Assembly (NCBI GenBank): GCA_944322945.1
Contig: CALUQN010000010.1
Span: forward strand, 2,230-66,229
DNA length: 64,000 nucleotides
Origin: Candidatus Gastranaerophilales bacterium
GTDB lineage: Bacteria > Cyanobacteriota > Vampirovibrionia > Gastranaerophilales > Gastranaerophilaceae
Direction: 5' to 3'
Shown here: in pieces, positions 1 through 64,000 of the stretch
How the letters are laid out: the number at the start of each line of letters is the position of its first letter
Position numbering within the stretch: position 1 is the stretch's first letter
The notes under the pieces: generated by a model
What the model was told of the DNA's origin: nothing
Databases searched by the model: none
Seen by the model: the letters and a program-made list of their open reading frames with translations, nothing else
Translations under genes and position numbers: made by a program

Positions 1-39
1 ATGCGGGTTTTCTGATTAAAAAAACTTAATATTATATCT

Positions 40-1278
40 TTAAATGTGCCGGACTTTTTCTAAAATTTTTGTCAGAGCTATTTTTACGTGTGAATAATTC
101 AGTCCGCCTTGCATATATGCAACGTATGGAGGTCTCATCGGACCGTCTGCGGAAAGTTCGATAGTGGAGCCTTCAATGAATGTGCCGCCTGCCATTATTA
201 CTTTGTCTTCATAGCCAGGGATGTATTCCGGAATGGGTGTGACATACCCGTTGACCGGCGATAGCGATTGAATTGTTCTGCAAAATTGTTCAAGTTGTTC
301 AGGTGCGCCGAATGTGATGTTTTGGATTATATCTGTTCTTTTCTCGTAATATTTCGGATAAGAATCGTAGCCGATTTCATCAAATACTTTTGCGGCAAGA
401 ACAGCACCTTTTACGGCGTCAGCAACAACCGACGGCGCCATAAACAGCCCCTGAAAAATTAATCTGTGCTGATTGAACATCGCACCGCCCTCACAGCCTA
501 TACCAGGCGCAGTCAGTCGGTTTGCGGATTTGTCGACATATTTTGCTTTACCGGCAATATACCCGCCGGCTTCTACAATTCCTCCGCCCGGATTTTTGAT
601 GAGAGAACCCGCTATCAGGTCTGCGCCAACTTCCAGCGGCTCTTGTGTGTCTGTAAATTCGCCGTAGCAGTTGTCTACAAAGCAGATACAGTCAGGATTT
701 TTTGATTTTACTATTTTGCAAATTTTTTCTATTACGTCCATTGTTAAAGATTTTCTTGTTGAATATCCTTTGGAACGTTGGATTAAAACCATTTTTACTG
801 TATTATCAATTGCGGCTTCAAGTTTTTCAAAATCAATTTCTGTTTCATCTTTCAGCGGAATTTCATCATAAAGGACGCCGTGTGCAATCAGAGAATCCTC
901 TTTTGTTTCATCATCACCTGCGGTTCCGATTACTTCCTGCATTGTGTCATAAGGTGCGCCGGCAACGGAAATTAATTTGTCGCCGGGACGTAAGTTCCCA
1001 AACAGACAGCAGGCAAGTGTGTGGGTGCCGGATGCAAAATGTATTCTTACCAGCGCTTTTTCAGCCTTAAAGACATCTGCAAAAACTCTGTCAAGGACTT
1101 CTCTGCCCAGATCATCGTGTCCGTAACCCGATACAGTATAAAAATGTTCCGGCGCAACTTTATTTTCTATAAAGGCATTCAGGACTTTTTCCTGATTGTA
1201 ATCTCTTATTTCGTCAATTTGTTCAAATTCTTTTGCCAGTGATTTTTCGGCTTGTTTTATTAATTCTTTGCTATTCAT
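40..1278 (-). CDS. PLP-dependent Cys/Met-metabolism family enzyme (YnbB / aluminium-resistance-protein type)
   Basis: 412-aa ORF. The N-terminus (EQIDEIRDYNQEKVLNAF...SGYGHDDLGRE...SGTHTLA) resembles the YnbB subgroup of gamma-lyase-like PLP enzymes. Recognised by eye. Confidence 0.7.
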   Translation of the reverse strand: MNSKELIKQAEKSLAKEFEQIDEIRDYNQEKVLNAFIENKVAPEHFYTVSGYGHDDLGREVLDRVFADVFKAEKALVRIHFASGTHTLACCLFGNLRPGDKLISVAGAPYDTMQEVIGTAGDDETKEDSLIAHGVLYDEIPLKDETEIDFEKLEAAIDNTVKMVLIQRSKGYSTRKSLTMDVIEKICKIVKSKNPDCICFVDNCYGEFTDTQEPLEVGADLIAGSLIKNPGGGIVEAGGYIAGKAKYVDKSANRLTAPGIGCEGGAMFNQHRLIFQGLFMAPSVVADAVKGAVLAAKVFDEIGYDSYPKYYEKRTDIIQNITFGAPEQLEQFCRTIQSLSPVNGYVTPIPEYIPGYEDKVIMAGGTFIEGSTIELSADGPMRPPYVAYMQGGLNYSHVKIALTKILEKVRHI

Positions 1279-1330
1279 AATGTCTTTATTTTATTGCAAG
1301 CAAATTTTAGCGTCAATTACAATTTATTGA

Positions 1331-1471
1331 ACTTATATGGCAAATTCCGCAAAAACTTTCAAAACTCCGTCATACTGAGCGTTAGCGAAGTATCTAATTA
1401 AAAGGGATTCTTCGGGCTAAAGCCCTCAGAATGACGCACTTTTAATGATGTCTGAGAAATTTACTATATAT
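1331..1471. repeat. MITE-like ~140-bp palindromic element, full copy A
   Basis: Terminal inverted repeats ACTTATATGGCAAATT / AAATTTACTATATA. The internal arms GTCATACTGAGCGTTAGCGAAGTATC and GATTCTTCGGGCTAAAGCCCTCAGAATGAC are shared with the copies at 28661, 33603, 61187 and 62306. Confidence 0.6.
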
Positions 1472-1479
1472 GTCCCAAT

Positions 1480-3363
1480 TTATTTTCTTCTATTGTCAGG
1501 AAGAGTTCTGACCCATTCCATGTGTTTTGCGGCTTCTATGAAGCTTTCAGGAAAATATTCAAGTATTGTTAAGCCCCCGTCAGCCTGGCTGTCGCCTGTC
1601 ATTAACATTGCATAACTTTCAGCGATAAATTCAAGAGAAGTTTTTGTTGCATAAGGTTTGTCAATATTTTTCTCCTCAGCTATTTTTTCAAAATTCTCAA
1701 GTTCTTTTTCAAATGCCTGTTGAAATTTTTCATTTTTGTTTGATGAAAATCTGGCTATTTGCAGTGGTAATTTGTATTCCGAAATTGTAGCGTCAAGTGC
1801 GTGTCCTAACTCGTGCTCTAATGTGTTTTCAGTTACAAATATATCATTGGTAAATGCACTATAGGCACCGCCGATTCTGTGATTCTCTGAAAAAAGTTTA
1901 AATATTAAGTTTCTGGTATTTATATATAATGACTTGTTTGAGTGCTCAATATCGTCAACCTCTGCTGCAATATCAAACAGTACCTGTCCGTTAACACTTT
2001 TTAGCTTTTCTATGAATACTTTTTTTTCTTCATCCGAGCATTCTTTGAATAGTTTGTTTAAATCCAGTGATGTTGTTTTTCCGTCGGTTAAATTCTCTAC
2101 AGTTACTGTATCATCCGAAAATTTTGTTTGAAAATTTTTGCCGTTGAACTCTGAATGAATTATCCCGTTTTCGTCAGGTTCAGAGACACTTGATGTAAAT
2201 TTGTATGGTTTGCCGTCACGAAAGAGCGTAATTTCGGAAGAATTTTTATTTGTATTGACTTTTGAGGCTATTCTTCTTGAAAATTTTATATCTCCGTTTT
2301 CATTATAGAAAGTATCTATTCTTACACCACCGTCCTTGCCGGAATAGTAGTCTATTAATTTTGCCAGTTTGTTGTTTTCATAAAATTCGTTTATAGTTCG
2401 ACTAGGGGATGTGTATGTTGTATTTTTGCTTAATATTTCTCCTGATTTGGGATCATATTGGGTTGTCGAACGGAAAGATACAGGTTCATTTTGATCGACT
2501 TTAGTTTCAATGCATATATTGTTTTCATATTTTGAGACTTTTGTTCCGGATTCTGAATACTCATATTCTTCGTATTTGCCGGGTTCTTCCAAATATCTTT
2601 CAGTGCCTTTCGTAATTTTTTCATGTGTTTCCGGATCTGTAACGGTTCTTTCTGTAACCGCTGTCCAGTTTCCATTTTCGTATTTTACTGCTTTTATTGT
2701 GCCGTCAGGAAGTTGGAATGCTCGTTCAAAACCTCCGCCTATTTTATTAATCTGTAGATCTTTAGTGTACTCTGGCGGCGTGGACAAATATTTTTCGGCT
2801 TCAACCGGAAGTAAATTTTCAGCAAATAAATTATCAATTTCTCCTGTGTCGCATGTCCGCCAGGAACTTAAAGTTTTATTTGAAAGTTCGTTTAATTTCG
2901 TTAAATCAATTCTTCGCGGTGCATCTATGTCCTCAAGCTTTTTGTTAAGTTTTTCGCCAAGTGCTGCCAGCAATTGGGTACGGTCTTTTTTGCTTATGTT
3001 GAATTCGTTCGATATTGCAGACACTAAGGATTCGCCGTATTTTTTATTGTATAACTCAAATACATCTGCAATATTCTCCGGCGTTATTTTATCGAGATTT
3101 TCAGCAAATGTTGATGAAGTGCCAAGCCCTTTGACATCATTATAAATTGCATCAACGATGCTCATAGGTGTATCTGTTACAGCAGTACCCGTGTGTATTG
3201 TTCCATTCCACAGGCTGCCGGTCGGAACTTTGCCGCTATAGTTTTCCTGCATAATGGAAATTTGTGCTTCTTTGCTTAATGCATTGAATGCTTTTAGTTC
3301 AGCACTGCTAAGTGTTTTTTTATAGTCTTCAAGACTTTTATTTACATTTATACCTTTTACCAT
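1480..3363 (-). CDS. large hypothetical protein with MORN-variant-like repeats and a C-terminal HExxH zincin motif
   Basis: 627-aa ORF. Repeated YENG/FYENN/FYNENG segments occur mid-protein. TLEHELGHALD lies near the C-terminus. No signal peptide. Confidence 0.65.
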   Translation of the reverse strand: MVKGINVNKSLEDYKKTLSSAELKAFNALSKEAQISIMQENYSGKVPTGSLWNGTIHTGTAVTDTPMSIVDAIYNDVKGLGTSSTFAENLDKITPENIADVFELYNKKYGESLVSAISNEFNISKKDRTQLLAALGEKLNKKLEDIDAPRRIDLTKLNELSNKTLSSWRTCDTGEIDNLFAENLLPVEAEKYLSTPPEYTKDLQINKIGGGFERAFQLPDGTIKAVKYENGNWTAVTERTVTDPETHEKITKGTERYLEEPGKYEEYEYSESGTKVSKYENNICIETKVDQNEPVSFRSTTQYDPKSGEILSKNTTYTSPSRTINEFYENNKLAKLIDYYSGKDGGVRIDTFYNENGDIKFSRRIASKVNTNKNSSEITLFRDGKPYKFTSSVSEPDENGIIHSEFNGKNFQTKFSDDTVTVENLTDGKTTSLDLNKLFKECSDEEKKVFIEKLKSVNGQVLFDIAAEVDDIEHSNKSLYINTRNLIFKLFSENHRIGGAYSAFTNDIFVTENTLEHELGHALDATISEYKLPLQIARFSSNKNEKFQQAFEKELENFEKIAEEKNIDKPYATKTSLEFIAESYAMLMTGDSQADGGLTILEYFPESFIEAAKHMEWVRTLPDNRRK

Positions 3364-3496
3364 AATATTTTTATTATCGTCACAGGATTATAAAAACTTT
3401 AATTTTTTTAAGATATATTACAATATTTTTTATATTCACCACTTTTGTTTTTCTTATGGAGATAGTATTTTTTATTTTAAAATAAATAATTTTATT

Positions 3497-4219
3497 ATGA
3501 AAAAATTTATTTTACTTTTATTCTGTTTGATAGTCGGGTCATTTGTGCTAGCAGAAAATTATGGACTTTACAGACCGGAAAATTACAATTTTGAAAAGTA
3601 CGGAAATTCTGATGAAAAAATTCTTTTCATTATGGATTTTTCAAACAGTATGACTGATTATTTAAACGGGCAGAGAAAATTGGATTTGATGCTTGAAACT
3701 ATGGCGCAAATTTTGCCCCATATCGGGCGTGATGTTTCAATCGGTTTAAGAATTTACGGTCATAAAATGGGGTTTACTGCATTTGAAGCCTGCAGAGCTT
3801 CTACTCTTGCGGTTCCTATAGCTCCTGCAAATTCATTTAATGTACAGCGTTCTTTAAATGAGACTAAGCCGCGCGGAATGACGCCAATTACATATTCTCT
3901 AAAACAGGCTGTAAAATATGATTTTCTTGGTGTCAGCGGTAAAAAACGCATTATTCTCCTGACTGACGGCGGTGAAAATTGCGATGAAAGTCCGTGTACT
4001 TATGTTATGGAATTAATTAAAGTTCGAAAAGATATATCCATTGATGTTATTGCCTTCAACGTTAAAGATCAGGATGATTTGGAACAGCTGGAATGTACTG
4101 CGCTTGTGACCAGCGGCAAATTCTATACCGCTGACACTGCTGCCGAACTTGTTGACAGTTTGACGCAGAGTATCAGCGGCAAAAAAGAAGTTGAGGCAAA
4201 AATTATTTCCGGAAATTAG
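3497..4219 (+). CDS. secreted von Willebrand factor A (VWA) domain protein
   Basis: Signal peptide MKKFILLLFCLIVGSFVLA. MIDAS motif in ILFIMDFSNSMTD. LLTDGGEN motif present. Confidence 0.8.
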   Translation: MKKFILLLFCLIVGSFVLAENYGLYRPENYNFEKYGNSDEKILFIMDFSNSMTDYLNGQRKLDLMLETMAQILPHIGRDVSIGLRIYGHKMGFTAFEACRASTLAVPIAPANSFNVQRSLNETKPRGMTPITYSLKQAVKYDFLGVSGKKRIILLTDGGENCDESPCTYVMELIKVRKDISIDVIAFNVKDQDDLEQLECTALVTSGKFYTADTAAELVDSLTQSISGKKEVEAKIISGN

Positions 4220-4279
4220 GCAATTTATATAAAGAACATGTTTTTATTTAAATAAGACACGAAACACAGGTATAAGGTT

Positions 4280-5419
4280 ATGAAAGTATTGTTAAACAGT
4301 TTAGTCAGGCTGGCAAAGACTATGCCTCGCGGACGTTGTGTTCCTGCATCGCGGGAAGGAATTTTTTCTTTTGCAAAAAATCATCAGTTAACCAGAGCTG
4401 ACGGAGCATTAAATGAAAACGGTATGGTGCTGGTTCATTTGACAGATTATCTGCCGAGAAAAGGTTATATAGATACAGCCCGTTCTGCGGTTGGGGCTCC
4501 CCGTGACAGTGTGCATTTTTCTGTTAATCATGCAGTTGAATCTCATCTGCTTGGCGATTGGTCAGAAAAGAAATTAGCCTTTATTCTTCCGATGAAAGCC
4601 GCACGGGCTATTAAAGAAAATAACTTTACCGGCGGTATTGCTGCGGATTTTTATTCTCATGGCAGGGTTAAAATACCGGAAGGCTCTGTTATAGTTCGCC
4701 GTTCTTCAACGATGCAGCCTGGGCGCTACAGAATTTCCGATGCGTCAAAGGTTGATGAATTTAAAGATTTAAAAGGTGTAAAAGTTATTGAGACTGCCGC
4801 TGATGATATCTCTGAGACAACAAATGATGTGTTGAAAAAAATGGGTTATGAGGTAAGGTCTTCAGATACGTTTCACTGGGGAAGTACTTCTGATTTCGAT
4901 GGAATGTTAATGTTCAGTAATTTTTTACGGAAAAATGGTATGAAACCTGCATGGCACGGATATACCCCGAATGCTAAGATTGAAATGATCATGGAAGTGA
5001 TTAATCTATTGGCAAATAAAGCAAACAGATGGCAGTTCCAACATTTTGAATGGGGAAGGGGCGATGTTATTTGGGATGCAAAAGAACTAATGCTGAATGC
5101 TTTAAAATACGTTGACGGGTATGCAAAAAGTTCCAAGCTGCCTATAAATTTTGATATTAAAACTCTTGTAAATATTATTGAAACTTCTAAAAATCCTCAG
5201 GAAGCTGTAAAATTGCTTCAGTCTAGAATGGGTATTTCATCCTACATGATGTCTAAAGAGTATATAGCAGCTCTGACTGATGAGAATGTATTTTCAAGTG
5301 TCAAATTTAACTTTGAGGCTATTGCAGACAGTCCTATTCTTCGAAAAATAGACAAATATGTTGCTAATTTTCTAGAAAACCCATCGGAAAAAACTTTTGA
5401 AGTGTTTTCAAGTCTATAA
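4280..5419 (+). CDS. hypothetical protein
   Basis: 379-aa ORF, 60 nt after and co-oriented with the VWA gene. No recognisable family. Confidence 0.55.
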   Translation: MKVLLNSLVRLAKTMPRGRCVPASREGIFSFAKNHQLTRADGALNENGMVLVHLTDYLPRKGYIDTARSAVGAPRDSVHFSVNHAVESHLLGDWSEKKLAFILPMKAARAIKENNFTGGIAADFYSHGRVKIPEGSVIVRRSSTMQPGRYRISDASKVDEFKDLKGVKVIETAADDISETTNDVLKKMGYEVRSSDTFHWGSTSDFDGMLMFSNFLRKNGMKPAWHGYTPNAKIEMIMEVINLLANKANRWQFQHFEWGRGDVIWDAKELMLNALKYVDGYAKSSKLPINFDIKTLVNIIETSKNPQEAVKLLQSRMGISSYMMSKEYIAALTDENVFSSVKFNFEAIADSPILRKIDKYVANFLENPSEKTFEVFSSL

Positions 5420-5454
5420 CGAATAGAATTTGGTCTATTGGCAATCTAATTTAA

Positions 5455-7239
5455 TTAATTGCAGCCATCGTCGAGGTTATCAATTTTACCGTCGTGGTCA
5501 TTGTCTACCCCGTCAGAGCACGAGCCTATTGAATCGGGGCTTTCTGCGCGGATATCAGTTTTGAGATATTTGTCAGGAATTTTTACCCAGATATAATTAA
5601 AATAGTCTTTGTAAAATTCAGCGAATTTTTTGTCTTCTATCAAGACTATATTTTCGTCATTTCTGTTTTCTCCGCTGTTTGAAAAATTCATTGAGCCGAG
5701 AATTGTGTATTTGTCGTCAATGATTATGGTTTTCATGTGCATTTTGCCGGCGTAATTTTCAGCTTTTACAGGCACTCCGGCAGCGCGCAGTACGTGATGT
5801 TTTGTGTGCAATTGGGTTGAACTTGTTCCGTCCAGTATGATTTTGACATCAACGCCGCGCTTTTTTGCGTTAATCAGAGCATCTGTCAGGCTCTGATGCG
5901 TGAGTACAAATGTCGGTATATAAATATATCTTTCCGCTTTATTTATAAGCGGCAGGATTTCCCTGCTGATAGCCTTGTCCTGCGGAGAGAAAAAGACTGA
6001 CACGGTGGATGTCCCCAGTCTGATGTTTTTGTTATATTTGCTCGGCATCTTGTTGGTGTGGAATTTGCCAGAGAGCATCTGCTCAAATTCTTTTTTGAAA
6101 AGCTCTGCAACGTGCAAAGAATTTATAACAACTATGCTGTTTGCGTTAAATCCGGAAAGCCCTGTTCTGCTGAAATTCATTGAACCTGTCAAAACTTTTT
6201 TCCCGTCAAATATCATAAACTTATTGTGCATAAGATAATTTGTGAGCATTTTGCTCTGTGCATTAAAATCTGTGTTATATTCGTCAGCTAGTGAAATAAT
6301 TTTTTCGCTGTCAGGGTAATGTTTATCCTGCGGGATTTTTGTGTCGGTGACGAGTCGTATTTTTACTCCTCTTTCCTTTGCTTTAGATAACGCATTTTCT
6401 ACAGCGGGAACACTTTCCCAGCCATATACAGCCATATCAATTGTTTGAGTTGTATTGTTTATATCGTTTACTATTGCCTGACAAATGTTACTTATACAGT
6501 TTGTGTCAGGTTTTAGTCTTGTGGTAAAGTCTGTGAGGTAAATTTTTATATCTCCGGCCGCAGTGATTGTCGGAACCGGTTTTAAAATTTCATCTCCTTT
6601 TACGCTTGTGTTTGCCCCGAGACAAACCTTGCACGGTATTGCGTTTGCGGAAAGCTGTCTGCGCGGAATTGTTACTGTGTCACGTGCTGCTTTTGCATAT
6701 TTGCAGTCAGGTGAGTGGTATTTATTGTTTCTGTGGTTTAAAATAACTAGGTCGAGTTTTCTTGCTTTTTCAAGTTGTGTTTTGTAGATTTCCTGATTTT
6801 GAGCAATCCCATTCTTTATCGCAAATCCGTTTTGGTATAAAAGCTGCCCGTAATCGTTACCGTTTACTGTTATATTGGCATAGCGGCATAAGGGTGTGCT
6901 TTCGGCTGTAAATTTTACTTTTATTTCTTTATCCAGCAGTGTTTTTGCTGCAAAATCTTCTGCCAGATAGCCAAGTCCGACAATCTCTTTTGCTGTCAGT
7001 TTGTTTTTAAATGCAATGTCAGCAGTGTCGGCTTTTATATCAGAGGTATAGCTGGTATATTCCGGCAGACAGATTGTTTCATTATCATCAACACGTCTGT
7101 TCCCGTTCAAGTCAACTTGTATCATTGAAGGATTTAGTATTTTTAAGACAACATTTGTATTTTGTCTGAAGTGTTCTTCCAGAGTGAATAACCCGAATAA
7201 TATGATTATAAATATGAAAGTTGTGAGTTTTTTATTCAT
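5455..7239 (-). CDS. secreted multidomain phospholipase D-family protein (SNase-like + Ada-type Zn motif + 2x HKD)
   Basis: Signal peptide present. Thermonuclease-like GLGYLAEDFAAKTL...NGNDYGQLLYQNGFA. YHSPDCKYAK...CKVC Cys motif. Two HKD motifs (HNKFMIFDGKKVLTGSMNFS, HMKTIIIDDKYTILGSMNFSNSG). C-terminal CSDGVDNDHDGKIDNLDDGC. Confidence 0.8.
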   Translation of the reverse strand: MNKKLTTFIFIIILFGLFTLEEHFRQNTNVVLKILNPSMIQVDLNGNRRVDDNETICLPEYTSYTSDIKADTADIAFKNKLTAKEIVGLGYLAEDFAAKTLLDKEIKVKFTAESTPLCRYANITVNGNDYGQLLYQNGFAIKNGIAQNQEIYKTQLEKARKLDLVILNHRNNKYHSPDCKYAKAARDTVTIPRRQLSANAIPCKVCLGANTSVKGDEILKPVPTITAAGDIKIYLTDFTTRLKPDTNCISNICQAIVNDINNTTQTIDMAVYGWESVPAVENALSKAKERGVKIRLVTDTKIPQDKHYPDSEKIISLADEYNTDFNAQSKMLTNYLMHNKFMIFDGKKVLTGSMNFSRTGLSGFNANSIVVINSLHVAELFKKEFEQMLSGKFHTNKMPSKYNKNIRLGTSTVSVFFSPQDKAISREILPLINKAERYIYIPTFVLTHQSLTDALINAKKRGVDVKIILDGTSSTQLHTKHHVLRAAGVPVKAENYAGKMHMKTIIIDDKYTILGSMNFSNSGENRNDENIVLIEDKKFAEFYKDYFNYIWVKIPDKYLKTDIRAESPDSIGSCSDGVDNDHDGKIDNLDDGCN

Positions 7240-8060
7240 TTTAACTTGTTGTAGTTCGTAAGATCAAAACCTGCGCGGAAAATTTTATCAGCCAGAAGTT
7301 TGTTTTTGCATAATTCGTATTCAGCCGGACGCTTTTGTTTATCAGGTATTGCAAAACACTCAATAACACAGTTTGCCGGAGTATCTTGCAGATATTCTTC
7401 AATAATTTCAGCATCCATGCAGCCGCGGTATAGTGTCCCTATTGTGTAATCAGTTGTTTTTATGCCGTATTTTTCTGCTGCTCGACGGTTTTCCCCTGCA
7501 AACGAGTTTAGCAGCAGTGTTTTAATTAAATTTACTGTAAATCCGGCTTTTGAAATTTTACCGAGATTTTTGCTCAACAGTATTTCTTCGTGCTGTAGTC
7601 TTATATACGGGATATTGTAGTCAGCTGCAAGCTTGCATGTCAGTTTGAATATTGCCGGTATGCAGTGGATATTTCCGCGGGAATTTATACAGTCAATATT
7701 TTTGTATTCAGTGATTTTTTCAATTTGTACTCTAAACTCTTTTTCTATGGCGTTTAATCCTTTAGGATTTGCAGCCATACTGCATAATGTCAGAAAAGTA
7801 TTGTTCAGGCGGTTTCTGTTATCGGTGATAAAACTGCTGCCAGAAAGTGCTCTGCCGTAAGAAATATTCAAATGGGCATTGATTTTGAGCCCCGGACAGT
7901 CCGGCAGAATTTCGTTTACTGCGGCATTAAACTCACTGCCATTTGCGCATAGGCTTGCCGAGGTAATAACTCCGGCGTTGTATCCGTCTAAAACTCCCCT
8001 GTTAATGGTGTTGTTAATTCCAAAATCGTCAGCGCTGAATATAAACTTTTTGTTACCCAT
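7236..8060 (-). CDS. ChbG/YdjC-family carbohydrate deacetylase
   Basis: FIFSADDFGINNTINRGVLDGYNAGVITSASL N-terminal signature. ATG at 8060 preferred over upstream TTG codons. 4-nt overlap with the downstream PLD gene. Confidence 0.75.
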   Translation of the reverse strand: MGNKKFIFSADDFGINNTINRGVLDGYNAGVITSASLCANGSEFNAAVNEILPDCPGLKINAHLNISYGRALSGSSFITDNRNRLNNTFLTLCSMAANPKGLNAIEKEFRVQIEKITEYKNIDCINSRGNIHCIPAIFKLTCKLAADYNIPYIRLQHEEILLSKNLGKISKAGFTVNLIKTLLLNSFAGENRRAAEKYGIKTTDYTIGTLYRGCMDAEIIEEYLQDTPANCVIECFAIPDKQKRPAEYELCKNKLLADKIFRAGFDLTNYNKLK

Positions 8061-8084
8061 CAACAATTCCCATCTTAATAAAAA

Positions 8085-8341
8085 GACCGTGCCACTGTCT
8101 ATCGAATTTACCGACTATAACTTCGGAACAAATTTCCTCTTTTTAATTGTATAACACCCGCAAGGATTGCCTTAGTGCTGCTATGTTTCCATCCTGACAC
8201 GGTTCGGCAGCTTACGCCGCTACACTCTTAAACGTCAACGAAAATTTATCCGTCCGCTATAACCGTTAAACCCTCACAACAGGCTCTGCACCCCGCATTG
8301 GCTTCGGGTCGAGAGATTGCAATTCCCCGTGGAGCACGGTC
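8085..8341 (-). ncRNA. ffs: signal recognition particle RNA, long (Bacillus-type, Alu-domain-containing) form
   Basis: On the minus strand, GUGUCAGGAUGGAAACAUAGCAGCACUAAGGCA matches the domain IV core GUCAGGUCCGGAAGGAAGCAGC..AAGGCA. The 3' end CGAUAGACAGUGGCACGGUC resembles the B. subtilis scRNA end GACAGAAGGUGCACGGU. The termini GACCGUGC/GCACGGUC pair. The region is GC-rich in an AT-rich genome, has no credible ORF, carries a TGCTATAAT extended -10 just upstream, and is followed by a T-run. Confidence 0.75.
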
Positions 8342-8348
8342 ATTTTTT

Positions 8349-8357
8349 ATTATAGCA
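8349..8357 (-). promoter_or_regulatory. extended -10 (TGCTATAAT) for the SRP RNA
   Basis: Minus-strand TGCTATAAT ends about 7 nt before the predicted RNA 5' end. Confidence 0.45.
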
Positions 8358-8367
8358 CAAAATTTTT

Positions 8368-9141
8368 CTAGTCTGCAAGTTTTGTGATTAATATTGGTGC
8401 ATTGGTGTAAAAGTACGGCAGGGAATTCCCTGCATCGGTGTATCCTACCCAGATTACTCCTGGATAGCTTTGTTTGTTTATCTGTCGTAATTTTTCTTCT
8501 ACATTTGTAAATTTTGTTTTTGAAATTTTTAGGTTCGCAAGATTACTGATGTCACCGATATTTATTATCGTATAGTCTCCGTTTGTTATTCTGTGGTAAT
8601 TTGTTGCTTCTTCAATCGCTTTGTACACCCATTTTATCCTTCCGTTTCGTTTAAGGTTCGCCGGAATTTCCATTGTGTAAATTCCTATTTCTTTTGCGTG
8701 TTCTACAAGCGCATTGATTACTTTTTTGCCCTCATTTTTGTTATCTACTGTCAGGATTAGTCCAGATTTTAGCTTGTCTCCGTAAATGTATTTTTCATCG
8801 CCTTCCATGGCTGCTCTTATCGGGTAAAGTACTTTTTTCTTTAAAAACTTTGCAGTGTTTGGATATTTAAGCTTATTCAGCCCGGCATTTTTGTCGGCAA
8901 GTTCTATAAGGCTTTCAGGAATAATGTTTTTCATCCTCAGATTAAGAAGCATTCCGGCAACTGCTGCCACCGCAAGCAGACTTACAGTGATTCCGAGCGA
9001 ATTATTGTTCATTTCTTTCATTTTTTTTGTCGGATCTGTTTGAAACAAAAAAGGATTGCTAATCTCGACTTTTTTTTCACCTGTCTGAGAATTGCAGAAA
9101 CTTGTTGTGTATGTTTTGTAGGATACCGGACTAACTTGCAT
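8368..9141 (-). CDS. membrane-anchored hypothetical protein, possible degenerate AAA+ core
   Basis: 257 aa. TM helix LGITVSLLAVAAVAGMLLNL. KSGLILTVDNKNEGKKVINALVEHAKEIG and DYTIINIGDISNL align loosely to FtsH-type Walker A/B regions, with key residues replaced. Confidence 0.55.
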   Translation of the reverse strand: MQVSPVSYKTYTTSFCNSQTGEKKVEISNPFLFQTDPTKKMKEMNNNSLGITVSLLAVAAVAGMLLNLRMKNIIPESLIELADKNAGLNKLKYPNTAKFLKKKVLYPIRAAMEGDEKYIYGDKLKSGLILTVDNKNEGKKVINALVEHAKEIGIYTMEIPANLKRNGRIKWVYKAIEEATNYHRITNGDYTIINIGDISNLANLKISKTKFTNVEEKLRQINKQSYPGVIWVGYTDAGNSLPYFYTNAPILITKLAD

Positions 9142-9180
9142 GATATGGTATTAAACCGTAAAATAATATATTTTTGCTAA

Positions 9181-9198
9181 ATTGTAAACTTTTGTATA
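9181..9198 (-). promoter_or_regulatory. HLR1-like direct repeat (1 mismatch)
   Basis: Minus strand reads TATACAAA-AG-TTTACAAT against the consensus (G/T)TTACA(T/A)(T/A)-N2-(G/T)TTACA(T/A)(T/A). Located between the divergent genes 8368..9141 and dfx. Confidence 0.4.
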
Positions 9199-9281
9199 GA
9201 AATATTCCACCCTGATGTTCGTCCGCAGGGTAATGTTTTTTCTGAATAAAGGGAATATTTTGTTTATGAAAGGAGTGAAAA

Positions 9282-9677
9282 ATGACGAAAAAATTAGAAT
9301 TATACCGATGTAATATATGCGGCAATCTTGCAGAAGTAATCATTCCGGGCGCGGGAGAACTCGTCTGCTGCGGTGAGTCGATGGAACTTTTAGAGGCGAA
9401 AAATAATGATGCTGAAGCAAACGAAAAACACGTACCTGTTTTTATGAAAGATGAACAGGGAAAAAATGAAGTCAGAGTGGGTAGTACTCTGCATCCTATG
9501 GAAGAAAACCATTATATTATGTTTATAGAAACAATTACTCCTGATTACAACAGAGCCGAATTGCAGTATTTGCATCCCGGAGAGGAAGCTAAAATGCTAA
9601 TCGGCGAAAAGCTCGGCAAGGAACTTGCCAGAGAGTTTTGTAGTATTCACGGGTTATGGGAGGGCAAAAGTGATTAG
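9282..9677 (+). CDS. dfx: desulfoferrodoxin (2Fe superoxide reductase)
   Basis: N-terminal desulforedoxin CxxC...CC (YRCNICGN...ELVCCGESM). EKHVPV and the SOR domain. RBS AAAGGAG. Confidence 0.9.
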   Translation: MTKKLELYRCNICGNLAEVIIPGAGELVCCGESMELLEAKNNDAEANEKHVPVFMKDEQGKNEVRVGSTLHPMEENHYIMFIETITPDYNRAELQYLHPGEEAKMLIGEKLGKELAREFCSIHGLWEGKSD

Positions 9678-10179
9678 TGATAAAGTCAGAAATATCCTTA
9701 ACGAACAGATTAACAAAGAATTTTATTCCGCTTATTTGTATCTTGCTATGTCTGCTTATTTTGACGAAATTGGTCTTTACGGTTTTTCTAACTGGACTAA
9801 AGTGCAGGCTCGGGAAGAAGTTGACCACGGGATGATTCTTTTTGATTATTTGATTGACAGGAATACGAAAGTCGAACTTATGAGTATAGACACGCCGGAT
9901 TCAGAATTTACAAGCCCTATGCAGGTTTTTGAGAAAATACTTTCTCATGAAATTTCTGTTACTGAAAGTATAAACAGAGTTGCCGCGCTTTCTGACGATG
10001 AATGTGATTTGGCGACAAGAAATTTCATAAACTGGTATATAGCAGAACAAGTCGAGGAGGAAGCTGCGGTTAGGGATGTTATCACAAAATTAGGTATGTT
10101 TGGAGACGAAAAAGCTTCATTATACCTGTTAGACAGAGAGTTTAAAGAACGTGATTACCGCGCTCATTCTTATAAGTAA
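9670..10179 (+). CDS. ferritin (non-haem)
   Basis: ISDKVRNILNEQINKEFYSAYLYLAMSAYF...REEVDHG ferroxidase-centre pattern. A GTG start at 9670 overlapping the dfx stop by 8 nt gives a canonical N-terminus. Confidence 0.85.
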   Translation: MISDKVRNILNEQINKEFYSAYLYLAMSAYFDEIGLYGFSNWTKVQAREEVDHGMILFDYLIDRNTKVELMSIDTPDSEFTSPMQVFEKILSHEISVTESINRVAALSDDECDLATRNFINWYIAEQVEEEAAVRDVITKLGMFGDEKASLYLLDREFKERDYRAHSYK

Positions 10180-10207
10180 ATTCAATTTTTAACTGCATAG
10201 TTTTTTC

Positions 10208-10234
10208 AAGACGTCTTTTGACGTCTTTTTTTTT
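10208..10234 (+). terminator. rho-independent terminator after the ferritin gene
   Basis: AAGACGTC-TTTT-GACGTCTT stem-loop followed by a T-run. Confidence 0.75.
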
Positions 10235-10306
10235 ATTCAAAAATAGCTAATATTGCGATTTTGTAATCAATTTGTCCGTTTTTTCAAAATATTTTATTAT
10301 ATAAGT

Positions 10307-11917
10307 ATGCAAAAAGGGAAAATAGTCGTAGTTGATGATGAAAAAATGGTTACCTCAGCTTTCAAAACACTTTTAAAAGTAGAGGGCTTTACTGACGCTG
10401 CGTTTTTTAATAACCCTAAAGATGCTGTTGAATATTTAAAATCTGAAAATCCCGATTTGATAATATCTGATTTTATGATGCCGGAAATGAACGGTCTTGA
10501 ATTTTTGACTGAAGCCAAAAAACTTCATCCGGAAACAAGCATGATACTATTGACAGGCTATGCCGATAAAGAAAATGCAATCCGTGCTATAAATGAGGTC
10601 GGACTTTACAAATACATAGAAAAACCATGGGATAACGACGACTTGTTGATGAATATCAAAAACGGTATTGAACGCAGCCATCTGTTATCTGATTTGCGAA
10701 ATACTATTGCGGAACTTGAAGATGCTAAGAACAAGCTTCAGGCTTATTCTGAAAATCTTGAAGCTCTTGTTGCCGAGCGTACAAAAGAATTAACCGAAGC
10801 AAACGCAAAATTGAGCGGAATTGTCAACTACTGCGCAGACGGAATTATTATTATTGATAAGACAGGCGGCATTATACAGGTCAATCCGGCTTGCGAAAAC
10901 CTTATCGGTATGTCGCAAAAATCCCTTGCAAAAATGAAGTTTCAGGAGATAGCATATTCTCACAAACCAGAGATGAATTCTTCCGCTAATAACCAAAACG
11001 GCGGAATATTCGGGCTTAACGCAGATAAAAGTGAAGTTATACTTAGAGATTATTTTATTGTGAATAAGCTGAGCAAAGAACATGTACCGGTAGAAATTAG
11101 TTTTGCTGCTATATCTGCTGAAAACTCACTGCCTGAAAGATATGTCGGCGTTATACGTGATGTTAGCGTACAAAAAGAGACTGAAAAACTTCGAGATGAT
11201 TTTATAGCTACATTGACACATGACTTGCGCACACCTCTTCTTGCAGCTATCCAGACTTTGAAATTTTTCCTGGAAGGCGCACTGGGCGAACTATCAGAAA
11301 AACAAACAGTTTTACTGACGACAATGCTTGGCAGTAATGAAGATTTGCTCGGGCTTGTGAATGCTCTGCTTGAGGTTTACAGGTTTGACAGCGGAAAGTT
11401 AGAGCTGTGCAAAACGTCTTTTAATTTTAAAAATCTCGTCGAACAGTGTTATGAAGAAATAAAGCCGCTTGCACAGAAAAAGGATATAGATTTTATCCTT
11501 AATTGTGAAATTCCTGATAATAGTGAAATTTACGCGGACAAAGCTGAACTCAAACGAGTTATCATCAATCTTTGCGGCAATGCCGTAAATTACACAAATA
11601 AAGGCGGAAAAATTGAAATTCTTACAAAAATTCAATCCGGTGATCTGATTTTTTCAGTAACAGACAATGGCAACGGAATTCCAAAAGAGGATTTGCCGCT
11701 GTTATTCAAAAGATTTTCACAGGGGACAAGCCGCAAACGTTCGACAGGTACAGGATTGGGACTTTATCTTTCCCGTCAGATTATAGAAGCTCACGGCGGT
11801 AAAATCTGGGCAGAAAGCAAACTGGATAAGGGCAGTGAATTTTCTTTCCTCTTAACCGGGGTTGAAGATATAAAAAATGGCAGAAATTTAACAGAAAGGC
11901 AGAAAGTAAATGGTTAG
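10307..11917 (+). CDS. hybrid sensor: receiver + coiled coil + PAS + HisKA/HATPase histidine kinase
   Basis: REC (VVVDDE...IISDFMMPEMNG). PAS-like region. H-box FIATLTHDLRTPL. G-boxes DNGNGI and GTGLGL. ATG at 10307 chosen. Confidence 0.85.
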   Translation: MQKGKIVVVDDEKMVTSAFKTLLKVEGFTDAAFFNNPKDAVEYLKSENPDLIISDFMMPEMNGLEFLTEAKKLHPETSMILLTGYADKENAIRAINEVGLYKYIEKPWDNDDLLMNIKNGIERSHLLSDLRNTIAELEDAKNKLQAYSENLEALVAERTKELTEANAKLSGIVNYCADGIIIIDKTGGIIQVNPACENLIGMSQKSLAKMKFQEIAYSHKPEMNSSANNQNGGIFGLNADKSEVILRDYFIVNKLSKEHVPVEISFAAISAENSLPERYVGVIRDVSVQKETEKLRDDFIATLTHDLRTPLLAAIQTLKFFLEGALGELSEKQTVLLTTMLGSNEDLLGLVNALLEVYRFDSGKLELCKTSFNFKNLVEQCYEEIKPLAQKKDIDFILNCEIPDNSEIYADKAELKRVIINLCGNAVNYTNKGGKIEILTKIQSGDLIFSVTDNGNGIPKEDLPLLFKRFSQGTSRKRSTGTGLGLYLSRQIIEAHGGKIWAESKLDKGSEFSFLLTGVEDIKNGRNLTERQKVNG

Positions 11918-12575
11918 GGTGTTAATTGTTGAAGATCACGATATGGCAAGAATGGGGCTTTCCGTGATACTCGGAAGTAACGCTAATATAGAAATTGCAG
12001 ATATGTCATCTGACGGTCAGGACGGTGTAAACAAGGCACTGGAGCTGGAACCTGATGTTGTTATTATGGATATCGGGCTTCCGACTATAGACGGTATTGA
12101 GGCAACCCGAAAAATCAAGTCTGCAAACCCTAAAATAAAAGTTTTGATGTATACATCAAGAGAATCCGAAGATGATATATTTGATTCTTTTCAAGCAGGT
12201 GCTGACGGATATATTACAAAAGGTGCAACTGCAGAACAAACTGTTTCGGCTGTGCTTGCTGTGGGCGAGGGGGTAGCTTGGCTTGATCCTGCTATTGCAA
12301 AGGTTGTTTTAACAAATATTCGCCGTTCAACTGAAACTCAAACACGCCGCGGTGAGATAAATTATGCACTTGGCAAAAACCTTTACGGTTTAACAGAACG
12401 CGAGATGGAAGTTTTGGCTCTTATTGTTGACGGTCTTTCAAACCCGCAGATCGCGGATAAGCTCGTCATCACGCTTTCTACTACCAAAACACATGTCCAT
12501 AGTATTTTACAAAAATTATATGTGGAAAGTCGCTCAAAAGCTGTTGCCATGGCGATGAAAGAGGGGTTAGTTTAA
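11910..12575 (+). CDS. NarL/LuxR-family response regulator
   Basis: REC (LIVEDHD...VIMDIGLPTIDG) plus a LuxR HTH (LTEREMEVLALIVDGLSNPQIADKL). 8-nt overlap with the kinase gene. Confidence 0.9.
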   Translation: MVRVLIVEDHDMARMGLSVILGSNANIEIADMSSDGQDGVNKALELEPDVVIMDIGLPTIDGIEATRKIKSANPKIKVLMYTSRESEDDIFDSFQAGADGYITKGATAEQTVSAVLAVGEGVAWLDPAIAKVVLTNIRRSTETQTRRGEINYALGKNLYGLTEREMEVLALIVDGLSNPQIADKLVITLSTTKTHVHSILQKLYVESRSKAVAMAMKEGLV

Positions 12576-12588
12576 GGATTTGATTCTT

Positions 12589-14133
12589 ATGCAGTACAAA
12601 AAATCAACTTTAATTTTATTATCAGCATCTTTGCTTTTGTCTGCATTTAATGTTGTTTGTGCTGCAGTTCCGGATTATGAAGATATAAAGTTCAATGTAA
12701 GAACGGGTATTGATGACTTTAAGGACAATGTTGACGACGTAAAAGATAAAGTAGATGATTTTAAAGATGAGGTCGGAGATTTTAAAGAAGGCATTCACAT
12801 CAATATTCCAAACCCTCTTGAGCCTGACATGCGTAAGAAAGAAGCAAAACATAAACATCAGGTAGAAAAACAGGAGGCAAAGGAAGAATATGAGCGCAAA
12901 CGTCAGGAGATAAATCCTTCAGGTTTTATGACTGTGGAGGAGTATGAACAGCGTTCAAAGGCAGTTGATCATACGCAGGATGAAATTGAAATTCCCAAGC
13001 CGGAAAAAGAATCTGATATGAAATATGTTCCGCAGTATACCTATAAAATAGTTAAGTATAACAATCCGCCTGGAACTCCTGAACTTTCAATAAAAAAGAA
13101 ATTTTACACAATGAAGCACATGAATATGCAGGGAATTGCTTCTCCGGATTTTACTAAGCTTGTTTATCCCGTTGTGTATTACTACGCAAATGGGGCGTCT
13201 GTCGCGTGTGAGCTTTTTGTAATTCCGCTGGATGAAAGCGAAACCAATCTTAACAAGCTCATGAAAGCTAATGTAAAGAAAAGGCTTCCTGATCCGATTT
13301 TGTCTACAGACAGAACAATTGATAATGCCTTAACTTTTAGAACTCTTACACCTATTGATTTTTCTGTTGACGGTAATCTTCTTCTCGCAAAGGAAAAAAT
13401 CGGCAGCAGTGCAGACGGCATCTGGCAGACTAATGCTATTGTTTATCACTTTGACACAAAAATGTCTTATGATCTGGTAGAGGTGCGCGATGCTATTGTT
13501 TATTACTGGAAAGAGAATAAAAGCCTAAATCTTGAAGATAAGCGCTGGGATATTTATCCAATCGGGTTTGATATAAATAATCCGGATAGAGTCATTGTTC
13601 AGGCTTATGGATTTACCGGAGACACGCCCGTATTTTTGGGGACTTGGAGTATTGACAGCAAGGGCGAACAGTCTCGGCTTGAAACTTTTGTTAATGCGGA
13701 AAACAGAGTCAGTATGAACGGTTTTAAGCTAGTTCAGGACGGAGTTATAAAACCCAGTGTTTCTGCGGCTGAAGAAAAACAGCTCCAGCGTTTTGAAAGA
13801 GAAAAAGCAAAAGCAAAACGTGATGAAGATAAGGCTAAGCGTGATGCTTTGAAAGAAGAGTACAAAGCTAAAATTAAGGCTATGGACGAAAAGTATTACG
13901 AAGAGCAGCATAACTTTAACCTGCAGCAGCGTGTTAAGGGCTCGACTTCCGGCAATGACGCGGTTGAAATGTATGAACAGTTAAAAGCTGAAGAAATTAA
14001 AAAATACCTTGAAAAGCAGGAAAAATTAAATGCTAAAGAACAGCAGCGCATAGAAAAATTGCTCAATGAAGCTCAGAAATATCAGGATGCGGCTGATGCG
14101 GTTGAAGTTCCGGAGCCGAAGCTGAGTGAATAA
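12589..14133 (+). CDS. secreted hypothetical protein with acidic DDFKD repeats and a K/E-rich coiled-coil tail
   Basis: Signal peptide. GIDDFKDNVDDVKDKVDDFKDEVGDFKEG repeats. C-terminal EKAKAKRDEDKAKRDALKEEYKAK. Lies directly after the two-component genes. Confidence 0.65.
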   Translation: MQYKKSTLILLSASLLLSAFNVVCAAVPDYEDIKFNVRTGIDDFKDNVDDVKDKVDDFKDEVGDFKEGIHINIPNPLEPDMRKKEAKHKHQVEKQEAKEEYERKRQEINPSGFMTVEEYEQRSKAVDHTQDEIEIPKPEKESDMKYVPQYTYKIVKYNNPPGTPELSIKKKFYTMKHMNMQGIASPDFTKLVYPVVYYYANGASVACELFVIPLDESETNLNKLMKANVKKRLPDPILSTDRTIDNALTFRTLTPIDFSVDGNLLLAKEKIGSSADGIWQTNAIVYHFDTKMSYDLVEVRDAIVYYWKENKSLNLEDKRWDIYPIGFDINNPDRVIVQAYGFTGDTPVFLGTWSIDSKGEQSRLETFVNAENRVSMNGFKLVQDGVIKPSVSAAEEKQLQRFEREKAKAKRDEDKAKRDALKEEYKAKIKAMDEKYYEEQHNFNLQQRVKGSTSGNDAVEMYEQLKAEEIKKYLEKQEKLNAKEQQRIEKLLNEAQKYQDAADAVEVPEPKLSE

Positions 14134-14368
14134 GCTCCAGCTTTTTGGCGCGCGGCAGCTTTTTAATCCGGCATTCTTCTTTCATTGCATCAGATTTTGT
14201 CTGAAATTCTTTTGAGTAGACTATTTTGTTTGGTTTATGCACTCTTGTATATTTTGCGCCCTGTCCGCAGGCATGCGCGGCAAACCGTTTTTCAATATCA
14301 TCCGTGTAGCCGCAGTAGAGCTTGTCGTCTTCAGTCAAAAGTATGTAGACATAATAGTTTTTATCCAT
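14063..14368 (-). CDS. GIY-YIG nuclease-family protein (YhbQ-like)
   Basis: YYVYILLTEDDKLYCGYTDDIEKRFAAH...GAKYT signature. The 3' tail overlaps the convergent gene by 71 nt. Confidence 0.8.
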   Translation of the reverse strand: MDKNYYVYILLTEDDKLYCGYTDDIEKRFAAHACGQGAKYTRVHKPNKIVYSKEFQTKSDAMKEECRIKKLPRAKKLELIHSASAPELQPHQPHPDISELH

Positions 14369-14383
14369 ATTTTTATTCTAATC

Positions 14384-14410
14384 AAAAAGGACGGTTTAAA
14401 AACCGCCCTT
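14384..14410 (-). terminator. rho-independent terminator of the Cys-rich protein gene
   Basis: Minus strand: GGGCGGT-loop-ACCGTCC followed by TTTTT. Confidence 0.55.
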
Positions 14411-14455
14411 TAATGTATCTTTTCTTTATTTCTCTCAAATTACATCTGTTTTGTA

Positions 14456-14797
14456 TTAGCAGAAGGAAGAAAACCCGCCTGAAGAACCGCAGGAACCGCC
14501 AGTGCTGCATCCTGCCGATACTGCGCATCCGCCGGCGCTGATTGTTGCTACTGCTGATGAAAAATTGCTTAAAAATCCGCCTGCTGTTGAACTGCCGTCT
14601 GTGCAGTTTGCATAGCTTGCATAATCTATTGAAACCGGATTGCTTGTCGTAAATGTGTCGTAAGAATTCATTGCCAGATAATCAGATTTTTGACCCATAG
14701 GCATTAAAGCAAGTGATCCTGCTGTTTCTACCGTTTCTACAGGTTTATTAGCGTTGTTAACTCTTTCAGCTTGTGTTTGTCTTGTTGCTACGTTCAT
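14456..14797 (-). CDS. 113-aa protein with a Cys/Gly/Ser-rich C-terminus
   Basis: ATG at 14797 has AAGGAG 7 nt upstream. The C-terminus is ISAGGCAVSAGCSTGGSCGSSGGFSSFC. The gene has its own terminator. Confidence 0.6.
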   Translation of the reverse strand: MNVATRQTQAERVNNANKPVETVETAGSLALMPMGQKSDYLAMNSYDTFTTSNPVSIDYASYANCTDGSSTAGGFLSNFSSAVATISAGGCAVSAGCSTGGSCGSSGGFSSFC

Positions 14798-14883
14798 TAA
14801 CTGCTCCTTAATTGCTCTCGTGTTATTACTTACATATATATAAACTAATTTTCTTTTTCCCAATTTCAGCATGTATGTTTTTT

Positions 14884-14901
14884 GTTACATTTGTTTACAA
14901 A
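14884..14901 (+). promoter_or_regulatory. perfect HLR1 (RpaB-type) direct repeat
   Basis: GTTACATT-TG-TTTACAAA matches the consensus with no mismatch. Located in a divergent intergenic region. Confidence 0.6.
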
Positions 14902-14976
14902 TAGTTTGTACCTGTCAAAAATCTTTATTCAGGGACTTATAATATAGAAACACATAAGTAAAGAAAGAGGTATAAC

Positions 14977-15261
14977 ATGCGCATTAATCCTGTTATGAAT
15001 ACACAAGTTCATTTTCAAAGAAATAATAATGACAAGCAGCCGCAGCAGGCTTCCGCAATGAAGAATATTGCAAAGGCAGTAGTTGTGGTTCCGTTAATCA
15101 TGCCGGTTGTTGTTTCCTGTGACCATGACCCAATTGATATTGATATAGACAGAACACACGATATACATGTTAAAGATTCTGTTACTCATGACTCAAATCA
15201 TGACCATTATGAAACCAGAGCAATCAATTTTAACGATGCTTCTCTCGATATAGTCGGGTAA
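14977..15261 (+). CDS. small His/Asp-rich protein, possible lipoprotein
   Basis: RBS GAAAGAGG. Hydrophobic segment ending in the lipobox-like VVSC. The putative mature part CDHDPIDIDIDRTHDIHVKDSVTHDSNHDHYE is rich in His and Asp. Confidence 0.55.
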   Translation: MRINPVMNTQVHFQRNNNDKQPQQASAMKNIAKAVVVVPLIMPVVVSCDHDPIDIDIDRTHDIHVKDSVTHDSNHDHYETRAINFNDASLDIVG

Positions 15262-15346
15262 TATAAATCATTAGGTTGATTAAGTTCCATCAGAGGATGG
15301 ATGAACTCTACCCTTTAAAACTTTATCATTGTAATGTGAAAAAAGT

Positions 15347-16018
15347 TTGATTAGGGGAGAGCTTTTGAAAAGGATAATATTTTTAATTGAATTTGTTTTT
15401 ATATTTGCATTGAGCACAATCGGTGTTTCAGCTGCTGATAATGTATTGAGTGCAGTAATACTTGAAGGGGTGGATAACGGATACAATATAACCCTCAAAA
15501 CAGATACTACTGCAAAAGTGAAAAAGGTGGTACAGGCTCCCGATAAAGTTACTCTGGTATTAAACGGGGTTAGTTCGGCACCGGAGGTGAATGTGTTTTA
15601 TAAAAATACACCGGATGCAAGCAGTCTCATTGTGGAAAACAGCAGCAGAAATGATGTGAAAGTTCATATAAAGGCTGATAATATTGCAAATTCAAATATA
15701 ATATTTGATTTGCCGGCATCTGCTCCTGTTTTCGTTACTGATTCCGCACAAAATGAAAATGTTGCATTTAACGTTTTTGCGGCAGGGTTAGTGATTGCTT
15801 TAATTGTGCTTATAAAGTCGGTTGCGACAGAAAAGCAGACAGACAAAACCATTGCTGAACGAGGTTTGAAAGATCGTGAACTTGAATTATACAGGAATTA
15901 TTCAAGAAATCTTAACAGTCCTGTAAGCATAAGTACCGCCGGTACAAAAGATTACGCGTCAAATGTTATGGATAGACGCAGAACAATACGCAGCATGCAG
16001 TCATTTGCGCGCAAATAG
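15347..16018 (+). CDS. hypothetical exported/membrane protein (AMIN-like beta domain?)
   Basis: Signal-like N-terminus (the true start may be TTG 15365, after GGGGAG). One C-proximal TM helix. The AMIN resemblance is weak. Confidence 0.55.
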   Translation: MIRGELLKRIIFLIEFVFIFALSTIGVSAADNVLSAVILEGVDNGYNITLKTDTTAKVKKVVQAPDKVTLVLNGVSSAPEVNVFYKNTPDASSLIVENSSRNDVKVHIKADNIANSNIIFDLPASAPVFVTDSAQNENVAFNVFAAGLVIALIVLIKSVATEKQTDKTIAERGLKDRELELYRNYSRNLNSPVSISTAGTKDYASNVMDRRRTIRSMQSFARK

Positions 16019-16027
16019 GAATTAATT

Positions 16028-16219
16028 ATGGCTATTAGAGTTTTGTTAATACTTATATCGTTATTTTTACTGGTAAACATTGTAATAATTGCAGTTAGTG
16101 CCATTACAGGTGTTAATCTTTATCAAAAGCATGGCTCTGTAATATGGAAGGGGTACTTGATATTCATACTCTTCATAGTAGGATTATATACACTTCTGGC
16201 ACTTTTGGGGTTGGAATAG
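16028..16219 (+). CDS. small two-helix membrane protein
   Basis: 63 aa, two hydrophobic helices. Lies 9 nt upstream of the SPFH gene, the position typical of an NfeD-like partner. Confidence 0.5.
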   Translation: MAIRVLLILISLFLLVNIVIIAVSAITGVNLYQKHGSVIWKGYLIFILFIVGLYTLLALLGLE

Positions 16220-16228
16220 GGAGGAATT

Positions 16229-17011
16229 ATGGATAAAAAATCATTAGCAACACCGATGTTAGTAGTGATACTTCTTGTATTGTTTGTTATATTGTGTAAT
16301 CCGATAGCAATGGTCGGTGTCGGTGAGCGTGGTGTTAAGGTTACACTGGGTATGGTGTCGCCTACAAGTTATACGGAAGGTATTCACCTGATTACGCCGT
16401 TTATCTCAAAAATAAAGACAATGGATGTTAAAACACAAAAGGTTTACATTCAGACTCCGGTTTATACAAAAGACATCCAGCAGGCTAATATTTCTTATGT
16501 AATCAATTTTAATTTGCAGCCTGAAAATGTTCACAAAATGTACAGAGAAGTCGGTATGGCTTACAAAGATACAGTTTTGATGCCGGTTGTCGAGGGTACA
16601 ATAAAAGATGTCATTGGTAAATGGAATGCACAGGACTTGGTTGCAAACCGTGAAATTGCTACCCGTGAAATTTTAGATAAACTGGTAAAACAACTTGCTC
16701 CTAGATATATCAATGTAACAGGGTTCCAGATGACGGAAATTAAATACTCAGATGTATTTGAACGAGCAATTGAAAGTAAAGTTACTGCTGAGCAGGAAGC
16801 TTTAAAAGCTAAAAACAAAACTGTTCAAATACAGGAAGAAGCAAGACAAAAAGTTATATCTGCAGAGGCTGAAGCACGTTCTATGGCTATCAGAGCAAAT
16901 GCCCTTACTCAAAACAAAGCACTTGTACAATACGAAGCCGTGCAAAAATGGGACGGTAAAATGCCTCAATATATGCTTGGCGGTTCAATGCCGTTCATTA
17001 ATATCAAATAA
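16229..17011 (+). CDS. SPFH/band-7 (prohibitin-like) protein
   Basis: N-terminal TM helix, GERGVKVTLG...IHLITPF, and a coiled-coil tail. RBS GGGAGG. Confidence 0.85.
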   Translation: MDKKSLATPMLVVILLVLFVILCNPIAMVGVGERGVKVTLGMVSPTSYTEGIHLITPFISKIKTMDVKTQKVYIQTPVYTKDIQQANISYVINFNLQPENVHKMYREVGMAYKDTVLMPVVEGTIKDVIGKWNAQDLVANREIATREILDKLVKQLAPRYINVTGFQMTEIKYSDVFERAIESKVTAEQEALKAKNKTVQIQEEARQKVISAEAEARSMAIRANALTQNKALVQYEAVQKWDGKMPQYMLGGSMPFINIK

Positions 17012-17045
17012 TTACTTGACTCAAACATTAATATAGCGATTGAAT

Positions 17046-17072
17046 ATCCGCTCAATTATTGGGCGGATTTTA
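17046..17072 (+). terminator. terminator hairpin between convergent genes
   Basis: ATCCGC-loop-GCGGAT followed by TTTTA. Confidence 0.5.
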
Positions 17073-17089
17073 TTATTTTAAACTGAATA

Positions 17090-18208
17090 TTAAATTTCAT
17101 TGGCAATGATATCAATAATTTTTTTTGCAGCAGTACCGTCGCCATAAGGATTCTGTGCTTTTAATCTGGTTTCAGCTTTTGTATTATCAAGAATTGCTTC
17201 AGATTCGGATATGATTTTTTCATAATCCGCGCCTACAAGTTTTGAAACGCCTGCATCAATCCCTTCCTGACGCTCTGTTTCATATCTCATAACCAGCGTA
17301 GGGCACCCGAAAGATGGTGCTTCTTCCTGTATGCCGCCTGAATCTGTCAGAATAAGTTTTGCATTTTTCATGAGATAGACTAAGTTCGGATAATCCAGCG
17401 GTTTGAATAATTTTATATTAGTATATTTTTCAAGCCTGAAATGAATTTTATCCTTTACATTCGGATTTGGGTGAACCGGTATTATAAACGTATGGTCTGC
17501 GTATTTATTTGCAAGGTATTCTATTGCATCAATGATGCGGTCAATTCTTTCTCCGTGGTTTTCTCGTCTGTGTGCTGTTATCAAAACAAGTTTGTCATCA
17601 ATTTTGACTCCGTTTTTCTCAAAAAACGCTGCAGCACCGGCATGAGCAGTCTCTGATAAACAGAAAAGCGCGTCGATAACCGTATTGCCGACAACGTGAA
17701 TTGATTTATCCGGAATATTTTCCTTCAAAAGCGCCTGTCTGTTTTTTTCTGTCGGAGCAAAGTTTAAAGCTGTTACACGGGATGCCATCTGCCGCATAAT
17801 TTCTTCCGGAAACGGTTCATATATGTCATAAGAGCGCAAGCCGGCTTCCACATGGCAGACAGGAATTTTATGGTAAAAACTTGTTAATGCACCGCAAAGT
17901 ACTGTCATTGTATCACCCTGAACAATTGAGGCATCTATTTTGTTATGCTTAAAAACATCGTCCAGTGCACTTAGAATTCTTACCTGTACTTCAGCAAGCG
18001 ATTGGTTCGGGCGCATACAGTCAAGATTTATATCAGCTTTCAGCCCGAAGTACTCAAGAGTTTGATTAGAAAGCTCTTTTTGCTGTTCGGTGTTGCAGAT
18101 AATTACGTTAAATTTATCAGGGTGTTTTTGCGCCTCCAAAATAACCGGAGCAAGCTTTATAACCTCCGGTCGTGTTCCAAAAATAACTAACAAATTCTTC
18201 CTGTCCAT
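17090..18208 (-). CDS. wecB: UDP-N-acetylglucosamine 2-epimerase
   Basis: LLVIFGTRPEVIKLAPV and the family-wide pattern. The internal Met at 18208 gives a canonical N-terminus (the ORF extends to 18244). Confidence 0.9.
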   Translation of the reverse strand: MDRKNLLVIFGTRPEVIKLAPVILEAQKHPDKFNVIICNTEQQKELSNQTLEYFGLKADINLDCMRPNQSLAEVQVRILSALDDVFKHNKIDASIVQGDTMTVLCGALTSFYHKIPVCHVEAGLRSYDIYEPFPEEIMRQMASRVTALNFAPTEKNRQALLKENIPDKSIHVVGNTVIDALFCLSETAHAGAAAFFEKNGVKIDDKLVLITAHRRENHGERIDRIIDAIEYLANKYADHTFIIPVHPNPNVKDKIHFRLEKYTNIKLFKPLDYPNLVYLMKNAKLILTDSGGIQEEAPSFGCPTLVMRYETERQEGIDAGVSKLVGADYEKIISESEAILDNTKAETRLKAQNPYGDGTAAKKIIDIIANEI

Positions 18209-18320
18209 AGTTCTTAGTCTATTATAAAAAACATCCTCATGCAATAAATATTAAATATTGTCTGTTTCGGTAATTAAATTATCCTGTGCACGGTTATAAT
18301 GAAAATATGGAGGAAAAATT

Positions 18321-18554
18321 ATGCTTGAATTATACATTTCTGAAACCTGTCCCTACAGCAGAAAAGTGCTGGATTATTTTGATGACAACCATATTGCGTA
18401 CTTAAAACACGATATTTCCGAACCTCAAAATTTGAAGGTTTTGCTTGAAAAAGGCGGCAAAGCCCAGGTTCCTTTTATGGTTGATGATGAGCACGATTTG
18501 AGTTTGTATGAATCGGATGACATTATTGATTATGCAAAACGACTTTATAGGTAG
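18321..18554 (+). CDS. glutaredoxin-like thioredoxin-fold protein (single-Cys CPYS motif)
   Basis: 77 aa, ETCPYSRKV...VPFMVDD pattern. Confidence 0.7.
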   Translation: MLELYISETCPYSRKVLDYFDDNHIAYLKHDISEPQNLKVLLEKGGKAQVPFMVDDEHDLSLYESDDIIDYAKRLYR

Positions 18555-18561
18555 GTAAATT

Positions 18562-20163
18562 ATGTATTACAATTACTATAAACCGTCAGAAAACGAATTT
18601 AATGACTGTACATCAAAGGGCGTGTGTTCAGTTCCGCCCTCTGTTTCAGCGTTCAGAGAAGTTATTGTTATGCTGCTGCGCCAGCTTGCTTATTATATCG
18701 TAAAGCTCAATATTGCCGGCGTCGAATGTGACGAACTTAAACTTGAGCTTGTGCGTTCGCTTGCAAGTATTTTTACCTCGGCAGACTATAGTGATGATGA
18801 AGTCTATACTTGTATTTTAACAAATTATAATAACCTTATTCAGACAAAAGAGTTTTATATACAGATTTGCAAAGACAAAGGGATTACTCCGCGTGAATTG
18901 AAAAGTGAGGTTAGAATCTCGTCTGATATGAATCTTTCAAAATTGATGTCGCTTGGTGAAAAAATTTTCAAAGCACGTAATAAGAAAATTAATCCTCAGC
19001 ACAGGCAGCTTTTTGAAATTATGCTGCTTGTTACGCAGAGTCTTGCTGGAAATTTAATTTCTCTTGCAGATTACACCGATGTAGATATGAAATTTGCAGA
19101 TAAAGCTGTTGGTGCTCTCGATATGCTTAATTATCCTCGTTCATCGGTAATCAAAATAAAAAATTACATTTCAGACATCGTTTCATTGAATTTTGAACTT
19201 GTTTCAACTCTCGGAGATGAGATATATGCTCAATTCGGTGCTATCAGAGAAAAATCGGTTCCGCTATCGTCAAGACCGGGCAAGGCAATACTTGTTTCCG
19301 GCTCTAATCTCAAGGATTTATCAAATCTTTTGGAAAGTCTTGAATGTGTAGATATTGATGTTTATACTCACTCGGATTTATTGATTGCGCATGCGCTTGA
19401 AAAATTTGGAGAATACAAGAATTTATGCGGGCATTATGGCAGCAATTCAGATAATTTCATGCTCGATTTTGCAACATTCCCCGGTGCAATTTTACTCACG
19501 CGCGGGGCAGCAAAAAATATTGAATACCTCTACAGGGGACGACTTTTCAGTACGGATAAGGCTGTTCCTGTCGGCGTTACTCCAATCAGGGATAAGGATT
19601 TTTCCGTGCTTATACAGACGGCTGAAAAGGCAAGAGGTTTTAAAACAGGCAAGGAAAAAGGCTTTATAAAAGTCGGCTATAATGCTGATGAGTTAGAAAA
19701 TATTCTGCAAAATGCTGCAAATTCTTTTAATAGCGGCTCAATACAGAAGGTTTTCGTTATCGGTTTGACGAGTATGTCTTCACGTAATAATGATTTTTAT
19801 AATGAGCTTTTGGCAAAAGTTCACGATGATACTTTTATTATCAGTTTCGGTGCAGAAAGGGAGGATAAAAATATTCTGCCGTTGAATCTTTCAAACAACG
19901 TGCCGCTTTTGTACAGATTGATGAACAAATTTTTGGCGCTCGTAAAATCAGATTATGAGAGATTTTCATTTTTTATTTCAAAGTGTGACTCAAATTCAAT
20001 AAGTACAATGATTGCTCTGAAAGAACACGGATTCAACAATATCTATCTGAACAACTGTCCGCCTAATGCGGTTAATCCTCTCACTATCAATGCTTTTGCC
20101 AAACTTTACGGTATAAAAATGATTACTAATCCTAAAGAAGATATAAAAGAAATAATTCAGTAA
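18562..20163 (+). CDS. hybrid-cluster-protein (prismane) family homologue, cluster ligands apparently lost
   Basis: GKAILVSGSNLKDLSNLLESLECVDIDVYTHSDLLIAH...NLCGHYGS parallels HCP [38 protein letters not shown]...LVGNYGS. The N-terminal Cys cluster is reduced to DCTSKGVC. Confidence 0.65.
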   Translation: MYYNYYKPSENEFNDCTSKGVCSVPPSVSAFREVIVMLLRQLAYYIVKLNIAGVECDELKLELVRSLASIFTSADYSDDEVYTCILTNYNNLIQTKEFYIQICKDKGITPRELKSEVRISSDMNLSKLMSLGEKIFKARNKKINPQHRQLFEIMLLVTQSLAGNLISLADYTDVDMKFADKAVGALDMLNYPRSSVIKIKNYISDIVSLNFELVSTLGDEIYAQFGAIREKSVPLSSRPGKAILVSGSNLKDLSNLLESLECVDIDVYTHSDLLIAHALEKFGEYKNLCGHYGSNSDNFMLDFATFPGAILLTRGAAKNIEYLYRGRLFSTDKAVPVGVTPIRDKDFSVLIQTAEKARGFKTGKEKGFIKVGYNADELENILQNAANSFNSGSIQKVFVIGLTSMSSRNNDFYNELLAKVHDDTFIISFGAEREDKNILPLNLSNNVPLLYRLMNKFLALVKSDYERFSFFISKCDSNSISTMIALKEHGFNNIYLNNCPPNAVNPLTINAFAKLYGIKMITNPKEDIKEIIQ

Positions 20164-20166
20164 TAC

Positions 20167-20205
20167 AAAAAGGAACTCTCTTGTATAAGACAGTTCCTTT
20201 TTTTT
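20167..20205. terminator. bidirectional terminator
   Basis: AAAAAGGAACT...AGTTCCTTTTT, flanked by an A-run and a T-run, between convergent genes. Confidence 0.7.
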
Positions 20206-20224
20206 GATATGAATATTAATAAAA

Positions 20225-20695
20225 TTAATATCTGTAGTGAGCAAAAGCTTTGTTAGCTTCAGCCATTTTGTGGGTATCTTCACGTTTTTTACAAGCTGCA
20301 CCCTGACCGTTAGAGGCATCAATCATTTCGTTTGTTAATTTTTCGATGAATGATTTGCCGTGTCTTTTCTTGGCAGCTTCTATAAGCCATGAAGAAGCAA
20401 GTGCAAATCCTCTGTCAGCTTTAACTTCTATCGGTACCTGATAAGTAGAACCGCCGATACGTCTAGCTTTAACTTCCAGTAACGGTGTTGCATTTGTTAA
20501 TGCTTTTTGGAAGATTTCAAGAGCTTTTTCGTTAGTTCTTTCTTCAATTTTAGCTAAAGTAGCGTAGAAGATTTTTTCAGCAACAGATTTTTTGCCGCGT
20601 CTCATAATTCTGTTAATAAATTTAGAAATATCAACCGAATTATAAACCGGATCTGCTAACGGAATTCTTTTTGCTGGTTTAGAACGTCTTGACAT
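20225..20695 (-). CDS. rpsG: 30S ribosomal protein S7
   Basis: Full-length canonical S7 sequence. Confidence 0.97.
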   Translation of the reverse strand: MSRRSKPAKRIPLADPVYNSVDISKFINRIMRRGKKSVAEKIFYATLAKIEERTNEKALEIFQKALTNATPLLEVKARRIGGSTYQVPIEVKADRGFALASSWLIEAAKKRHGKSFIEKLTNEMIDASNGQGAACKKREDTHKMAEANKAFAHYRY

Positions 20696-21081
20696 TACTT
20701 CTTACCTCCTTTAGCATTTTTCTTAGCACCGTATTTTGATCTGCTTTGTGCTCTGTTAGCAACACCAGCAGTATCAAGGGTACCTCTTACGATGTGGTAA
20801 CGAACACCCGGAAGGTCTTTAACCCTGCCGCCTCTAATCAGAACAACACTGTGTTCCTGAAGGTTGTGACCGATACCCGGAATATATGAAGTAACTTCAA
20901 ATCCGTTGGTTAATCTTACACGGGCAACTTTTCTCAAAGCTGAGTTTGGTTTTTTAGGGGTTGTAGTGTAAACCCTTGTGCATACTCCGCGTCTTTGAGG
21001 GCAATCCATCAAAGCTGGAGATTTTGTTTTGTCTGTAAGCTTTTTACGCTCACTGCGTACAAGCTGATTAATTGTAGGCAT
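20695..21081 (-). CDS. rpsL: 30S ribosomal protein S12
   Basis: MPTINQLVR...KPNSALRK canonical S12 sequence. Confidence 0.97.
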
Positions 21082-21309
21082 TGTTTTCTCCTTTTATTAG
21101 TAACATCATTGGCAAGATCATAAACCTGAAACCCTTACGCATTCCGGTTATGACTGGACTACGGGGCGGAATTGGTGTTTTGGTAAACATTTTATCCCTA
21201 TTGCCGGATCCTTTACGTCCTGTCTTGCCTGCTTTGCCGTTATATCCAGCACGAAATTACACGGCTCAGCGTATGCTTTTATTTAATATCAAGCAAGGTT
21301 CAATGTCAA
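21082..21309 (-). promoter_or_regulatory. candidate promoter (TTGACA, 21304..21309) plus ~190-nt GC-rich structured 5' leader of rpsL
   Basis: Minus-strand TTGACA-N15/17-TATTAA/TTAAAT. The leader is clearly more GC-rich than its surroundings, with complementary segments (ATTCCG/CGGAAT, GGCAAGA/TCTTGCC). Confidence 0.35.
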
Positions 21310-21318
21310 GCAAAATGC

Positions 21319-22323
21319 TTATATTTTGTAATATTTCAGTGTCTGATTAATTTCTTTCGGCGGTACCGTTGAGACTACACGTGCCACTGTACGAGCTTTG
21401 CCTGAGTCAAGATAATTGAAGCCGTATGGTGTTGTTACTTTTGCACGAAGTGCATATTTTACCGCATCATTTACAGGCAGCGTTTCGTTTAACTCCGTAA
21501 TTAGTCTATACATTGGCTGCGAGTAAACTTTATTGCCTATGCTGTTTTTAAAAACTGACGCCTTCAATATTTTTGCCGCTTCTTCTGCTGATACTTTTCT
21601 TGTCTCCATGCTGATGAAACCATCATTAAACATTGCTTCACTCAGCTTGTCGTTTCCTTGCCAATCCGTTAATATTGATGCGTTTTTGATTGTTTTTACT
21701 GTGTCGATATCGTATCCGTCATAAAGTTTGTTTACAATGAGTTTTCTTGCAAGAGGAGAAAATACATTTTTCCCGTAATATTTTAATTCAGAGGCTTGTC
21801 TGATCTCTTCTTCCGGAATATCTATTTCTGTTCTTCTTAGTTCCGGATATTTTTCGTCAATGTCAACATCCGGTGCGTAATTTATATCAACAAGCGGAGA
21901 ATCCAAATCTCTCGGCGCTATATCTGTATCAGGCATAAACCATTTGTTTTCGGAAAAAGTGTACCCTTTTGCTCTGTAAAATTTTCTGTCAACGGGATTG
22001 TAAAATTGTGTAACAATTGGTTCTAAGTCATCTTCATCGTAGCTGTCATATCCGCTCAAATCGTGTTCAAGAGAAATGTCAAAAAGTTCGTCGTCGCGGA
22101 AAATAGCTCTGCGGGCAGCGACGTCTTCCGGTGTTTCCTGCCTGAAATACGGCTTTTTCTTCTCGATGTATAATACGTCTTTTAACACAAACGGTATCGG
22201 ACAATTTTCATAATTCTGTTCATAGACATCCCTGTTTGCTGTTGTTTGTGTTTTAGGCTTTTTCGTTGAAGTGAAATAAGCTCTTTGGACAGGGCTGGTA
22301 TTTGTTATACGTTGAATTTGCAT
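21319..22323 (-). CDS. hypothetical protein
   Basis: 334-aa ORF. N-terminus MQIQRITNTSPVQRAYF. No recognised domain. Confidence 0.6.
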   Translation of the reverse strand: MQIQRITNTSPVQRAYFTSTKKPKTQTTANRDVYEQNYENCPIPFVLKDVLYIEKKKPYFRQETPEDVAARRAIFRDDELFDISLEHDLSGYDSYDEDDLEPIVTQFYNPVDRKFYRAKGYTFSENKWFMPDTDIAPRDLDSPLVDINYAPDVDIDEKYPELRRTEIDIPEEEIRQASELKYYGKNVFSPLARKLIVNKLYDGYDIDTVKTIKNASILTDWQGNDKLSEAMFNDGFISMETRKVSAEEAAKILKASVFKNSIGNKVYSQPMYRLITELNETLPVNDAVKYALRAKVTTPYGFNYLDSGKARTVARVVSTVPPKEINQTLKYYKI

Positions 22324-22397
22324 TTGGAATTTACCTCAATTAACTGTACCAATTGTTGTCTATATAAAATGTGAAAATAAAATATTTTGCTAGTATT

Positions 22398-22892
22398 TTA
22401 AGATAATTTGAAATCGCCGTATTTTTTAATATGTTCAACCAGTCCGCCGTCATTCAACAGTTTAATCATAACCGGCGGCAGGGGTTCAATCGGGATAATT
22501 GCGCCGTTTGTAAGGTCTTTAAGAATGCCTTTTTCAATATCAAGGTCTAGTTCGTCACCTGCATCAATTGCGTCAGTATCTGCTTCAATTGCAAGAAGGC
22601 CGATATTTATTGCGTTACGGTAGAAAATTCTTGCAAAGGATTTTGCGATAACAGCACCAACACCTGCAATTTTAATAATCTGCGGTGCGTGCTCACGGGA
22701 TGAGCCAAGCCCGAAATTTGAGCCTGCTACTACAAAATCGCCTTTTTGCATTTTTGAGGCAAATTCAGGATCAGCATCCTCCAGTACGTGTTTTGCAAAC
22801 TCCGGCAGATTTGAACGCAGGTGGAACAGGCGCCCGGGTGCAATATGGTCAGTTGATATGTTGTCTCCGAATTTGAATGCTTTGCCTCTCAT
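22398..22892 (-). CDS. leuD: 3-isopropylmalate/(homo)aconitate dehydratase small subunit (LeuD type)
   Basis: FGDNISTDHIAPGR...GSNFGLGSSREHAP. ATG 22892 with AAGGAG upstream. Confidence 0.85.
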   Translation of the reverse strand: MRGKAFKFGDNISTDHIAPGRLFHLRSNLPEFAKHVLEDADPEFASKMQKGDFVVAGSNFGLGSSREHAPQIIKIAGVGAVIAKSFARIFYRNAINIGLLAIEADTDAIDAGDELDLDIEKGILKDLTNGAIIPIEPLPPVMIKLLNDGGLVEHIKKYGDFKLS

Positions 22893-22967
22893 GATAAAAT
22901 CTCCTTTTTTCTTATGATACAACAAAAAAGGAATTGTGTGATATAATTATTGAAAAAGAGGTGGATT

Positions 22968-23591
22968 ATGTATTTTGATAGAAAATGTAAAATTACTTAT
23001 ATATGTAATGGCGGCACAATTTTTTCAGAGGATAACAGATTAACTGATTCTGAAAATTATCCGCCGTTGAGTGAGGCCGGAGTTGAGGAAGTCGAAAGAA
23101 TTTGTGATTATTTAAAAAAACGCGGAATTAAAAATAACAAAATTTATTCATCTCCGGCAACGCGTGCAATGCAGACTGCACAGATGGTTGCTAAGATTTA
23201 TAAGCAGGATTTTGAAATTATTGAGGACTTGCATCCGAGAAAATGCGGTGGTTTCAACAATATGACCTTTGAGCAGCTTGAAGAAAAATGCCCTGAGGAT
23301 TTGAAACGATTGATTACACAGCCGGAAATCAGAACCCCGGATGATGCTGAAAGTGTTTCTGAATTTATTGACCGTGTAAAGATTGTTATTGATAAAATTG
23401 TTGCGGAAAATCAAGGCTCAAGGATTATTGTTGTGACTCACAAGGACGTTATAAAAGCTGCTATATGCCTTGCGCTTAATATTCCGGCAAGTTCTCTTCA
23501 AAGAATTTACATAAAAACAGGCTCTGCCACACAAATTAGCTATTATGACGAATGGGCAAGCTTAATGTATTCTGATTACACTCCTGTTTAG
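22968..23591 (+). CDS. histidine-phosphatase (phosphoglycerate mutase-like) superfamily protein with a non-canonical active site
   Basis: SSPATRAMQTA and VVTHKDVIKA motifs are retained. The expected N-terminal RHGE(T) reads NGGT. ATG 22968 with AAGAGG upstream. Confidence 0.7.
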   Translation: MYFDRKCKITYICNGGTIFSEDNRLTDSENYPPLSEAGVEEVERICDYLKKRGIKNNKIYSSPATRAMQTAQMVAKIYKQDFEIIEDLHPRKCGGFNNMTFEQLEEKCPEDLKRLITQPEIRTPDDAESVSEFIDRVKIVIDKIVAENQGSRIIVVTHKDVIKAAICLALNIPASSLQRIYIKTGSATQISYYDEWASLMYSDYTPV

Positions 23592-25204
23592 ATGTTGTCT
23601 CCCATCCAGGAAAGTAAAGAATTTATATTTACGCATTTGTCTTGCGAAATGGTGCTGCTATCAAGATACATATCCTGTGAAAAATTTTTCAGGATGTGAC
23701 TAAGCGTCTCTTCTTCAGGCAGCATTTCTTTTACCTCTTCAACAGGTGGTTCGCCTTCTTTTTTGTGGACAACGCGTGTTAATTTTGCTGATTCAATTTG
23801 AGGATTTTCCAGGTCTCCTTTAAACTTAATATTTAATCTGATAGTATCTCTCGGATTAAACAGTGTGAGGTCATTAAGTGATTCACCTTCAACAAGTTTA
23901 AATCCCCCATTTTCTGATATCAATTTTGTATATTTAGGTCTTGCGTCAGTGATTTTGGGCGGCGTGTAGCGCTCAATTGATTTAAAGTCATCATTGTAAC
24001 TGATAAAAGATTTGTCAGGATTATATGTATAATGTCCTCCAAAGTCAGCTTTATCAGACCCGAATTTTGCATTGTATACGTGGGTGCAGTCCGTCATTTT
24101 AGGTGTTAATTCAAACCCGTCAACAACGTGGCTTCTGATTTGCCCTTGTGCAACTGTTCCTCTGTCGGCAAATATTTTCAGTAAATCCGCATAATCTGTG
24201 ATGGGATTTTCTATGTCAGGTCGGAGTCCAAAATCTTTGTACAGGGTTTCGCAAACTTCGTTATAGCCGTCATCTATTATATCTTGTTGATTTTTCAGAG
24301 TTTCACGGAATTTTTGCGAGTGTATAATTTTGTAGACTTCTTCTTTTGATTTACCGGTTTGGTTTGCAATATCATCAATTGTAGAGTCAATATCAAGTTT
24401 ATGGCGCCACCTGCTTAATAGTTTTTCACTTTTTGCCGAGGGCATGAGATTGTCAATTATCGGCTTGCCGTCTCCTATTTCATAACAATCCAATATTGCA
24501 TCTAAATCAAATTGCCTTACAATTTTTTGAGCAACTGATTGGTTTATGTCAGTAACGATGACCTCACCTGATGCCGCATCGAAACGGATTGGGCGGAAAG
24601 CGTCTATGTACAACTTATTGGTAAGCACACCATGCTTATTAACAATCGGTGTTAAGTTGTTGTTACCTATAAATAATTCGCTAATCTGCGTAAACTCACC
24701 GTCAGACGGTCGGTGGATATTCATTACAACATCGCCGTTAGTTACCTGCATAAAACTCATATCGTCATTAAATTTGAGTGTTCTGCGTGCATCTGCATCT
24801 GCTTTAATAATTTTTGTAAGCAAACTCTCCTGATTATTTACAACAATTCTTTCAGGTGTCTCAAGTGTTTCCGGCTTAAATTTTGAGAAGATGCTTTCGC
24901 CGAAATTGAAATCAAATTTTTTGTTTATAATATTTTTGAAGGGGTCAAAATTTGCGATCTCTTCAGCAATGGAACTTAGCTCTGATGAGCCCTTTCCTCT
25001 TCTGAGATAATATATTCCGCCTGTGACTGTCGCTATTAAAGCTGCAGCAGCCGCAGCCGACCAGTAAATTTTAGATTTTGCTGAATGTTTGTCTTTAGCC
25101 TCCGCATCAGGATTTGTCTGCGTAGAAGTCTTTTGCTGTACTCCGGCAGCACGATTAAGCAGAAAATCATTCTGGAGACCTAAGTTCACTTTACTTTCTA
25201 ACAT
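23588..25204 (-). CDS. membrane-anchored hypothetical protein
   Basis: 538-aa ORF. A single TM helix (IYWSAAAAAALIATVTGGIYYL) follows a polar N-terminus. Confidence 0.6.
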   Translation of the reverse strand: MLESKVNLGLQNDFLLNRAAGVQQKTSTQTNPDAEAKDKHSAKSKIYWSAAAAAALIATVTGGIYYLRRGKGSSELSSIAEEIANFDPFKNIINKKFDFNFGESIFSKFKPETLETPERIVVNNQESLLTKIIKADADARRTLKFNDDMSFMQVTNGDVVMNIHRPSDGEFTQISELFIGNNNLTPIVNKHGVLTNKLYIDAFRPIRFDAASGEVIVTDINQSVAQKIVRQFDLDAILDCYEIGDGKPIIDNLMPSAKSEKLLSRWRHKLDIDSTIDDIANQTGKSKEEVYKIIHSQKFRETLKNQQDIIDDGYNEVCETLYKDFGLRPDIENPITDYADLLKIFADRGTVAQGQIRSHVVDGFELTPKMTDCTHVYNAKFGSDKADFGGHYTYNPDKSFISYNDDFKSIERYTPPKITDARPKYTKLISENGGFKLVEGESLNDLTLFNPRDTIRLNIKFKGDLENPQIESAKLTRVVHKKEGEPPVEEVKEMLPEEETLSHILKNFSQDMYLDSSTISQDKCVNINSLLSWMGDNI

Positions 25205-25237
25205 ATATTTATAAACAACTGTAAGAAATCTTTTTTG

Positions 25238-26785
25238 CTATAATGTAACTTTTTGTAACGACAAGAGCCGCTTGTTTTCCTCAATTAAAAACTCTTTGCC
25301 GGGTTTTATTTCAATAAAATCCCATGGGAGCGCTGCGTCAAATTCATAGTTGCTTAAAGCAAAAAAGTCTGCGTCTATGGTGTCCTTGGCACAAGATTTG
25401 AACGCCCCGATTTTGCCGCCTTTTTGGTAAACATCAATCAAAAAATCCGTGAGACTCTCGTCTCCGCGGGAGAGTACTGCCTGCCAATAATCCCATTTAA
25501 TGCTTGAAAAGTGTGCAGTAATACCAAGTTTGTGAAATTCTTTTTTCAGAAAGTTAACTTTATTTTCCAGACTTTTTGTTTGCTCTCTTCCGCACCACTG
25601 AAACGGGGTGTTTGCTTTTGGTACAAAACTGGAAAATCCAAATGATATATCAAACCCTTTATTCTCTTCCTTTAGTCGTTTGGCAAGCCGTAAAAGTTCT
25701 TCCAAGTCTTCATCGCATTCTGTCGGCAGCCCCAGCATACCATAGAATTTGACTCCTTTCAGCCCGTTTTCTCTACAAATTTTAACAGCTTCAAAAATTT
25801 GTTCTTCTGTTACATTTTTGTTTATAACCTTGCGCAGACGTTCACTGCCTGCTTCTATTGCAAGAGTTGTATTTTTTTGTCCTGCTGTTACAAGTGTTTT
25901 TATTATATCCGGCTTTACCGCGTCAATTCTAAGGGAAGAGAGGCTCATCTCAATTTTTTCACCGTTTTGTATTTTTTTGTAAATATATTCGCATATATCT
26001 CCAAAGTGAGGATGCGCACTGATTTGAGCGCCTAAAAGTGCTATTTTATTTGTTTTTGACAGTCCCAGTTCTATTACCTTAATAAGTTCGTCATAGGGCA
26101 TAAATCTGAGCGGCAGGTTTAAATAAGAAGCAAGGCAGAAACCGCAGCGGTTTGCGCAGCCTCTTGCAACTTCCACTATAAATGTGTTCTTGAAAAATGC
26201 GTCTTCGCTCAATATCGGAGTATATATACATTCTGTGAGCTTTTTTGTAAGTTTTTTTACTGACTTTTGCGGCTTGGAAGGTACATATATCCCGTCGACT
26301 TTTGAGAGCATTTCAAGAATTTCATTACGTGATTTATCTTTATTATCCTTACAAATTCTTGCTGCTTCAAGGTTTACGTCTTCTCCGTCCCCAATAACGA
26401 TAAAGTCAAAAAAGTTTTTGTACGGTTCAGGGTTTGCGCTCACTACAGGACCTCCGGCAAATATCAGCGGGCAATCCTCTTCTCTTTCGGTTGATTTCAG
26501 CGGAATTTTATATTTGTCAAGCATTGAAAATATCGTCAGAAAATCCATATCAAACGAAAAAGAAAATCCGATTACATCAACATCTTTGAATGAGTGCATT
26601 GTGTTTTTGGTGTCTGAAAATATCATTTCCGCATTGATATCACACATTTCATCAATTCCTTTGAATACCCACAAGAAACCGAGTGATGAAAGTGCAAAAG
26701 ATTTCGGACCCGGAAATGCCATCCACAAGGTGAAGTCAGCATTTTTGTCAGTTATTGGATTGTATAGATAGATATCTTTAGTCAT
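25238..26785 (-). CDS. B12-binding-domain radical SAM protein
   Basis: CANRCGFCLASY CxxxCxxC motif. N-terminal Rossmann-like B12-binding-type region (VIGFSFSF...FAGGP...VIGDGE). Confidence 0.85.
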   Translation of the reverse strand: MTKDIYLYNPITDKNADFTLWMAFPGPKSFALSSLGFLWVFKGIDEMCDINAEMIFSDTKNTMHSFKDVDVIGFSFSFDMDFLTIFSMLDKYKIPLKSTEREEDCPLIFAGGPVVSANPEPYKNFFDFIVIGDGEDVNLEAARICKDNKDKSRNEILEMLSKVDGIYVPSKPQKSVKKLTKKLTECIYTPILSEDAFFKNTFIVEVARGCANRCGFCLASYLNLPLRFMPYDELIKVIELGLSKTNKIALLGAQISAHPHFGDICEYIYKKIQNGEKIEMSLSSLRIDAVKPDIIKTLVTAGQKNTTLAIEAGSERLRKVINKNVTEEQIFEAVKICRENGLKGVKFYGMLGLPTECDEDLEELLRLAKRLKEENKGFDISFGFSSFVPKANTPFQWCGREQTKSLENKVNFLKKEFHKLGITAHFSSIKWDYWQAVLSRGDESLTDFLIDVYQKGGKIGAFKSCAKDTIDADFFALSNYEFDAALPWDFIEIKPGKEFLIEENKRLLSLQKVTL

Positions 26786-26789
26786 ATAA

Positions 26790-27818
26790 TTACTCGTTAT
26801 TGCTGTTTATTGGCAGAATGTACAGTTCATCAATCAGCACGCAGACAGTTGCAGCAAGCGCCGGAGCTAATATTACCCCCCACAATCCAAGAAACTGCTG
26901 CCCGACAAACAGAGCAAAAAACATCGTCAGCGGATGAAGTTTCATAAATTTGCCAAACAAAAACGGTCTTACTATATAGTTTGACAGCTGCTGCACAACA
27001 AGGAACAAAATAACTGCAATGATTACTTTTGTCATTCCAAGTTGATATGCAACAAGAACAATTACCGCAAGCGCGATTGCAGGTCCTAAAATTGGGATTA
27101 TATCAAGTATTCCGGAAATCAATCCTAAGAGTATTGCATAATCTATCCGCATCAGCCACAAATATATTGTAACCATTATGCCTATTGCAAGCATTGATAT
27201 AATCTGTGCTCTGATGTAGCTGCCGACTTTCAAGCTTATAGATTTTAATATTGTAAGTGCTTTTGCTTTTAACTCCTGCGGAAAAAGTTCTACAAACTTA
27301 TCCTTGAGGTAATTTTTGTCTACCAGCAGATAAAATACTATCATTGTAATTGCTAATGCCAGTACAAAAAATTCCCCCAGAGCCATTGTGAAATTCCACG
27401 ACTGGTTAAATATATTCTGCGCGATATCCGTTGTTTTGTTGAGCTGTAATCCTTTATCAAAGATATCCTGTATGCTCAGTCCGAAAATATCAAGATTAAT
27501 CAAGTAATTTGTAAGCAACTCTATTTTTGCCGGGAGCATTTTTGTGAAGGTTTTTATTTCTTTAAAGGCAATTAAAAATATAGGCAAAAATACAGCAATA
27601 ACGCCGGCACAGCTGGCTGTAAGCACAAGTGATGAGGCAACTGCTCTGTTCATTTTTCTTTTTTGCAGCTTTTCAACATACGGATTTAATGCGCATGCAA
27701 TTACGTATGATGCAAAAAATAACAATAATATCCCTGCAATTTTCGGGATTATAAACAGTAGTGCAATTATCGAAACTAAAAATAAAATATTTTTTACTGT
27801 GAAAAATGACTTGAACAT
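26790..27818 (-). CDS. AI-2E family (PerM/UPF0118) transporter
   Basis: Polytopic membrane protein with ILDIIPILGPAIA. ATG 27818 with GGGAG upstream. Confidence 0.85.
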   Translation of the reverse strand: MFKSFFTVKNILFLVSIIALLFIIPKIAGILLLFFASYVIACALNPYVEKLQKRKMNRAVASSLVLTASCAGVIAVFLPIFLIAFKEIKTFTKMLPAKIELLTNYLINLDIFGLSIQDIFDKGLQLNKTTDIAQNIFNQSWNFTMALGEFFVLALAITMIVFYLLVDKNYLKDKFVELFPQELKAKALTILKSISLKVGSYIRAQIISMLAIGIMVTIYLWLMRIDYAILLGLISGILDIIPILGPAIALAVIVLVAYQLGMTKVIIAVILFLVVQQLSNYIVRPFLFGKFMKLHPLTMFFALFVGQQFLGLWGVILAPALAATVCVLIDELYILPINSNNE

Positions 27819-27923
27819 ACTGATATCTCCCTCAGGTATTATTACTAAATTAGTATATATCAAAAAAAATTCATGAGCAATTGTATAATTGGCTACCAGC
27901 TGGCTGCTGTCTGCTTTAAGCTA

Positions 27924-27941
27924 ATTGTAACAAATTGTAAA
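27924..27941 (-). promoter_or_regulatory. perfect HLR1 (RpaB-type) direct repeat
   Basis: Minus strand reads TTTACAAT-TT-GTTACAAT. The site ends 8 nt before a plus-strand TATAAT (27950..27955). Confidence 0.6.
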
Positions 27942-28017
27942 CAATTCATTATAATATAGCAATTTATTTATTGATATATACTTTATATATTTACGAGGAC
28001 AATTATAAGGACACATC

Positions 28018-28602
28018 ATGGGTTTCTTCACAGGCGCATACCTTAAAATAATGACCGGAAAGATGAAGCGGCAGCTTCAGAACCGACTCGTGCAAGTGAC
28101 TATGCAGATGAACCGTGTTACCAGACAGATAGGTGACATGGAAAAACAGCTGCAACAACAAGAAAACTCCATGAAAAACGCAGTCAGATACAATACCAGC
28201 ATATTCATGGTTCAACAAATGAATAAAATGGGTATGGGCTCCGGATTAGAAGCAATATTCGGTTCTGCTGTAGGTCAGGCTGACGCAGACGCAGCCGCAA
28301 AAATGAAGTCAATGAGCGATGCAGAACGTATGCAATATCAACAGATGGCATACCAGCAAGCTCAATCAATGGCGCAACAGCAATCAGCAATGAACCAGGA
28401 ATACATAACACAGATGATGGATATGTACAGAGAGGCTCAACTCGAACCGTTGAAGAATATGGAAGACAGTTTGGCAACAGAAAAGGCAACGTTGGAAACA
28501 AGAATTCAAACACTCACCGACCAGGAAAAAGCCGCACAAGAAATGGAAAAACAAGGTGCGAAAGATATGGCACCGGATTACACCGGACAGGGCCAAGGCT
28601 AG
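28018..28602 (+). CDS. Met/Gln-rich coiled-coil protein
   Basis: 194 aa with about 23 Met and more than 30 Gln by my count. No TM helix or signal peptide. Strong terminator downstream. Confidence 0.6.
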   Translation: MGFFTGAYLKIMTGKMKRQLQNRLVQVTMQMNRVTRQIGDMEKQLQQQENSMKNAVRYNTSIFMVQQMNKMGMGSGLEAIFGSAVGQADADAAAKMKSMSDAERMQYQQMAYQQAQSMAQQQSAMNQEYITQMMDMYREAQLEPLKNMEDSLATEKATLETRIQTLTDQEKAAQEMEKQGAKDMAPDYTGQGQG

Positions 28603-28626
28603 TTATAAAAGATTATATAAACAAGG

Positions 28627-28658
28627 AAAACCGCTCACCACCGAGCGGTTTTCTTTTT
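28627..28658 (+). terminator. rho-independent terminator
   Basis: AAAACCGCTC-ACCACC-GAGCGGTTTT followed by CTTTTT. Confidence 0.8.
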
Positions 28659-28660
28659 AA

Positions 28661-28752
28661 ACTTATGTAGCAAATTCCAAAGATGCTGTAAAAAGTCCGT
28701 CATTCTGAGGGCATTAGCCCGAAGAAGCTTTCGTTATTTAGATACTTTGTTT
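28661..28752. repeat. MITE-like element, partial copy B
   Basis: ACTTATGTAGCAAATTCC...CCGTCATTCTGAGGGCATTAGCCCGAAGAAGC...TTATTTAGATACTT matches the left half of the copies at 61187 and 62306. Confidence 0.5.
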
Positions 28753-28754
28753 CA

Positions 28755-29726
28755 TTATTTAGAATAAATGGTTAATTTAAGCGAATTTATTGTTTCAATA
28801 ATGCGGTCGTAATTCTCTTCCAGTACAAGAATCCCGCGGATTTTTGCGGCATTTTTTACACCTGCTATGTAATACGGGTAAAATTTTCTGACAAATTTAA
28901 TCCCGAGACTTTCGCCGCGAAGTTTTATTTCCATATCAAGGTGTTCTTTTAGTATATCCAATTTTTCTTCCAGTGTGGGTGCAGGCAGTTTTTCGCCGGT
29001 TTGCAGATAATGTTCTATTCTGTGTATCAGTGTCGGGTCGCCGATTATCCCTCTGCCTACTGCTACACCGTCTGCTCCTGATTGTTCAAGTGCTTCTATC
29101 GCAGTATCTACTGACACTATATCACCGTTTGCAAAAACAGGAATATCAACATTTTCTTTTAGTTGACGAATTTTAGCCCAATCAGCTTTGCCGGAATACA
29201 TTTGAGAACGTGTTCTGGCGTGGATAGTGATAAAATCAGCGCCTGCTGCCTGCATTTGTTCTCCGAATTCCACGTAATTCATCTCATCAGATGTAAATCC
29301 AAGTCTGAATTTGACACTAACAGGTTTATCTATACCGTCTTTTATTGCTTTTACCAAATCGGCTGCGAGTTTTGGGGTTCTCATTAACGAACAGCCGTCT
29401 TGTCCGCCGACAACCTTTTTAACCGGACAGCCCATGTTTATATCTATCATATCTGCTTTTGTGCTCAAATAAACTGCAGCTTTTTGCATTAAGTCAGGTT
29501 TATGTCCGCTCAGCTGGTAGGAAATCGGGTGCTGTGTATTGTCTGTCATTGTTATATCTGTTTCACGTGATTGGTTAAGAGCTTCCGAGCTTATCATTTC
29601 GGTTGTCAGCAGGGCAGTTTTGGAATATTTTCTGACAAGCCCCCGCAGAACATAATCGGTTATGCCTGCCATTGGCGCAAGCGAAACCCTGCTTTGTATA
29701 AGTGGTGAAACTTTATTATTTTGCAT
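28755..29726 (-). CDS. tRNA-dihydrouridine synthase
   Basis: LAPMAGITDYVLR...MGCPVKKV...HARTR Dus family motifs. Confidence 0.9.
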   Translation of the reverse strand: MQNNKVSPLIQSRVSLAPMAGITDYVLRGLVRKYSKTALLTTEMISSEALNQSRETDITMTDNTQHPISYQLSGHKPDLMQKAAVYLSTKADMIDINMGCPVKKVVGGQDGCSLMRTPKLAADLVKAIKDGIDKPVSVKFRLGFTSDEMNYVEFGEQMQAAGADFITIHARTRSQMYSGKADWAKIRQLKENVDIPVFANGDIVSVDTAIEALEQSGADGVAVGRGIIGDPTLIHRIEHYLQTGEKLPAPTLEEKLDILKEHLDMEIKLRGESLGIKFVRKFYPYYIAGVKNAAKIRGILVLEENYDRIIETINSLKLTIYSK

Positions 29727-31827
29727 AATCCTTTAATTCTTCGGCTCTATTCTTTGCGTATGTCTTGTATTCATCTTCCGCCGCGTCTGATGATGCGTAT
29801 GCCAGATAATACTGATAGGCATATTTGTACTGTTCCATTGTATCATAGTCAACAGCTATCATGTAATTTACTATCTGCATGGTGGAATCCGCCGAGATTG
29901 CTTTTTTGTAATAGTTTATGGCAGTGTTTTTGTCATTTTCAGCATCGCAAATCATACCAAGATAATAGTATGCGTAAGCATTTTTAGGCTCTTTTTTTAC
30001 AAGTTCCGTTAATATATTTTTACTTTCAGAATATTTGCCGCTGTCATAGAGGGATATTGCGTTATTAAGCATCGCGGAATTTTCCTGAGTTTCTATGTTT
30101 GCAAGTAATTCAGAGGCTTTTGTATTATCTTTATTTGATGCAAGCGATTTGTTCAGATAAGATTTTGCATTGTTAATTTCGCCTTTTTCAGCGTAGAGTG
30201 CACCTATATAGTATGCGATATCCGAATCAGCAGGTTTCAGGTCAAGTGCTTTTCTGTAATACAAAATGGCATTGTCCGTGTCATTCAGGTTTTGGTAAGC
30301 TGAAGCTGCACCCAGCATGGAATCAACTGTCGGAGGCTGGATTGCAAGATATTCAGTGATTGCGTTTTTGTAATCCTTGTTGTTGAAGTAATCTGCAGCC
30401 TTTGCAAGTTTTGCGTCAGATGACTGGAGGTTTATTGATGCTACAGCTTTTTTGACCTCATTGTTATCAGGAAATTTTTGCTGAGCTATTTTTAATGTAG
30501 AAAGTGCATTGTCAAATTTGTTTTGTTGACCTTGCGCAATTGCAAGGTTTACGTAAACTTCCGGATTGGATGCGTTCAATTTCAGCACTTCTTTGTAAAG
30601 TGCTATTGAATCGTCAAGCTTGTTTTGTTTGTGCAAATCAAGAGCATAGCTGTATATTATATCTGACGGGTTTGATTTTGACATGTTCTTTTTGACATAA
30701 TCGACAAACTGTTCTGTTGTCATTGCTGTTTTCATAACGTCAAACATTTGGTTTTGTGCATAGGTGTTTGCAGGGTCAAGCGCGAGAACCTTTTTGTATG
30801 AGGCAAGTGCTGCTTTGTCTTCACCGATTGCAGCCTGGCATTGGGCTTTATACAAATTTGCGTTCACATTATCAGGATAAAGAATCAAAATTGAATCATA
30901 CGCAGTGATTGCTGTTCTGTAATCGCCTTTTTGCTGGTAAAGAGTTCCGACATTCAATCTGGTATTGATATTTGATGGGTTTATATATTCGGCTTTCCTG
31001 TAATATGAAAGTGCTTCATCCATTTTGCCCTGTTTTTGCATGATTGCGCCAAGGTTTGAAGTTATGTCCGCGTCGTTCGGATTTTCTTCAAGTTTTTTCT
31101 TGTAAATCCTTTCAAGCGAGTAAAGAACCTCTTTGTTGTCAGTGTTTTTAGAGAGAATATAATTGTATTCTTCAACAGCCGCGTTGTTATCACCGAGTTT
31201 GTCAAGAATTTTGGCATAATTCAGCCGCAGCGCAATATTTGTCGGGTCTACCGTAACCGCTTTTTTATAAAATTCAGCGGCTTTCGGGTCGTTTCCGAGA
31301 AGCTTCATAATATCGCCGGTTTGTTCAAACGCGTCTTTGATATAGCTTTTATCACTCAATGTCTGGTTAAATTCGTAGCCCGCAGCCGCAAAATTCCCTT
31401 CTGCACGCAGCTGCTTGGCTTTTTCAAATCTGGATTTAGGACTCAGGTCAAATCCGGATTTAGAGAGACAGATGTTGAGGTTTTTAGTTGTCTGCGGTAC
31501 GTATGCCGCGGATTTTTGTGCATTGTCGTTTGACGGGTAATAAACCATGTAAAACAATGCGGCACGCAGGTCATCTGCTGCTTTTTCCCAGTCTTTTTCC
31601 TTGTTTGCGTAGTGCGTACTTCTTGCAAGATATGAATTTATAAGCCCTATTCTTGCGGAATTATCAAGGTAATTTATCCTGAGTGCACTTTTAAATTCCG
31701 TAATAGCGCCGGAGTACTGATAATTTGTCAGGTATTGCTGACCAAGGTCATAGTGTTCTTTAAAGCCTGCAAATGCCGGCTGTGATAGGATTGCTGCCAA
31801 GGCTAATATTGTTGCTGCTTTCTTCAT
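29716..31827 (-). CDS. exported tetratricopeptide-repeat protein
   Basis: Signal peptide MKKAATILALAAILSQPAFA followed by many TPR units (A..YY.KAL.L.P). Confidence 0.85.
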   Translation of the reverse strand: MKKAATILALAAILSQPAFAGFKEHYDLGQQYLTNYQYSGAITEFKSALRINYLDNSARIGLINSYLARSTHYANKEKDWEKAADDLRAALFYMVYYPSNDNAQKSAAYVPQTTKNLNICLSKSGFDLSPKSRFEKAKQLRAEGNFAAAGYEFNQTLSDKSYIKDAFEQTGDIMKLLGNDPKAAEFYKKAVTVDPTNIALRLNYAKILDKLGDNNAAVEEYNYILSKNTDNKEVLYSLERIYKKKLEENPNDADITSNLGAIMQKQGKMDEALSYYRKAEYINPSNINTRLNVGTLYQQKGDYRTAITAYDSILILYPDNVNANLYKAQCQAAIGEDKAALASYKKVLALDPANTYAQNQMFDVMKTAMTTEQFVDYVKKNMSKSNPSDIIYSYALDLHKQNKLDDSIALYKEVLKLNASNPEVYVNLAIAQGQQNKFDNALSTLKIAQQKFPDNNEVKKAVASINLQSSDAKLAKAADYFNNKDYKNAITEYLAIQPPTVDSMLGAASAYQNLNDTDNAILYYRKALDLKPADSDIAYYIGALYAEKGEINNAKSYLNKSLASNKDNTKASELLANIETQENSAMLNNAISLYDSGKYSESKNILTELVKKEPKNAYAYYYLGMICDAENDKNTAINYYKKAISADSTMQIVNYMIAVDYDTMEQYKYAYQYYLAYASSDAAEDEYKTYAKNRAEELKDYAK

Positions 31828-31933
31828 ATCCTGTCCCTCTGCTTTTTTCTCTTCTTATTTTAGATTGTTTTGCATGAATTGTACTCCTACATTTTACTAT
31901 ATTTATTATTAATTTAACAGTCCATGTTAAGTT

Positions 31934-31966
31934 TAAAAAAAGATGCCGCTTAAAAAGCGGCATCTT
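31934..31966 (-). terminator. rho-independent terminator
   Basis: AGATGCCGCT-loop-AGCGGCATCT with a T-run on the minus strand. Confidence 0.6.
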
Positions 31967-31998
31967 GTGCAGTGTAAAATCTTACCGGGGGTGTTGAA

Positions 31999-32157
31999 CT
32001 ATTCCAGCTCAACTTTTGAGATAAATGTCATAAAGTCATCAAATAGTGCTTGGATTGGAATTTCCATGTCAACCAGTTGTCCTTCCGGTTTAAAGCTTTC
32101 TTCCAGTAGTGAACTCATCTCTGTCCCAAACAAATTTGATTTTGTTTCTGTCATCAT
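31999..32157 (-). CDS. candidate 52-aa acidic small protein (below the ORF-track cutoff)
   Basis: MMTETKSNLFGTEMSSLLEESFKPEGQLVDMEIPIQALFDDFMTFISKVELE. GGAG lies 8 nt upstream and a terminator lies downstream. Confidence 0.35.
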   Translation of the reverse strand: MMTETKSNLFGTEMSSLLEESFKPEGQLVDMEIPIQALFDDFMTFISKVELE

Positions 32158-32303
32158 TCTTGATACTCCTATTATTTAATTATTCCGTGAGATTATTAAC
32201 AATGTATATATCGTCATATATTTAGAAAAACTTTAATCATGTGTTTTGCCGATTTTCCCGAAATCCCGCTTGGTTCTTTGAATACAAGGAAAAATAATTT
32301 AAG

Positions 32304-32321
32304 TTTACATATTGTTACAAA
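32304..32321 (+). promoter_or_regulatory. perfect HLR1 (RpaB-type) direct repeat
   Basis: TTTACATA-TT-GTTACAAA, 20 nt upstream of a candidate -35. Confidence 0.6.
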
Positions 32322-32341
32322 AAATTATTTTGCTCAATGCT

Positions 32342-32369
32342 TTGTAAAAAAGCTTGTTTGTGCTATGAT
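32342..32369 (+). promoter_or_regulatory. candidate infC promoter
   Basis: TTGTAA-N16-TATGAT with an extended -10 TG (TGCTATGAT). Confidence 0.4.
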
Positions 32370-32455
32370 TTTCACGACAACTAACGTACAAAACTATATA
32401 AGGAGATATTACCATAGCTAACGATAATAACAGATCAGGCAAAGATCAGGCAATA

Positions 32456-32953
32456 ATGAATGAGCGTATTCGCGCTAAAGAAGTAAGATTAATTGATGAA
32501 AACGGTGAAAATAAAGGTGTCATTGAAACCTCTAAAGCATTAAAAATGGCTTACGATGTTGATTTGGACCTGGTTTTAATCAGTCCTAATCAGGAACCGC
32601 CTGTTGCTAAAATCTTAAACTATGGCAAATATAAGTACGAACAAGAGAAAAAAGCTAAAGAAGCCAAGAAAAAACAACATACTGTCGAAGTTAAAGAAGT
32701 TAAAATCAGATACAAAATAGACACGCATGATTATCAGGTAAGGATTAAAAATATCCAAAAATTCATTGCTCAGGGCAATAAAGTGAAAATCATAATCATG
32801 CTTCGCGGTCGTGAAATGCAGCATTCCAATCTTGCTTTTGACCTTGCAGCAAGGTTCATGGAAGATTTGAAAGATGCTCCTCTCATGTTTGAGAAAAAAC
32901 CTCAGCTTGAAGGCCGCAACGTCACATTGTACCTGGCTCCGCAAGGTAATTAA
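32456..32953 (+). CDS. infC: translation initiation factor IF-3
   Basis: NERIRAKEVRLIDENG...VAKILNYGKYKYE canonical IF-3. The true start may be ATT 32408 or ATA 32414, after AGGAG at 32401. Confidence 0.9.
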   Translation: MNERIRAKEVRLIDENGENKGVIETSKALKMAYDVDLDLVLISPNQEPPVAKILNYGKYKYEQEKKAKEAKKKQHTVEVKEVKIRYKIDTHDYQVRIKNIQKFIAQGNKVKIIIMLRGREMQHSNLAFDLAARFMEDLKDAPLMFEKKPQLEGRNVTLYLAPQGN

Positions 32954-32962
32954 TAAAAGTTC

Positions 32963-32990
32963 TTGACTGTGAAATTTTAGCAAATATAAT
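32963..32990 (+). promoter_or_regulatory. strong sigma70-type promoter reading into the tRNA-Phe repeat array
   Basis: TTGACT-N16-TATAAT. Confidence 0.55.
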
Positions 32991-33052
32991 TATATATGTG
33001 GCTTAAATCTGGTCACAGAGTGAAAATTCAATATTTATAAGCTAATAAATTT

Positions 33053-33235
33053 GCCGCAATAGCTCCCAGTGGAGTGAAACGGAACGGAGTTTAAATTATG
33101 TAGAGCTTGCTCTACCAACTCCGGAAACAAGTTAATAAAATATGCCGCAATAGCTCCCCAGTGGAGTGAAACGGAACGGAGTTCAAATTATGTAGAGCTT
33201 GCTCTACCAACTCCGCTGACAAGTTAATAAAATAT
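33053..33235 (+). repeat. two tandem ~91-bp units carrying tRNA-Phe 5' fragments
   Basis: Each unit starts with GCCGCAATAGCTC (tRNA-Phe nt 1-13). Each contains GCTCTACCAACT (reverse complement of the D-arm) and ends with AAGTTAATAAAATAT, in register with the intact tRNA. Confidence 0.8.
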
Positions 33236-33308
33236 GCCGCAATAGCTCAGTTGGTAGAGCAAGGGACTGAAAATCCCTGTGTCCTTGGTTCAATTCCGAG
33301 TTGCGGCA
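33236..33308 (+). tRNA. tRNA-Phe (GAA)
   Basis: 73-nt cloverleaf. Acceptor GCCGCAA/TTGCGGC, anticodon loop CTGAAAA, T-loop TTCAATT. CCA not encoded. Confidence 0.95.
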
Positions 33309-33376
33309 TATTTTTTTATAAAGTTGCTAGGCAGAGTGGCATATTTTTTAAAATCAAAATTCTTACGAATTTTGAA

Positions 33377-33457
33377 GTCCTTGGTTCACTCTCGCAAAAA
33401 ACAGACATTAAGTCAGTTTTTTGCTCGGCAGAGTGAGTTGCGGCATATTTTTTTATA
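33377..33457 (+). repeat. tRNA-Phe 3'-half fragment copy split by a hairpin
   Basis: GTCCTTGGTTCA (T-arm), then an AAAAAACAGAC...GTCAGTTTTTT hairpin, then GAGTTGCGGCATATTTTTTTATA, identical to the tRNA 3' end plus trailer. A shorter copy lies at 33324..33350. Confidence 0.6.
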
Positions 33458-33466
33458 TTTTATATT

Positions 33467-33491
33467 GTCATCCTGAACTTGTTTCAGGATC
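33467..33491. repeat. short palindromic repeat GTCATCCTGAACTTGTTTCAGGATC
   Basis: Perfect CCTGAA...TTCAGG hairpin in a noncoding tract. Confidence 0.4.
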
Positions 33492-33602
33492 TTACAGCCG
33501 TAAAGTCCGGCGTTGGTTTTCAACATTGCAAAATCCTGAACAGCTTGCAAATCTCATTTTTCAAAAAAAACGGATTAGCTACGCTTTCAATATGTGTGCA
33601 AA

Positions 33603-33688
33603 CGTTAGTCATTCTGAGCGTCAGCGAAGAATATCACTAAAAAATATTCTTCATCCATAAATGGTTATCGGGTTCAGAATGACGGTGA
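33603..33688. repeat. core of the GTCATTCTGAG palindromic element (copy E)
   Basis: GTCATTCTGAGCGTCAGCGAAGAATATC...GGGTTCAGAATGAC. Confidence 0.5.
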
Positions 33689-33789
33689 CAAAAAGACGTT
33701 AAGCCGCTAAGCGAGAAGGTTCAGCTGTATGAAGTGTACCCTAACATCCAGACTACAGTATTATTATTGAAATTTATTTTATCCTGCAG

Positions 33790-34407
33790 TTATGCAGAAA
33801 GTATGCGCAGCGCTTCTTTTAAAATTTCTTCTGCTGAAGCATTTTCTTTGACTTTTGGTAATGCTTTTGACAATGCGTCTTTTATCTCTTCACGCTCATA
33901 ACCGAATGATACCAGCACAGTCTGCGCGTCATCTATTGCCTGCGGCTGCTGGGCTGTTGATGTCTGTACTCTGATAGGTTCTGTCGTTTGGTACTTCATC
34001 ATTTTGTCTTTTAACTCCAAAATTATCTTTTGCGCCAGTTTGGGTCCAACTCCTTTTGCCCGCGTGAGTTCTTTGTAGTTGCCGTCTATTACAAAACCGA
34101 TAAGTTCAGCAGATTGGAATTCATCCAGCAATGTCAGCGCCATTTTGCTCCCTACTCCGGAGACTGATGTCATTATGTTGAATATATCTCTGTCTTCCTT
34201 ATGCAGAAAACCGCATAACGCCATTTTGTCTTCCCTGTGTAAAAGAACAGTATAAACTTTACACTCCGAATTTATCTCTTCAAGTTGGGTGTAATCCCTC
34301 ATTGTAATTTCTATCAAATAACCTATCCCGCCCGTTTCTACTGTCAGAAAATTGCCTCTGGTATTTGAGATTTTGTTTGTGAAAATTCCCTTTATGTAAT
34401 CGTACAT
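33790..34407 (-). CDS. ruvA: Holliday junction branch-migration protein RuvA
   Basis: MYDYIKGIF...GGIGYLIEI...VSGVGSKMAL...KGVGPKLAQKI. Confidence 0.9.
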   Translation of the reverse strand: MYDYIKGIFTNKISNTRGNFLTVETGGIGYLIEITMRDYTQLEEINSECKVYTVLLHREDKMALCGFLHKEDRDIFNIMTSVSGVGSKMALTLLDEFQSAELIGFVIDGNYKELTRAKGVGPKLAQKIILELKDKMMKYQTTEPIRVQTSTAQQPQAIDDAQTVLVSFGYEREEIKDALSKALPKVKENASAEEILKEALRILSA

Positions 34408-34410
34408 ATT

Positions 34411-35805
34411 TTAATTCCTTAAACTGTTTTTGATATCGTTTACAGCTCGCTCTATATCCTTATTAATTTTTATCTCATCCTTAATTTTTTCGTATGAGTA
34501 AAGCATTGTAGGATGTTTTTTTCTAAGAAATTCAGCAATTGCTTCAAAGCTTTTTTCAGTAAGTTCCCTCGCAAGGTAAACAGCTACGTGTCTGGCATTG
34601 GAAACCTTCTGGCTTCTGGATGAACTTATAAAGTCCGCTACCGGCACCCCGTAATATTCACTAACTGCATTTACGACCGTTTCTATTGAGAGTTCTTTTT
34701 TTTCTGCTTCACAGTTCAGTACCTGTTTTACAAGTTCCAGAGTAAGCGGTTTCTTTTCAATGTCAGCGTATGCGCTAACTTTGTTAAAAGCACCTTCAAG
34801 TTCGCGGACATTGTTCATATAGTTATTTGCGATGTATTCGAGAGCTTCAAACGGAGCTTCAAGACATCTGAGTTCAGCAAGGTTTTTTAAAATCGCAACT
34901 CTTGTTTCAAAGTCAGGAGGCGTAATGTCAACTATAATCCCCATTTCAAATCGGGTGCGCAGTCTGTCAGGCAGTGTCGGAATATCTTTGGGCAGCCTAT
35001 CTGATGTTATTACTATCTGTTTGTTGTTGTTATATAGACTGTCAAAGGTATGGAATATTTCTTCCATTGTGTAAGTTTTGCTCTCCAAAAACTGGATGTC
35101 ATCAATCAAAAGTACATCTATGTTTCTGTATTTCTGGCGGAATTTGTCCATTCTAGCGTTGCGTTCTCCGCCGTATTGAAGATTTTTTATAAGCTCATTT
35201 ACATATTCTTCTGTTTTAATGTATTTAACTTTTAATTTTGGTTTGTTGAAAATAATATAGTGTCCAATAGCTTGCATCAGGTGCGTTTTGCCAAGACCGG
35301 ATGCACCGTAAATAAACAACGGGTTATATTTTTTAGCCGGGTTTTGTGCAACAGCAAAGGCTACCGCGTGTGCAAAACGGCTGTTTTCACCAACTACAAA
35401 ATTCTCAAATTTGTACTTCAAATTAAGGTTGGAAAAAGACTGCATCTGCGCAAGATTATCCATAGTTTTGGAAGCCTCGGCATCATCTTTCTTCAGGCTT
35501 TTGGGACGCATGCTTTCTTTTTTCTTGTCTTTTTTATATTTTTCCGCAAGTGCAGCATCGTAGTCAATTGAAAAATTAACCTTTTTGCCTAAAACTTTTT
35601 CAAAAGCACTGCTAATTTGTGAGTAATATGAGTGTCTGACAATCTGCGGTGCCATCATGTGAACTGACAAAAGCGAAAAGTTGTTATCATCAAACCCTGC
35701 GGGTTCAAGGGCATCCACCCAAGAATAGAAAGCATGAGCAGGAATTGTCTCCCTGAGTTCACTTTTTACCTCACTCCATAGTTTTTTGACTTCCAAAATA
35801 TCCAT
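34411..35805 (-). CDS. dnaA: chromosomal replication initiator DnaA
   Basis: NPLFIYGASGLGKTHLMQAIGH, LLIDDIQFL, and a domain IV HTH. The signature reads KKHPTML instead of the usual RDHTTV. Confidence 0.93.
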   Translation of the reverse strand: MDILEVKKLWSEVKSELRETIPAHAFYSWVDALEPAGFDDNNFSLLSVHMMAPQIVRHSYYSQISSAFEKVLGKKVNFSIDYDAALAEKYKKDKKKESMRPKSLKKDDAEASKTMDNLAQMQSFSNLNLKYKFENFVVGENSRFAHAVAFAVAQNPAKKYNPLFIYGASGLGKTHLMQAIGHYIIFNKPKLKVKYIKTEEYVNELIKNLQYGGERNARMDKFRQKYRNIDVLLIDDIQFLESKTYTMEEIFHTFDSLYNNNKQIVITSDRLPKDIPTLPDRLRTRFEMGIIVDITPPDFETRVAILKNLAELRCLEAPFEALEYIANNYMNNVRELEGAFNKVSAYADIEKKPLTLELVKQVLNCEAEKKELSIETVVNAVSEYYGVPVADFISSSRSQKVSNARHVAVYLARELTEKSFEAIAEFLRKKHPTMLYSYEKIKDEIKINKDIERAVNDIKNSLRN

Positions 35806-35812
35806 AAAAAAA

Positions 35813-36565
35813 TTATACTATAAACATTTGATACAAAACAACAGCGCATGCAGCACTCAGATTTAAAGATTCAACATCTGAAGTCATCTCAATTTTTACT
35901 TTATCAGTTGCAAAATTAGTAAGTTCATCACTCAACCCGTCAGCCTCTGATCCAAACATTAACAGAACTTTTTCTTTCCGTTTAAAATTTTTCAGGTAGT
36001 TTTCCCCTCGCGGCAATGTTGCAACACGCTGAAAATCAGCAAATAATTTTTTCAGTTCATCAAGTTCATTAAGATGAATTGCCGGAAGTTTCCACAAATT
36101 CCCGACCGCAGCTCTGACACACTTTGGGTTATACAAGTCAACCGTGTCCCCGTATAATACAACAGCGTCAGCGCCAAACGCTGCAGAGGTCCGCAAAATT
36201 GTTCCCAAGTTGCCTGTGTCTTTAATATTTTCAAGCAATACAACCTTCTGCGCTTCTTTTAGGCTCGCAGTTGAAAATGTCTTTTTAACACCAACTGCAA
36301 TAACATCCGGCGGGGTATCTGTAGTCGATATTTTTTTCAGGACTGCTTCCGTTGTGGGTATTAATTTTTCACCTAAAAATTCGTAAACCGCGCTTTTTTC
36401 TTTTTCAACAAAAGCGTACTTAATTTCAATACCGCCGGAATAAGCTTCCCTGACAGGCTTGTCCCCTTCCAGTAAAAATAATCCGCTTTCGTCTCTGTAT
36501 TTTTTTTGATGAAGTTTTGCGGTGTTTTTTACCAGCTCATTATTCAAACTTGTTATTTCATTCAT
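35813..36565 (-). CDS. TrmH/SpoU-family RNA 2'-O-methyltransferase
   Basis: LLENIKDTGNLGTILRTSAAFGADAVVL and C-terminal SLNLSAACAVVLY. Confidence 0.85.
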   Translation of the reverse strand: MNEITSLNNELVKNTAKLHQKKYRDESGLFLLEGDKPVREAYSGGIEIKYAFVEKEKSAVYEFLGEKLIPTTEAVLKKISTTDTPPDVIAVGVKKTFSTASLKEAQKVVLLENIKDTGNLGTILRTSAAFGADAVVLYGDTVDLYNPKCVRAAVGNLWKLPAIHLNELDELKKLFADFQRVATLPRGENYLKNFKRKEKVLLMFGSEADGLSDELTNFATDKVKIEMTSDVESLNLSAACAVVLYQMFIV

Positions 36566-38172
36566 TACAAAACCTCAAATTCCTTTAGCCATTCTTTCTC
36601 TTGTTCGGAGAGTAATGTGTAATCAATTAATTTATTTTCATAATTCATTTTTACAAAAGATTTTATTTTGCCATCTTTAAGATAGCACGAATTTTCAAGC
36701 CTAACACCGAAATGTTCCGGGTTGTACAGCCCCGGTTCTATGGTAAAACACATATTTTCTTTAATTGGTGTCTTTGCAATTTCATTTTTGCTTAAATTAG
36801 GAGGAGCTTCGTGTACGCTAACCCCTATGCCGTGCCCTAGCCCGTGATTAAATACAAAGCCGTCAATCGGGTTTGTGTCGTAAATTTTCCGTGCCAAGCT
36901 ATCAACATCATACCCGCAAAAATTGTCAGCACTGTAGTTATATGCGTTCAAAAACATCTTGAGAACAGTAGTATAAACTTTTTTTTGCAGCTCGGACGGC
37001 TCGCCTTTTACAAAAACTCTTGTAATATCAGTTGCAATACCGCCTTCGTAATAAGCACCGCAGTCAATCAATACAAGTGAACCATCTTTTAATACTTCAT
37101 CCTTTGCAGATTTTGAATAGTGTGCAAGTGCGGCGTTTTTGTCTTTTGCAACAATTGGTCTGAAGCTTAAATTTTTTGCGCCAAATCTGTAAAATTCTTT
37201 TTCCAGCTGTTCTGCTATGTCAAATTCTGAAATTTCGTTGTTATTATTGATGTAGTCGCGTATCGCGTGTAATGTTTTGTCAGTTGCTTCGAATGCTGTT
37301 TTATAATGATTAATTTCAGCATCAGTTTTTATAGATTTCATGAGTTTGACTGGATTTTCATTAACAAATTCCGCTTTATCGCCTAGCACAAAATAGTCGT
37401 GGGCATTGATGGAAGATTTATCTACAAGGACTTTACCTTCAAATCCGGAGATATAGTTATCAAAATCGGAGTATTTTTTTATGACAAAATCATCAAAGCC
37501 GCAAATATTTTCATCTGTAAACAGAATCGCATTATCCTTTAATACAAGCAGTTTACCGTAAATCTGCGAGGCGTACTGCACAGAAAAACATCTCAAATTG
37601 CATAAATATGATACTTCTTCTAAATTTGTAATTAAAAACGCTTGATTTTGCCCTAACATGCCAGATATGTATTGGCGTTTTTGAGACGGACTTTTTCCTG
37701 CAAATTCAAGCGGAACAGAGTCTATTTTTCTGTGAGTTGTCGTGTAATTTTCATCCAACGGATCAGTGTCTAATATTCTTACCCGGACATTTTTTGCGTT
37801 CAAAGCCTTACGCAAAGAATCAATTCTTTGCATTGAATTTTTCTCTGCGCAAACGCCTAGGAGTGAATTATCAGGGATTTTTTCAACAATTTTTTCAAGA
37901 AAAGTTTCTCCTGTCTGTAATTTTACGACATCAGTTATGCTGTGGTCGACTTCCAGATCCGCCTGAATGTGATATCTGCCGTCTACAAACAAAAAGCACT
38001 TGTCAGAACTTACGAGAGCATCTCCGGTAGAGCCGGAGAAGCCTGTAAGTTTATATCTTGAATTTGCATCCAAAGTATTGTATTCAACCAAAAATTTATT
38101 GGTTGAATTAACGAGCAGGTAATCAATCTGCTCATACTTTATAAAATCTCTGACTAAATCAATGCTTTTCAT
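36565..38172 (-). CDS. pepP: M24B Xaa-Pro aminopeptidase
   Basis: HGLGHGIGVSVHEAPP, DCGAYYEGGIATDITR, and creatinase-like N-terminal domains. Confidence 0.85.
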   Translation of the reverse strand: MKSIDLVRDFIKYEQIDYLLVNSTNKFLVEYNTLDANSRYKLTGFSGSTGDALVSSDKCFLFVDGRYHIQADLEVDHSITDVVKLQTGETFLEKIVEKIPDNSLLGVCAEKNSMQRIDSLRKALNAKNVRVRILDTDPLDENYTTTHRKIDSVPLEFAGKSPSQKRQYISGMLGQNQAFLITNLEEVSYLCNLRCFSVQYASQIYGKLLVLKDNAILFTDENICGFDDFVIKKYSDFDNYISGFEGKVLVDKSSINAHDYFVLGDKAEFVNENPVKLMKSIKTDAEINHYKTAFEATDKTLHAIRDYINNNNEISEFDIAEQLEKEFYRFGAKNLSFRPIVAKDKNAALAHYSKSAKDEVLKDGSLVLIDCGAYYEGGIATDITRVFVKGEPSELQKKVYTTVLKMFLNAYNYSADNFCGYDVDSLARKIYDTNPIDGFVFNHGLGHGIGVSVHEAPPNLSKNEIAKTPIKENMCFTIEPGLYNPEHFGVRLENSCYLKDGKIKSFVKMNYENKLIDYTLLSEQEKEWLKEFEVL

Positions 38173-38179
38173 AATTAAA

Positions 38180-38461
38180 TTACTTTTTATCAGTTAAATA
38201 GATTAAATGCCAGCCGAATTGAGTTTGAACCGGCTTTGAAACTTCTCCTATTTCCATGTCAAAAGCGGCATCTTCAAACGGTTTTACCATCATGCCTCTG
38301 CCAAAATAGCCTAAATCGCCTCCTGCAGCACCTGACGGGCACAAAGAAACTTCAGCCGCAGCATCTGCAAATGCCTTGCCGTTCATGATTTCATCATACA
38401 AATCTTTTGCCTCTTGTTCTGTCTTAACAAGTATGTGGCTTGCTCTAACTTCTGTTGTCAT
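38180..38461 (-). CDS. parvulin-type peptidyl-prolyl isomerase
   Basis: VRASHILV...GGDLGYFGRGMMVKPFEDAAF. Confidence 0.85.
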   Translation of the reverse strand: MTTEVRASHILVKTEQEAKDLYDEIMNGKAFADAAAEVSLCPSGAAGGDLGYFGRGMMVKPFEDAAFDMEIGEVSKPVQTQFGWHLIYLTDKK

Positions 38462-38603
38462 AAGTATAACTCCTTATTTCTGATATTACAGTATAATTAT
38501 ATCAGAAAAATTGCAAAGAAAAAGCCTGTAAGGAGAATCTCACAAGCCTGATATCAAACGGTTAAATGTTTAATTTATAAAATAGTACATAGTATTCTTT
38601 TAG

Positions 38604-38691
38604 ATATAAGCTCACAAGTTTTCAACCAAACCTGCAAAAGAAAACTCTTATCGCAACCCCGAAAAAGTGTCTGGACTATGTGAGCTTATAT
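38604..38691. other. 88-nt hairpin with a 13-bp perfect stem in a 400-bp noncoding tract
   Basis: ATATAAGCTCACA (38604..38616) pairs with TGTGAGCTTATAT (38679..38691). There is an inner AGTTTTC/GAAAACT stem. No ORF. Confidence 0.4.
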
Positions 38692-38862
38692 TAATATTAT
38701 AACCTATTTTTTTAAAGAAAACACCCTCCCGGAGAATAAATTTTTAAACTCCGGTCCTACAAATTTGTACTAATACTTTAGGATTAGCTTGGCGTATAAT
38801 AAAAAAAACTTGCAAAAAAACTATTTTTATTATAGAGTTAAATACATAACAAGTCAATACAT

Positions 38863-38935
38863 GCGGAAGTAACTCAATTGGCAGAGTCCCTGCCTTCCAA
38901 GCAGGTTGTTGCGAGTTCGAACCTCGTCTTCCGCT
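38863..38935 (+). tRNA. tRNA-Gly (UCC)
   Basis: 73-nt cloverleaf. Acceptor GCGGAAG/CTTCCGC, anticodon loop CTTCCAA, T-loop TTCGAAC. Confidence 0.95.
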
Positions 38936-38976
38936 TTTTTATTACAATCTAAACGTTTTTTGATATAGGGATAATT

Positions 38977-39828
38977 ATGATAAATGAAGTTATAGAATAT
39001 GCGGAACAAATTAATAAGATACTAAAATCCATGCATTTTGACTTGTTTATTGAGGCAATCATTAATATTTTAGTCATTATGCTTTTGTTCAAGATGGTGA
39101 ATATCTTTGAAGCCAGAACAAAAGCAAAACTCATTGAAAAACACAAGGAATCGCCGCTAATTCAATTTTTGCCGATACTTACCAGAACTTTAAAATTCGT
39201 AATTGTATTTTTGATAATAGCAGCATTTTTACAAAGCAACGGCTACTCGGTTGCATCACTGATTACAGGTTTCGGTATTACAGGTTTGGCAGTTGGCTTT
39301 GCAGCTAATGCGACCATTGCAAACGTTTTCGGTACTTTTGCAATTTTGTCCGATAGGGTTTATAAAATCGGTGATTATATTAAAATTGGAGATGTAGAAG
39401 GTACCGTTGAGGATATAAACCTTCGCTCCACAAAATTGAGAACACTTGATAATTTCTTATGCGTAATCCCGAACAGCTCTGTTTCAGGCGCTAATATTTA
39501 TAATATTTCAATGGCTCATAAACGTTTGATTGACGAGACTTTTGGCATAACTTACGATACAAGTGCGGAAAAAATCCAAAGAGCCAGAGAAATTCTTGAA
39601 GAAATTGCCGAAAAACACAGTGACATTTATAATGATTCTTATGTTGTCATTGATAAACTTGCGGACAGCTCAATCAACTTGCGTCTTATTGCTTATGTCA
39701 AAACAAATAATCTTACAAAATTCAGAAAAGTAAAAGAACAGATTTTGTTTGAAGCAATCAAAAAATTCAGAGCAGAAGGGATTGAATTTGCTTTCCCGTC
39801 AAGAAGTTTGTATATTACGAAACAATAA
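38977..39828 (+). CDS. small-conductance mechanosensitive channel (MscS family)
   Basis: GFGITGLAVGFAANATIANVFG...IGDYIKIGDVEGTVEDINLRSTKLRT. Confidence 0.85.
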   Translation: MINEVIEYAEQINKILKSMHFDLFIEAIINILVIMLLFKMVNIFEARTKAKLIEKHKESPLIQFLPILTRTLKFVIVFLIIAAFLQSNGYSVASLITGFGITGLAVGFAANATIANVFGTFAILSDRVYKIGDYIKIGDVEGTVEDINLRSTKLRTLDNFLCVIPNSSVSGANIYNISMAHKRLIDETFGITYDTSAEKIQRAREILEEIAEKHSDIYNDSYVVIDKLADSSINLRLIAYVKTNNLTKFRKVKEQILFEAIKKFRAEGIEFAFPSRSLYITKQ

Positions 39829-40298
39829 TGAAAATTAAAATTATTGCTCTTGGAAAAATAAAAGAAAATTTTTTAAAAGATGGAATTGCAGAGTTCTTAA
39901 AGCGTCTTACTCCTTATTCGTCGGTTGATATTGTTGAACTTTCTCCGATAGAAATCAGGGATGAAAATCTTACGGAAAAAGTTTTGGAGCAAGAGGCTGA
40001 AAAAATTCTGCTGCATATAAAACCGCAATCTTACGTTATTACTCTTGAAATAGCAGGAAAACAATTGACGTCAGAAGAATTTGCGGCAAAAATTGAAGAT
40101 TTGACAAATACAGGCATAAGTGAAATTGTTTTCGTAATAGGTTCCTCCTGCGGACTCGGAAAATCTGTTTCTGCACGTGCTGATTTTAAAATGAGTCTTT
40201 CAAAAATGACTTTTCTGCACCAGTTTGCAAGACTTATACTTGTAGAACAAATTTATCGCGCATTTAAGATAATCAAAGGTGAAACTTACCATAAGTAA
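39828..40298 (+). CDS. rlmH: 23S rRNA (pseudouridine1915-N3)-methyltransferase
   Basis: MKIKIIALGKIKE... SPOUT family, C-terminal GETYHK. Confidence 0.9.
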   Translation: MKIKIIALGKIKENFLKDGIAEFLKRLTPYSSVDIVELSPIEIRDENLTEKVLEQEAEKILLHIKPQSYVITLEIAGKQLTSEEFAAKIEDLTNTGISEIVFVIGSSCGLGKSVSARADFKMSLSKMTFLHQFARLILVEQIYRAFKIIKGETYHK

Positions 40299-40304
40299 CG
40301 TACC

Positions 40305-40332
40305 TTGTCATTCCTGCAAAAACTGATATAAT
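40305..40332 (+). promoter_or_regulatory. candidate promoter
   Basis: TTGTCA-N16-TATAAT, 22 nt before the ATG at 40355. Confidence 0.5.
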
Positions 40333-40354
40333 TGAAGTGTTAAGGAGAAACTGC

Positions 40355-42238
40355 ATGGAAATTAATAAAATTACAGCTAACAAAATTGCTAAGAAGCAAT
40401 ATAACAGTTGTAAATCAGAAAAAAATACATCAGAAATTCAGTATGAAAACAGTGATAAATTAATGAGGGAGCTTGATAAAATGGCAAATATAAACAATAT
40501 AACATTCAAAGGCGACAACGCGCTTAACCTGACAACAGAAGAACTACAAAAGCGTACAAATAAAGATTACCTTATTACAAAAAAAATGTTGAAGGCAGAT
40601 GCTCCGGAGTATCTTGAACTCGAAGAAGGCGACAAAAAGGCTCTAAAACACCTTGTTAAAGCCGCGTATATCCTCGAAAAAATAAATATGCAGCTTGATA
40701 ATCCGCACAATCTGGAATTTCAGGAGTATCTTGAAAATGAGATAAAAAAAGGCAGCAAGGATGCTGAAATGACAAAAATCCTGTTTGACGCACAAAAAGG
40801 TATAAATGCGCTCGATACAATGTCAAACAAGATAAATCTTGCTAAGGGGCATAAAGATTTGCCAGGCAAGGGATTTTATCCTGAGGACCTGTCAAAAAAA
40901 GAATTTCATCAAATATTAATCAAGATGTTAAATGAAGGCAAAGACGATGAGGTTAAAAAGATTTTGACACAACGCACCGTTGTGGAGCGTAACGGAGATG
41001 AGCTTGTCGGTATCGACTACGTTGATAAATTCAAAGAGGATTTTGCTCAAATGGCTGATGAAATTGACAAAGCCGCAAACTATTCAACGAATAAAGAGTT
41101 TACAAAATATCTCGTCCTTCAGTCACAGGCTCTCAGAATGGCAAATCCGATGCTGGATGCTTATGCGGATAAGCAGTGGGCAACTTTGCAGGATACCCCG
41201 CTTGAATTCACCATAACAAGAGAAAATTATGAAGATGAGATGACCGGAACAATTGTTGAAAACAAAGAATTAAGCAAAATGCTTGAAGAACGTAATATTT
41301 CTCCTATCCCGAAAGATATGCTTGGATGCAGGGTTGGTATTGTAAATAAAAAGGGAACAGATGCTTTAATGGCTATAAAAAAATACCTCCCTATCCTTGC
41401 GCAGAATATGCCTTATAAGGATGAATACGAGCAAAATATTTCAACAACAGGCGACGCAAAACAAACTATGGTTGATGTTGATTTGGTTGCGGTTACCGGT
41501 GATGTCGGAGCTTACAGAGGAGGAATTACACTTGCTGAAAACCTTCCTAATGACGACAAATTATCCCTCACAATAGGCGGCGGCAGACGTAATGTTTACC
41601 ATAGACAAATCCGCTTTATCAGTGATATGAACAAATTGCAGGAACGCCTTGATGCAATTCTAGACAAAGACCAGCACAAGTACTACCTTGACGAAGCAGA
41701 TCACTGGTTTACAATTGGTCACGAAAACGCACACTCACTTGGCCCGAACAAAGGTAATGAAAAACTCGGCAAATACCGTAATATTATTGAAGAAAACAAA
41801 GCAGATATGGGTTCTCTGGCGTTTGTAGATTTGCTGACAGAGCTTGGAATGTACACGGACGAACAGCGGAAGCAGATTATTGTGACGACTATTGCTGATA
41901 ATTTCTTAAAATCAAAACCTGAAATGAGTCAGGCTCACCGTGTCAGAACTGTTATGCAGAATAAGTACTTTGCAGAACGCGGCGCTTATGAGATTACTCC
42001 GGAGGGTAAAATCCACGTAAATATTGACAAAGTCGTCCCTATAGCTAAAGAGATGTTATCTGAAATTGTCAGAATACAAATTGACGGTGACTTTGACAAA
42101 GCTGAAAAATACGTAAAAGATAATTTTGTTTGGACTGACAATATGGAACTCATCGCTCAAAAACTCCAAAAAGTAAACAAAACGTTAAACGGAAGAACAG
42201 AATCTGAATTAGCTGAAAAATTGCTCAAGGAGGAATAA
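40355..42238 (+). CDS. M49 (dipeptidyl-peptidase III)-like zinc hydrolase family protein
   Basis: HENAHSLGP (HExxH) followed by IIEENKADMGSL, which resembles the second EExxAE/D motif of DPP III-like proteins. ATG 40355 with AAGGAG upstream. Confidence 0.6.
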   Translation: MEINKITANKIAKKQYNSCKSEKNTSEIQYENSDKLMRELDKMANINNITFKGDNALNLTTEELQKRTNKDYLITKKMLKADAPEYLELEEGDKKALKHLVKAAYILEKINMQLDNPHNLEFQEYLENEIKKGSKDAEMTKILFDAQKGINALDTMSNKINLAKGHKDLPGKGFYPEDLSKKEFHQILIKMLNEGKDDEVKKILTQRTVVERNGDELVGIDYVDKFKEDFAQMADEIDKAANYSTNKEFTKYLVLQSQALRMANPMLDAYADKQWATLQDTPLEFTITRENYEDEMTGTIVENKELSKMLEERNISPIPKDMLGCRVGIVNKKGTDALMAIKKYLPILAQNMPYKDEYEQNISTTGDAKQTMVDVDLVAVTGDVGAYRGGITLAENLPNDDKLSLTIGGGRRNVYHRQIRFISDMNKLQERLDAILDKDQHKYYLDEADHWFTIGHENAHSLGPNKGNEKLGKYRNIIEENKADMGSLAFVDLLTELGMYTDEQRKQIIVTTIADNFLKSKPEMSQAHRVRTVMQNKYFAERGAYEITPEGKIHVNIDKVVPIAKEMLSEIVRIQIDGDFDKAEKYVKDNFVWTDNMELIAQKLQKVNKTLNGRTESELAEKLLKEE

Positions 42239-42759
42239 TGGCAGATAAAATCATTATTTTTTCGGGAAAGCAGTATTCAGGTAAAGATACAGTTGCAAAA
42301 ATAATGCTTGCGGAAATGCCTGACTATCATCGCTGCGCTATGGGTGATATAATCAAATTAACTTACGGAGCACAAAAAGGTCTGTCTTATGACGAAATAG
42401 AAAAAAATAAGCCGCTTTACAGACAGGATTTGATTGATTTAGGCAACTGGGGTCGTGCGCAGGATGCTGATTACTGGCTGAAAAAAATCATTGAACAAGA
42501 CGGGAATATTATGGTAACTGATGTCAGGGTACCTCACGAATATGAAGTGTTCAAGTCAGCAGGCGCCATCTCAATCCGTGTTGAAGCTACACGTGAAACA
42601 CGCGCAAGCCGTGGTCAATTAATCGGTGAAACTGATATCACTGAAACAGGTCTGGATGATATTACTGACTGGGATTATGTTATTGAAAATAATTCCGACT
42701 ATGACACGCTGAAAACAAAAGTCCTTGCAATTGTTAAAGAGTTAAAAAATAAAAATTAA
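42238..42759 (+). CDS. P-loop kinase-like protein (dNMP kinase / animal-type phosphomevalonate kinase-like)
   Basis: IIIFSGKQYSGKDTVAK Walker A. The start overlaps the upstream stop (TAATG). Confidence 0.5.
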   Translation: MADKIIIFSGKQYSGKDTVAKIMLAEMPDYHRCAMGDIIKLTYGAQKGLSYDEIEKNKPLYRQDLIDLGNWGRAQDADYWLKKIIEQDGNIMVTDVRVPHEYEVFKSAGAISIRVEATRETRASRGQLIGETDITETGLDDITDWDYVIENNSDYDTLKTKVLAIVKELKNKN

Positions 42760-42775
42760 ATCTTCTATGTTAATG

Positions 42776-42813
42776 AAAAAAAGGGTACAGACATAATGTT
42801 TGTACCCCTTTTT
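42776..42813. terminator. bidirectional terminator
   Basis: AAAAAGGGTACA...TGTACCCCTTTTT between convergent genes. Confidence 0.7.
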
Positions 42814-42831
42814 CGTTCTAAATAATTAAAA

Positions 42832-43527
42832 TTAAACGTGCAGTATAAAACCGCCTTTATCAGCATTTTGCAAGTTGTCGCCGTCAATTTTTGCGCGGAG
42901 ATTTTTGATGTATTTGTAAACGTAATCTCTAGGCAAGTCTAAAAGTGCGGCAAGGTCTTTTGCATAAACAATTTTGCCGCTGTTCTGCGCAAAATGGTCA
43001 AAGACCTTTTGTTCTCTGTCTGTGAGAGCTTTTTTGAATACAATTCTTACTTCATCACGGAGAGTATCGTTTTCAACAGTTTCCTGTTTTGGTTGAACTT
43101 TTTCTTTAACTACAGGCTTTTTAGCTGTGTTTTTCTTGACGGCTTTTTTAGTTTCTGCAGAATGTATTTCATCTTTAACTTTTGCAGCTTTTTTAGCAGT
43201 TTTTTTAGGAGTTTTTGCAGCATCTTCTTTCAGAGCTTTCAAATCTTCGGATTTTAAATGTCCGAGGGTAAAAGGTGACGGAGCAATCTCTCTTTCTCTT
43301 TCAAATGAGCGTTCTGCTATTGAATTAATTCTTTCGCCTTTTGTCTGCATCCAGTCATCTGATGTTGATACGATAGGTTTACCTTTCAACACAATATCAA
43401 CGAGATCATTTGTGTGTTTTTCTTCTTCTAATTTTTTCCCCAGTCTGGCAGCGAATTCTTCTAATGTAATCTTTTCCAATGAGCTTCTCCATTGTTTAAT
43501 CTCTTCCTTGCTCAAGTATTCAGACAT
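42832..43527 (-). CDS. DNA-binding protein: Lys/Ala-rich histone-H1-like linker plus C-terminal HTH
   Basis: AKTPKKTAKKAAKVKDE...KKAVKKNTAKKPVVKEK, then LTDREQKVFDHF...AKDLAALLDLPRDYVYKYIKNLRAKI. Confidence 0.6.
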   Translation of the reverse strand: MSEYLSKEEIKQWRSSLEKITLEEFAARLGKKLEEEKHTNDLVDIVLKGKPIVSTSDDWMQTKGERINSIAERSFEREREIAPSPFTLGHLKSEDLKALKEDAAKTPKKTAKKAAKVKDEIHSAETKKAVKKNTAKKPVVKEKVQPKQETVENDTLRDEVRIVFKKALTDREQKVFDHFAQNSGKIVYAKDLAALLDLPRDYVYKYIKNLRAKIDGDNLQNADKGGFILHV

Positions 43528-43641
43528 TCATAATCTCCTTACTAAAAATAATCTCATTTACTTTTTATAATGTAGCATAAAACATTCAGAAAAAATCAAA
43601 ATGTTTCATAACGTAAATTTTTATTTTACTTTTTAACAATT

Positions 43642-44373
43642 CTAAATATAGAATACAAGGTTAATCAAAAAGTCAGCAATCATAACATATATTGTTGATA
43701 GAATAGCGGATTTTGTGGTTGATAGTCCGACTTCTTTGGCACCGCCTTTTGTTTCATACCCCTGAGTTGCACAGACTAATGCAATCAGAGCACCGAAAAT
43801 TGCTGCTTTCAAAAGGCTTATATAGATATCTTTAGTCGCCATCCACGCCCAGACTGAGTGCATATATCTTGCAGGGTGAAGATCAATAGTTGCTGATGAG
43901 ACAATCATACCGCCTGCAATTCCGACAAATTCTGCAAGCAAGACTACCATCGGGACAGTCACCGCTGCTGCAAGAATTCTCGGAGTAAAATAGTAGCCGA
44001 CAGGGTCAACTTTTAGAATTTTCATTGCATCAACCTGTGACGTTACCTGCATATTAGCGATTTCTGCACAAATTGCAGTACCTGCCCTTGCCCCTATTGC
44101 AAGTGCGGCAAAGCCTGGCGCAATTTCTCTAATCATAACGATTGCAATTGTTCCGCCTATATATGTGTCAGCTCCTGACATAAGGAATTGTTTTGACACC
44201 TGTATTGCAATGGTTGCAGCTGCAATAAATGCTATAATTAGTGAAATAGAAAGTGAATCATAGCTGATAGAAGCCGCCTGAGAAATTACCGCTGATAATC
44301 TTACCTGCCTTGAAAACAGATATTTGAAACATCGTATTAGATTTTGAACACACAGTCCTAAAAAATTTATCAT
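43642..44373 (-). CDS. mlaE: MlaE/TGD1-type ABC transporter permease
   Basis: IVMIREIAPGFAALAIGARAGTAICAEIANMQVTSQVDAM. Confidence 0.85.
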   Translation of the reverse strand: MINFLGLCVQNLIRCFKYLFSRQVRLSAVISQAASISYDSLSISLIIAFIAAATIAIQVSKQFLMSGADTYIGGTIAIVMIREIAPGFAALAIGARAGTAICAEIANMQVTSQVDAMKILKVDPVGYYFTPRILAAAVTVPMVVLLAEFVGIAGGMIVSSATIDLHPARYMHSVWAWMATKDIYISLLKAAIFGALIALVCATQGYETKGGAKEVGLSTTKSAILSTIYVMIADFLINLVFYI

Positions 44374-44391
44374 TATTTTTCTTTCAATTTA

Positions 44392-45306
44392 TTAATAAAT
44401 TGGCATACACCATTTTTTATATTTGGCAATTTTACCTCTAACAACATCAAAATACAGCCTTTGAAGTTCTTTTGCTACCTCGCCAACATCACCGGAACCG
44501 AGTTTTCTGCCGTCAATTTCCGTAATCGGGCTGACCTGGGCTCCGGTGCCGCAATAGAAGGCTTCATCAGAAATATAAAGTTCGCTCCGGTCTATTGTCC
44601 GTTCTTCAACTTCAAGCCCTAGGACGTTTTTAGCAAGTTCGATAATTGTATTTCTTGTAATACCTATTAAAATATTATCAGTCTGGGAAGAAGTCACAAG
44701 TCTGCCTTTTTGCACAAGGAAAAGGTTCATAGCAGAGCCTTCCGTAACATTTCCGGTTTCATCCAGAACAATAGCGTCGTCAAATCCTGCGTTATGAGCG
44801 TCTGTCTTAATCAGTGCAGCATTAGCGTAGGAACCGGTAATTTTTGCTCTTGGAGGAATAGCATTGTCGCTGTTTCTTCTCCAGCTTGAAACACATACCC
44901 GCAAACCTTTTGAAAGGTCAATGTAGTCCCCCATTTTGTTTGTGATTATCAAAAAAGAATCTTCATTATCATACAACCCCGGGCCGACATTTCTACCGGA
45001 TTTGTAAATAACAGGGCGTATATAGCAGTTTTCTTTGTAATTATTTTTCTTTAAGAGTTTTTTAGTAATATCGCAGTATTCTTCAACAGAATGAGGATTT
45101 TTCATCATCATAATTTTACTGCTGTTTATAAGTCTTTCAAAATGTTCAGGAGCACGAAAAGCATATAATTGTTTTTCATCTTCATTGTAATATGCTCTAA
45201 TTCCTTCAAATACGGCAGTGCCGTATAAAAAAGCATGAGTGTGAACGTGAATACACGCTTTTGAAGCGTCAACAAAGCTGCCGTTCATATAATAATACTC
45301 TGCCAT
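44392..45306 (-). CDS. ilvE: branched-chain amino acid aminotransferase
   Basis: YGTAVFEGIRAY...GSYANAALIKT...EGSAMNLF...GITR. Confidence 0.9.
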   Translation of the reverse strand: MAEYYYMNGSFVDASKACIHVHTHAFLYGTAVFEGIRAYYNEDEKQLYAFRAPEHFERLINSSKIMMMKNPHSVEEYCDITKKLLKKNNYKENCYIRPVIYKSGRNVGPGLYDNEDSFLIITNKMGDYIDLSKGLRVCVSSWRRNSDNAIPPRAKITGSYANAALIKTDAHNAGFDDAIVLDETGNVTEGSAMNLFLVQKGRLVTSSQTDNILIGITRNTIIELAKNVLGLEVEERTIDRSELYISDEAFYCGTGAQVSPITEIDGRKLGSGDVGEVAKELQRLYFDVVRGKIAKYKKWCMPIY

Positions 45307-45380
45307 ATTCCCTCCTTAAAGCGAATTATGACATTATATTATCATAAAAGTATGCGCTTTGGTTTTATATTTACAATAAT

Positions 45381-46043
45381 TTATTTTTTATCAACTGCGG
45401 CGATGAATTTTTTAGCGTCATTAATAGGGATAGCAAAGCCAATACCAATATTGGAAATATTATTATCCGGATTAAAAATAGACTGGCTGATACCGATAAC
45501 TTCACCAGACGAATTTACAATAGGACCGCCTGAACAGCCAGGATTTATGGCTGCATCTGTTTGAATTTTATTTTTAGCATAATCAATTCTTGAGACAATT
45601 CCCTGTGTCAGAGTGCCGGAAAATCCAAATGGATTCCCTATAGCAAGCACTTTTTGTCCGACTTTAACTTTTTCAGAATCTCCGAATTCAACAGTTTGCA
45701 GTTTCTTTTTGGCATCAATTTTTAAAAGAGCAAGATCATTATTTTTCCCCATAATAGAAACTACTTTGCCCTTATATGTTTGTCCGTTATAGGTAGTAAT
45801 ATCAATATCGTTGCTGTCTTCAACAACATGGGAGCCAGTCAGGATAAGTCCGTCAGAGCGCACGATACACCCGGTTCCGGCGGAAAATCCGTCAGGGAGA
45901 TTTGCCTCTATTGAGACAATTGCAGGATTTATTTTTTCATAAACCGAAATATTTATCATCTCATCAGGTTCGTAGTTTGCGGCGCTTGCTCCGGTTATAG
46001 TAATCACAAATGCTGTCAGAAAATACAGTATTCTTTTTATCAT
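45381..46043 (-). CDS. secreted trypsin-like (S1C) serine protease without a PDZ domain
   Basis: Signal peptide. TGSHVV, NNDLALLKI, TDAAINPGCSGGPIV. Confidence 0.8.
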   Translation of the reverse strand: MIKRILYFLTAFVITITGASAANYEPDEMINISVYEKINPAIVSIEANLPDGFSAGTGCIVRSDGLILTGSHVVEDSNDIDITTYNGQTYKGKVVSIMGKNNDLALLKIDAKKKLQTVEFGDSEKVKVGQKVLAIGNPFGFSGTLTQGIVSRIDYAKNKIQTDAAINPGCSGGPIVNSSGEVIGISQSIFNPDNNISNIGIGFAIPINDAKKFIAAVDKK

Positions 46044-46200
46044 ATTTCCCCCTTATTTTATTATGATTATGCGATAACTCTATAAATATTCACTTACTCT
46101 TTGCAAGTTTTTTTGTGTAGTTATTGTAATTATTAAAATTTTAATGTATAATTCAGGCAAGACTTAAATCAAAAGTTTATTTAAAAAGGAGAATTAAAAA

Positions 46201-46959
46201 ATGAGCAGAATTGAATTATTCAGACAACATTTGAGAGAAAAAAGAGCAGTAAAAGTTATAGCTGGTATCGACAATTTTGATATTGAAAATATTAAAAAAG
46301 TTGTTACATCTGCAACGGAATCAGGCGCAAGCGCTATTGATATTTGTGCAGACGCCGATATTATCAGAGAAGTTCGCTCAATGACTGAACTTCCTTTGTT
46401 TGTATCTTCTGTAAAACCGGAAGAACTTGTTCGTGCTGTTGAACTCGGTGCTGATGCAATTGAACTCGGCAACTTTGATGCTTTATACAAAAAAGGCGCT
46501 TCTTTCACCGCAGAAGATGTTCTCAATCTTGTTCACCAAACTATTGATATGCTCGGTGACAACAGAGTGTTCTTCTCAGTTACAATTCCGGGCGACCTTG
46601 ATGTAACTTCTCAAATTGAACTTGCAAGAAAACTCGAAACTATGGGTATTGATTTAATCCAGACAGAAGGTTACTTCTCAGCTTCTTCTCAGGCTGACGG
46701 TGTAAGAGGCTTGATGGAAAGAGCACAATTGACTCTTGCTAACACTGTAGAACTTTCAAGAAACATTGACTTGCCTATCATGACAGCTTCTGGCATCAAC
46801 CCGACAACTGCACCTTTCGCATTCGCTGCAGGCGCAAGTGCTATCGGCGTTGGTTCATGCATTAACAAAATGGATTCAACACTTTCTATGATGGCTACTA
46901 TAAGAAACCTCGTTGAAATTGCTGAAAAAAATACACAACATGTTCTTGAACTTGTGTAG
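46201..46959 (+). CDS. Ycf23/DUF561-like TIM-barrel protein
   Basis: KVIAGIDNFDIENIKKVV...GASAIDICAD pattern, as in cyanobacterial and plastid Ycf23. Confidence 0.65.
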   Translation: MSRIELFRQHLREKRAVKVIAGIDNFDIENIKKVVTSATESGASAIDICADADIIREVRSMTELPLFVSSVKPEELVRAVELGADAIELGNFDALYKKGASFTAEDVLNLVHQTIDMLGDNRVFFSVTIPGDLDVTSQIELARKLETMGIDLIQTEGYFSASSQADGVRGLMERAQLTLANTVELSRNIDLPIMTASGINPTTAPFAFAAGASAIGVGSCINKMDSTLSMMATIRNLVEIAEKNTQHVLELV

Positions 46960-46979
46960 AGTTTAATTTACTAAGTATA

Positions 46980-47032
46980 AAAAAGGTTCCCGGATTGTTC
47001 TTCTCAGTTGAAACTGTCGGGAACCTTTTTTT
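46980..47032 (+). terminator. terminator hairpin
   Basis: AAAAAGGTTCCCG...CGGGAACCTTTTTTT. Confidence 0.65.
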
Positions 47033-47107
47033 ATACACAATTATTTACATATAATGGCATTTTTTTTAGATTTCGGCTAAAATTATACTGTTGAAAGAGG
47101 GATAACC

Positions 47108-48685
47108 ATGGAATTTATTTTTAATTTACTTTACATTTATGTAGCGTTATATTCACTTTATTTTCTGGCATTGGCGCTGAGAAACCTGAATGACAGACCA
47201 TTCCTGATTGAAAAAAGATATGTTCAATTTGAAGACAAAGACAATATTGCGGTTGTAATATACGCACATAACAACGCGGATTCCCTCTATAATATTGTAA
47301 ATGAACTAAAGCAGCAGGATTATCCGATAAACAGTTTTAGAGTATTTGCGCTGCTTGATAATTGTAGTGACGGCTCGGAAGAATTATTTGCAGGCGAGCC
47401 CTTTGTCAATGTAGTCAATATAAAAGATGTAGGTACAGTCGGAAAAGATCAGGCGGTTTCCATATTGCTTGAGGAACTTCGCAATGACGACTGGATTGAT
47501 TCATTTCTGTTTATAGATGCAAACAGAAGTATTGCGCCGGACTTTCTTTCTACAGTAAACGCCGCACTGACAAATAATTATGTATTGAGCGGTGAAACTA
47601 TCATTGATGCAGAAAAACTCGGCCCGGTTGCAAAGATTAAAGCAGCATACCAGAAATATCACATGAATTTTATGCGCAAGGCTCGTTCACTCTTCGGGCT
47701 TGCATCGAGAGCTGATTCAGGTGTATTTATTATCAAAAAAGATATAGTGGATCAGATAGGCTCAGTCGATTTTAAAGACATAAATTCGGAATTAAAATAC
47801 AGCTTGCTGTTGTCAAACATAAAATTCAAGTGCACTTACAATCCGAACATACAGACTGTTGCGGAAGCTGAAAGTTATGTTTTTGAAAAACCGCGGCTTT
47901 CTGTGAGACTGAATTTATTCCAAAATTGCATCACCAAAATTTGGAGTAAAAATTTCGTGTTTGCTGAACATACATTATCACTGCTTTACCCTAACATCTG
48001 GTTTATGCTGATTGCATACGCGTTTATATTAAAACATTCTTATGAATATTACTTTTTTGTAGATTTCAAAATTGTTTTATTCTCATTTATGCTGTACGCG
48101 GCTGGTTTTGGCATAAGTTTAATAAATTCAAAGTTGTCGGTCAAGGAAATGGGACTTCTCTCACTCTATCCGGCATATTCATTCTGCCATATTTTGAACA
48201 ATCTTCCTCCGGTCAGAAAAATCAGAAACAAAATAAAAAATATAGAAGAATTGCCTAAAAATACAGAAAAAATGTCAGTGGATGTTATTGTTTCAACGAA
48301 CAAAACTGATTTACCCTGCAAGCTGGAATTTATATCTGAAAACGGACTTGCCAAAGTCAAATTCATTTACAAGAATAAAAAGTTCACAACGTCAAGTCAT
48401 TTGCGTGTGATTGATGCTTTGCAGGAGTTAAAATTTAAACTGGATGAGCACGGATTTATCCTAAAAATTTGCAATTGCTGTTCTCATTACACGGCGTGCA
48501 ATGACGGTTCAAGAAACATGATAAAGGGTTTCTGCAACAGTGATTACCCAAGCCCGTCTATAAAAGAGCCTAAGCCTACATTTATCTGGAACACTTGTCC
48601 TGAATTTACGCCGGCAAAATTGAACAATATTATCCAGGAAATGGTAGAACAAAGTACTACCACGACTCCGGCTGCTAAGGTCTAA
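47108..48685 (+). CDS. membrane family-2 glycosyltransferase with a C-terminal Cys-rich domain
   Basis: IAVVIYAHNNADSL...LLDNCSDGS...FIDAN GT-A motifs. Several TM helices. C-terminal CNCCSHYTAC...GFC...WNTCPEF. Confidence 0.7.
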   Translation: MEFIFNLLYIYVALYSLYFLALALRNLNDRPFLIEKRYVQFEDKDNIAVVIYAHNNADSLYNIVNELKQQDYPINSFRVFALLDNCSDGSEELFAGEPFVNVVNIKDVGTVGKDQAVSILLEELRNDDWIDSFLFIDANRSIAPDFLSTVNAALTNNYVLSGETIIDAEKLGPVAKIKAAYQKYHMNFMRKARSLFGLASRADSGVFIIKKDIVDQIGSVDFKDINSELKYSLLLSNIKFKCTYNPNIQTVAEAESYVFEKPRLSVRLNLFQNCITKIWSKNFVFAEHTLSLLYPNIWFMLIAYAFILKHSYEYYFFVDFKIVLFSFMLYAAGFGISLINSKLSVKEMGLLSLYPAYSFCHILNNLPPVRKIRNKIKNIEELPKNTEKMSVDVIVSTNKTDLPCKLEFISENGLAKVKFIYKNKKFTTSSHLRVIDALQELKFKLDEHGFILKICNCCSHYTACNDGSRNMIKGFCNSDYPSPSIKEPKPTFIWNTCPEFTPAKLNNIIQEMVEQSTTTTPAAKV

Positions 48686-48746
48686 AGCTGTGTTTTGCGT
48701 GCAAAGAGTGCCGCGGATTTTTTTGAAATGATATTGCTCGGCAAAT

Positions 48747-48832
48747 TACAAACAAAGAGCAATGTTATTTGAGGACGATAGCGCGAACGAAGTGAGTCGC
48801 GTGTTCCGAAAATAATATTGCTTTTGTTTGTA
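48747..48832. repeat. long imperfect inverted repeat
   Basis: TACAAACAAAGAGCAATGTTATTT pairs with AAATAATATTGCTTTTGTTTGTA, flanking a GCGCGA...TCGCG core. Confidence 0.45.
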
Positions 48833-48851
48833 TAAACCTATCAATCTCAAA

Positions 48852-50003
48852 TTATTTTTTCAAAACTTCCGCAAGCATATAAAATGAGCCGCAGACAATT
48901 GTCATCGTATTTTCAGCAGGCGGAAGCTCTTTCAATGACTTAAATTCCTTTGCTGTATACGGGCAGGCTGACTGGAGCTCTTCAAATGTACAGGAGTTTT
49001 TATTGTTGAAGTGATAAAAATATATTTCATCGCCTTTTTGGAAAAGTATTTCCATCATTTTTTTGTAGTCTTTATTTTTCAAACAGCCGAACACAAACCT
49101 GCGGAATTTATCCGGATAATAAAAATCAAGACTTTCCCTTAGTCCTGCAATTCCATTTGGATTGTGCGCCCCGTCTATGATTAAATTTTCATCTTCTATA
49201 ACCTGGAACCTGCAAGGGTGCTGTACTTTTTTCAACCCCTCATCAACAACTGACTGCGGAATTTCAGGGTAAACAAGTTTAAGTGCAGCAAGCGCCAGCG
49301 CCAGATTTTCCTGCTGGTAAATACCTTTTAATGACAAATTGGTAGTATCTGCAAATGGTGCCGTAAATAGCAGAAGGGAATTTTTTTCATCCGCAGCATC
49401 TTTTATTGCCTCGTAGCCTTCAGATGTAACAACAGGACAATTTTCCTTAATAATACCGGCTTTTTCAAAAGCTATTTTATCTTTTGTGCTTCCAAGACGC
49501 TCAGTGTGATCCAGATCTATGTGAGTAATTATTGCGCAAAGATTCTTTTTTATAACGTTAGTTGCGTCAAATCTGCCTCCCAGTCCTGTTTCCAAGATAA
49601 CTACATCAACTTTTTTATCAGCAAAATATTTAAACGCTGTCGCCGTCAAAATTTCGAATTCAGTCAGATGTATATTATTTTTATCCGCAAGAGAACAAAT
49701 TTCCGTTACATATCCGGCGAAGTCATCTTTGCTTATGTCTTGACCGTTAATTTTGATACGCTCGGTATATTCAAAAATATGCGGGCTTGTATAAAGTCCG
49801 ACAGTCAGTCCATATTCTTTTAAAACAGCAGCTAAAATAGCGCATACAGAGCCTTTACCATTTGTCCCCGCAATGTGGAAGCATTTCAGTGAGTCTTGAG
49901 GATTGCCTAACAGCTCCAAGATAGCTGAAATTCGCTCAAGTCCGAGATTTATGTAGAATTTGCCCTGTGAGGTTAATGTTTTTATAGCTTTTTTATAATC
50001 CAT
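48852..50003 (-). CDS. folC: folylpolyglutamate synthase / dihydrofolate synthase
   Basis: HIAGTNGKGSVCAILAAVL...YTSPHIFEYTERI. Confidence 0.85.
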   Translation of the reverse strand: MDYKKAIKTLTSQGKFYINLGLERISAILELLGNPQDSLKCFHIAGTNGKGSVCAILAAVLKEYGLTVGLYTSPHIFEYTERIKINGQDISKDDFAGYVTEICSLADKNNIHLTEFEILTATAFKYFADKKVDVVILETGLGGRFDATNVIKKNLCAIITHIDLDHTERLGSTKDKIAFEKAGIIKENCPVVTSEGYEAIKDAADEKNSLLLFTAPFADTTNLSLKGIYQQENLALALAALKLVYPEIPQSVVDEGLKKVQHPCRFQVIEDENLIIDGAHNPNGIAGLRESLDFYYPDKFRRFVFGCLKNKDYKKMMEILFQKGDEIYFYHFNNKNSCTFEELQSACPYTAKEFKSLKELPPAENTMTIVCGSFYMLAEVLKK

Positions 50004-50009
50004 AATTTT

Positions 50010-51128
50010 TTAACCTAAATTTTGAAGTTCTCGCGCAATTATTTCGGTTGCATCCGGCTTTGCCATAAATCTTGCATTTTTTTGTAAATTTTCAAGCAAA
50101 TCCGGATTTTTTATTAATTCAGTAATTTTTTCAAGCAGCATTGTGGGGCTGGTCTCCGAATCTTCAAGATAGAGCGCCGCGTTCTGATTTACCATAAACT
50201 GAGCGTTTTTGCGCTGATGGTCAGCTGCCGCAAACGGATAAGGAATTAATATTGAAGCAATGGAGCTTGCGCAAAGTTCGGATATACTCAATGACCCCGC
50301 CCTTGATACTGCTATATCAGAAGCCTTCAATACAGTCACCATATCATCAAAATAAGGTTTTATAGTAAGGTTTCTGTCATCTGCAAAAGTCGGATATACT
50401 TCTTTCAAACGGGCGATTGTGTTATCGTAATTTTTTCTGCCTGTCTGAAAAATAATTTGCATATTATAATCTCTGGACAAGGTTTTTAAAATTTCAACAG
50501 CTGCGTAGTTTATCGTTTTGGCCCCCTGAGAACCGCCCATTATGCAGAGTGTAGTTTTGTTGTCAAGTCCGAGATAATTTCTTGCTTCAGCCTTTGTGAG
50601 GGTCTTAAAAGCCTCTCTTATCGGGTTGCCGTTGATATGGCAATTGTCATTTTTGATATATTTTTTTGCGCATTCAAAAGACAATGAAACAGCCTTTGCG
50701 CCGGGGGCTAATTTTCTGGTTACAAGTCCAGGCTGGGCGTCACAATCATGCATCATGTAAGGTGCTTTTTTAGAATATTTTGCTGCCAAAAGCATCGGCG
50801 CAGATACATAGCCTCCGGTACCGAAAATTGCATCCGGGGTGTATTTTTTTAGATAAATCAAAGATTTACAGCATGCAACAGTTAAATCCCAGAGCCATTT
50901 AATCATCCCGATAGAAAATTTGCGCGGCATACCGTGTACATTGACAGGCAAAAATTCATACCCTTTTTGCTCTGCAATTCGGTATTCCAGATTTTCCGGA
51001 TTACCGATATAATAAATTTTGGCGTCTCTTTCGTGCTCTCTGATGTAGTCAGCAACCGCAATTGCCGGATAAATATGCCCGCCTGTTCCGCCGCCTGTTA
51101 TAAAATAAATTCTTGGTTTATTATACAT
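50010..51128 (-). CDS. murG: undecaprenyl-PP-MurNAc-pentapeptide GlcNAc transferase
   Basis: ITGGGTGGHIYPAIAVA...GGSQGA. Confidence 0.93.
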   Translation of the reverse strand: MYNKPRIYFITGGGTGGHIYPAIAVADYIREHERDAKIYYIGNPENLEYRIAEQKGYEFLPVNVHGMPRKFSIGMIKWLWDLTVACCKSLIYLKKYTPDAIFGTGGYVSAPMLLAAKYSKKAPYMMHDCDAQPGLVTRKLAPGAKAVSLSFECAKKYIKNDNCHINGNPIREAFKTLTKAEARNYLGLDNKTTLCIMGGSQGAKTINYAAVEILKTLSRDYNMQIIFQTGRKNYDNTIARLKEVYPTFADDRNLTIKPYFDDMVTVLKASDIAVSRAGSLSISELCASSIASILIPYPFAAADHQRKNAQFMVNQNAALYLEDSETSPTMLLEKITELIKNPDLLENLQKNARFMAKPDATEIIARELQNLG

Positions 51129-52305
51129 TTTGATTCCTTATTTTTTTAATTTTTTTCTTAGATATATTGAGCAAAATTCCTACCATCCACAAAGATACAA
51201 TGAGTGAAGAACCGCCATAGCTAATGAATGGGAGCGGCACACCGGTTGTAGGGAAGAATGAACTTGCTACACTCATATTCAAAAAAGCCTGAAAACCTAT
51301 CGAAAAAGTCAACCCGACAGCAAGCAGCTTGCCGTACATATCAGGACAGCGGGAAGCAATGATAAAGCCTCTGTGTATAAACGTCCAGAATAATCCTATT
51401 ACAAGGAGGCATCCAACCCATCCGAGCTCTTCTGCGATTATCGCAAAAATAAAGTCAGTATGGCATTCAGGGAGATAGGAAAGTTTCTGTATAGAGCCGC
51501 CGTATCCGACCCCTGTCAGACCGCCCGATGCAAATGCAATCAAAGATTGAATAATGTTATATCCTGCGCCCTGCGGGTCAAGTTCCGGATGCCGCCATGT
51601 CCTCAGTCGTGTTAACTGGTATGGCTTTATAATAGTTGTAAGACCGACAATAATTGTTGTAATTCCTGCTATCATGCAGCTGAAAAAGAGTTTCAATGAG
51701 CCGCCGGCACACAAAAACATAACAACAGAGACTGACAAAAGCAGTATAACCATACTAAGGTTCGGCTGAATGAATATAAAAAATATCATACCGATTATCG
51801 GCAAAAACGCCAGCATCCATTTGTTTTTGTCAAACAAATTTGCGTCATACCTGAAAGCACTTGCAAGCAGAAGCACAACCGCGGGTTTTGCAAACTCTGA
51901 AGGCTGCAACTGAAACCCTGCGATATTAATCCAGCGTTTTGCACCGTTTACCATAACGCCAAGCGGTGTAAAATCAACAAGAAACAATAATATTAGTATT
52001 GATACAAATACAACATTATTCCATTGCGCAAGCTTTTTATAGTCATAATTAGTGAAAAATTTCAGACCTAAAAATCCGACAACAAAACTTATCAATTGTT
52101 TGATAAGAAATTGAGCGGGATTTCCGCCGTCATCAAGGCATTTTGGCGCAGAAGCAGAAAATATCGCCATAAACCCGATTATAACAAGAAAAGTCACTAC
52201 TATAAGAAGTGTTTTGTCAGGTGCTGACTCGATAATACTCTGTATAGGCTGATCTTTATACCGCGGATTTTCTCTACCGCGGTTATCCGAGTTTCGATAA
52301 GACAT
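51121..52305 (-). CDS. ftsW: SEDS-family peptidoglycan polymerase FtsW/RodA
   Basis: Ten-TM SEDS pattern (PSEFAK, ECHTDFIFA, PLPFISYGGSS). Start at Met 52305 preferred (the ORF extends to 52353). Confidence 0.88.
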   Translation of the reverse strand: MSYRNSDNRGRENPRYKDQPIQSIIESAPDKTLLIVVTFLVIIGFMAIFSASAPKCLDDGGNPAQFLIKQLISFVVGFLGLKFFTNYDYKKLAQWNNVVFVSILILLFLVDFTPLGVMVNGAKRWINIAGFQLQPSEFAKPAVVLLLASAFRYDANLFDKNKWMLAFLPIIGMIFFIFIQPNLSMVILLLSVSVVMFLCAGGSLKLFFSCMIAGITTIIVGLTTIIKPYQLTRLRTWRHPELDPQGAGYNIIQSLIAFASGGLTGVGYGGSIQKLSYLPECHTDFIFAIIAEELGWVGCLLVIGLFWTFIHRGFIIASRCPDMYGKLLAVGLTFSIGFQAFLNMSVASSFFPTTGVPLPFISYGGSSLIVSLWMVGILLNISKKKIKKIRNQNV

Positions 52306-53635
52306 ATTCCTTGAACACCTCTCCTCTTTCTTCGTAACTTCTGAACATATCAAAGCTTGCGCAAGCCGGCGACAACAAAACTATATCAGGATTTAATTCA
52401 ATGGATTTGTCGATTGCGCTCTGCATTGAATTTTCTCTGATAATATTGTCAAACCCGTCTGCTTTCAGATTTTCCTCAAATCTCTGTGCGGCTTCTCCAA
52501 TCAATACAACGGTTTTAATATGATTTTTTACCTCGTCGCAAAATTCTTTCAGGTCAGTATTCTTGTCACGCCCGCCTGCTATCAATACAACATTCGGCTC
52601 GTTGAAAGATTTTATCGCAACAATAGAAGCCTCCGGATTTGTACCTTTGGAATCATTATAGAAAGTTGTACCGTTAATTGTTGCGACCTTTTCCAATCTA
52701 TGTTCAGGCGCTTTAAAAGACATAATGGCTGATTTTATATTTTCATTTGAAACACCAATCAGCTTTGCGCAAATAACCGCGCACATTATATTCTGATAAT
52801 TATGTTCGCCCACAAGCGGACAATCGGCAAGTTTTATGATTTCTTCTTCCTTGCCGTTTCTTTTATAGAAAATCGAGTCATCCTTTTCATAACAGCAATT
52901 TGTGTCAGTTTCTTTAGCAAACAGGAACACTTCTCCGGCTGCTTGCGGTGCAAATTCCAGCAGTTTTGGGTCTTTGCCGTTTAAAACAGAAAAAGCAGGA
53001 TTTTGCGGGAATTTAAAAATTCTTGCCTTTGCCTCAAAATAATTCTCTAATCCCTGGTGCCAGTCGATGTGGTCAGGTGTAAAATTTGTCCAAATACTAA
53101 TCAGAGGCTGCAAAGACGGGCTCATTGCCAGTTGAAACGAACTCAGTTCACAAACCAGATAATCATTGTCATCATCTATCAAATCACACGGTGGTTTACC
53201 TATATTACCGCAAGCCGGTGCTTTAAATTCAGTTGAAAGTATATGCGAGGTCAGAGCTGTTGTTGTAGTTTTGCCATTGGTACCGGTTATTGCAACAAAA
53301 GGCGTCGATGTCTGCGTATAAGCTAATTCAATTTCAGAAATAACATGAACTTTTGCCTCTTCAAGTCTCTTCATAATTTCGCTGTGAGGCGGAATGCCCG
53401 GGCTTGTAATCGCAAGGTATGCGTCTTTTATAAATTCATCGCTGTGTCCGCCGGTTTCAATCTTTATCCCGAGTGCTTCCAGTTCTTTTATCTTTTCAAT
53501 ATCCTGTTCAGTAGGCATGCGGCTCTCGGTCAGGTAAACATCAGCACCCTTTTTATTCAAATATTTTGCCGCGGAAATTCCGCTTTTTGACAAACCCAAT
53601 ATTAATACTTTTTTTTCAAACCAATTTAATCTCAT
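52283..53635 (-). CDS. murD: UDP-N-acetylmuramoylalanine--D-glutamate ligase
   Basis: LGLSKSGISAAKYL, VAITGTNGKTTTT. Confidence 0.93.
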   Translation of the reverse strand: MRLNWFEKKVLILGLSKSGISAAKYLNKKGADVYLTESRMPTEQDIEKIKELEALGIKIETGGHSDEFIKDAYLAITSPGIPPHSEIMKRLEEAKVHVISEIELAYTQTSTPFVAITGTNGKTTTTALTSHILSTEFKAPACGNIGKPPCDLIDDDNDYLVCELSSFQLAMSPSLQPLISIWTNFTPDHIDWHQGLENYFEAKARIFKFPQNPAFSVLNGKDPKLLEFAPQAAGEVFLFAKETDTNCCYEKDDSIFYKRNGKEEEIIKLADCPLVGEHNYQNIMCAVICAKLIGVSNENIKSAIMSFKAPEHRLEKVATINGTTFYNDSKGTNPEASIVAIKSFNEPNVVLIAGGRDKNTDLKEFCDEVKNHIKTVVLIGEAAQRFEENLKADGFDNIIRENSMQSAIDKSIELNPDIVLLSPACASFDMFRSYEERGEVFKEYVLSKLG

Positions 53636-53636
53636 T

Positions 53637-54617
53637 TTAGATAAATCCTTTCATTGTCAAATAAAAGATGGTCGCCGCAATCAAAGAACACAAAAGCGAA
53701 AATATTGAAAACACAACAACAATCTTTTTTTCGCTCCAATTGCAAAGCTCAAAATGGTGATGTATGGGAGACATTTTAAAAACGCGCTTGCCTGTCAACT
53801 TATAGCTCGTGACCTGAATAATGACAGAAAGTGTTTCAATAACAAACACAGCACCGAGAAATATCAGCAGGATTTCAAATTTACCCATCACCGCAAGAGT
53901 ACCAAGCAGACCGCCAATCGCAAGCGAGCCTGTGTCGCCCATGAACACCTGTGCCTTTGGCTTGTTGTACCTTAAAAATCCTACAAGTGCACCGGCAACT
54001 GCCGCAGATATAATAGCAACTTCAGGATATCCGGAAAACAGCGCAATAATTGAACATATCGCAAAAGGAAACATCCCTGTTGCTGCAGCTAATCCGTCAA
54101 GCCCGTCTGTCAGGTTATAAGCGTTTGAGGCGCCGGTTATTACAAATACTGCAAAGAACGGATAAAGCCACTTTAAATCAAGTTCATAGTGTCCGAAATT
54201 AACGATACTGCCGTTTGTGTAATTCATCATTACATACATTGCAGGCAAAAGTGCAATTGCAATTTGTCTTAATAGCTTGCCGCGCGGAGACAAGCCGTCG
54301 TTGCCTTTGCCTTTGAGCTTAATATAATCATCCTGAAATCCAGCAAGTGTATAAAACAGAAAAGTAATTAGTATGATAAAAGCGCTTGTTGTGAGCCTTT
54401 GCGCCAGCAATAAAACAACAATTGACGCAAGGATTGCCGCAGTAATAATAAACACTCCCCCGGTTGTTGGGGTACCTTGCTTCTTTGCGTGTGCTTCAGG
54501 TGCAACATCTTTTATATACTGTCCAATCATGTGCTTTTTTAGCCAGTCAATATACGGAACCCCGAATAACAGGCACAAAATTAAACCCAGTAAAAATGCC
54601 ACTGCTGCCATTATCAT
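53637..54617 (-). CDS. mraY: phospho-N-acetylmuramoyl-pentapeptide transferase
   Basis: GTPTTGG, NAYNLTDGLDGLA, MSPIHHHFE. Confidence 0.95.
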   Translation of the reverse strand: MIMAAVAFLLGLILCLLFGVPYIDWLKKHMIGQYIKDVAPEAHAKKQGTPTTGGVFIITAAILASIVVLLLAQRLTTSAFIILITFLFYTLAGFQDDYIKLKGKGNDGLSPRGKLLRQIAIALLPAMYVMMNYTNGSIVNFGHYELDLKWLYPFFAVFVITGASNAYNLTDGLDGLAAATGMFPFAICSIIALFSGYPEVAIISAAVAGALVGFLRYNKPKAQVFMGDTGSLAIGGLLGTLAVMGKFEILLIFLGAVFVIETLSVIIQVTSYKLTGKRVFKMSPIHHHFELCNWSEKKIVVVFSIFSLLCSLIAATIFYLTMKGFI

Positions 54618-55942
54618 AAGTTATTTTCTCCCTTTACCATATTTATTATTTCCTCAAACTTCATTGCTCTGGAAGCTTTCAAGAATATCGTAGTACCGAC
54701 ATTTACATTTTCAAGTATGTAACGGGCAGCTTCACAATTTGAGTTGAAATTTTTAACGTCAAATCCGTCTTTTTTAAGCTCTTCGCCTGTTTCTTCCGCC
54801 AGCGTCCCTACCGTGAGAAAGCTGGTTGTATGCGGCTTTGATGCTAAAAATTTGCCGACTTCCCTGTGCAGAGCAGTCTCCTGCTCACCGAGCTCGCCCA
54901 TATCCCCGAGAATAACAACGGAATCCGGATATAACTCCATAAACGTTGAAACAGAAGCCTTCATAGAATCAGGATTTGCATTGTAACTGTCGTTTATAAA
55001 TTTATACCCGTTAATCTCCTGTACTTCCCAGCGTTTTTCAATCGGATGATACTTCTTCAACCCTTCCGCAATCTCGTTGTGAGTCATACCCAGCTTGATA
55101 CCGGTTTCAATTGCAGCCAGAGAATTTTCCACATTATATTCACCCTCAACGTTTAGCTCATAAGCTTTGTCTTTATATGTAAATTTGGTATACCCGGGCT
55201 TTTGTGCAAGTATTTCAACATCAGAGAGAGTATAGTAAGTTGTGTCCCCCTTGTACTCATTAAATTTCTTTATTCTGTCTTGATTTAGTGTAATGAACGC
55301 GCCTTCGGGCTTTATATATTTTGTAAGTTCACATTTAGCTTTTGCAATATTATCAAGTGAGCCCAAAAGTCCGACATGAGCAGAACCGGCATTTGTGATA
55401 ATGCCAATATCAGGTTTTGCGTATTGTGCAATTTGCTCAATCTGTCCGGGACCTCTCATTCCCATTTCAACAATTAAAATCTCAGTGTCAGGCGGCATAG
55501 TGTTTACAGTTTCACAAAAACCGATTTCGTTATTGTGATTTGAGAAAGTTTTATGGGTTCTGAATTTTTCCGAAAGAACCGAATACAGCATCTCCTTGGT
55601 AGTTGTTTTGCCTGAACTGCCAGTGATACCTACAGTTACAACATTCTGCTTTTCAAGATAAAAGCCGCAGATGTCAAGATAAGCTTTCAGAGTATCTGCA
55701 ACCTTTATAATAATTGGAGAGTGTGCGTCTGATTTTGTTGTTAGGCATCCTGATGCACCAGCTTGGACAGCTTTATCAATAAAATTTTCACCGTCAAATT
55801 TGGCGCCTTTTAGCGGAATATAAATATCACCGTATTTTATATTTCTGGTATCGGTAGAAAACGTAAACTCTTTCTCTCCGGTTACGTTTTTTATTAATTC
55901 TCCCTTACAAGCCTCTAAAATTTCTTCTATGCTCAATTTCAT
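54614..55942 (-). CDS. murF: UDP-MurNAc-tripeptide--D-Ala-D-Ala ligase
   Basis: GITGSSGKTTTKEML, INDSYNANP. Confidence 0.9.
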   Translation of the reverse strand: MKLSIEEILEACKGELIKNVTGEKEFTFSTDTRNIKYGDIYIPLKGAKFDGENFIDKAVQAGASGCLTTKSDAHSPIIIKVADTLKAYLDICGFYLEKQNVVTVGITGSSGKTTTKEMLYSVLSEKFRTHKTFSNHNNEIGFCETVNTMPPDTEILIVEMGMRGPGQIEQIAQYAKPDIGIITNAGSAHVGLLGSLDNIAKAKCELTKYIKPEGAFITLNQDRIKKFNEYKGDTTYYTLSDVEILAQKPGYTKFTYKDKAYELNVEGEYNVENSLAAIETGIKLGMTHNEIAEGLKKYHPIEKRWEVQEINGYKFINDSYNANPDSMKASVSTFMELYPDSVVILGDMGELGEQETALHREVGKFLASKPHTTSFLTVGTLAEETGEELKKDGFDVKNFNSNCEAARYILENVNVGTTIFLKASRAMKFEEIINMVKGENNL

Positions 55943-56006
55943 AACACATTCTATGATACTCCAAAAAAATATTAGAATACATAAAGTTAATAAATATTAA
56001 TACTAC

Positions 56007-56035
56007 TTGACAGTTGATTTTGACTGGGTGATAAT
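56007..56035 (+). promoter_or_regulatory. rplU-rpmA promoter
   Basis: TTGACA-N17-GATAAT, about 90 nt upstream of rplU, leaving room for an L21-type leader. Confidence 0.55.
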
Positions 56036-56127
56036 GATTTTACGTGTATAGTAAAGGTAAATCGTTGATAAATACCCCGAGATGCCGAATTGACGGGTTA
56101 CGAGACCTAAAATGAAAGGAAATTAAG

Positions 56128-56478
56128 ATGTACGCAATTGTAGAAACTGGCGGAAAACAGTATCAAGTTGAAGAAGGACGTTATGTTGACGTCGAATTGT
56201 TAGACGGTGAACAAGATTCAAAAGTTATTTTTGATAAAGTCGTTATGATTGTTAACGGTAAAAAATCAAAAGTTGGACAACCTTATGTAGACGGCGCTTG
56301 CGCTGAAGGTTCTATCGTTAAACATGACAAAGCTAAAAAAGTTATCGTTTACAAACAAAGACCTAAAAAAGGTTACAGAAAAAAACAAGGTCACAGACAG
56401 GGCTTTACAAGAGTTATGATTTCTAAAATCAGAACTTCTGCCCAAAAGAAAGCTGCTGCTGATTCTGCAGAAGCATAA
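56128..56478 (+). CDS. rplU: 50S ribosomal protein L21
   Basis: [17 protein letters not shown] canonical L21, with a short Ala/Lys C-terminal extension. Confidence 0.95.
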
Positions 56479-56516
56479 GTATTAGTGATAGCAAATAATT
56501 ACAAGGAGATATAAAA

Positions 56517-56771
56517 ATGGCACATAAGAAAGGTATGGGATCTACCCGTAACGGTCGTGACTCCGAAGCGAAGCGCTTAGGCGTTAAGAAATTCGGCGGC
56601 GAAATGGTTACCTGCGGTAACATTCTTGTTCGTCAAAGAGGCACTAAAATTCACCCGGGCAACAATGTTGGCATCGGCAGTGATGACACTCTTTACGCTC
56701 TTATTGACGGTCAGGTTAAATTTGAATCTCACAGACGTGACAGAAAACAGGTTAGTGTTTACGCTGTGTAG
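56517..56771 (+). CDS. rpmA: 50S ribosomal protein L27
   Basis: [24 protein letters not shown] canonical L27. Confidence 0.97.
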
Positions 56772-56796
56772 TTAATTTAAAGTAAATAGTAATGAG

Positions 56797-56827
56797 AAAG
56801 ACCGGTGGGTTTACTGCCGGTCTTTTT
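56797..56827 (+). terminator. rho-independent terminator
   Basis: AAAGACCGG-loop-CCGGTCTTTTT. Confidence 0.7.
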
Positions 56828-56931
56828 GCATGTTAATTTTTGTAACTAAAAGTATATACGATTTTAAAGTTTTTGCTCCTCCGTGACGATAAATAATATG
56901 TAATCAGAAACTTATAAAGGAGAATTTATAT

Positions 56932-57087
56932 ATGCTTAAAAAGATTGTAACACCTTCGTGTAATGTATGCGACAGTGTGGAATTTATATTAAGAGGAGCG
57001 AGAAAACGCCGCTCTATGGCGATGGCTAACGCAAATATGATTAATGCGGATGCCGGTATTCAGGCGAGATTGGTAGCAGTTAAGTAA
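56932..57087 (+). CDS. candidate 51-aa basic small protein (below the ORF-track cutoff)
   Basis: MLKKIVTPSCNVCDSVEFILRGARKRRSMAMANANMINADAGIQARLVAVK. AAGGAG lies 9 nt upstream and a terminator follows. Confidence 0.4.
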   Translation: MLKKIVTPSCNVCDSVEFILRGARKRRSMAMANANMINADAGIQARLVAVK

Positions 57088-57130
57088 GTGGCTGTTATCT
57101 CGTGATTAAATAAGATAGTTGAGAGTAAGA

Positions 57131-57161
57131 AAAGACCGTCAGGATAATCCGGCGGTCTTTT
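57131..57161 (+). terminator. terminator hairpin
   Basis: AAGACCGTC-loop-GGCGGTCTTTT. Confidence 0.55.
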
Positions 57162-57249
57162 AATATTGCGATAATTATTTTTTGTTGTATAATAGCTTTG
57201 TGGATAATTTTATTATCAATTAAGATTTGTTAGTAGGGATGTTTTAAAT

Positions 57250-58116
57250 ATGACTATTCAAGATTGGTTTGAAAAACGTAAAGAGGCTCAAATTCAAAGA
57301 AGAGCTCTTGAAGCAAAAGTTGAAGTCGAGGGAAATCCTGACCTGTGGACAAAATGTGTTCACTGTGATTCACAGCTTCTTAAAAAAGATTTGGAAGATA
57401 ATGACATGGTTTGTCCAGTCTGTGATTATCATTTCAGGATAAATGCAACAAAAAGAATCAAGCAGCTCTTTGATGAAGGCTCTTTTGAAGAATTATTCAA
57501 GGATATCAAACCGACTGACCCGCTTGATTTTGTTGATACAGAGCCGTACAAAGAAAGATTGGAAAAAGCTCATGCTAAAACTAATCTTGATGAAGCCGTA
57601 ATCACCGGACTTGCATCAATTGAGGGTCATCGAATGGCTGCTGCTGTAATGGATTTTGACTATATGGGCGGTTCTATGGGCAGTGTAGTCGGAGAAAAAG
57701 TTACAAGATTGATTGAAAAAGCTATTGAATTAAAGCTCCCTGTACTTGCAATAACCTCCTCAGGCGGAGCAAGAATGCAGGAAAGCGCATTGAGCCTTAT
57801 GCAAATGGCAAAAACATCCTGCGCATGTTCAAGACTAGATGAAGCCGGGCTTTTGTATGTAAACTTGCTTACAGAACCTACTTTTGGCGGAGTTACAGCG
57901 AGCTTCGGAACCCTGGGCGACATTATTGTTGCGGAACAGGGTGCAAGAATAGGGTTTGCTGGCCGCAGAGTTATTGAACAAACTATCAGACAAAAACTTC
58001 CGTCTGATTTCCAGACAGCAGAATATTTGCTTAAATACGGTCAGGTAGATGTTGTTTCTTCCAGAAAAGACTTGAGAAAAACTCTCGCAAATATATTTGC
58101 TATGCATAATAATTAA
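57250..58116 (+). CDS. accD: acetyl-CoA carboxylase carboxyltransferase beta subunit
   Basis: Zn ribbon CVHCDS...CPVCDYH. MGGSMGSVVGEK. Confidence 0.93.
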   Translation: MTIQDWFEKRKEAQIQRRALEAKVEVEGNPDLWTKCVHCDSQLLKKDLEDNDMVCPVCDYHFRINATKRIKQLFDEGSFEELFKDIKPTDPLDFVDTEPYKERLEKAHAKTNLDEAVITGLASIEGHRMAAAVMDFDYMGGSMGSVVGEKVTRLIEKAIELKLPVLAITSSGGARMQESALSLMQMAKTSCACSRLDEAGLLYVNLLTEPTFGGVTASFGTLGDIIVAEQGARIGFAGRRVIEQTIRQKLPSDFQTAEYLLKYGQVDVVSSRKDLRKTLANIFAMHNN

Positions 58117-58126
58117 GAGGTACTAT

Positions 58127-59077
58127 ATGACAGTTTTGGATTTTGAAAAACCTATTATGGAAATTCAGGAAAAAATTGAAGAACTAAAGAAAATAAGTGC
58201 GGAGTCCGGTATGGATTTAAATAAAGAAATAGAAACATTTGAGCAGCAGGCTGACGATTACAAAAAAGAACTTTACGCAAATTTGAAACCGTCACAAAAG
58301 TTGCAGATAGCAAGACACCCTGAAAGACCAAACTTTTTGGACTATGTAAACCTCATGTGTACCGATTTTGTTGAACTTCACGGTGACCGTGAAGGTATGG
58401 ACGATAGAGCAATAATAGGCGGACTGGCAAAACTTGACGGACGTCCGGTCATGATTATCGGAACTATGAAAGGCAAGTCAACAAAAGAAAACCTTGAATA
58501 TAACTTTGGTATGCCTCAGCCTCAAGGGTACAGAAAAGCTTTAAGACTTTTTAAACACGCAAGCAAGTTCAAATTGCCAATCATCACAATTATTGACACA
58601 CCTGGCGCATACCCTGGTATTAGCGCAGAAGAAACGGGTCAAGGTGTTGCAATTGCAACAAACCTCAGAGATATGGCAAAATTGGAAGTGCCTGTAATTG
58701 CGATTATCTCAGGGGAAGGCTGCTCCGGAGGGGCACTAGGACTCGCTGTTGCAAACAGAGTTTATCTGCTTGAGCATGCTTATTACACGGTAATTTCGCC
58801 GGAAGGATGTGCCTCCATTCTGTTCCGTGATGCTTCAAAAGCCGCAGTTGCCGCAGATGCACTTAAAATTACAGCTCAGGATTTGCTGAAATTCAATATT
58901 ATTGACGGTGAAATCAAAGAACCTGTCGGCGGTGCACATAATGATTATGATCTGATGGCTCATAATATGAAGGAAACAATTTTATCTGCCCTTTCTGAAC
59001 TTGACAAAATGAGCCCGCAAGAACTTAAAAATGACAGATACGATAAATTCAGACACATGGGTGCATATCTGGAGTAG
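58127..59077 (+). CDS. accA: acetyl-CoA carboxylase carboxyltransferase alpha subunit
   Basis: LDFEKPI...IARHPERP...IDTPGAYPG...GEGCSGGA. Confidence 0.93.
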   Translation: MTVLDFEKPIMEIQEKIEELKKISAESGMDLNKEIETFEQQADDYKKELYANLKPSQKLQIARHPERPNFLDYVNLMCTDFVELHGDREGMDDRAIIGGLAKLDGRPVMIIGTMKGKSTKENLEYNFGMPQPQGYRKALRLFKHASKFKLPIITIIDTPGAYPGISAEETGQGVAIATNLRDMAKLEVPVIAIISGEGCSGGALGLAVANRVYLLEHAYYTVISPEGCASILFRDASKAAVAADALKITAQDLLKFNIIDGEIKEPVGGAHNDYDLMAHNMKETILSALSELDKMSPQELKNDRYDKFRHMGAYLE

Positions 59078-59082
59078 GTTTT

Positions 59083-60012
59083 ATGAACTCTTACTATGAA
59101 CTGCAAATCAAGATTAATCCTGCAATAGAGGATATTGTTTCTGATATTTGTTTTGAAAATCTTCCCTGTGAAGGGATTGTCCTTGCAGAGGAAGCTTACA
59201 AAGACCTGGAAATGATTTCAACAACAGAAGGCACATTAAGAGTTTTTCTCTCATCCGACGAAAATGATGCTGAACCTGTTACAGAAGATTGTGTAAAAAA
59301 ATTACTTTTTGAACAGAGAGAACTCCTCAAATCACGCGGTTTAAGCGATGAAGAGCTCGGCAGTTGGGAATTTTCTTTTGTTGAAAAAGAAAATGAGGAT
59401 TGGTCAAAAAAATGGAAAGAAAAATGGGATATCACCAGAGTATCTGATAAAATTGTAGTAGTGCCTGACTGGCTTGAATATACCCCGAACGATGGTGAAA
59501 TTGTAATACGCCTTGAGCCGGGGTGTGCATTCGGCACCGGAACTCATCAGACTACACAGTTATGCATGAAAGCTATTGAAAAATATATGCACTCAGATGC
59601 AAAAATGGCTGATATTGGTACAGGCAGCGGTATTTTAGCAATTTGTGCTGCAAAATTCGGCGCCTCATACGTTTACGGCTGTGATAACGATGAATCTGTT
59701 ATCGATGTTGCCCGTGAAAATGCTGTTAAAAATAATGTTCAATGTATTTTTGAATTGAATACTGCAGATAAAGTTAATGATACATTTGATTTTATTTGTG
59801 CAAATATTTTACACAATGTGCTCGCTGAAATTATGGGCGATTTAAAAAATCTTATGAATGCTGATGCTAAAATGGTACTGTCTGGTATTCTTGATGAAAA
59901 AAAACAGGTTGTACTGGATGCAATTAATAAAAATGGCTTAACTCTTATTGAAGAAATGCATCAAGACCAATGGGTTGCGCTGATTGTTAAAAATGAGGAG
60001 GCGTTTTATTGA
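59083..60012 (+). CDS. prmA: ribosomal protein L11 methyltransferase
   Basis: EPGCAFGTGTHQTT...ADIGTGSGILAI. Confidence 0.9.
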   Translation: MNSYYELQIKINPAIEDIVSDICFENLPCEGIVLAEEAYKDLEMISTTEGTLRVFLSSDENDAEPVTEDCVKKLLFEQRELLKSRGLSDEELGSWEFSFVEKENEDWSKKWKEKWDITRVSDKIVVVPDWLEYTPNDGEIVIRLEPGCAFGTGTHQTTQLCMKAIEKYMHSDAKMADIGTGSGILAICAAKFGASYVYGCDNDESVIDVARENAVKNNVQCIFELNTADKVNDTFDFICANILHNVLAEIMGDLKNLMNADAKMVLSGILDEKKQVVLDAINKNGLTLIEEMHQDQWVALIVKNEEAFY

Positions 60013-60434
60013 TATACGGCAAAGAATTTGAAATAGTTTTTTTACTAGTTTTTGCAGTCTTGTTTGGTTTAATAGCTTATTTGGTGTTCAACATATTAAA
60101 AGGTTCATTTAACGAAATATTTGATTGTGATTATTACGATGAAATTAAATCAAATTCAACTGCTGAACCTCTGAAAATATTTACAACTCGTATTTCCAGC
60201 ATAAACTGGCTCATTTATAGAGGTTTTTATGCTGATGTTGAAATTTATTCTGATTTTATAGTTTTTAAGATTTTTAACAGAGCTTTAGTTGTTAATGATT
60301 TTTCAAAATTAAAGTTAACCGGCAAATTTACCTCAACTTTAATTGTTAATTCTGGTAAAAATAAAATAAAACTTCCGTTAGGTATGGAAGAATATGAATA
60401 TATAAAGAAATTTTTGGAGGAACACAATGTCTAA
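60009..60434 (+). CDS. hypothetical membrane protein
   Basis: TTG start 7 nt after GAGGAGG. One N-terminal TM helix. Overlaps both neighbouring genes. Confidence 0.55.
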   Translation: MIYGKEFEIVFLLVFAVLFGLIAYLVFNILKGSFNEIFDCDYYDEIKSNSTAEPLKIFTTRISSINWLIYRGFYADVEIYSDFIVFKIFNRALVVNDFSKLKLTGKFTSTLIVNSGKNKIKLPLGMEEYEYIKKFLEEHNV

Positions 60435-61161
60435 AACAGCAATAATAATTCCGGCACGCTACGGCTCAAGCCGTTTGGAGGGCAAACCGCTTATAGAAGT
60501 CCTTGGAAAGCCGATAATACAATGGGTTTATGAAAAAGCGCAACAGTCTAAGCTTGCAGATATTATTATTGTCGCGACGGATGATGAAAGAATTTTTAAT
60601 ACCGTAACTTCTTTCGGAGGAAATGTCGAAATGACCTCAACTTCACATAAATGCGGCAGTGACAGAATCAGAGAAGTTGTTGACCGTCATCCTGAGATAT
60701 CTTATATTGTTAATTTACAGGGGGATGAACCTCTGATTACACCGGAAAGTATTGATGAAGTTATTAAAAACGTAAAAGATGATGCTGCCGCTGATATTTC
60801 AACTCTTGTTAGACCGTTGAACGACGAAAATGATATTAATAATCCTAATTTAGTCAAGTGCGTAAGAGATTTAAGCGGATTTGCGCTATTTTTTTCGCGC
60901 TCAAAAATTCCGTATGAAAGAAACTGCGGGATAGCTGAGTTCTGGGGGCACCTTGGAATTTACGGATACAAGCGTAATGCGCTTTTAAAAATGACGTCCC
61001 TTCCACAGTCTCCGCTTGAAAGGACTGAAAGCCTGGAACAACTTAGAGCGCTGGAAAACGGTATGAGAATAAAAACTTCGGTTGTTGACTTTGTTCCTGT
61101 CGGTATTGACACTGCTGATGATCTTGAAAAATTTAAAAGCATTGTTGCATCAAAACTGTGA
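60427..61161 (+). CDS. kdsB: 3-deoxy-manno-octulosonate cytidylyltransferase (CMP-KDO synthetase)
   Basis: AIIIPARYGSSRLEGKPL...VNLQGDEPL. Confidence 0.92.
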   Translation: MSKTAIIIPARYGSSRLEGKPLIEVLGKPIIQWVYEKAQQSKLADIIIVATDDERIFNTVTSFGGNVEMTSTSHKCGSDRIREVVDRHPEISYIVNLQGDEPLITPESIDEVIKNVKDDAAADISTLVRPLNDENDINNPNLVKCVRDLSGFALFFSRSKIPYERNCGIAEFWGHLGIYGYKRNALLKMTSLPQSPLERTESLEQLRALENGMRIKTSVVDFVPVGIDTADDLEKFKSIVASKL

Positions 61162-61186
61162 GTTTTAACATGTTTTTTTTGAGGGA

Positions 61187-61322
61187 CTTATATAGCAAAT
61201 GCCGCAGCTGCTATAAAAACTCTTCATTCTGAGTGCTGTAGGCGTAGGAATCTCTTTTATTTAGATGTTTAGTTAACGCTCAGTATGCAGACGCTTTGTT
61301 TTTTGACGGATTTTACTATATA
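61187..61322. repeat. MITE-like element, full copy C
   Basis: ACTTATATAGCAAATGCCGC...TTCATTCTGAG...AACGCTCAGTATGCAGACG...GACGGATTTTACTATATAA. Confidence 0.6.
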
Positions 61323-61492
61323 AATCTCTTTTCTGATAAATATATAGAATTTATCAGAAAAATGCTTGCAATTTTTGTTAAATTATATTAATATATCGTT
61401 ATAAATATTTAAGAAAATTAAGAAAAAGCAATATTTATTAATAAAAAATATTAGTGTTTGAATGTGATTAATTAAAATGTAAGGAAAAGACT

Positions 61493-62245
61493 ATGACAGA
61501 AAATGCAGAAATGACTACTACTGAAAATGAAGATCGTCAAAGAATTCTTTTAGCCGATGATGAAGCTTCAATCAGACGTATTCTAGAGACCAGATTAAAA
61601 ATGGCCGGTTATGATGTGTACACAGCTGCTGACGGTGAAGAAGCCGTTAATGCATTTAATAAATATAATCCTGATTTGGTTGTTTTGGATGTTATGATGC
61701 CAAAGATGGACGGTTATGGTGTAACAAGAGAAATCAGACGTACTGCTGATGTTCCGATTATTATCCTGACTGCATTGGGTGATGTTTCTGAAAGAATTAC
61801 AGGACTTGAGCTTGGTGCTGACGATTATGTAATTAAACCATTTTCTCCGAAAGAATTAGAAGCTCGTGTCAAGGCTGTATTAAGAAGAACAAATAACAGA
61901 GAAACGATTACACCGAGCGGCAAAGTTACCAAAAATGTAATAACAACAGGTAATATCAAAATTGATACAGCAAGACGTCAGGTATACAGAAAAAATGACA
62001 GAATTCGTTTAACCGGTATGGAATTTAGTCTTTTGGAACTGCTGGTTAATAATTCAGGGCAGGCATTTTCAAGAAACGAAATTCTCCAGCATGTTTGGGC
62101 TTATCCGCCTGATCACAGAATTGATACGCGTGTTGTTGACGTTCACATTTCAAGATTACGTTCAAAATTGGAATCAGACCCGGCAAATCCTGAATTAATC
62201 TTGACAGCTCGCGGTATTGGATATATGTTCCAGAGAATAAACTAA
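61493..62245 (+). CDS. rpaB: OmpR-family response regulator, RpaB/Ycf27 orthologue
   Basis: DDEASIRRILETRL...TAADGEEA...DLVVLDVMMPKMDGYGV...VPIIILTALGDVSERITGLELGADDYVIKPFSPKELEARV is nearly collinear with cyanobacterial RpaB as I recall it. Confidence 0.8.
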   Translation: MTENAEMTTTENEDRQRILLADDEASIRRILETRLKMAGYDVYTAADGEEAVNAFNKYNPDLVVLDVMMPKMDGYGVTREIRRTADVPIIILTALGDVSERITGLELGADDYVIKPFSPKELEARVKAVLRRTNNRETITPSGKVTKNVITTGNIKIDTARRQVYRKNDRIRLTGMEFSLLELLVNNSGQAFSRNEILQHVWAYPPDHRIDTRVVDVHISRLRSKLESDPANPELILTARGIGYMFQRIN

Positions 62246-62260
62246 ATCTCTAATAAAACA

Positions 62261-62305
62261 AAAAAATACTCCGTAATGGTGATATCACCTGCGGAGTATT
62301 TTTTT
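62261..62305 (+). terminator. rho-independent terminator
   Basis: AATACTCCG...CGGAGTATT followed by a T-run. Confidence 0.7.
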
Positions 62306-62449
62306 ACTTGTAAAATTGCAAATTTTAAATATACTACACAAAGGCTGTCATTTTGATGGCTTTAGCCCGAAGAATCTTTTTTATTTAGATACTTCGCTAA
62401 CGCTCAGTATGACGCTGTTTTGAAAATTTTAGCGGACTTTCTATGTAGT
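62306..62449. repeat. MITE-like element, copy D
   Basis: ACTTGTAAAATTGCAAAT...GTCATTTTGATGGCTTTAGCCCGAAGAATC...GATACTTCGCTAACGCTCAGTATGAC...GCGGACTTTCTATGTAGT. Its arms are exact or near reverse complements of the arms of copy A. Confidence 0.55.
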
Positions 62450-62505
62450 TTTAAAATAAATCTCTGGACAAAAAAAAATTATATGATAATATAGATTGTG
62501 TTGAT

Positions 62506-62582
62506 GGCGTCTGTCGTCAAGCGGTTAAGACCTCGGATTGTGGTTCCGATATGCATGGGTTCGAATCCCATCAGACGCCCCA
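62506..62582 (+). tRNA. tRNA-His (GUG) with encoded G-1 and CCA
   Basis: An extra 5' G, then acceptor GCGTCTG/CAGACGC. Anticodon loop TTGTGGT. T-loop TTCGAAT. 3' CCCA. Confidence 0.93.
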
Positions 62583-62585
62583 TTT

Positions 62586-62616
62586 AAAAAAGCTCGCAGT
62601 AAAGCGAGTTTTTTTG
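62586..62616 (+). terminator. rho-independent terminator after tRNA-His
   Basis: AAAAAAGCTCGC-loop-GCGAGTTTTTTT. Confidence 0.75.
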
Positions 62617-62670
62617 TGTCTGATGAGGGTGAATGTATTTTAATGGCCAGTTCGTTGTCTATAGAATAAA

Positions 62671-62904
62671 TTGTCGGTTGGGCATACTTGCCCAACAACT
62701 CTAAACATTAGCCGTCGGAAGTTCTGTGATGCATTGTTTTTGAACTGGACTGAACAGGACTTTATTAGGACTTGGATTTACAAATGATACTTTTAAATTA
62801 GCCTGATGCTTACTCAAATTTAAGAATTTTTACAGTCCAATTAATGTCCAATTTTATCGTTGGGCAGGTATGCCCAACCGACAGAACCCAACCGACAGAA
62901 CCCG
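62671..62904. repeat. inverted pair of GTTGGGCA..TGCCCAAC hairpins plus a 14-nt tandem duplication
   Basis: TTGTCGGTTGGGCATACTTGCCCAAC (62671..62697) versus GTTGGGCAGGTATGCCCAACCGACAG (62858..). CCCAACCGACAGAA occurs twice in tandem (62873..62900). Confidence 0.55.
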
Positions 62905-62989
62905 TTTAACGCCGCCGAACAAGACAATCCCATCCTCTCTGTTTTTTTGCAAAATAATTATAAACAGTTTTGATTTTCATAGAAAATTT

Positions 62990-63991
62990 CTATTGAGCTG
63001 CCGAGAGCCTTCCACAAATCTGGACATTTTTAAAATCTTCAGCAGACAGTGGAGAGCTTTTGATATAAGCAATTCCCCCAATAGTTGCAAGGTTCCCTAA
63101 ATCTTTAACCTGTGAAAACATAAAATCAGCATGTCCGCCGATGTTTTCGAGGTTTCCTAAATCTGTAATCTGTGAATACGTAAAATAAGCATTTCTGCCG
63201 ATATTGTAGAGGTTTCCTAAATCTGTAACCTGTGATTGCATAAAATAAGCATTTCTGCCGATATTGTAGAGATTTCCTAAATCTGTAACCTGTGAATTCC
63301 TGAAATCCGCATTCCCGCCAATAACTTCAAGATTTTTTAAATCTGTAACCTCTGAATCAGAGAAATCAGCATCCCATTTGATTGTTTTGACTTTTTCAAT
63401 CAGTTTGTTTTCATCTATTCCTAAATCTTTAAATGTGTAGTCTTTAGATGGCTGCTTATATTCTGAAATTGTTAAATATCCATTTTTACCTTCTTTTACA
63501 TCTATTCCAAAATATTTATAGATTGTTTTAACGTCATTATTTTCTATTGCCTCTTTTAAATCTTTTTTTATTTTTTTGATTTCAATGTGTGTTCTTTCTA
63601 CAGATTTTATTTCATCTTTTGCATTATATGTAAGTTTCAGATTATTTTCATTTATGTGTTTTTGCATAACATCAAAGTATGCAATCGGGATTTTTCTGTC
63701 GTTTTTCTCACCCTGAATTTCCACTATTTCATCCCCTGCAAACCTCACTCCGAGTTTCGGCTTTCCGTTTTCAAGATAAATATGAAAATCCCCTTCCGTA
63801 AGGTATGGTTCTGCGTTATTACTTTTTGTACACCACGTTTTATATGATAGTGTTTTCAGTTTTTCAACGTTTGCTTCAAAATTTTTAGGGTCGTGTTTTT
63901 TAGATGGAATAATAATCCATTTTGTATCGGTTTCACCGGTATCTGTTTCTTTATCCCCAAGATAAAAAGCTCGCAGTTTATTTTGATACAT
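62990..63991 (-). CDS. protein with six 20-aa leucine-rich-repeat-like units at the C-terminus
   Basis: Repeats of the type F.QSQVTDLGNLYNIGRNAY. N-terminal domain unassigned. Confidence 0.7.
   Translation of the reverse strand: MYQNKLRAFYLGDKETDTGETDTKWIIIPSKKHDPKNFEANVEKLKTLSYKTWCTKSNNAEPYLTEGDFHIYLENGKPKLGVRFAGDEIVEIQGEKNDRKIPIAYFDVMQKHINENNLKLTYNAKDEIKSVERTHIEIKKIKKDLKEAIENNDVKTIYKYFGIDVKEGKNGYLTISEYKQPSKDYTFKDLGIDENKLIEKVKTIKWDADFSDSEVTDLKNLEVIGGNADFRNSQVTDLGNLYNIGRNAYFMQSQVTDLGNLYNIGRNAYFTYSQITDLGNLENIGGHADFMFSQVKDLGNLATIGGIAYIKSSPLSAEDFKNVQICGRLSAAQ
63061..63420 (-). repeat. 60-bp coding tandem repeats (about 6 units, two nearly identical)
   Basis: Units 63181..63240 and 63241..63300 differ at only a few positions. 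The periodicity is visible directly in the 60-column sequence layout. Confidence 0.8.
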
Positions 63992-64000
63992 TTTGTTTAA

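Follow-up and report, generated by a model that had tools for sequence, protein, structure and literature searches.

An HLR1-like direct repeat upstream of the desulfoferrodoxin-ferritin genes, a candidate RpaB operator in a non-photosynthetic Gastranaerophilales genome

The direct repeat at positions 9181-9198 (minus strand) of the window, that is, of the whole stretch of 64,000 nucleotides analyzed here, is most likely a functional, genus-specific operator of the response regulator RpaB (probability about 0.6-0.7), and the HLR1 motif that it resembles is clearly in use in this genome and lineage. The host is a Candidatus Gastranaerophilales metagenome-assembled genome (MAG) from the non-photosynthetic gut sister lineage of the cyanobacteria. 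In cyanobacteria and plastids, RpaB is an essential regulator at the centre of acclimation to light and redox conditions. The HLR1 sites upstream of the desulfoferrodoxin (dfx) and reverse rubrerythrin (rbr) genes give a concrete target that would tie it to oxygen defence in a gut strict anaerobe, and they bear on its role before or without photosynthesis. Homologues of RpaA, RpaB, and NblS have been reported in Melainabacteria, where they 'may have another function' (Di Rienzi et al. 2013, PMC3787301), and a full-text literature search found no paper describing HLR1 sites in the Gastranaerophilales/Melainabacteria lineage. The RpaB/HLR1 regulon of the non-photosynthetic Melainabacteria is a more interesting result than the dfx site alone.

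The dfx gene (9282-9677, plus strand) encodes a desulfoferrodoxin-type (2Fe) superoxide reductase of 131 aa, which matched PF06397 (58.6 bits, cut-off 23) and PF01880 (54.9 bits, cut-off 22.2) and scored 130.9 against the TIGR00320 equivalog, short of the cut-off of 146.9. Its translation shows CNIC...CC (CxxC...CC) and an H/H/H/C-x2-H ligand pattern, and it has both parts that define a desulfoferrodoxin, an N-terminal desulforedoxin-like FeS4 domain and a C-terminal neelaredoxin-type Fe(His)4Cys domain. Among public genomes, the nearest dfx loci are those of Candidatus Gastranaerophilales/Melainabacteria MAGs. The next gene encodes a non-haem ferritin with a ferritin-like four-helix domain (9670-10179, plus strand; PF00210, 2e-39, 135 bits; NF007638 equivalog 102, below the cut-off of 178). 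The longest ORF call for ferritin spans 9625-10179; GGAAGG precedes a GTG at 9670, which is the likely start and would overlap the dfx stop codon TAG (9675-9677), with translational coupling of the two genes. An intrinsic-terminator-like hairpin with a T run (10208-10237, plus strand) marks the 3' end of the unit, and dfx and ferritin were therefore taken as bicistronic. The domain matches and this hairpin bear out the desulfoferrodoxin-ferritin operon named in the preliminary description, and the ORF list agrees with its placement of the repeat within the 140 bp that separate the start codons of dfx (9282) and of a divergent gene (9141). The latter gene (8368-9141, minus strand), an alternative or additional target of the site, encodes a 257-aa membrane protein in which a membrane helix was seen and for which no Pfam or NCBIfam match was found. 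Downstream of ferritin, a hybrid kinase (REC-PAS-HisKA-HATPase, 10253-11917) and a NarL-type regulator (11910-12575) form a separate unit. At locus L045, from another genus, this kinase (4246-5850) also adjoins dfx, and ferritin is missing there. The kinase beside dfx could be a local redox or oxygen sensor.

The HLR1 element consists of two imperfect 8-nt direct repeats (G/T)TTACA(T/A)(T/A) with 2-nt spacing (Riediger et al. 2019, PMC6525291), and the consensus scored here, (G/T)TTACA(T/A)(T/A)-N2-(G/T)TTACA(T/A)(T/A), was taken from the same work on Synechocystis. The window contains six sites with at most one mismatch against 0.43 expected, a number reached by none of 100 shuffles. In the whole assembly (2.12 Mb), 38 sites are perfect and 62 have one mismatch, where Markov models of order 0-4 predict 0.5-0.8 and 14-21, and the enrichment in the genome is about 50-fold. 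ORFs of at least 80 aa, used for the intergenic call, make up 88% of the genome; 32 of the 38 perfect and 50 of the 62 one-mismatch sites (80-85% intergenic) lie outside them. When intergenic DNA alone was considered, 28, 43, and 131 sites were counted at zero, one, and two mismatches, compared with 0.05, 3.65, and 51 in simulation. The intergenic one-mismatch class thus exceeds expectation about 12-fold (43 vs 3.65), which implies that about 90% of its members are non-random. The signal depends on both the spacing and the core of the motif: in a scan of spacers from 0 to 12 nt, the 2-nt spacer gave 38 matches and every other spacer 0-5, and the TTACA core gave 38 matches, compared with at most seven for each of 29 permuted cores. 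HLR1 was present in all 61 related genomes searched, with 18-29 sites within the same genus and mostly 6-72 within the family, while the reversed pattern and the version with a 3-nt spacer gave 0-8 and 0-7, respectively, in these genomes.

Besides the dfx site, the window carries HLR1 sites at 14884-14901, 21997-22014, 25242-25259, 27924-27941, and 32304-32321. Four of these five are perfect, including those at 14884-14901, 25242-25259, and 27924-27941; four are intergenic or at gene ends, and 21997-22014 falls within a longest ORF call (21319-22323). Elsewhere in the genome (G000), some perfect sites form three-repeat arrays with a third, degenerate repeat (TATAAAAATT-like) exactly 10 nt upstream (C27:16799/16809, C27:19037/19047, C34:9151/9161, and C28:8690/8700). 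A recurring segment of about 100 bp bears two HLR1 sites, TTTACAATTGTTTACAAT and GTTACAAAAGTTTACAGA, 97 nt apart (C2:6212 and 6309; C26:29871 and 29968; C35:86 and 183; C29:47; C34:47); it was seen at the ends of several contigs and ahead of ORFs of very large size (1023 and 1423 aa). Ribosomal RNA promoters were suspected behind this segment and rejected, as a search nearby gave no rRNA or tRNA. Two near-identical promoter-like copies, 228 bp apart, were seen at C6:73323 and 73551, with the arrangement TTGCTA-17-TACATT and HLR1 over the -10 box. No ORF of at least 80 aa was found downstream of them, and their products may be small RNAs or small proteins encoded in tandem, under an arrangement of the repressor type.

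The presumed binder is encoded within the window at 61493-62245 (plus strand). This OmpR-family response regulator scored 361.3 bits against the NCBIfam equivalog NF045944 (cut-off 330) and is thus assigned as the RpaB orthologue. Four OmpR-family regulators are present in the genome, and the other three scored 146-210 against the RpaB profile, below the cut-off. For two of them, RpaB was nevertheless the best match (206-210 bits), and the identification of RpaB as the binder is therefore a presumption. For a HAMP-PAS kinase on another contig, the top NCBIfam match was NblS, with a score falling far short of the equivalog threshold.

A different protein could in principle bind the repeat, either one of the two RpaB-like OmpR paralogues or the NarL-type regulator with its hybrid kinase. 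The two-component pair adjoins dfx-ferritin here and its kinase is found near dfx in L045, while one of the paralogues (206 bits, C17:39072-39836) is encoded on the same strand as the reverse rubrerythrin gene and just downstream of it. We nonetheless regard this explanation as very improbable. The motif has about 100 copies genome-wide, beyond the need of a local regulator, and one protein alone passes the RpaB equivalog cut-off. The terminator separates dfx-ferritin from the kinase operon, and GerE-type regulators usually target inverted repeats.

The candidate operator reads ATTGTAAACTTTTGTATA on the plus strand and TATACAAAAGTTTACAAT on the minus strand, i.e., TATACAAA-AG-TTTACAAT. It matches the consensus at 15 of the 16 specified positions. 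The preliminary description had called it a near-perfect HLR1 whose one deviation is an A in place of T at the second position of the first half-site, and the sequence check found this exact. The first, imperfect half-site TATACAAA and the spacer AG occupy 9189-9198, and the second, perfect half-site TTTACAAT occupies 9181-9188, both on the minus strand. Among the intergenic one-mismatch sites, the dfx site is the only one deviating at position 2, against 0.15 expected by chance, while the mismatches of the others concentrate at T3A/T13A (20), position 17 (11), and C5/C15 (9). Since its mismatch is of the rarest kind, the dfx site is individually unproven by statistics alone. Sites with two mismatches tolerate changes at position 2 of the first repeat moderately well (15 observed vs 5.75 expected) and do not tolerate them at position 12 (2 observed vs 5.1 expected), which fits a weaker upstream repeat beside a perfect downstream one.

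Conservation appears to decide more than these statistics about the reality of the dfx site. The site occurs in each of the four species of the genus, whose Dfx proteins are 77-84% identical, always in the same orientation and at -101 to -103 from the dfx ATG. Its variants, TATACAAAAGTTTACAAT, ..TTAACAAT, ..TTTACATT, and ..TTTACATA, all keep the position-2 mismatch. Fifteen of its 18 columns are invariant in the four species, compared with 59 of 140 in the whole spacer and 22-29% in the flanks, and it is the best-conserved block of the region between dfx and the divergent gene. All ten columns of the first half-site and spacer are invariant. The substitutions are restricted to the second half-site, namely to its two degenerate W positions and to T13A, the commonest tolerated change. 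An invariant block, TTTTGCTA (TAGCAAAA on the minus strand), adjoins the site at 9172-9179 (8/8 columns, strand unassigned) and is retained in other genera too; it may be the transcript start region of the divergent gene, or a -35 element for dfx.

The preliminary description had proposed looking for the motif upstream of dfx in relatives, and the outcome is divided. The site is kept in all four species of the genus, while about 45 other Gastranaerophilales with dfx, including genera with the same gene arrangement, have no site at up to two mismatches there, the exceptions being L045 and L053. In L053, a two-mismatch HLR1-like site was detected upstream of dfx. In L045, where Dfx is 56% identical, the sequence upstream of dfx that resembles HLR1 is a different one, GTTACAATAAGGTACAAA, with unchanged orientation. 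Exactly 10 nt more separate it from the aligned TGATGT/TAATGT box and from the ATG, and its spacing to the divergent ORF has changed by 29 nt. The same divergent gene pair is found in further genera (L009, L010, L013, and L014), which have a single half-site-like element only, and the distance from TTGCT to GAAATATT is 15-16 nt in them, compared with 25 nt here. The 10-nt segment at 9189-9198 is therefore a genus-specific addition that supplied the upstream repeat, being present in this genus and missing from these genera, and it presumably arose by tandem duplication. The absence of the site from about 45 other Gastranaerophilales indicates that the wiring is a recent, genus-level gain and not an ancestral trait.

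The same data bear on a reading without any regulator, in which the likeness to HLR1 would be a by-product of AT-rich core promoter elements (TTTACA, TACAAT, and TATACA) belonging to the two divergent genes, and the conservation would reflect promoter constraint and shared ancestry. The half-sites do look like both -35 and -10 boxes, 1748 single half-sites were counted across the genome, and both the absence of the site outside the genus and the single occurrence of its mismatch class are in line with such an origin. The second half-site may likewise owe its conservation to a core promoter function for the divergent gene, and not to a regulator. However, the added 10 nt would lie in the spacer of the supposed promoter, yet 10/10 of its columns are invariant next to far more variable flanks. 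The 10-bp phasing and orientation are exactly those of HLR1, the substitutions track the degeneracy of the motif, and similar sites were gained independently at L045 and rbr. This reading was thus considered quite unlikely.

The position of the site was compared with that of all HLR1 sites of the genome with at most one mismatch, tabulated against the flanking gene starts. At the dfx locus, the repeat runs opposite to dfx and is centred 92.5 nt ahead of the start codon of dfx; it points the same way as the divergent gene, whose ATG is 48.5 nt from the centre. Sites reversed relative to a gene show a sharp peak with centres 80-100 nt upstream of the ATG (22 of 59), inside which the dfx site falls, while same-orientation sites show no favoured distance. 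Downstream of the sites of the reverse class, TAnnnT hexamers are depleted at +19 to +28 and clustered at +29 to +47, and sigma28-type -10 boxes (GCCGAT) occur at about +28, +38-41, and +48-49, i.e., with 10-bp phasing. This clustering places the sites of the reverse class around -52 or -62. In Synechocystis, activating HLR1 sites peak at -51 and repressing ones at -5 (PMC6525291).

A candidate -10 box of the dfx promoter, TAATGT (9231-9236, plus strand), lies 51 nt before the dfx ATG and starts 33 nt past the end of the repeat, within the 29-47 nt zone of -10 boxes of the other sites. The element nAATG(T) is the only one upstream of dfx that is conserved family-wide; its AAT is invariant in an alignment of 12 sequences, with one exception in a second alignment of dfx upstream regions. 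If nAATG(T) is the -10 box, the HLR1 centre would be at about -53.5 here and -63.5 in L045. TAATGT is a poor match to sigma-70 and was not reported by the consensus promoter scan. The hexamer 17 nt upstream of it, CACCCT, bears no resemblance to a -35 box, in keeping with a promoter that depends on an activator. An alternative arrangement, in which the conserved TTGCTA (9174-9179) would be the -35 element, 9197-9202 the -10 element, and the site a repressor-binding element in the spacer, was rated lower, since the 10-nt addition would alter that spacing relative to other genera. An AT-rich near-palindrome at 9160-9174 was considered as an operator and rejected for lack of conservation within the genus. 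When the dfx leader (9200-9290) was folded, a z of -1.3 gave no sign of a structured RNA element.

These distances also bear on the possibility that the repeat is a real RpaB site serving only the divergent gene, through repression or class-II activation, and leaving dfx uncontrolled. The site stands in the orientation of that gene and 39 nt from its ATG, and the perfect half-site at 9181-9188 doubles for it as a -35-like TTTACA (TTTACA-17-TATTTT, minus strand) or as a -10-like TACAAT (followed by AGCAAAAA/TTAGCAAAAA). The perfect site at 25242 is arranged alike (TACATT-ATAGCAAAAA), and genera that lack the second repeat still keep the TAGCAAAA block and one half-site-like element. The promoter match is, however, at chance level: the consensus scan of 9000-9400 found two promoters against 1.7 expected, TTTACA-17-TATTTT being one of them. 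Moreover, same-orientation sites lack a favoured distance, while the reverse class has one that dfx fits, and the L045 site has stayed in helical phase with the -10-like box of dfx (a shift of 10 nt) despite the 29-nt change relative to the divergent ORF. The rubrerythrin locus described below makes a gene of reactive oxygen species (ROS) defence the common factor. Taken together, a role confined to the divergent gene seems unlikely, with some chance still attached to it.

Reverse rubrerythrin (PF21349 and PF02915) is among the targets of the reverse class. Its HLR1 site, TTTAAAATTTGTTACATT, has one mismatch, is reversed, and has its centre 91.5 nt from the ATG; the site and its mismatch are conserved in the four species of the genus only. 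Paralogy of the divergent partner genes at the dfx and rbr loci was considered and rejected, their sequences being unrelated, and the ROS genes are accordingly what the two loci have in common. A PerR/Fur-like 7-1-7 box, TGAGAATAATTCTTA, was found at C17:40618-40632, just upstream of the -35 element of reverse rubrerythrin (TTTACA-17-TATAAT), and is conserved across genera. A similar box, TGACAATAATTCTCA, lies at C1:203882-203896, 59 nt upstream of a Fur-family gene, the only one in the genome; rubrerythrin-like ORFs come after this gene. A search of 9142-9281 with the 7-1-7 box derived from the rbr and Fur-family genes detected none at up to three mismatches, and PerR was therefore rejected as an explanation of the conserved block upstream of dfx.

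Of the 34 proteins encoded by reverse-class targets, 20 were scanned, and 14 of these had no Pfam domain. Several of the targets are paralogues starting with MG(L/M)AASQARLL, lacking a Pfam domain and encoded behind sigma28-like promoters. Many HLR1 sites lie 5-26 nt upstream of sigma28-type promoters (TAAAGTTT-N11-GCCGATAA-like) and favour positions of about -52 and -62, one helical turn apart (e.g., C4:122795, C1:16381, C19:27507, C4:69416, and C3:109284). This association suggests that RpaB co-controls a FliA-type regulon, possibly of motility or surface filaments.

Taken as a whole, the observations are probably best explained by a genuine, weakened RpaB operator that acts on dfx-ferritin from an upstream, activator-type position and perhaps also on the divergent gene. 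The ancestor of the genus would have acquired a second half-site, TATACAAAAG, at 10 bp from a lone, older element resembling a half-site, in the promoter region shared by dfx and the membrane protein gene. Phosphorylated RpaB dimers would bind the two repeats head-to-tail. With its reversed orientation and its centre some 53 nt ahead of the dfx transcription start expected from TAATGT, the site would hold a class-I, activator-type position comparable to the -51 class of Synechocystis, from which RpaB could stimulate transcription of the bicistronic unit from a promoter lacking a good -35 box. The same dimer would overlap the probable -10/-35 region of the divergent promoter, with repression of that gene as a possible outcome. 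Such a dual role, with dfx activated and the divergent gene repressed, is possible; in Synechocystis, a single HLR1 site serves the two divergent isiA/IsrR promoters with opposite sign (PMC6525291). We infer binding, the transcription start site, the sign of regulation, and the input signal at the dfx site from the sequence. Counted against the operator reading is that activation by phosphorylated RpaB would be opposite to the cyanobacterial logic for a stress-induced defence gene. The upstream activator-like position differs from that of the stress-derepressed hli operators, and induction by O2 or H2O2 is thus not implied.

The earlier proposal that superoxide and iron defence is under RpaB gains from the presence of the regulator, the use of HLR1 across the lineage, the conservation in the genus, the modal geometry, and the rbr parallel, while its scope is narrowed by the recent, genus-only gain of the site. 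In a broader scenario, which we put forward tentatively and with less than even confidence, the ancient NblS-RpaB-HLR1 circuit would survive here as a general regulon with many sites phased in class-I positions before sigma28-type promoters and lineage-specific genes, and a single genus would have recently wired in dfx-ferritin and rbr through new HLR1 sites made in place, at dfx by a 10-bp addition beside an existing half-site. If true, this would be a datable case of regulon expansion, and it would hint at a link of RpaB to oxidative and redox stress that is independent of photosynthesis and possibly older. On the sequence statistics and comparison, the dfx site would also illustrate the assembly of a new operator out of one half-site.

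Compared with the sites at 14884 and 27924 of the same genome, the dfx site shares the motif and the presumed regulator; those two are perfect, whereas the dfx site is imperfect. Regulators of the PhoB/OmpR type are winged-helix response regulators that bind as head-to-tail dimers to 10-bp-phased direct repeats at promoters with a weak -35 box. The arrangement here differs from the class-I/II sites of that type in the half-site sequence and in its location approximately one to two helical turns upstream of the -35 region, which it does not replace. In Clostridium acetobutylicum, PerR controls dfx and reverse rubrerythrin, and the targets are alike (desulfoferrodoxin, reverse rubrerythrin, and iron storage in a strict anaerobe). 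In the genome studied here, however, the PerR-like box is found at rbr and the Fur-family gene, not at dfx, where the HLR1-like repeat is the sole recognizable operator. The host also differs from Synechocystis in being non-photosynthetic and anaerobic and in lacking photosystem and hli targets; here the candidate target genes encode an anaerobe-type superoxide reductase and a ferritin, and the site is genus-specific and carries the rare T2A in its first half-site. The RpaB targets of Synechocystis do include genes of redox and oxidative stress, such as the Bcp peroxiredoxin and ferredoxins (PMC6525291). The HLR1/RpaB system of Synechocystis has the same repeat architecture and an orthologous regulator, and in both organisms sites occur in both orientations; the upstream class near -51 and the promoter-overlapping class of Synechocystis (PMC6525291) would have their counterparts here.

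Follow-up and report, generated by a model that had tools for sequence, protein, structure and literature searches.

The minus-strand reading frame of 113 codons at positions 14456 to 14797 is a genuine gene under selection and not a chance open reading frame. It encodes a small orphan protein which is predicted to be intrinsically disordered, with its conservation concentrated in short motifs, and the gene is probably switched on by RpaB, a redox-responsive regulator, through an HLR1 operator. Our preferred reading, to which we assign a probability of about 0.35, is that the protein may serve as a disordered, motif-driven adaptor or scaffold which carries a redox-active pair or triad of C-terminal thiols and is activated by RpaB. 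All coordinates refer to the window, i.e., the whole stretch of 64,000 nucleotides that was analysed, which derives from a member of the Gastranaerophilales. These uncultured gut relatives of the cyanobacteria are often found in animals and in human populations that are not industrialised, and their lineage-specific genes are mostly unannotated.

Gene structure, control region and neighbourhood

The locus and its presumed regulator comprise the following features:

14063..14368 (-), small GIY-YIG protein (PF01541, E = 1.9e-18), the fixed downstream neighbour
14378..14411 (-), intrinsic terminator between the orphan gene and the GIY-YIG gene (-17.3 kcal/mol, z = -3.7)
14456..14797 (-), coding sequence of the orphan protein (113 aa; stop codon 14456-14458; dN/dS 0.02-0.19)
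14804..14809 (-), Shine-Dalgarno sequence AAGGAG, 6 nt 5' of the ATG
14830..14845 (-), promoter block TTTATATAwATGTAAG, putative -10 element and probable transcription start
14863..14873 (-), conserved block CATGCTGAAAT, some 10 nt beyond HLR1 in the putative -35 region, candidate site for a sigma factor or a second regulator
14884..14901 (+), antisense to the gene, HLR1 (predicted RpaB operator) GTTACATTTGTTTACAAA, -104 to -87 from the ATG
14977-15261, divergent, His/Asp-rich putative lipoprotein, the divergent neighbour in the genus to which the window belongs
15347..16018 (+), AMIN-like divergent neighbour with signal peptide, AMIN-like periplasmic domain, transmembrane helix and conserved cytoplasmic tail
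61493..62245 (+), RpaB orthologue and presumed regulator (NCBIfam NF045944, 361 bits against a cut-off of 330)

Translation of the coding sequence ends in ISAGGCAVSAGCSTGGSCGSSGGFSSFC, just as quoted in the initial annotation, whose description of a monocistronic gene with a strong ribosome-binding site, a terminator of its own and an HLR1-containing promoter was likewise borne out. AAGGAG was read directly from the sequence, and the terminator, a hairpin of 11 bp with a U-run behind it, separates the gene from the GIY-YIG gene on the same strand. A simple consensus scan missed this hairpin; the z-score of its folding energy was taken against shuffled sequences. An equivalent hairpin with a T-run comes after the stop codon in all but one of 68 related loci (67 of 68), and its stem shows compensatory changes. 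The sole Rfam match at the locus is a sub-threshold hit to STnc430, which lies over the terminator (25 bits vs 47).

Thirteen pairwise comparisons gave dN/dS values of 0.02 to 0.19, and purifying selection spans all 113 residues, the Gly/Ser/Cys-rich tail being constrained like the rest of the protein (omega 0.03-0.15). A longer frame of 138 aa starting at 14872, which appears as a call of 137-139 aa in some public records, was rejected as an over-extension because it would cross the conserved -10 block and because all homologues begin with MN. The alternative plus-strand frame at 14185-14541 is unsupported, as conservation tracks the minus-strand frame. Whole-genome searches found the gene in a single copy; a 75-aa reading frame at C22:596-823, which has KPVESV and SNPF in common with it, was considered as a paralogue, and the resemblance is too weak to call.

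The consensus published for HLR1 is a direct repeat of (G/T)TTACA(T/A)(T/A)-N2 (PMC6525291), and the site ahead of the orphan gene agrees with it at 18 of 18 positions. Of 70 loci, 67 have a site with at least 16 of 18 matches, always antisense to the gene, at -81 to -108 relative to the start codon. The site is also kept before four divergent homologues which reside in a different neighbourhood, downstream of nadC. Because the same arrangement precedes these nadC-side homologues, the operator belongs to the orphan gene and not to its divergent neighbour. A common order was observed in 71 loci anchored on HLR1, namely HLR1, a spacer of 10 nt, the block CATGCTGAAAT, about 20 nt, and TTTATATAwATGTAAG, and promoter, operator and terminator are conserved blockwise in about 70 species. 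The orphan gene's promoter does not belong to the sigma-28 class. In Synechocystis, RpaB acts as an activator from sites whose centres lie at -66 to -45 (PMC6525291), and relative to the transcription start deduced from the -10 block the HLR1 centre is found at about -63, i.e., within this interval. The position of the operator is what would be expected of a gene activated by RpaB, and operator and RpaB orthologue together would make the orphan gene a member of the RpaB/HLR1 regulon.

This putative regulon is broad. The genome contains 100 HLR1-like sites with at least 17 of 18 matches, 82 of which are intergenic, and the antisense sites accumulate at a distance of 80-120 nt ahead of start codons, where 31 of 49 are found. 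According to a gene list based on a crude ORF call, some 34 genes are situated behind HLR1 sites, and most of them code for orphan low-complexity proteins; a type IV pilin-like protein, Pmp-like giant proteins, desulfoferrodoxin, a rubrerythrin-like protein, and LysM and EF-hand proteins also belong to the set. One member, a 155-aa protein (C8:7820-8287), represents an unrelated family whose members all end in GG(G)F(x)[FW]C-COOH, and its GGF..C terminus is the only one in the genome besides that of the orphan protein. Several HLR1 sites are located just upstream of sigma-28-type promoters (TAAA-N15/16-GCCGATAA), which precede a 13-member orphan family starting with MGMAASQAR[LF]L. This family was examined as a set of divergent flagellins and rejected, with an hhalign probability of 0.2% against the flagellins of related genomes and no match in the PDB.

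The gene order around the orphan gene is nearly constant. The GIY-YIG gene lies downstream in 68 of 70 loci, at a median gap of 84 nt, and the AMIN-like gene is divergently oriented upstream in 68 of 70 loci. The AMIN-like assignment was made by eye only and is not matched by the Pfam AMIN family. By its position, the AMIN-like protein is a candidate partner of the orphan protein. It was discarded as a strictly co-occurring partner, since its N-terminal domain occurs in 193 of 201 genomes of the order and the gene is not adjacent in two genera (g17 and g23).

The orphan family and its cysteine tail

Of 201 Gastranaerophilales genomes, 109 carry the gene; these come without exception from one GTDB family (Gastranaerophilaceae) and are clustered by genus. 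Among 301 sampled Cyanobacteriota genomes, it was detected in 91, all within that same family, and was not found in those outside it; 15 of 133 sampled genera carry it. The presence of the family is largely complementary to that of flagellin across genomes. A word-indexed search returned 24 homologues, an exhaustive phmmer search 28 representative clusters and a profile search 436 database clusters, with lengths of 104-175 aa and without exception the name 'hypothetical protein'; a scan of a genome collection retrieved 68 loci, all from gut MAGs of Gastranaerophilales/Melainabacteria. No Pfam, NCBIfam or PDB family matched the protein even at permissive thresholds (Pfam: none at E ≤ 1). On the basis of these searches, the family is lineage-restricted, and its newness lies in having no described relative or fold, not in a demonstrated new mechanism.

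Members of the family are acidic (pI 4.0-5.0), devoid of a hydrophobic segment (maximum KD19 1.4) and composed of 22% Ser, 12% Gly, 9% Ala, 8% Thr, 7% Phe and 3% Cys; the protein studied here has a mass of about 11 kDa. AlphaFold2, run with a 70-sequence alignment, gave a mean pLDDT of 53 and a helix only at residues 76-88. Four conserved blocks are followed by a conserved C-terminus: M1-N2-x-I4 (N2 in 97% and I4 in 90% of the members), K-P-x-E-[ST]-[VI]-E-T-A-G-S-L-A, Y-D-x-F-x-x-S-N-P-F-x-V-D-Y-x-x-Y, G-G-F-L-x-x-F-S-x-A-V-x-T-L, and, after a Gly/Ser/Ala/Phe stretch of variable length (residue 87 to C103), S-C-x(2-4)-G-G-F-[ST]-S-[VF]-C. In the present protein, ETAGSLA occupies residues 24-30, YD.F..SNP residues 46-54, GGFLSNFSSAVAT residues 73-85 and the tail motif SC..GGFSSFC residues 102-113. 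Across 70 species with an overall identity of about 45%, E21, E24-A30, Y46, D47, P54, Y62, F75, F79 and A82 are invariant.

Homologues from three genera (g17, g23 and g26) retain SNPF..IDYSQY and a ..F[SV]..C terminus and carry 5-8 tandem copies of E[TS]AGx[LIV]A, which partly replace the helix block; a repeat-bearing homologue was also modelled as disordered (AlphaFold2 pLDDT 48). Being invariant when single and tandemly amplified elsewhere, ETAGSLA behaves in the manner of a docking or assembly motif and not of a segment of a globular fold. Two other interpretations of the motifs were dismissed. With 21 matches in the genome, [ST]NPF is about as frequent as a hand estimate from residue frequencies predicts and is not a proteome-enriched motif. 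GSL-type cargo-loading peptides of encapsulins, which we take to resemble ETAGSLA, were considered as well, and no encapsulin (PF04454) is encoded in the genome.

The cysteines were counted in 217 unique homologues. At least two tail cysteines are present in 211 of them (97%), three being the commonest number, and the last two are mostly 7-11 residues apart. In 197 members (91%; 86-91% across counts) the chain ends with Cys, and C103 is kept in 94%. The initial annotation had named homologues devoid of a conserved Cys pattern as the outcome that would speak against its reading, and the pattern of C103 and the terminal Cys is in fact conserved. Six of the 217 members, one of which is apparently truncated or chimeric, possess fewer than two tail cysteines (five have a single one), so that the pair is not strictly required. 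Of the five cysteines in the present protein, only C103 and C113, and loosely one of C91 and C97, are features of the family.

Two or three semi-conserved cysteines on a flexible tail could also point to a thiol-based metal binder or buffer of the metallochaperone or metallothionein type, possibly acting with the His/Asp-rich putative lipoprotein which is encoded divergently in this genus (14977-15261). Ferritin and desulfoferrodoxin genes located near the orphan gene would be in line with such a role. The lipoprotein gene, however, is found at only 3 of 70 loci, the Cys content is a mere 3% family-wide, conserved CxxC, CxC or CC patterns are lacking, some members manage with a single tail Cys, and conservation resides mostly outside the Cys tail, for which reasons we regard metal binding as quite unlikely.

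The tail composition, which resembles azole or thioether cores, had led the initial annotation to suggest a precursor of a ribosomally synthesised and post-translationally modified peptide (RiPP). In such a precursor, a long conserved leader would be joined to a Gly/Ser/Cys core of the microcin B17, lanthipeptide or ranthipeptide kind and matured by an enzyme encoded elsewhere in the genome. The low-complexity stretch from residue 87 to C103 differs in length among members, as would suit a core, and the genome contains one SPASM radical SAM enzyme which could act in trans. The observation that no maturase adjoins the gene was correct, as was the distance of about 10 kb to the nearest radical SAM gene (25238-26785, about 10.4 kb off); the orthologue of the latter carries PF19864 and PF04055, and ribosomal protein genes intervene. 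The precursor reading itself did not hold up in the genome searches. YcaO (PF02624) gave 0 matches in the 98.6%-complete genome assembly, in which the controls responded, and none was called in the flanks of the related loci; the best match to a LanC-like cyclase (PF05147), a 628-aa protein on contig C15, reached 16.2 bits against a cut-off of 23.2, and peptidase C39 (PF03412) had 0 matches in the genome. The sole SPASM protein (C15:30640-31710) is encoded on a contig other than that of the orphan gene, in a lipid A/heptose neighbourhood among lpxD, lpxC/fabZ and rfaE-like genes, and no small Cys-rich reading frame was found beside it. Within 10 kb, no maturase, transporter or immunity gene was present in about 70 loci.

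Biosynthetic clusters are usually patchy in their distribution, whereas the orphan gene follows the genus. It is a single-copy gene whose position does not change in 68 of the 70 loci fetched, and the last ten residues of the protein are the conserved and not the variable part of a tail which is under strong purifying selection (omega 0.03-0.15). Because of its single-copy inheritance, the fixed synteny, the conserved C-terminus and the lack of all the maturase classes searched for (YcaO, LanC above cut-off, C39), we consider a RiPP precursor highly improbable.

Candidate roles: intracellular adaptor or exported building block

In the adaptor or scaffold model, the protein would act in a multivalent manner, with ETAGSLA, YDxFxxSNPFxVDYxxY and the amphipathic helix GGFLxxFSxAVxTL docking one or more conserved partners. 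The flexible Gly/Ser tail would display two or three thiols, (S/D)C...SC-x7-10-GGF[ST]S[VF]C-COOH. These may pair in reversible disulfides, or in thiol-metal bridges, either inside one molecule or across several. If the thiols react reversibly, redox changes in this strict anaerobe would alter partner binding or assembly. We only infer that the protein docks partners, that its thiols react, that RpaB activates the gene and that the product is located in the cytoplasm. The desulfoferrodoxin and rubrerythrin-like genes are preceded by HLR1 sites as well. Several points weigh against the model. With their C-x6-10-C spacing, the cysteines do not make up a redox motif of the classical CxxC kind. 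Membership of the HLR1 regulon is no specific pointer to redox biology because the regulon, with its approximately 34 genes mostly for orphan low-complexity or surface proteins, is broad. Finally, the composition rich in Ser, Gly and Phe, the strong ribosome-binding site and terminator, and the amplification of a motif fit an abundant structural protein equally well.

Such a structural protein might be exported and might form part of an extracellular matrix. It would leave the cell independently of Sec through a flagellum-derived type III apparatus and be cross-linked outside via its C-terminal Cys, either alone or with other low-complexity proteins ending in GGF..C, of which a second family exists. 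Most Gastranaerophilales keep partial sets of flagellar genes (Soo et al. 2014, PMC4040986). In the genome studied here, neither flagellin nor FlgM was found, yet a fliE-fliF-(fliG-like)-fliH-flhA cluster is retained, and a FHIPEP gene scoring about 730 bits occurs in 201 of 201 genomes of the order; among the matches listed, several flagellated genomes also have an 870-bit FHIPEP copy alongside. A late flagellar substrate or a FlgM in a flagellated cell was ruled out by the missing flagellin and by the distribution of the family, which is largely complementary to that of flagellin, and the reading was revised to a flagellum-derived apparatus because a retained export gate was found.

Further indications of export come from gene structure and regulation. 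Like flagellin or pilin genes, the orphan gene is monocistronic with a strong ribosome-binding site and terminator; genes for LysM and EF-hand proteins without a signal peptide obvious by eye have HLR1-like sites about 100 nt ahead of them, and HLR1 sites precede the sigma-28-type promoters of the 13-member family. Early flagellar type III substrates possess a bipartite N-terminal signal (Bryant et al. 2022, PMC8983047), and the conserved N-terminal MNxI, with an invariant motif some 20 residues further on, is reminiscent of it. On the other hand, no sequence test exists for type III signals, the invariant ETAGSLA differs from the F-x-x-x-hydrophobic motif recognised by the gate, and the orphan gene is never located beside flagellar-type genes. 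Moreover, the orphan family occupies only part of one GTDB family while the gate is order-wide, no homology links the 'MGMAASQ' proteins with flagellins (0.2% probability in hhalign), and disulfide cross-linking is doubtful in the anoxic gut. On balance, export appears unlikely, though less so than metal binding.

A wider version of this idea would assign the protein to a set of lineage-specific low-complexity proteins with a C-terminal GGF-x-[VFW]-Cys-COOH, co-regulated by RpaB/HLR1 with the genes behind sigma-28-type promoters. The proteins of this set would be substrates or building blocks of a flagellum-derived type III apparatus which flagellin-less Gastranaerophilaceae retain for a purpose other than swimming; ETAGSLA would then be the docking signal and the terminal Cys the site of cross-linking or attachment. 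In this extended form the proposal is speculative, and we would not expect it to be correct.

The same apparatus raises the question of a FlgM-like anti-sigma factor, i.e., a disordered inhibitor of a group-3 (FliA/SigF-like) sigma factor which would be removed by export. The genome offers a group-3 sigma factor, sigma-28-type promoters and a type III export gate, a canonical FlgM was not found in it, and the orphan protein is small, acidic and disordered by prediction. However, it has no similarity to PF04316, for which a genome search returned four weak matches, none above the cut-off and none at the orphan gene. The Gly/Ser/Cys tail and the ETAG repeats are unlike a helical sigma-binding domain, the promoter of the gene is not of the sigma-28 type, and the family is absent from most flagellated genera. 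A FlgM-like role is therefore extremely improbable.

Implications and comparison with known systems

The orphan gene is among the most tightly conserved predicted RpaB/HLR1 operator targets in a lineage without photosynthesis and could therefore reveal the role of RpaB outside photosynthesis. The protein would provide a compact case of predicted disorder in bacteria combined with short linear motifs, one of them tandemly amplifiable, and its conserved C-terminal Cys motif is common to two unrelated families. Should the link to export be true, it would help to explain why 'non-flagellated' Melainabacteria retain a flagellar-type machine.

With regard to its control region, the gene resembles the HLR1/RpaB promoters of Synechocystis and Synechococcus (Riediger et al. 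2019, PMC6525291) in the perfect repeat, in the presence of an RpaB equivalog in the window and in the activating position of the site, which here is counted from the deduced transcription start. It differs from them in its non-photosynthetic host, in having an orphan protein as target and in the invariably antisense orientation of the site.

Among protein systems, microcin B17 McbA and other TOMM precursors share with the orphan protein a Gly/Ser/Cys-rich C-terminus behind a longer N-terminal part, and they too are encoded by small genes without homology to enzymes. In the orphan gene's genome, however, a YcaO cyclodehydratase, dehydrogenase, exporter or immunity genes are lacking, and in place of a patchily spread TOMM-type cluster (dehydrogenase, exporter, immunity) the gene has the AMIN-like and GIY-YIG genes as fixed neighbours. 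The 'leader' would comprise 85 aa with several invariant motifs, and the extreme C-terminus is conserved in a single-copy gene of fixed position.

FlgM and the early flagellar substrates are similar to the orphan protein in lacking a Sec signal, in the disordered chain, in the conserved hydrophobic residue near the N-terminus with a conserved motif about 20 residues downstream, and in being produced by a host with a flagellar-type export gate. In contrast to them, the orphan protein has no match to PF04316, ETAGSLA is not of the F-x-x-x-hydrophobic type, and there is no linkage to flagellar genes.

CP12 of cyanobacteria and plastids is a conditionally disordered redox switch which uses Cys pairs and scaffolds GAPDH and PRK. 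The orphan family differs from it in having no sequence similarity and no N-terminal Cys pair, in the absence of the AWD(A/T)VEEL core from the family alignment, and in a host devoid of the Calvin cycle. What the two have in common is small size, acidity, intrinsic disorder (predicted for the orphan protein), conservation in short motifs, a C-terminal Cys pair about 8-10 residues apart, an origin in the cyanobacterial lineage and a link to redox-responsive regulation. By analogy only, and not as a relative, CP12 may be considered the nearest functional counterpart of the orphan protein.

HLR1-like sites and the genes behind them, and an N-terminal pattern of orphan proteins

Several sites of HLR1, the 18-position RpaB operator, lie within the window together with the gene of an RpaB orthologue, and the host bacterium is non-photosynthetic.

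Window 61493-62245 (+), RpaB orthologue, scoring 361 bits with the NCBIfam equivalog NF045944 (cut-off 330)
Window 14884-14901, 9181-9198 and 27924-27941, examples of HLR1-like sites

Genome-wide, 100 HLR1-like sites matching at least 17 of the 18 positions are present in the host's own assembly (G000), 82 of them intergenic, and 31 of the 49 antisense-oriented ones are positioned 80-120 nt ahead of the start codon. The approximately 34 genes downstream of such sites encode in the main orphan low-complexity proteins, the remaining ones including a pilin-like protein, Pmp-like proteins, desulfoferrodoxin, and a rubrerythrin-like protein. An HLR1-like site is also located about 100 nt upstream of each of two genes whose products, judged by eye, have no obvious signal peptide, a combination that hints at Sec-independent export.

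C4:122069-122719 (contig 4 of G000), LysM-domain protein
C1:114639-115190, EF-hand-pair protein

The start of many orphan proteins reads M-x-[IVM]-x-x-[VI]; [VI]-[SQ]-F-x-G often follows, inside the first 10-50 residues, with variants such as VSFAGR, VSFRGE, VSFQGF, and TVSFTARK. This pattern has the appearance of a lineage-specific module or signal that recurs at N-termini.

Window 8368-9141, 14977-15261, 21319-22323 and 40355-42238, orphans with this start
C4:95931, C6:50676, C14:53521 and C15:8492, further orphans with this start in G000

The target gene and its divergent neighbour

Among the three closest species, dS is 0-0.08 in codons 1-20 of the target gene (window 14738-14797) and 0.3-2.3 over the remaining codons; in this small sample, the near-zero values may reflect constraint on the translation-initiation region.

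Window 15347-16018 (+), divergent neighbour composed of a signal peptide, an AMIN-like beta domain, a transmembrane helix and a cytoplasmic tail

The beta domain of this fast-evolving protein (about 34% identity) was assigned by eye and gave no match to Pfam AMIN, and the cytoplasmic tail of about 55 residues is conserved (IKEREkxLYrNf..P..Y.L..K.Y..HVLKGETxR). The N-terminal domain occurs order-wide; where it is matched in other families and in flagellated genera, it lies within open frames of 354-485 aa.

Flagellar-type genes and sigma-28-type promoters

C21:8194-14694, cluster of fliE, fliF, fliG-like, fliH and flhA

Neither flagellin nor FlgM was found in G000. The FHIPEP (flhA-type export gate) gene of the type in this cluster, scoring about 730 bits, is present in all 201 genomes of the order, and several flagellated genomes among the matches listed have a second copy of about 870 bits beside it; therefore, the partial flagellar set has the look of a separate, paralogous system and not of a flagellum in decay.

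A family of 13 orphan paralogues, 411-865 aa in length, is also encoded in G000; every member has the N-terminus MGMAASQAR[LF]L and the C-terminus ..KN[IM]E[KR]xF.

C3:109401-111380, C2:12206-13723, C4:69536-71143, C19:25656-27440 and C1:16499-18256, some of the 13 paralogues
C3:41283-42146 (+), group-3 sigma factor, SigB/SigF/FliA-like, scoring below every equivalog cut-off

At least five of the 13 are driven by sigma-28-type promoters (TAAA-N15/16-GCCGATAA) with an HLR1-like site immediately upstream, and the sigma-28-type promoters of G000 are likely read by this sigma factor. Homology of the family to flagellins of related genomes was not detected by hhalign (probability 0.2%).

A radical SAM protein and a second Cys-terminated family

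C15:30640-31710 (-), SPASM-domain radical SAM protein, the sole one of the genome
C8:7820-8287 (+), 155-aa orphan low-complexity protein rich in Gly, Phe, Met, Pro and Cys

The radical SAM gene is surrounded by lpxD, lpxC/fabZ, an rfaE-like gene, and a ZIP transporter gene. The 155-aa protein gene is preceded by an HLR1 site, and its product and all six homologues retrieved end in GG(G)F(x)[FW]C, a C-terminus of the same kind as that of the target family.

Follow-up and report, generated by a model that had tools for sequence, protein, structure and literature searches.

The intergenic region described here lies in a 64-kb stretch of DNA (64,000 nt, referred to as the window) from a gut genome of Candidatus Gastranaerophilales, an order that a taxonomy look-up places within Candidatus Melainabacteria. 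The G+C content of the genome is 37%, and the members of the order are fermentative, non-photosynthetic bacteria (PMC3787301, PMC5877343). At 14884..14901 on the plus strand, pattern matching finds the direct repeat GTTACATT-TG-TTTACAAA (site 1). The complete element, GTTACATTTGTTTACAAA, fits the HLR1 consensus KTTACAWW-N2-KTTACAWW with 0 mismatches, as the original prediction had stated. This consensus is the experimentally defined site of the response regulator RpaB (PMC6525291, PMC13421787).

Site 1 is located in a 179-bp spacer between two divergently oriented small genes. The minus-strand gene (14456..14797) encodes a 113-aa Cys/Gly/Ser-rich protein and was recognized by family search as the conserved neighbour of the site. 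On the plus strand follows a 94-aa ORF (14977..15261), described earlier as "His/Asp-rich", which homologue searches characterize as a putative small lipoprotein that is fast-evolving and lineage-restricted. The predicted core promoter of the Cys/Gly/Ser-rich gene, based on sequence and alignment, occupies 14835..14863 on the minus strand and consists of TTGGGA (14863-14858), a 17-nt spacer and TATATA (14840-14835). For the plus-strand gene, TATAAT at 14938..14943 (+) is the predicted -10 element. An 11-nt block, ATTTCAGCATG (14863..14873), lies between site 1 and the predicted minus-strand -35 element; it is invariant in five species and unique in the window. The flanking genes, the length of the spacer and both promoter elements were thus as originally described. 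They had been regarded as plausible core promoters, and the hexamers are indeed present, but a stricter promoter scan called neither of them.

Scanning both strands of the 64 kb with the HLR1 pattern yielded four perfect matches (14884+, 25242-, 27924-, 32304+). The expectation from dinucleotide shuffles is 0.02, and none of 100 shuffles reached four; Markov-1 simulations gave 0.025-0.033. The rough earlier estimate had been about 0.02 chance matches. Two further sequences carry a single mismatch (9181- and 21997-, 0.4 expected). The over-representation that had been claimed is therefore confirmed, although the claimed count of three perfect sites and one with a mismatch was too low. It had also been said that all sites are intergenic. 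This holds for most of them, but the match at 25242 overlaps the end of a radical-SAM gene and the one at 21997 is found inside a 334-aa ORF.

A scan with a position-weight matrix gave a bimodal picture, with six sites at 17.6-24 bits and all remaining positions at or below 13.9 bits, the level of shuffled sequence. The weak matches at 47034, 56829/56839 and 41708 score at this shuffle level and were not counted. Among same-strand TTACA-TTACA pairs, a spacing of 10 is the most frequent (five pairs, compared with four or fewer at any other spacing up to 40), and no pair occurs at a spacing of 11, the period of WalR/PhoP-type sites. All four perfect sites are found 37-135 nt from a start codon, and at five sites (sites 1 to 4 and the one at 9181) each repeat is oriented toward the gene on the same strand.

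Site 2 (25242..25259, minus strand, pattern match) is a perfect HLR1 that ends 37 nt upstream of the ATG of its presumed target, a gene for a 538-aa membrane-anchored protein (23588..25204, minus strand) delimited by homologue search. There is also an overlap with the radical-SAM gene at 25238..26785, in its final seven codons and stop codon, where the site encodes LQKVTL*. The 538-aa protein has homologues in four further species clusters (56-79% identity), and the contigs are syntenic. Site 2 is kept in 4/4 species that have the gene, in the form KTTACAAAAWGTTACAnT followed by TAGCAAAAAA. The spacer between the site and the ATG diverges in sequence and keeps a constant length of 37-39 nt. 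Synonymous positions of the overlapping radical-SAM gene are invariant inside the site and variable just upstream of it. L094 and L116 have neither a 538-aa gene nor an HLR1 at this position, and their radical-SAM protein is four residues shorter. Since the site is absent where the 538-aa gene is absent, we assign the element to this gene, with the radical-SAM frame merely reading into it. The same observation rules out that site 2 is kept just because it codes for the radical-SAM C-terminus.

Site 3 (27924..27941, minus strand, pattern match), again perfect, lies in a divergent region between a minus-strand operon and a 194-aa gene on the plus strand. The operon, downstream of the site at 25238..27863, comprises the genes for an AI-2E family transporter (26790..27863, with a likely ATG at 27818) and for the B12-binding radical-SAM protein (25238..26785) whose end overlaps site 2. 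Five of five species keep site 3 (the window, L088, L090, L094 and L116). In three of them, it is separated by a constant 38 nt from a conserved TA(T/C)AAT-TGCTCA block. Single half-site variants among the species are TTAACA and GTAACA, and L116 has a perfect site plus a third tandem half-site. The last perfect match, site 4 (32304..32321, plus strand), is located 20 nt upstream of a good predicted promoter of infC, TTGTAA (32342-47) -N16- TGcTATGAT (32364-69). It is invariant in 10 strain-level contigs, in which nearby positions vary.

The one-mismatch HLR1 at 9181..9198 on the minus strand (site 5, TATACAAAAGTTTACAAT) is situated between a gene for a 257-aa membrane-anchored protein (8368..9141, minus strand), to whose ATG the distance is 39 nt, and a desulfoferrodoxin gene (dfx; 9282..9677, plus strand). 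L116 has no such site upstream of dfx, and strain L102 keeps it next to dfx though the left-hand gene is a different one. The second one-mismatch match (21997..22014, minus strand) was not counted as a site. It was rejected as an operator on account of its position within the conserved reading frame of the 334-aa ORF (21319..22323), and it is probably a chance occurrence given the number of one-mismatch matches expected in the window.

Comparison of five species at the site 1 locus showed that the Cys/Gly/Ser-rich gene, its ribosome-binding site, the TATATATAAA block of its core promoter (seen in the alignment) and the ATTTCAGCATG block are all conserved. Directly beyond ATTTCAGCATG, the most distant species, L116, displays GTAACATTTGTTTACAAT in the same alignment columns as site 1 of the window. 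Three species that form one sub-clade (L093, L094 and L097) have GTAATATTTCTTAATA instead, with the 8-2-8 layout kept and both half-site cytosines lost. As an HLR1, site 1 is consequently present in two of the five species (the window and L116) and degenerate in the other three. Conservation in related genomes, which the original prediction had named as a check, was thus found for sites 2 and 3, and for site 1 in part. We also considered the ATTTCAGCATG block and the recurring tail TAGCAAAAAA of site 2 as second motifs, but each occurs once in the window, which is the chance frequency, and both were discarded.

The two neighbours of site 1 differ in their distribution. The Cys/Gly/Ser-rich family has 28 cluster representatives with an invariant VETAGSLA motif and a GGFSS[FV]C tail. 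A search of 5.8 billion proteins with the 94-aa protein returned one cluster only, with 98% identity. Its N- and C-terminal portions are similar to putative lipoproteins of 269/270 aa in L093/L097 and to a partial ORF in L091, and the loci of L094 and L116 contain no homologue. Judged by these similarities, the 94-aa ORF is related to these putative lipoproteins and shortened with respect to them. Because it is not conserved across species, the conserved partner of site 1 is the minus-strand gene. The proposal of a divergent promoter that serves both genes is uncertain, the linkage to the minus-strand gene being the only conserved one. A search of metagenome contigs with a 223-aa protein neighbouring site 1 found no relative.

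The suggestion that the targets are related to redox or metal functions is not supported. It was based on amino-acid composition only; the 94-aa protein is a lineage-restricted putative lipoprotein and the 113-aa family has no assigned function. The only redox-related neighbour of any site is desulfoferrodoxin-ferritin, next to the one-mismatch site 5, which is not kept in L116.

The presumed HLR1 binder is encoded in the same window. The gene at 61493..62245 (plus strand) was identified by NCBIfam and alignment as the rpaB orthologue, an OmpR-family response regulator with a PF00072 receiver domain and a PF00486 winged-helix domain (Trans_reg_C). It scores 361.3 bits with the RpaB equivalog model NF045944 (cut-off 330), while all other response-regulator models, including those for MtrA (next best), YycF, PhoB and OmpR, remain below their own cut-offs. 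The protein is 84-95% identical to its counterparts on contigs labelled Candidatus Gastranaerophilales or Vampirovibrio, 70-75% to those of other Melainabacteria orders and 68% to a Synechococcus RpaB, compared with at most 49% for the best non-cyanobacterial homologues. In the DNA-binding domain, identity is 73% to Synechococcus sp. CO and 36-47% to non-cyanobacterial controls. The recognition helix, DTRVVDVHISRLRSKLE, is the same in the window protein, in all sampled Melainabacteria and in Synechococcus sp. CO, and differs in the Herpetosiphon and Lachnospiraceae controls. The identification as RpaB made in the original prediction is thus supported, and with an identical recognition helix an unchanged DNA specificity would naturally be expected.

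No other OmpR-type regulator is encoded in the window. Its sole kinase is a REC-HisKA-HATPase hybrid (10253..11917), and an NblS-like kinase does not occur within the 64 kb. The rpaB gene itself is preceded by a conserved promoter, TTGCAA-N17-TAATAT (61366..61394, plus strand), recognized by alignment. In the leader of three relatives (L010, L013 and L014), an HLR1-like element, TTTGTAATATAATGTAAAC, is found about 40 nt before the ATG and downstream of this promoter. Most other species have a single TTTTGTAA half-site, which is degenerate in the window. The HLR1-like elements in the rpaB leader of several congeners would fit autoregulation.

The loci flanking rpaB in other genomes do not reach the site 1 region; they were used for taxonomy, for the regulator alignment, for enrichment counts and as control DNA. 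In several Gastranaerophilales species, 218 kb around rpaB contain two perfect HLR1 matches (0.10 expected) and twelve with one mismatch (3.0 expected), and 12/14 of these sites are located outside ORFs of at least 100 aa. SPFH loci of the same order (92 kb) hold two perfect matches against 0.05 expected and two one-mismatch matches against 1.05. The counts for other Melainabacteria orders (170 kb) are zero perfect matches, with 0.00 expected, and zero one-mismatch matches, with 0.30 expected. About 770 kb of non-cyanobacterial control loci gave no perfect match (0.025 expected) and two with one mismatch (1.5 expected). Since neither type of match was found in the 170 kb from other orders, the claim cannot be extended beyond Gastranaerophilales.

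Taken at the level of sequence, these observations make it probable that 14884-14901 is a functional RpaB-type operator, and we would put the probability at roughly 0.7. Dimers of the OmpR/PhoB family bind head-to-tail repeats with a 10-bp period. The KTTACAWW pair at site 1 has this arrangement, and its most likely binder is a dimer of the RpaB encoded at 61493..62245; counting site 1, the 64-kb piece would hold five or more operators of this kind. The conserved partner of site 1 would be the minus-strand promoter, that of the Cys/Gly/Ser-rich gene, and the plus-strand operon for a lipoprotein and a membrane protein may be served as well. The known input from photosystem II cannot apply, as the host has no photosystems. 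The input signal would presumably be envelope or redox stress, transmitted by the NblS-like kinase that has been reported in these genomes.

The position of the sites gives some indication of the mode of action. In cyanobacteria, RpaB acts as an activator when bound between about -66 and -45, and as a repressor between -38 and +23 (PMC13421787, PMC6525291). Relative to the predicted -10 boxes, site 1 is centred at about -58 for the plus-strand promoter and at about -64 for the minus-strand promoter, site 3 at about -60 for the AI-2E operon and site 4 at about -64 for infC. If the ATG is taken as the start site, the centres are about -46 for site 2 and about -48 for site 5. These predicted centres of -46 to -64 are in or near the activating range, and activation by RpaB~P is therefore favoured. 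The activator-type geometry proposed for site 1 is compatible with the predicted -10 boxes. Phosphorylated RpaB located some 46-64 bp upstream of the start sites would then act as it does at activating HLR1 promoters of cyanobacteria. We give this activating mode about even odds. Leaderless transcripts are suggested for sites 2 and 5, where the distance to the ATG is fixed at 37-39 nt, no Shine-Dalgarno sequence is present and the N-termini are invariant; the HLR1 would then be centred near -47.

It is also conceivable that the sites are mainly repressing, with RpaB bound on or just downstream of a nearby or opposite-strand -10 element or start site and released under stress, as at the cyanobacterial hli promoters. 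We consider this unlikely as a general explanation. The cyanobacterial protein is known to repress from positions between -38 and +23 (PMC13421787), and alternative -10 boxes, likewise predicted, would place sites 2, 3 and 5 in repressing positions. Site 2 has TTTTTTGC-TATAAT ahead of it on the opposite strand, and its orthologues keep the extended -10-like pattern TGnTAnnnT (TATATT, TACAAT, TAAACT). However, the T and A of this apparent -10 element belong to the stop codon of the radical-SAM gene, and its last T is part of the HLR1 itself. Its conservation therefore needs no promoter, and we rated repression lower for this reason. Moreover, the 3' end of a gene would be read in antisense by the resulting transcript, and the occurrence of site 2 follows that of the 538-aa gene and of nothing on the other strand. 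The case is different for site 5, which on the strand of desulfoferrodoxin directly follows TTTTTGC-TAAATT, a string of the same extended -10-like type. Its persistence next to dfx in L102 speaks for repression, but its loss from the dfx region of L116 speaks against it. Further support comes from a TATAAT that follows site 3 after 8 nt on the strand of the 194-aa gene, and from the HLR1-like elements of L010, L013 and L014, which are located downstream of the rpaB promoter. Sites 1 and 4, on the other hand, have no adjoining -10 element on either strand. Repression at desulfoferrodoxin remains attractive as a candidate reading of site 5.

The motif could also be functional and bound by another regulator of the OmpR family, for example an RpaA homologue or a further paralogue. 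Melainabacteria encode RpaA as well as RpaB (PMC3787301, PMC5877343), the two regulators share some promoters in Synechococcus elongatus (PMC13421787), and our view of the genome is 64 kb wide. In addition, the three congeners with a degenerate site 1 hold an 8-2-8 repeat with a TAATA core, which hints at more than one specificity. Still, the full KTTACAWW-N2-KTTACAWW consensus was defined experimentally for RpaB (PMC6525291, PMC13421787), the window RpaB shares its recognition helix with the photosynthetic protein, a second OmpR-type regulator does not occur within the window, and the elements in the rpaB leader of several congeners fit autoregulation. A different binder thus appears distinctly improbable to us. 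By far the least probable explanation is that AT-rich promoter composition, or chance, produced the matches, with no dedicated regulator behind them. The genome is AT-rich, TTTACA is one base off TTGACA, and a promoter scan indeed assigned a -35 element to the second half-site of site 1; site 1 has decayed in three congeners, and the match at 21997 is in coding sequence. Composition, however, cannot easily account for four perfect matches in the face of the dinucleotide-preserving shuffles. AT-rich non-cyanobacterial controls (288 kb with less than 45% G+C) contained zero perfect matches and one-mismatch matches at the expected rate. The preference of TTACA pairs for a spacing of 10 also argues against it, as does the fact that different species keep the two half-sites, in the same phase, next to diverged flanks. 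We therefore retain an RpaB operator as the preferred reading of site 1.

In photosynthetic cyanobacteria such as Synechocystis PCC 6803 and Synechococcus elongatus PCC 7942, the operator consensus is identical to that of the window, and the binding protein is an OmpR-family orthologue with the same recognition helix as in Gastranaerophilales. Cyanobacterial HLR1 elements are promoter-proximal like the window sites, whose predicted distances would match the activating range of -45 to -66, and a possible autoregulatory site at rpaB in some Gastranaerophilales species is another likeness to the cyanobacterial regulon. The differences are equally clear. The cyanobacterial input is the redox state of photosystem II QA sensed by NblS, whereas the Gastranaerophilales host has no photosystems. 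In contrast to cyanobacteria, the targets in the window are non-photosynthetic (the Cys/Gly/Ser-rich protein, lineage-specific membrane proteins, the AI-2E/radical-SAM operon and infC). Gastranaerophilales RpaB contains no cysteine, and the equivalent of Cys59 is a Thr. Perfect-consensus sites look unusually dense in the window (four in 18 kb) when compared with the cyanobacterial regulon. Finally, the window sites are known from the DNA sequence, while cyanobacterial HLR1 was defined by experiment.

Related operators are found in other bacteria. The repeats bound by Bacillus PhoP, TT(A/T/C)ACA-N5, and by WalR, TGTWAH-N5-TGTWAH, have an 11-bp period. With these and with the E. coli OmpR and PhoB boxes, the window sites have in common head-to-tail (T)TACA/TGTAA hexamers and, in the reading favoured here, a winged-helix dimer as binder and activation from a position just upstream of or overlapping the -35 element. 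They differ from PhoP and WalR sites in their strict 10-bp period and in matching the full 16-position HLR1 consensus. Outside free-living photosynthetic cyanobacteria, RpaB is also present as Ycf27, the plastid form of red algae and other non-green plastids (PMC6525291). Ycf27, however, serves a photosynthetic organelle, whereas the Gastranaerophilales lineage has no photosynthesis.

Homologues of RpaA, RpaB and NblS in Melainabacteria were described in 2013, with the comment that their function may be a different one (PMC3787301), and a second report followed in 2018 (PMC5877343). In a preprint from 2025, the root of the NblS tree is placed in Melainabacteria (bioRxiv 10.1101/2025.01.21.633742). 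Our literature search, which was not exhaustive, found no paper analysing HLR1 sites in this group. What appears new, then, is the occurrence of HLR1 in this lineage and upstream of genes of this kind, the presence of RpaB in Melainabacteria having been known since 2013.

In cyanobacteria and algal plastids, acclimation to light is under the control of RpaB, an essential master regulator. The operators in the window suggest that the RpaB-HLR1 pair has been kept without photosynthesis, and the pair may be older than photosynthesis. A more far-reaching version of this idea, which we offer tentatively and regard as possible rather than probable, is that RpaB-HLR1 predates oxygenic photosynthesis or, if not that, then the divergence of Cyanobacteriia from Vampirovibrionia. 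Its original role would have been the control of envelope or stress genes, and the photosynthetic regulon would be a later take-over. Gastranaerophilales would still run such a regulon, comprising small secreted and membrane proteins, the transporter/radical-SAM operon, infC, rpaB and, in some lineages, desulfoferrodoxin-ferritin, partly by way of leaderless RpaB-dependent promoters with an HLR1-ATG distance of 37-39 nt.

An operator kept upstream of non-photosynthetic genes makes the regulon testable, with concrete probes and a protein that can be made in recombinant form. The sites amount to a first list of candidate RpaB targets in an uncultured gut lineage, and they offer a route to asking what RpaB and NblS sensed before, or without, photosystem II. 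They also single out several orphan membrane proteins and one conserved family of small proteins as candidates for co-regulation, which gives these proteins a first functional handle.

As the original prediction had assumed, the lineage is non-photosynthetic (PMC3787301), and no photosystem or hli genes were detected among the ORFs scanned with Pfam and NCBIfam, which were nearly all ORFs of the window. The same libraries gave zero matches for the 113-, 94-, 223-, 257-, 334-, 538- and 194-aa proteins. AlphaFold2 reached a mean pLDDT of 34 for the 257-aa protein (modelled from a single sequence) and of 39 for the 538-aa protein (alignment of 5 sequences), and neither model was usable. Rfam found nothing at the HLR1 sites; its matches in the window are an SRP RNA and three tRNAs. 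Beside ordinary housekeeping genes, the Pfam and NCBIfam searches also detected a DUF561 protein (PF04481) in the window.

The distance between HLR1, the direct-repeat operator of the OmpR-family regulator RpaB, and the start codon behind it proved to be constant in five cases. In the window at site 2 (25205–25241) and at the one-mismatch site at 9181 (9142–9180), and on three contigs from relatives (L087, L088 and L090), 37–39 nt separate the end of HLR1 from the ATG. No Shine-Dalgarno sequence is present in any of the five, and the N-termini of the proteins behind this spacing are invariant (MLESKVNL...). The fixed spacing, the missing Shine-Dalgarno sequence and the invariant N-termini suggest that the mRNAs in these cases are leaderless and arise from promoters that depend on HLR1.

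The sequence immediately following HLR1 is also recurrent. In four of the five window sites, TAG or TAGC lies 0–1 nt past the repeat (14902–14904, 25238–25241, 27920–27923 and 9177–9180). Furthermore, site 2 in four species, the 9181 site and the degenerate site-1 position in the relatives L093 and L094 all have TAGCAAAAA(A). It is one change away from TTGCAA, the -35 hexamer of the lineage.

At the position of site 1 (14884 in the window), the three congeners L093, L094 and L097 share a conserved GTAATATTTCTTAATA. It shares the 8-2-8 direct-repeat layout of HLR1 but has TAATA as its core, and represents either an HLR1 that has decayed or a site of another specificity. A 4.4-kb insertion carrying genes for proteins of 411 aa and 676 aa adjoins it in all three.

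The 113-aa Cys/Gly/Ser-rich protein encoded next to site 1 (14456–14797, minus strand) belongs to a small family, with 28 cluster representatives of 92–146 aa among 1.84 billion, in which conservation spans the full length. Conserved stretches are VETAGSLA, YD.F..SNPF and GFLS.FS.AV, followed by a C-terminal Gly/Ser/Cys tail that ends in GGFSS[FV]C. The 113-aa protein has neither a signal peptide nor a Pfam family. Its make-up recalls a leader-plus-core peptide precursor, but no modifying enzyme adjoins the gene, and the gene downstream encodes a GIY-YIG protein (14063–14368, minus strand).

Several lineage-specific proteins near HLR1 sites (8368–9141, 23588–25204, 14977–15261 and 21319–22323) have a common layout, namely a short N-terminus that begins M-x-(I/V)-x-x-(V/I) and an aromatic residue about 10 residues further on; three of them contain a single hydrophobic anchor 25–55 residues from the start. 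BLAST comparison of these four proteins with each other found no significant similarity. Genes for oxidative and nitrosative stress cluster in this part of the window, as a desulfoferrodoxin-ferritin pair (9282–10179) and a glutaredoxin-hybrid cluster protein pair (18321–20163), of which only the former has an HLR1-like site nearby. For infC (32416–32953), the probable start codon is ATA 32416, 8 nt past AAGGAG, rather than ATG 32456. IF-3 autoregulation typically involves a non-canonical start codon.

The rpaB promoter (TTGCAA-N17-TAATAT, 61366–61394) is kept across the Gastranaerophilales. Since the rpaB leader of most relatives carries either a reverse-oriented HLR1-like element with one mismatch (L010:9946–9963, L013:1560–1577, L014:1178–1195) or a single TTTTGTAA half-site, autoregulation of rpaB is suggested; in the window the element is degenerate. 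RpaB itself (61493–62245) is devoid of cysteine in Gastranaerophilales and Vampirovibrionales. There, Thr replaces the cyanobacterial Cys59 (GYGVC), which is retained in Obscuribacterales. This is relevant to proposals that RpaB is under thiol or thioredoxin control. One MAG labelled Planktothrix (L025, DATNPN010000022.1) is 55% G+C here, and its RpaB is nearly identical to those of Obscuribacterales; it is probably mislabelled and was therefore left out as a photosynthetic reference.

At 56829–56856 we also noticed three half-sites (TATACT/GTTACA/TTAACA) that form a degenerate array with a period of 10 bp, whose match score is at noise level. A terminator directly precedes the array, and about 80 nt downstream of it lies an unlisted 51-aa ORF (56933–57088) with its own terminator and a strong ribosome-binding site. 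An SRP RNA of the bacterial large type is located at 8087–8339 (minus strand). Finally, dnaA (34411–35805, minus strand) is found together with ruvA and a SpoU methylase gene (33790–38172), and from this gene order a replication origin may lie nearby.

Follow-up and report, generated by a model that had tools for sequence, protein, structure and literature searches.

The HLR1 motif belongs to RpaB, the essential protein that acts as master regulator of the photosynthesis genes of cyanobacteria and of red-algal plastids, and its presence in a gut bacterium without photosynthesis raises the question of what such a site controls there and through which protein. Our study addresses this question for an 18-bp element in a stretch of 64,000 nucleotides from a Candidatus Gastranaerophilales bacterium (GCA_944322945.1, contig CALUQN010000010.1), referred to here as the window. 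The element lies between two divergent genes, an AI-2E family transporter gene (26790-27818, minus strand, Pfam PF01594) that heads an AI-2E/radical SAM operon, and the gene of a Met/Gln-rich protein of 194 amino acids (28018-28602, plus strand), the likely regulated gene. The result is a transcription factor binding site of known type, predicted by computation. RpaB homologues were already known in Melainabacteria; the literature that we searched contained no paper linking HLR1 with this lineage.

A perfect HLR1 element and its conservation across Gastranaerophilales

The element occupies positions 27924-27941 on the minus strand, where two 8-nt direct repeats, TTTACAAT (27941-27934) and GTTACAAT (27931-27924), are separated by TT; the plus strand of the same segment reads ATTGTAAC-AA-ATTGTAAA. 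Direct comparison with the consensus (G/T)TTACA(T/A)(T/A)-N2-(G/T)TTACA(T/A)(T/A) gave zero mismatches, in agreement with an earlier note on this DNA, which had described a perfect HLR1 at this place and had counted it as the second one; the window in fact contains four (14884 and 32304 on the plus strand, 25242 and 27924 on the minus strand). All of them are intergenic or at an intergenic edge. Dinucleotide-preserving shuffles of the window predict 0.02 perfect sites, and none of the 100 shuffles contained more than one. The same tendency was observed with less stringent patterns: the core TTACA-N5-TTACA occurs five times in the window against 0.29 expected, and a relaxed core seven times against 1.2 expected.

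It is important to consider that the intergenic region has a GC content of 27%, and a chance AT-rich word without function could be suspected in such a sequence, a possibility that the earlier note had itself raised. The counts came out against it. HLR1 is not a common AT-rich word here, because the window holds four perfect sites where 0.02 are expected and five cores where 0.29 are expected, and because only four perfect sites were found in 448 kb of related loci once the orthologous position was excluded. In addition, the motif is enriched about 800-fold at the orthologous position in 74 species, and the site is kept while its flanks diverge. The shuffle counts, the orthologous-zone counts and the half-site counts in control windows thus already refute the chance-word explanation, whose probability we regard as negligible, and the HLR1 site at 27924 is a real, non-random control element.

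The conservation data come from a scan of one genome per species, which recovered 77 loci encoding the Met/Gln-rich protein, 74 of them with usable promoters. These promoters were anchored on an invariant block downstream of the element, and a 31-nt zone was compared with the remainder of the loci. The zone (2.3 kb over the 74 promoters) contains 17 perfect and 22 one-mismatch HLR1 sites, and the remainder (448 kb) contains four perfect and five one-mismatch sites. With the strict consensus, 39 of the 74 loci have a site with at most one mismatch; when TTACA or TAACA (TWACA) half-sites are allowed, the figure rises to 69 of 74 with at most one mismatch and to all 74 with at most two, a level reached by the TWACA variant in 0.6% of 1401 control windows. 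The position of the element is fixed in the 74 orthologous promoters: its end lies 76-85 nt from the ATG in almost all loci, and a constant spacing separates it from a GGCAAT box (16-17 nt) as well as from the invariant block, while the sequence on either flank of the element is unconserved.

The orientation of the repeat varies. It stands on the strand opposite to the gene in 58 of the 74 loci, the window among them, and on the gene's own strand in the other 16, with an offset of 3 nt; both classes share the same register, in which near-palindromic TGTWACA heptamers are 10 bp apart. These results show that strong purifying selection acts on the cis-element upstream of defined genes. On the evidence of the alignments, the promoter of the Met/Gln-rich gene has the 18-bp element as a conserved operator, and the comparison shows that the HLR1 cis-element has remained unchanged in the Gastranaerophilales lineage.

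The two genes flanking the element

The Met/Gln-rich protein, whose ATG is at 28018, consists of 15.5% Gln and 11.9% Met. Its homologues are restricted to the Gastranaerophilales (non-photosynthetic gut Melainabacteria/Vampirovibrionia), across which the protein is conserved at 30-45%; the best genome match, at 97% identity, is in the closed MAG OZ006972.1. Profile searches of Pfam, NCBIfam and PDB gave nothing significant for this protein, and the best PDB-profile matches, both non-significant, were PEX14 (E = 0.13) and CHMP3 (E = 0.82). An AlphaFold2 model (mean pLDDT 80) consists of long helices at residues 2-70 and 101-184, and the protein is predicted to be a long helical hairpin; Foldseek searches with this model returned generic coiled coils alone, with E above 0.1. 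Translation would start behind the Shine-Dalgarno sequence AAGGAC (28007-28012, plus strand), the second of two AGGAC motifs in a short leader. Directly after the gene, at 28626-28653, lies an intrinsic terminator composed of a GC-rich hairpin and a T-run, and because of this structure the gene is monocistronic.

On the other side, the ATG of the AI-2E gene at 27818 is preceded by the Shine-Dalgarno sequence GAGGGAG, and the HLR1 site was measured at 106-123 nt upstream of it, consistent with the 105-125 nt given in the earlier note. The operon has a predicted promoter of its own at 27852-27880 on the minus strand, with a -35 TTGCTC (27880-75), a spacer of 17 nt and a -10 TATACT (27857-52), and the HLR1 centre is about 87 nt upstream of the transcription start predicted from it. 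Canonical promoters of this kind (TTG[CA]NN-N16-18-TAnnnT) were identified close to the AI-2E start codon in 54 of 61 loci. How far the HLR1 centre lies from the predicted AI-2E start is not fixed among the loci, with values between 63 and 225 nt.

The AI-2E/radical SAM operon is divergently upstream in most loci. A co-directional gene takes its place in six of them (L028, L042, L048, L051, L063 and L067) and a different gene in L036, and the element, the box and their fixed spacing are kept in all of these. Because the AI-2E distance varies and the element stays when the neighbour changes, HLR1 is anchored to the Met/Gln-rich gene, whichever its upstream neighbour. The AI-2E operon was considered as the main target and rejected on account of the variable distance between HLR1 and its promoter, and we regard the link of HLR1 to the divergent operon as weak.

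Promoter geometry and the position of the element

Two further conserved features lie between the element and the Met/Gln-rich gene. The first is the box, TAGCAAT at 27957-27963 in the window and aGGCAAT in the family consensus, located 16-17 nt past HLR1 and 16 nt before a TACTTT hexamer; the downstream block excepted, it has the highest information content of the promoter. The second is the invariant downstream block, TACTTTATATAWTTACGAGGAC, which occupies 27979-28000 on the plus strand and is followed by the Shine-Dalgarno sequence and the ATG. The block, TACTTTATATATTTACGAGGAC, is found once in the window and comprises the hexamers TACTTT (27979-84), conserved in 70 of 74 loci, and TATATT (27986-91), of the form TATAWT in 62 of 74. 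An RNA structure was considered as the reason for its invariance: RNAalifold, applied to 23 leaders, gave neither a conserved structure (-1.6 kcal/mol) nor covariation, and because of this lack of a conserved fold the block was rejected as an RNA structure. Rfam searches, at the gathering threshold for the whole window and permissively for 27800-28100, returned no intergenic match.

TACTTT and TATATT are the only conserved -10 candidates, an assignment made by conservation alone within a block that is invariant throughout its 22 nt, and transcription would probably start from one of them at about 27991-27998. The ordinary promoters of this genome (those of the SRP RNA, a tRNA, rplU, rpsL, rpaB and AI-2E) have a -35 of the type cTTGCA or TTGACA. 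The Met/Gln promoter has no TTG on the plus strand at the -35 distance, and such a missing -35 is typical of an activator-dependent promoter. Alternative sigma factors were also considered for the GGCAAT box (sigma-54, sigma-28 and SigF-type) and were rejected on inspection by eye, since no second element was conserved at the spacing that they need.

A start at about 27991-27998 would put the HLR1 centre (27932.5) at roughly -57 to -66. Activation by RpaB in Synechocystis goes with centres between -66 and -45 (peak at -51), and repression with centres between -38 and +23 (peak at -5) (PMC6525291). The value found here, although close to the outer limit of this activation range, would make the element an upstream activator-type site rather than one that occludes a -35. 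Under the two other readings of the promoter, the centre would be at -30 or at -5.

The value of -30 corresponds to the proposal of the earlier note, in which the TATAAT at 27950-27955 of the plus strand serves as -10, transcription starts at about 27962, HLR1 covers the -35 and RpaB represses the Met/Gln-rich gene. The coordinates of the hexamer, 8 nt past the site, are correct; both the window and L001 contain TATAAT and TATATT, GTAACA-17-TATAAT scores 10/12 in a consensus scan, and a centre at -30 lies within the range reported for repression (PMC6525291). However, only 14 of the 74 loci have a TAnnnT within 2 nt of the equivalent position, and even the closest relatives, L002 (TATAAA) and L003, show it degraded, whereas the TACTTT located 29 nt further downstream is conserved in 70 of 74. 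Between HLR1 and the box, the other loci have a spacer that varies or is rich in A. The 199-nt spacer, at 27% GC, contains ten TAnnnT hexamers, and promoter-like matches in the region number three against 3.9 expected in shuffles; the TATAAT is probably fortuitous. Occlusion of this -35 would, moreover, leave the strongly conserved box and the 22-nt block unaccounted for. The site is thus not supported as lying on the -35 of a conserved promoter, and the repression that had been deduced from it depends on an unconserved TATAAT, while the conserved -10 candidates give the activation class. We consider this reading very unlikely.

The value of -5 results from a leftward promoter, with a -35 TTGCTA (27962-57), a -10 TACAAT (27939-34) inside HLR1 and a start at about 27927, which RpaB would repress. 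Such repression would act on an upstream start of the AI-2E/radical SAM operon, or else lessen competition with the rightward promoter that lies back to back with it, and the site would then be a bidirectional switch. Several observations agree with it. The promoter scan returns TTGCTA-17-TACAAT on the minus strand, and -5 is the repression peak of Synechocystis. On the minus strand the box reads ATTGCTA, which is -35-like and resembles the -35 regions of the lineage (cTTGCA and TAATTGCA). It starts with TT on that strand in all 74 loci, its variants TTGCCT, TTGCTT, TTGACA, TTGACT and TTTACT are all -35-like, and the minus-strand forms ATTGCC, ATTGCT, ATTGAC and ATTTAC resemble the -35 regions of AI-2E (TAATTGCA). 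The spacing from the box to the half-site is also fixed, at 16-17 nt. Nevertheless, the -10 that this promoter needs is poorly kept, with a TAnnnT at 16-18 nt in 27 of 74 loci and at exactly 17 nt in 12 of 74, and many loci have TACATA or TACAAA, in which the final T is missing. The box and HLR1 are retained in the six loci without a divergent gene, a conserved canonical promoter of AI-2E itself lies close to the AI-2E start codon, and the repeat is in the other orientation in 16 loci. A leftward promoter as the reason for this arrangement is, in our judgement, improbable.

Activation from upstream, the reading supported by the conserved -10 candidates, has an analogue in class I activation, which in the CRP paradigm acts from about -61.5 and has been cited as an analogy for RpaB (PMC6525291). 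The operator here is likewise about 60 bp upstream of the inferred start, and the locus shares with class I promoters and with -35-less activator-dependent promoters a core promoter without a TTG -35 and an A-tract upstream of the -35 region. In contrast to CRP, the regulator here would be a tandem-binding winged-helix dimer, with a mechanism deduced by analogy. The RpaB orthologue (61493-62245) would most likely bind the 18-bp HLR1 as a dimer; in its phosphorylated form it would recruit RNA polymerase from upstream in a class-I-like activation, similar to that of the RpaB-activated photosystem I promoters of cyanobacteria; transcription would begin at about 27991-27998 from TACTTT or TATATT, and an abundant coiled-coil protein would be made from the monocistronic gene switched on in this way. 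That RpaB is the bound protein, where transcription starts and that the regulation is positive are points that we infer. As a whole, we lean, by a modest degree, towards a functional operator that is bound by RpaB and activates the Met/Gln-rich gene in a class-I-like manner.

The presumed regulator and the other HLR1 sites of the window

The protein that would bind the element is encoded in the same window. The gene at 61493-62245 (plus strand) specifies an OmpR-family response regulator with the Pfam domains Response_reg and Trans_reg_C (PF00072 and PF00486), and its product scores 361 bits against the NCBIfam RpaB equivalog model NF045944 (cut-off 330), with the full profile covered. MtrA and YycF are among the next-best matches, both below their own cut-offs: MtrA, the next family, reaches 243 bits against 300, and YycF reaches 226 bits against 340. 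The orthologue is 84-94% identical across the Gastranaerophilales, far more than the Met/Gln-rich target protein with its 30-45%, and is named RpaB by JGI and NCBI. In a comparison with two proteins that bear the name RpaB, the recognition helix, DTRVVDVHISRLR, is shared with P0152 (named by JGI) and differs from that of an Acaryochloris protein (P0317, 52% identical). In the PDB, RpaA is present and RpaB was not found. Homologues of RpaA, RpaB and NblS have already been reported in Melainabacteria, those of RpaB since 2013 and with the comment that they may have another function (PMC3787301, PMC4040986).

A second line of evidence comes from rpaB itself. Four further Gastranaerophilales genomes have an EamA transporter gene divergent to rpaB, and three of these four spacers contain a conserved array of three HLR1-like half-sites located 28-38 nt before the rpaB ATG. 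This suggests autoregulation of rpaB in those three genomes, and the arrays link the motif with the regulator. In the window, the neighbour of rpaB is a different gene and no HLR1 was found upstream of rpaB; synteny around rpaB is not conserved in L078-L082. Taken together, these comparisons make the RpaB orthologue the likely binding protein of the HLR1 element.

It has been reported that the WalR/VicR box of Firmicutes has the form TGTWAH-N5-TGTWAH (PMC4168254), and the element could be a real operator of another regulator, for instance the RpaA homologue or a different OmpR/WalR-like response regulator, with its likeness to HLR1 reflecting a half-site common to the family. The reverse complement of the element, TGTAAC-N4-TGTAAA, does use the WalR/VicR hexamer (PMC4168254), here on the opposite strand, and the WalR/VicR (YycF) box is also a direct repeat and is recognized by an essential regulator of the OmpR family. 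For the regulator of the window, the models that come next are, in addition, YycF and MtrA, and Melainabacteria carry RpaA homologues too (PMC3787301). Against this explanation, the spacing is different: the element has N4 (period 10) and the WalR/VicR box N5 (period 11), so that the element does not qualify as a WalR/VicR box, and among the 74 loci TGTWAH hexamers are separated by N4, the HLR1 period, in 47 and by N5, the WalR spacing, in seven. The 64 kb contain four perfect matches to the complete 18-nt HLR1 consensus. No other OmpR-type regulator was found in the window, and the only one present passes the RpaB equivalog cut-off and fails that of YycF (226 vs 340 bits); the HLR1-like arrays that precede rpaB elsewhere in the order also point to RpaB. 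We hold an operator of another regulator to be unlikely.

Compared with the HLR1/RpaB system of Synechocystis (2019, PMC6525291), the system of the window has the same consensus and the same 8+2+8 architecture; the genome encodes an orthologous regulator, the motif is found at more than one promoter per genome and in either orientation, and two positional classes are probable (here, about 75-92 and about 37-39 nt before start codons). The differences concern the host and the targets. The host is a non-photosynthetic anaerobic gut bacterium without photosystem, hli or phycobilisome genes; the putative targets are lineage-specific coiled-coil and membrane proteins, infC and possibly a desulfoferrodoxin operon; a TAACA half-site core is accepted in many species; and the system described here is a prediction from sequence comparison.

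The evidence tips slightly in favor of an RpaB-HLR1 pair that predates oxygenic photosynthesis, still operates in the anaerobic Gastranaerophilales and controls a different regulon there. If this is true, the regulon would include an order-wide activator-dependent Met/Gln-rich promoter, lineage-specific membrane proteins, infC and perhaps oxidative-stress genes, and the ancestral, pre-photosynthetic job of a "high-light" regulator could be read from Gastranaerophilales genomes. The conserved element supplies a concrete regulon in which the signals and targets that RpaB and NblS had before photosynthesis can be investigated, and the Met/Gln promoter, compact and strongly conserved, is suited to binding and reporter assays.

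The sites of the window fall into two groups by their distance to the start codon, about 75-92 nt and about 37-39 nt. The perfect HLR1 at 14884-14901 (plus strand) is 75 nt upstream of a 94-aa ORF that has a single homologue, 98% identical. The earlier note had contrasted the geometry of this site with that of the site at 27924; the contrast does not hold, since both sites end 75-76 nt before an ATG, and site 27924 groups with site 14884. The perfect HLR1 at 25242-25259 (minus strand), in turn, is 37 nt upstream of a 538-aa hypothetical membrane protein gene (23588-25204). Dual use of the motif, for activation and for repression, is plausible. The fourth perfect site, 32304-32321 (plus strand), lies upstream of infC, for which an extended -10 TGcTATGAT ending at 32369 and a true start codon ATA at 32414 are likely.

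Imperfect sites are located in comparable places. A one-mismatch HLR1 at 9181 (minus strand) has a 257-aa gene at 39 nt on one side and a desulfoferrodoxin-ferritin operon at 83 nt on the other, three half-sites at 56829-56856 (minus strand) end 75 nt before a 51-aa CxxC ORF, and a weaker HLR1 is found at 21997 (minus strand). An all-against-all BLASTP of the proteins encoded by the HLR1 targets detected no shared family. The promoters of these other sites are ambiguous, given that forward half-sites (TTTACA) mimic a -35. The distance of site 27924 to its start codon thus has close counterparts at 14884 and 56829-56856 (75 nt each), at 9181 (83 nt, to the desulfoferrodoxin gene) and at another site, in L043 (about 79 nt). 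The site at 25242, together with the TAGCAAAAAA that follows it, is kept in L001-L003.

Operator position and promoter elements of the Met/Gln-rich protein gene

Comparing the promoter of the Met/Gln-rich protein gene with its orthologues in other Gastranaerophilales genomes indicates, at the level of sequence, that the position of the predicted operator is kept while its architecture drifts. In one sub-clade (L030, L036, L056, L071, and L075), the half-sites are 11 bp apart instead of 10 bp, as TGTTACA-N4-CTTAACA, and in another (L004-L013 and L017) they take the inverted arrangement TTGTAA-N7-TTACAA. Two further elements are kept in all of the approximately 74 orthologous promoters: a GGCAAT box (27957-27963), which resembles a -35 when read on the opposite strand, and the invariant 22-nt block TACTTTATATAWTTACGAGGAC (27979-28000). 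The leader of the gene contains two AGGAC motifs, one of which is the SD sequence, and we found neither an RNA structure nor an Rfam match for the box, the block or the leader.

Other perfect HLR1 sites

In two species (L037 and L043), a gene for a 680-aa protein (N-terminus MGMAAGQARLL...) lies directly 3' of the Met/Gln-rich gene and is preceded, at a distance of approximately 79 nt, by a perfect HLR1 (about 3603-3620 in L037 and 3648-3665 in L043), and it is likely another member of the regulon. In the window, a perfect HLR1 on the minus strand (25242-25259) lies 37 nt before the gene of a 538-aa hypothetical membrane protein (23588-25204) and overlaps the radical SAM gene at its final codons; this site and the adjacent TAGCAAAAAA are kept in the three closest relatives (L001-L003, near -2780). 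Only the window's genus has the 538-aa gene, as an insertion, and in the other loci the radical SAM gene is directly followed by a histidine phosphatase gene. Another perfect HLR1 is located on the plus strand upstream of infC (32304-32321), where TGcTATGAT (32361-32369) is likely an extended -10. The start codon of infC is probably ATA at 32414, a non-canonical one, placed 8 nt after AAGGAG and in the same frame as an ATG at 32456.

Weaker HLR1-like sites

A one-mismatch HLR1 (9181-9198, minus strand) is flanked on one side, at a distance of 39 nt, by the gene of a hypothetical membrane protein of 257 aa, and on the other, at 83 nt, by a desulfoferrodoxin-ferritin operon; through this site, the regulator of an anaerobe may be linked to genes of oxidative stress. 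A hybrid histidine kinase gene (receiver-PAS-HisKA-HATPase) and the overlapping gene of a LuxR-type response regulator are located downstream of this operon (both in 10253-12575, plus strand). Just after the rpmA terminator, three HLR1-like half-sites with a 10-bp period (56829-56856, minus strand) stop 75 nt short of an ORF of 51 aa (56932-57087), whose SD sequence is strong and whose product contains a CxxC motif. One more one-mismatch HLR1 (21997-22014, minus strand) falls within a 334-aa ORF of the same strand (21319-22323), and it could be fortuitous, mark an internal promoter or result from a start codon that was called wrongly.

The rpaB orthologue and its upstream region

The window encodes an RpaB orthologue (61493-62245, plus strand) that scores above the cut-off of the NCBIfam RpaB equivalog and shares 84-94% identity across Gastranaerophilales. 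Upstream of this gene we found no HLR1; a canonical promoter, cTTGCA-17-TAATAT, is visible there. In four other Gastranaerophilales genomes (L078, L080, L081, and L082), an EamA transporter gene is divergent from rpaB, and HLR1-like half-sites are arrayed in the spacer at 28-38 nt from the ATG of rpaB (9946-9973 in L078, 1411-1428 in L080, and 1446-1473 in both L081 and L082). These predicted sites may indicate that rpaB is autoregulated in such genomes.

The local promoter consensus, cTTGCA-17-TAnAAT, was derived from the regions upstream of the SRP RNA gene (8087-8339, minus strand) and of one of the three tRNA genes (38863-38935); the other two are at 33236-33308 and 62507-62579.
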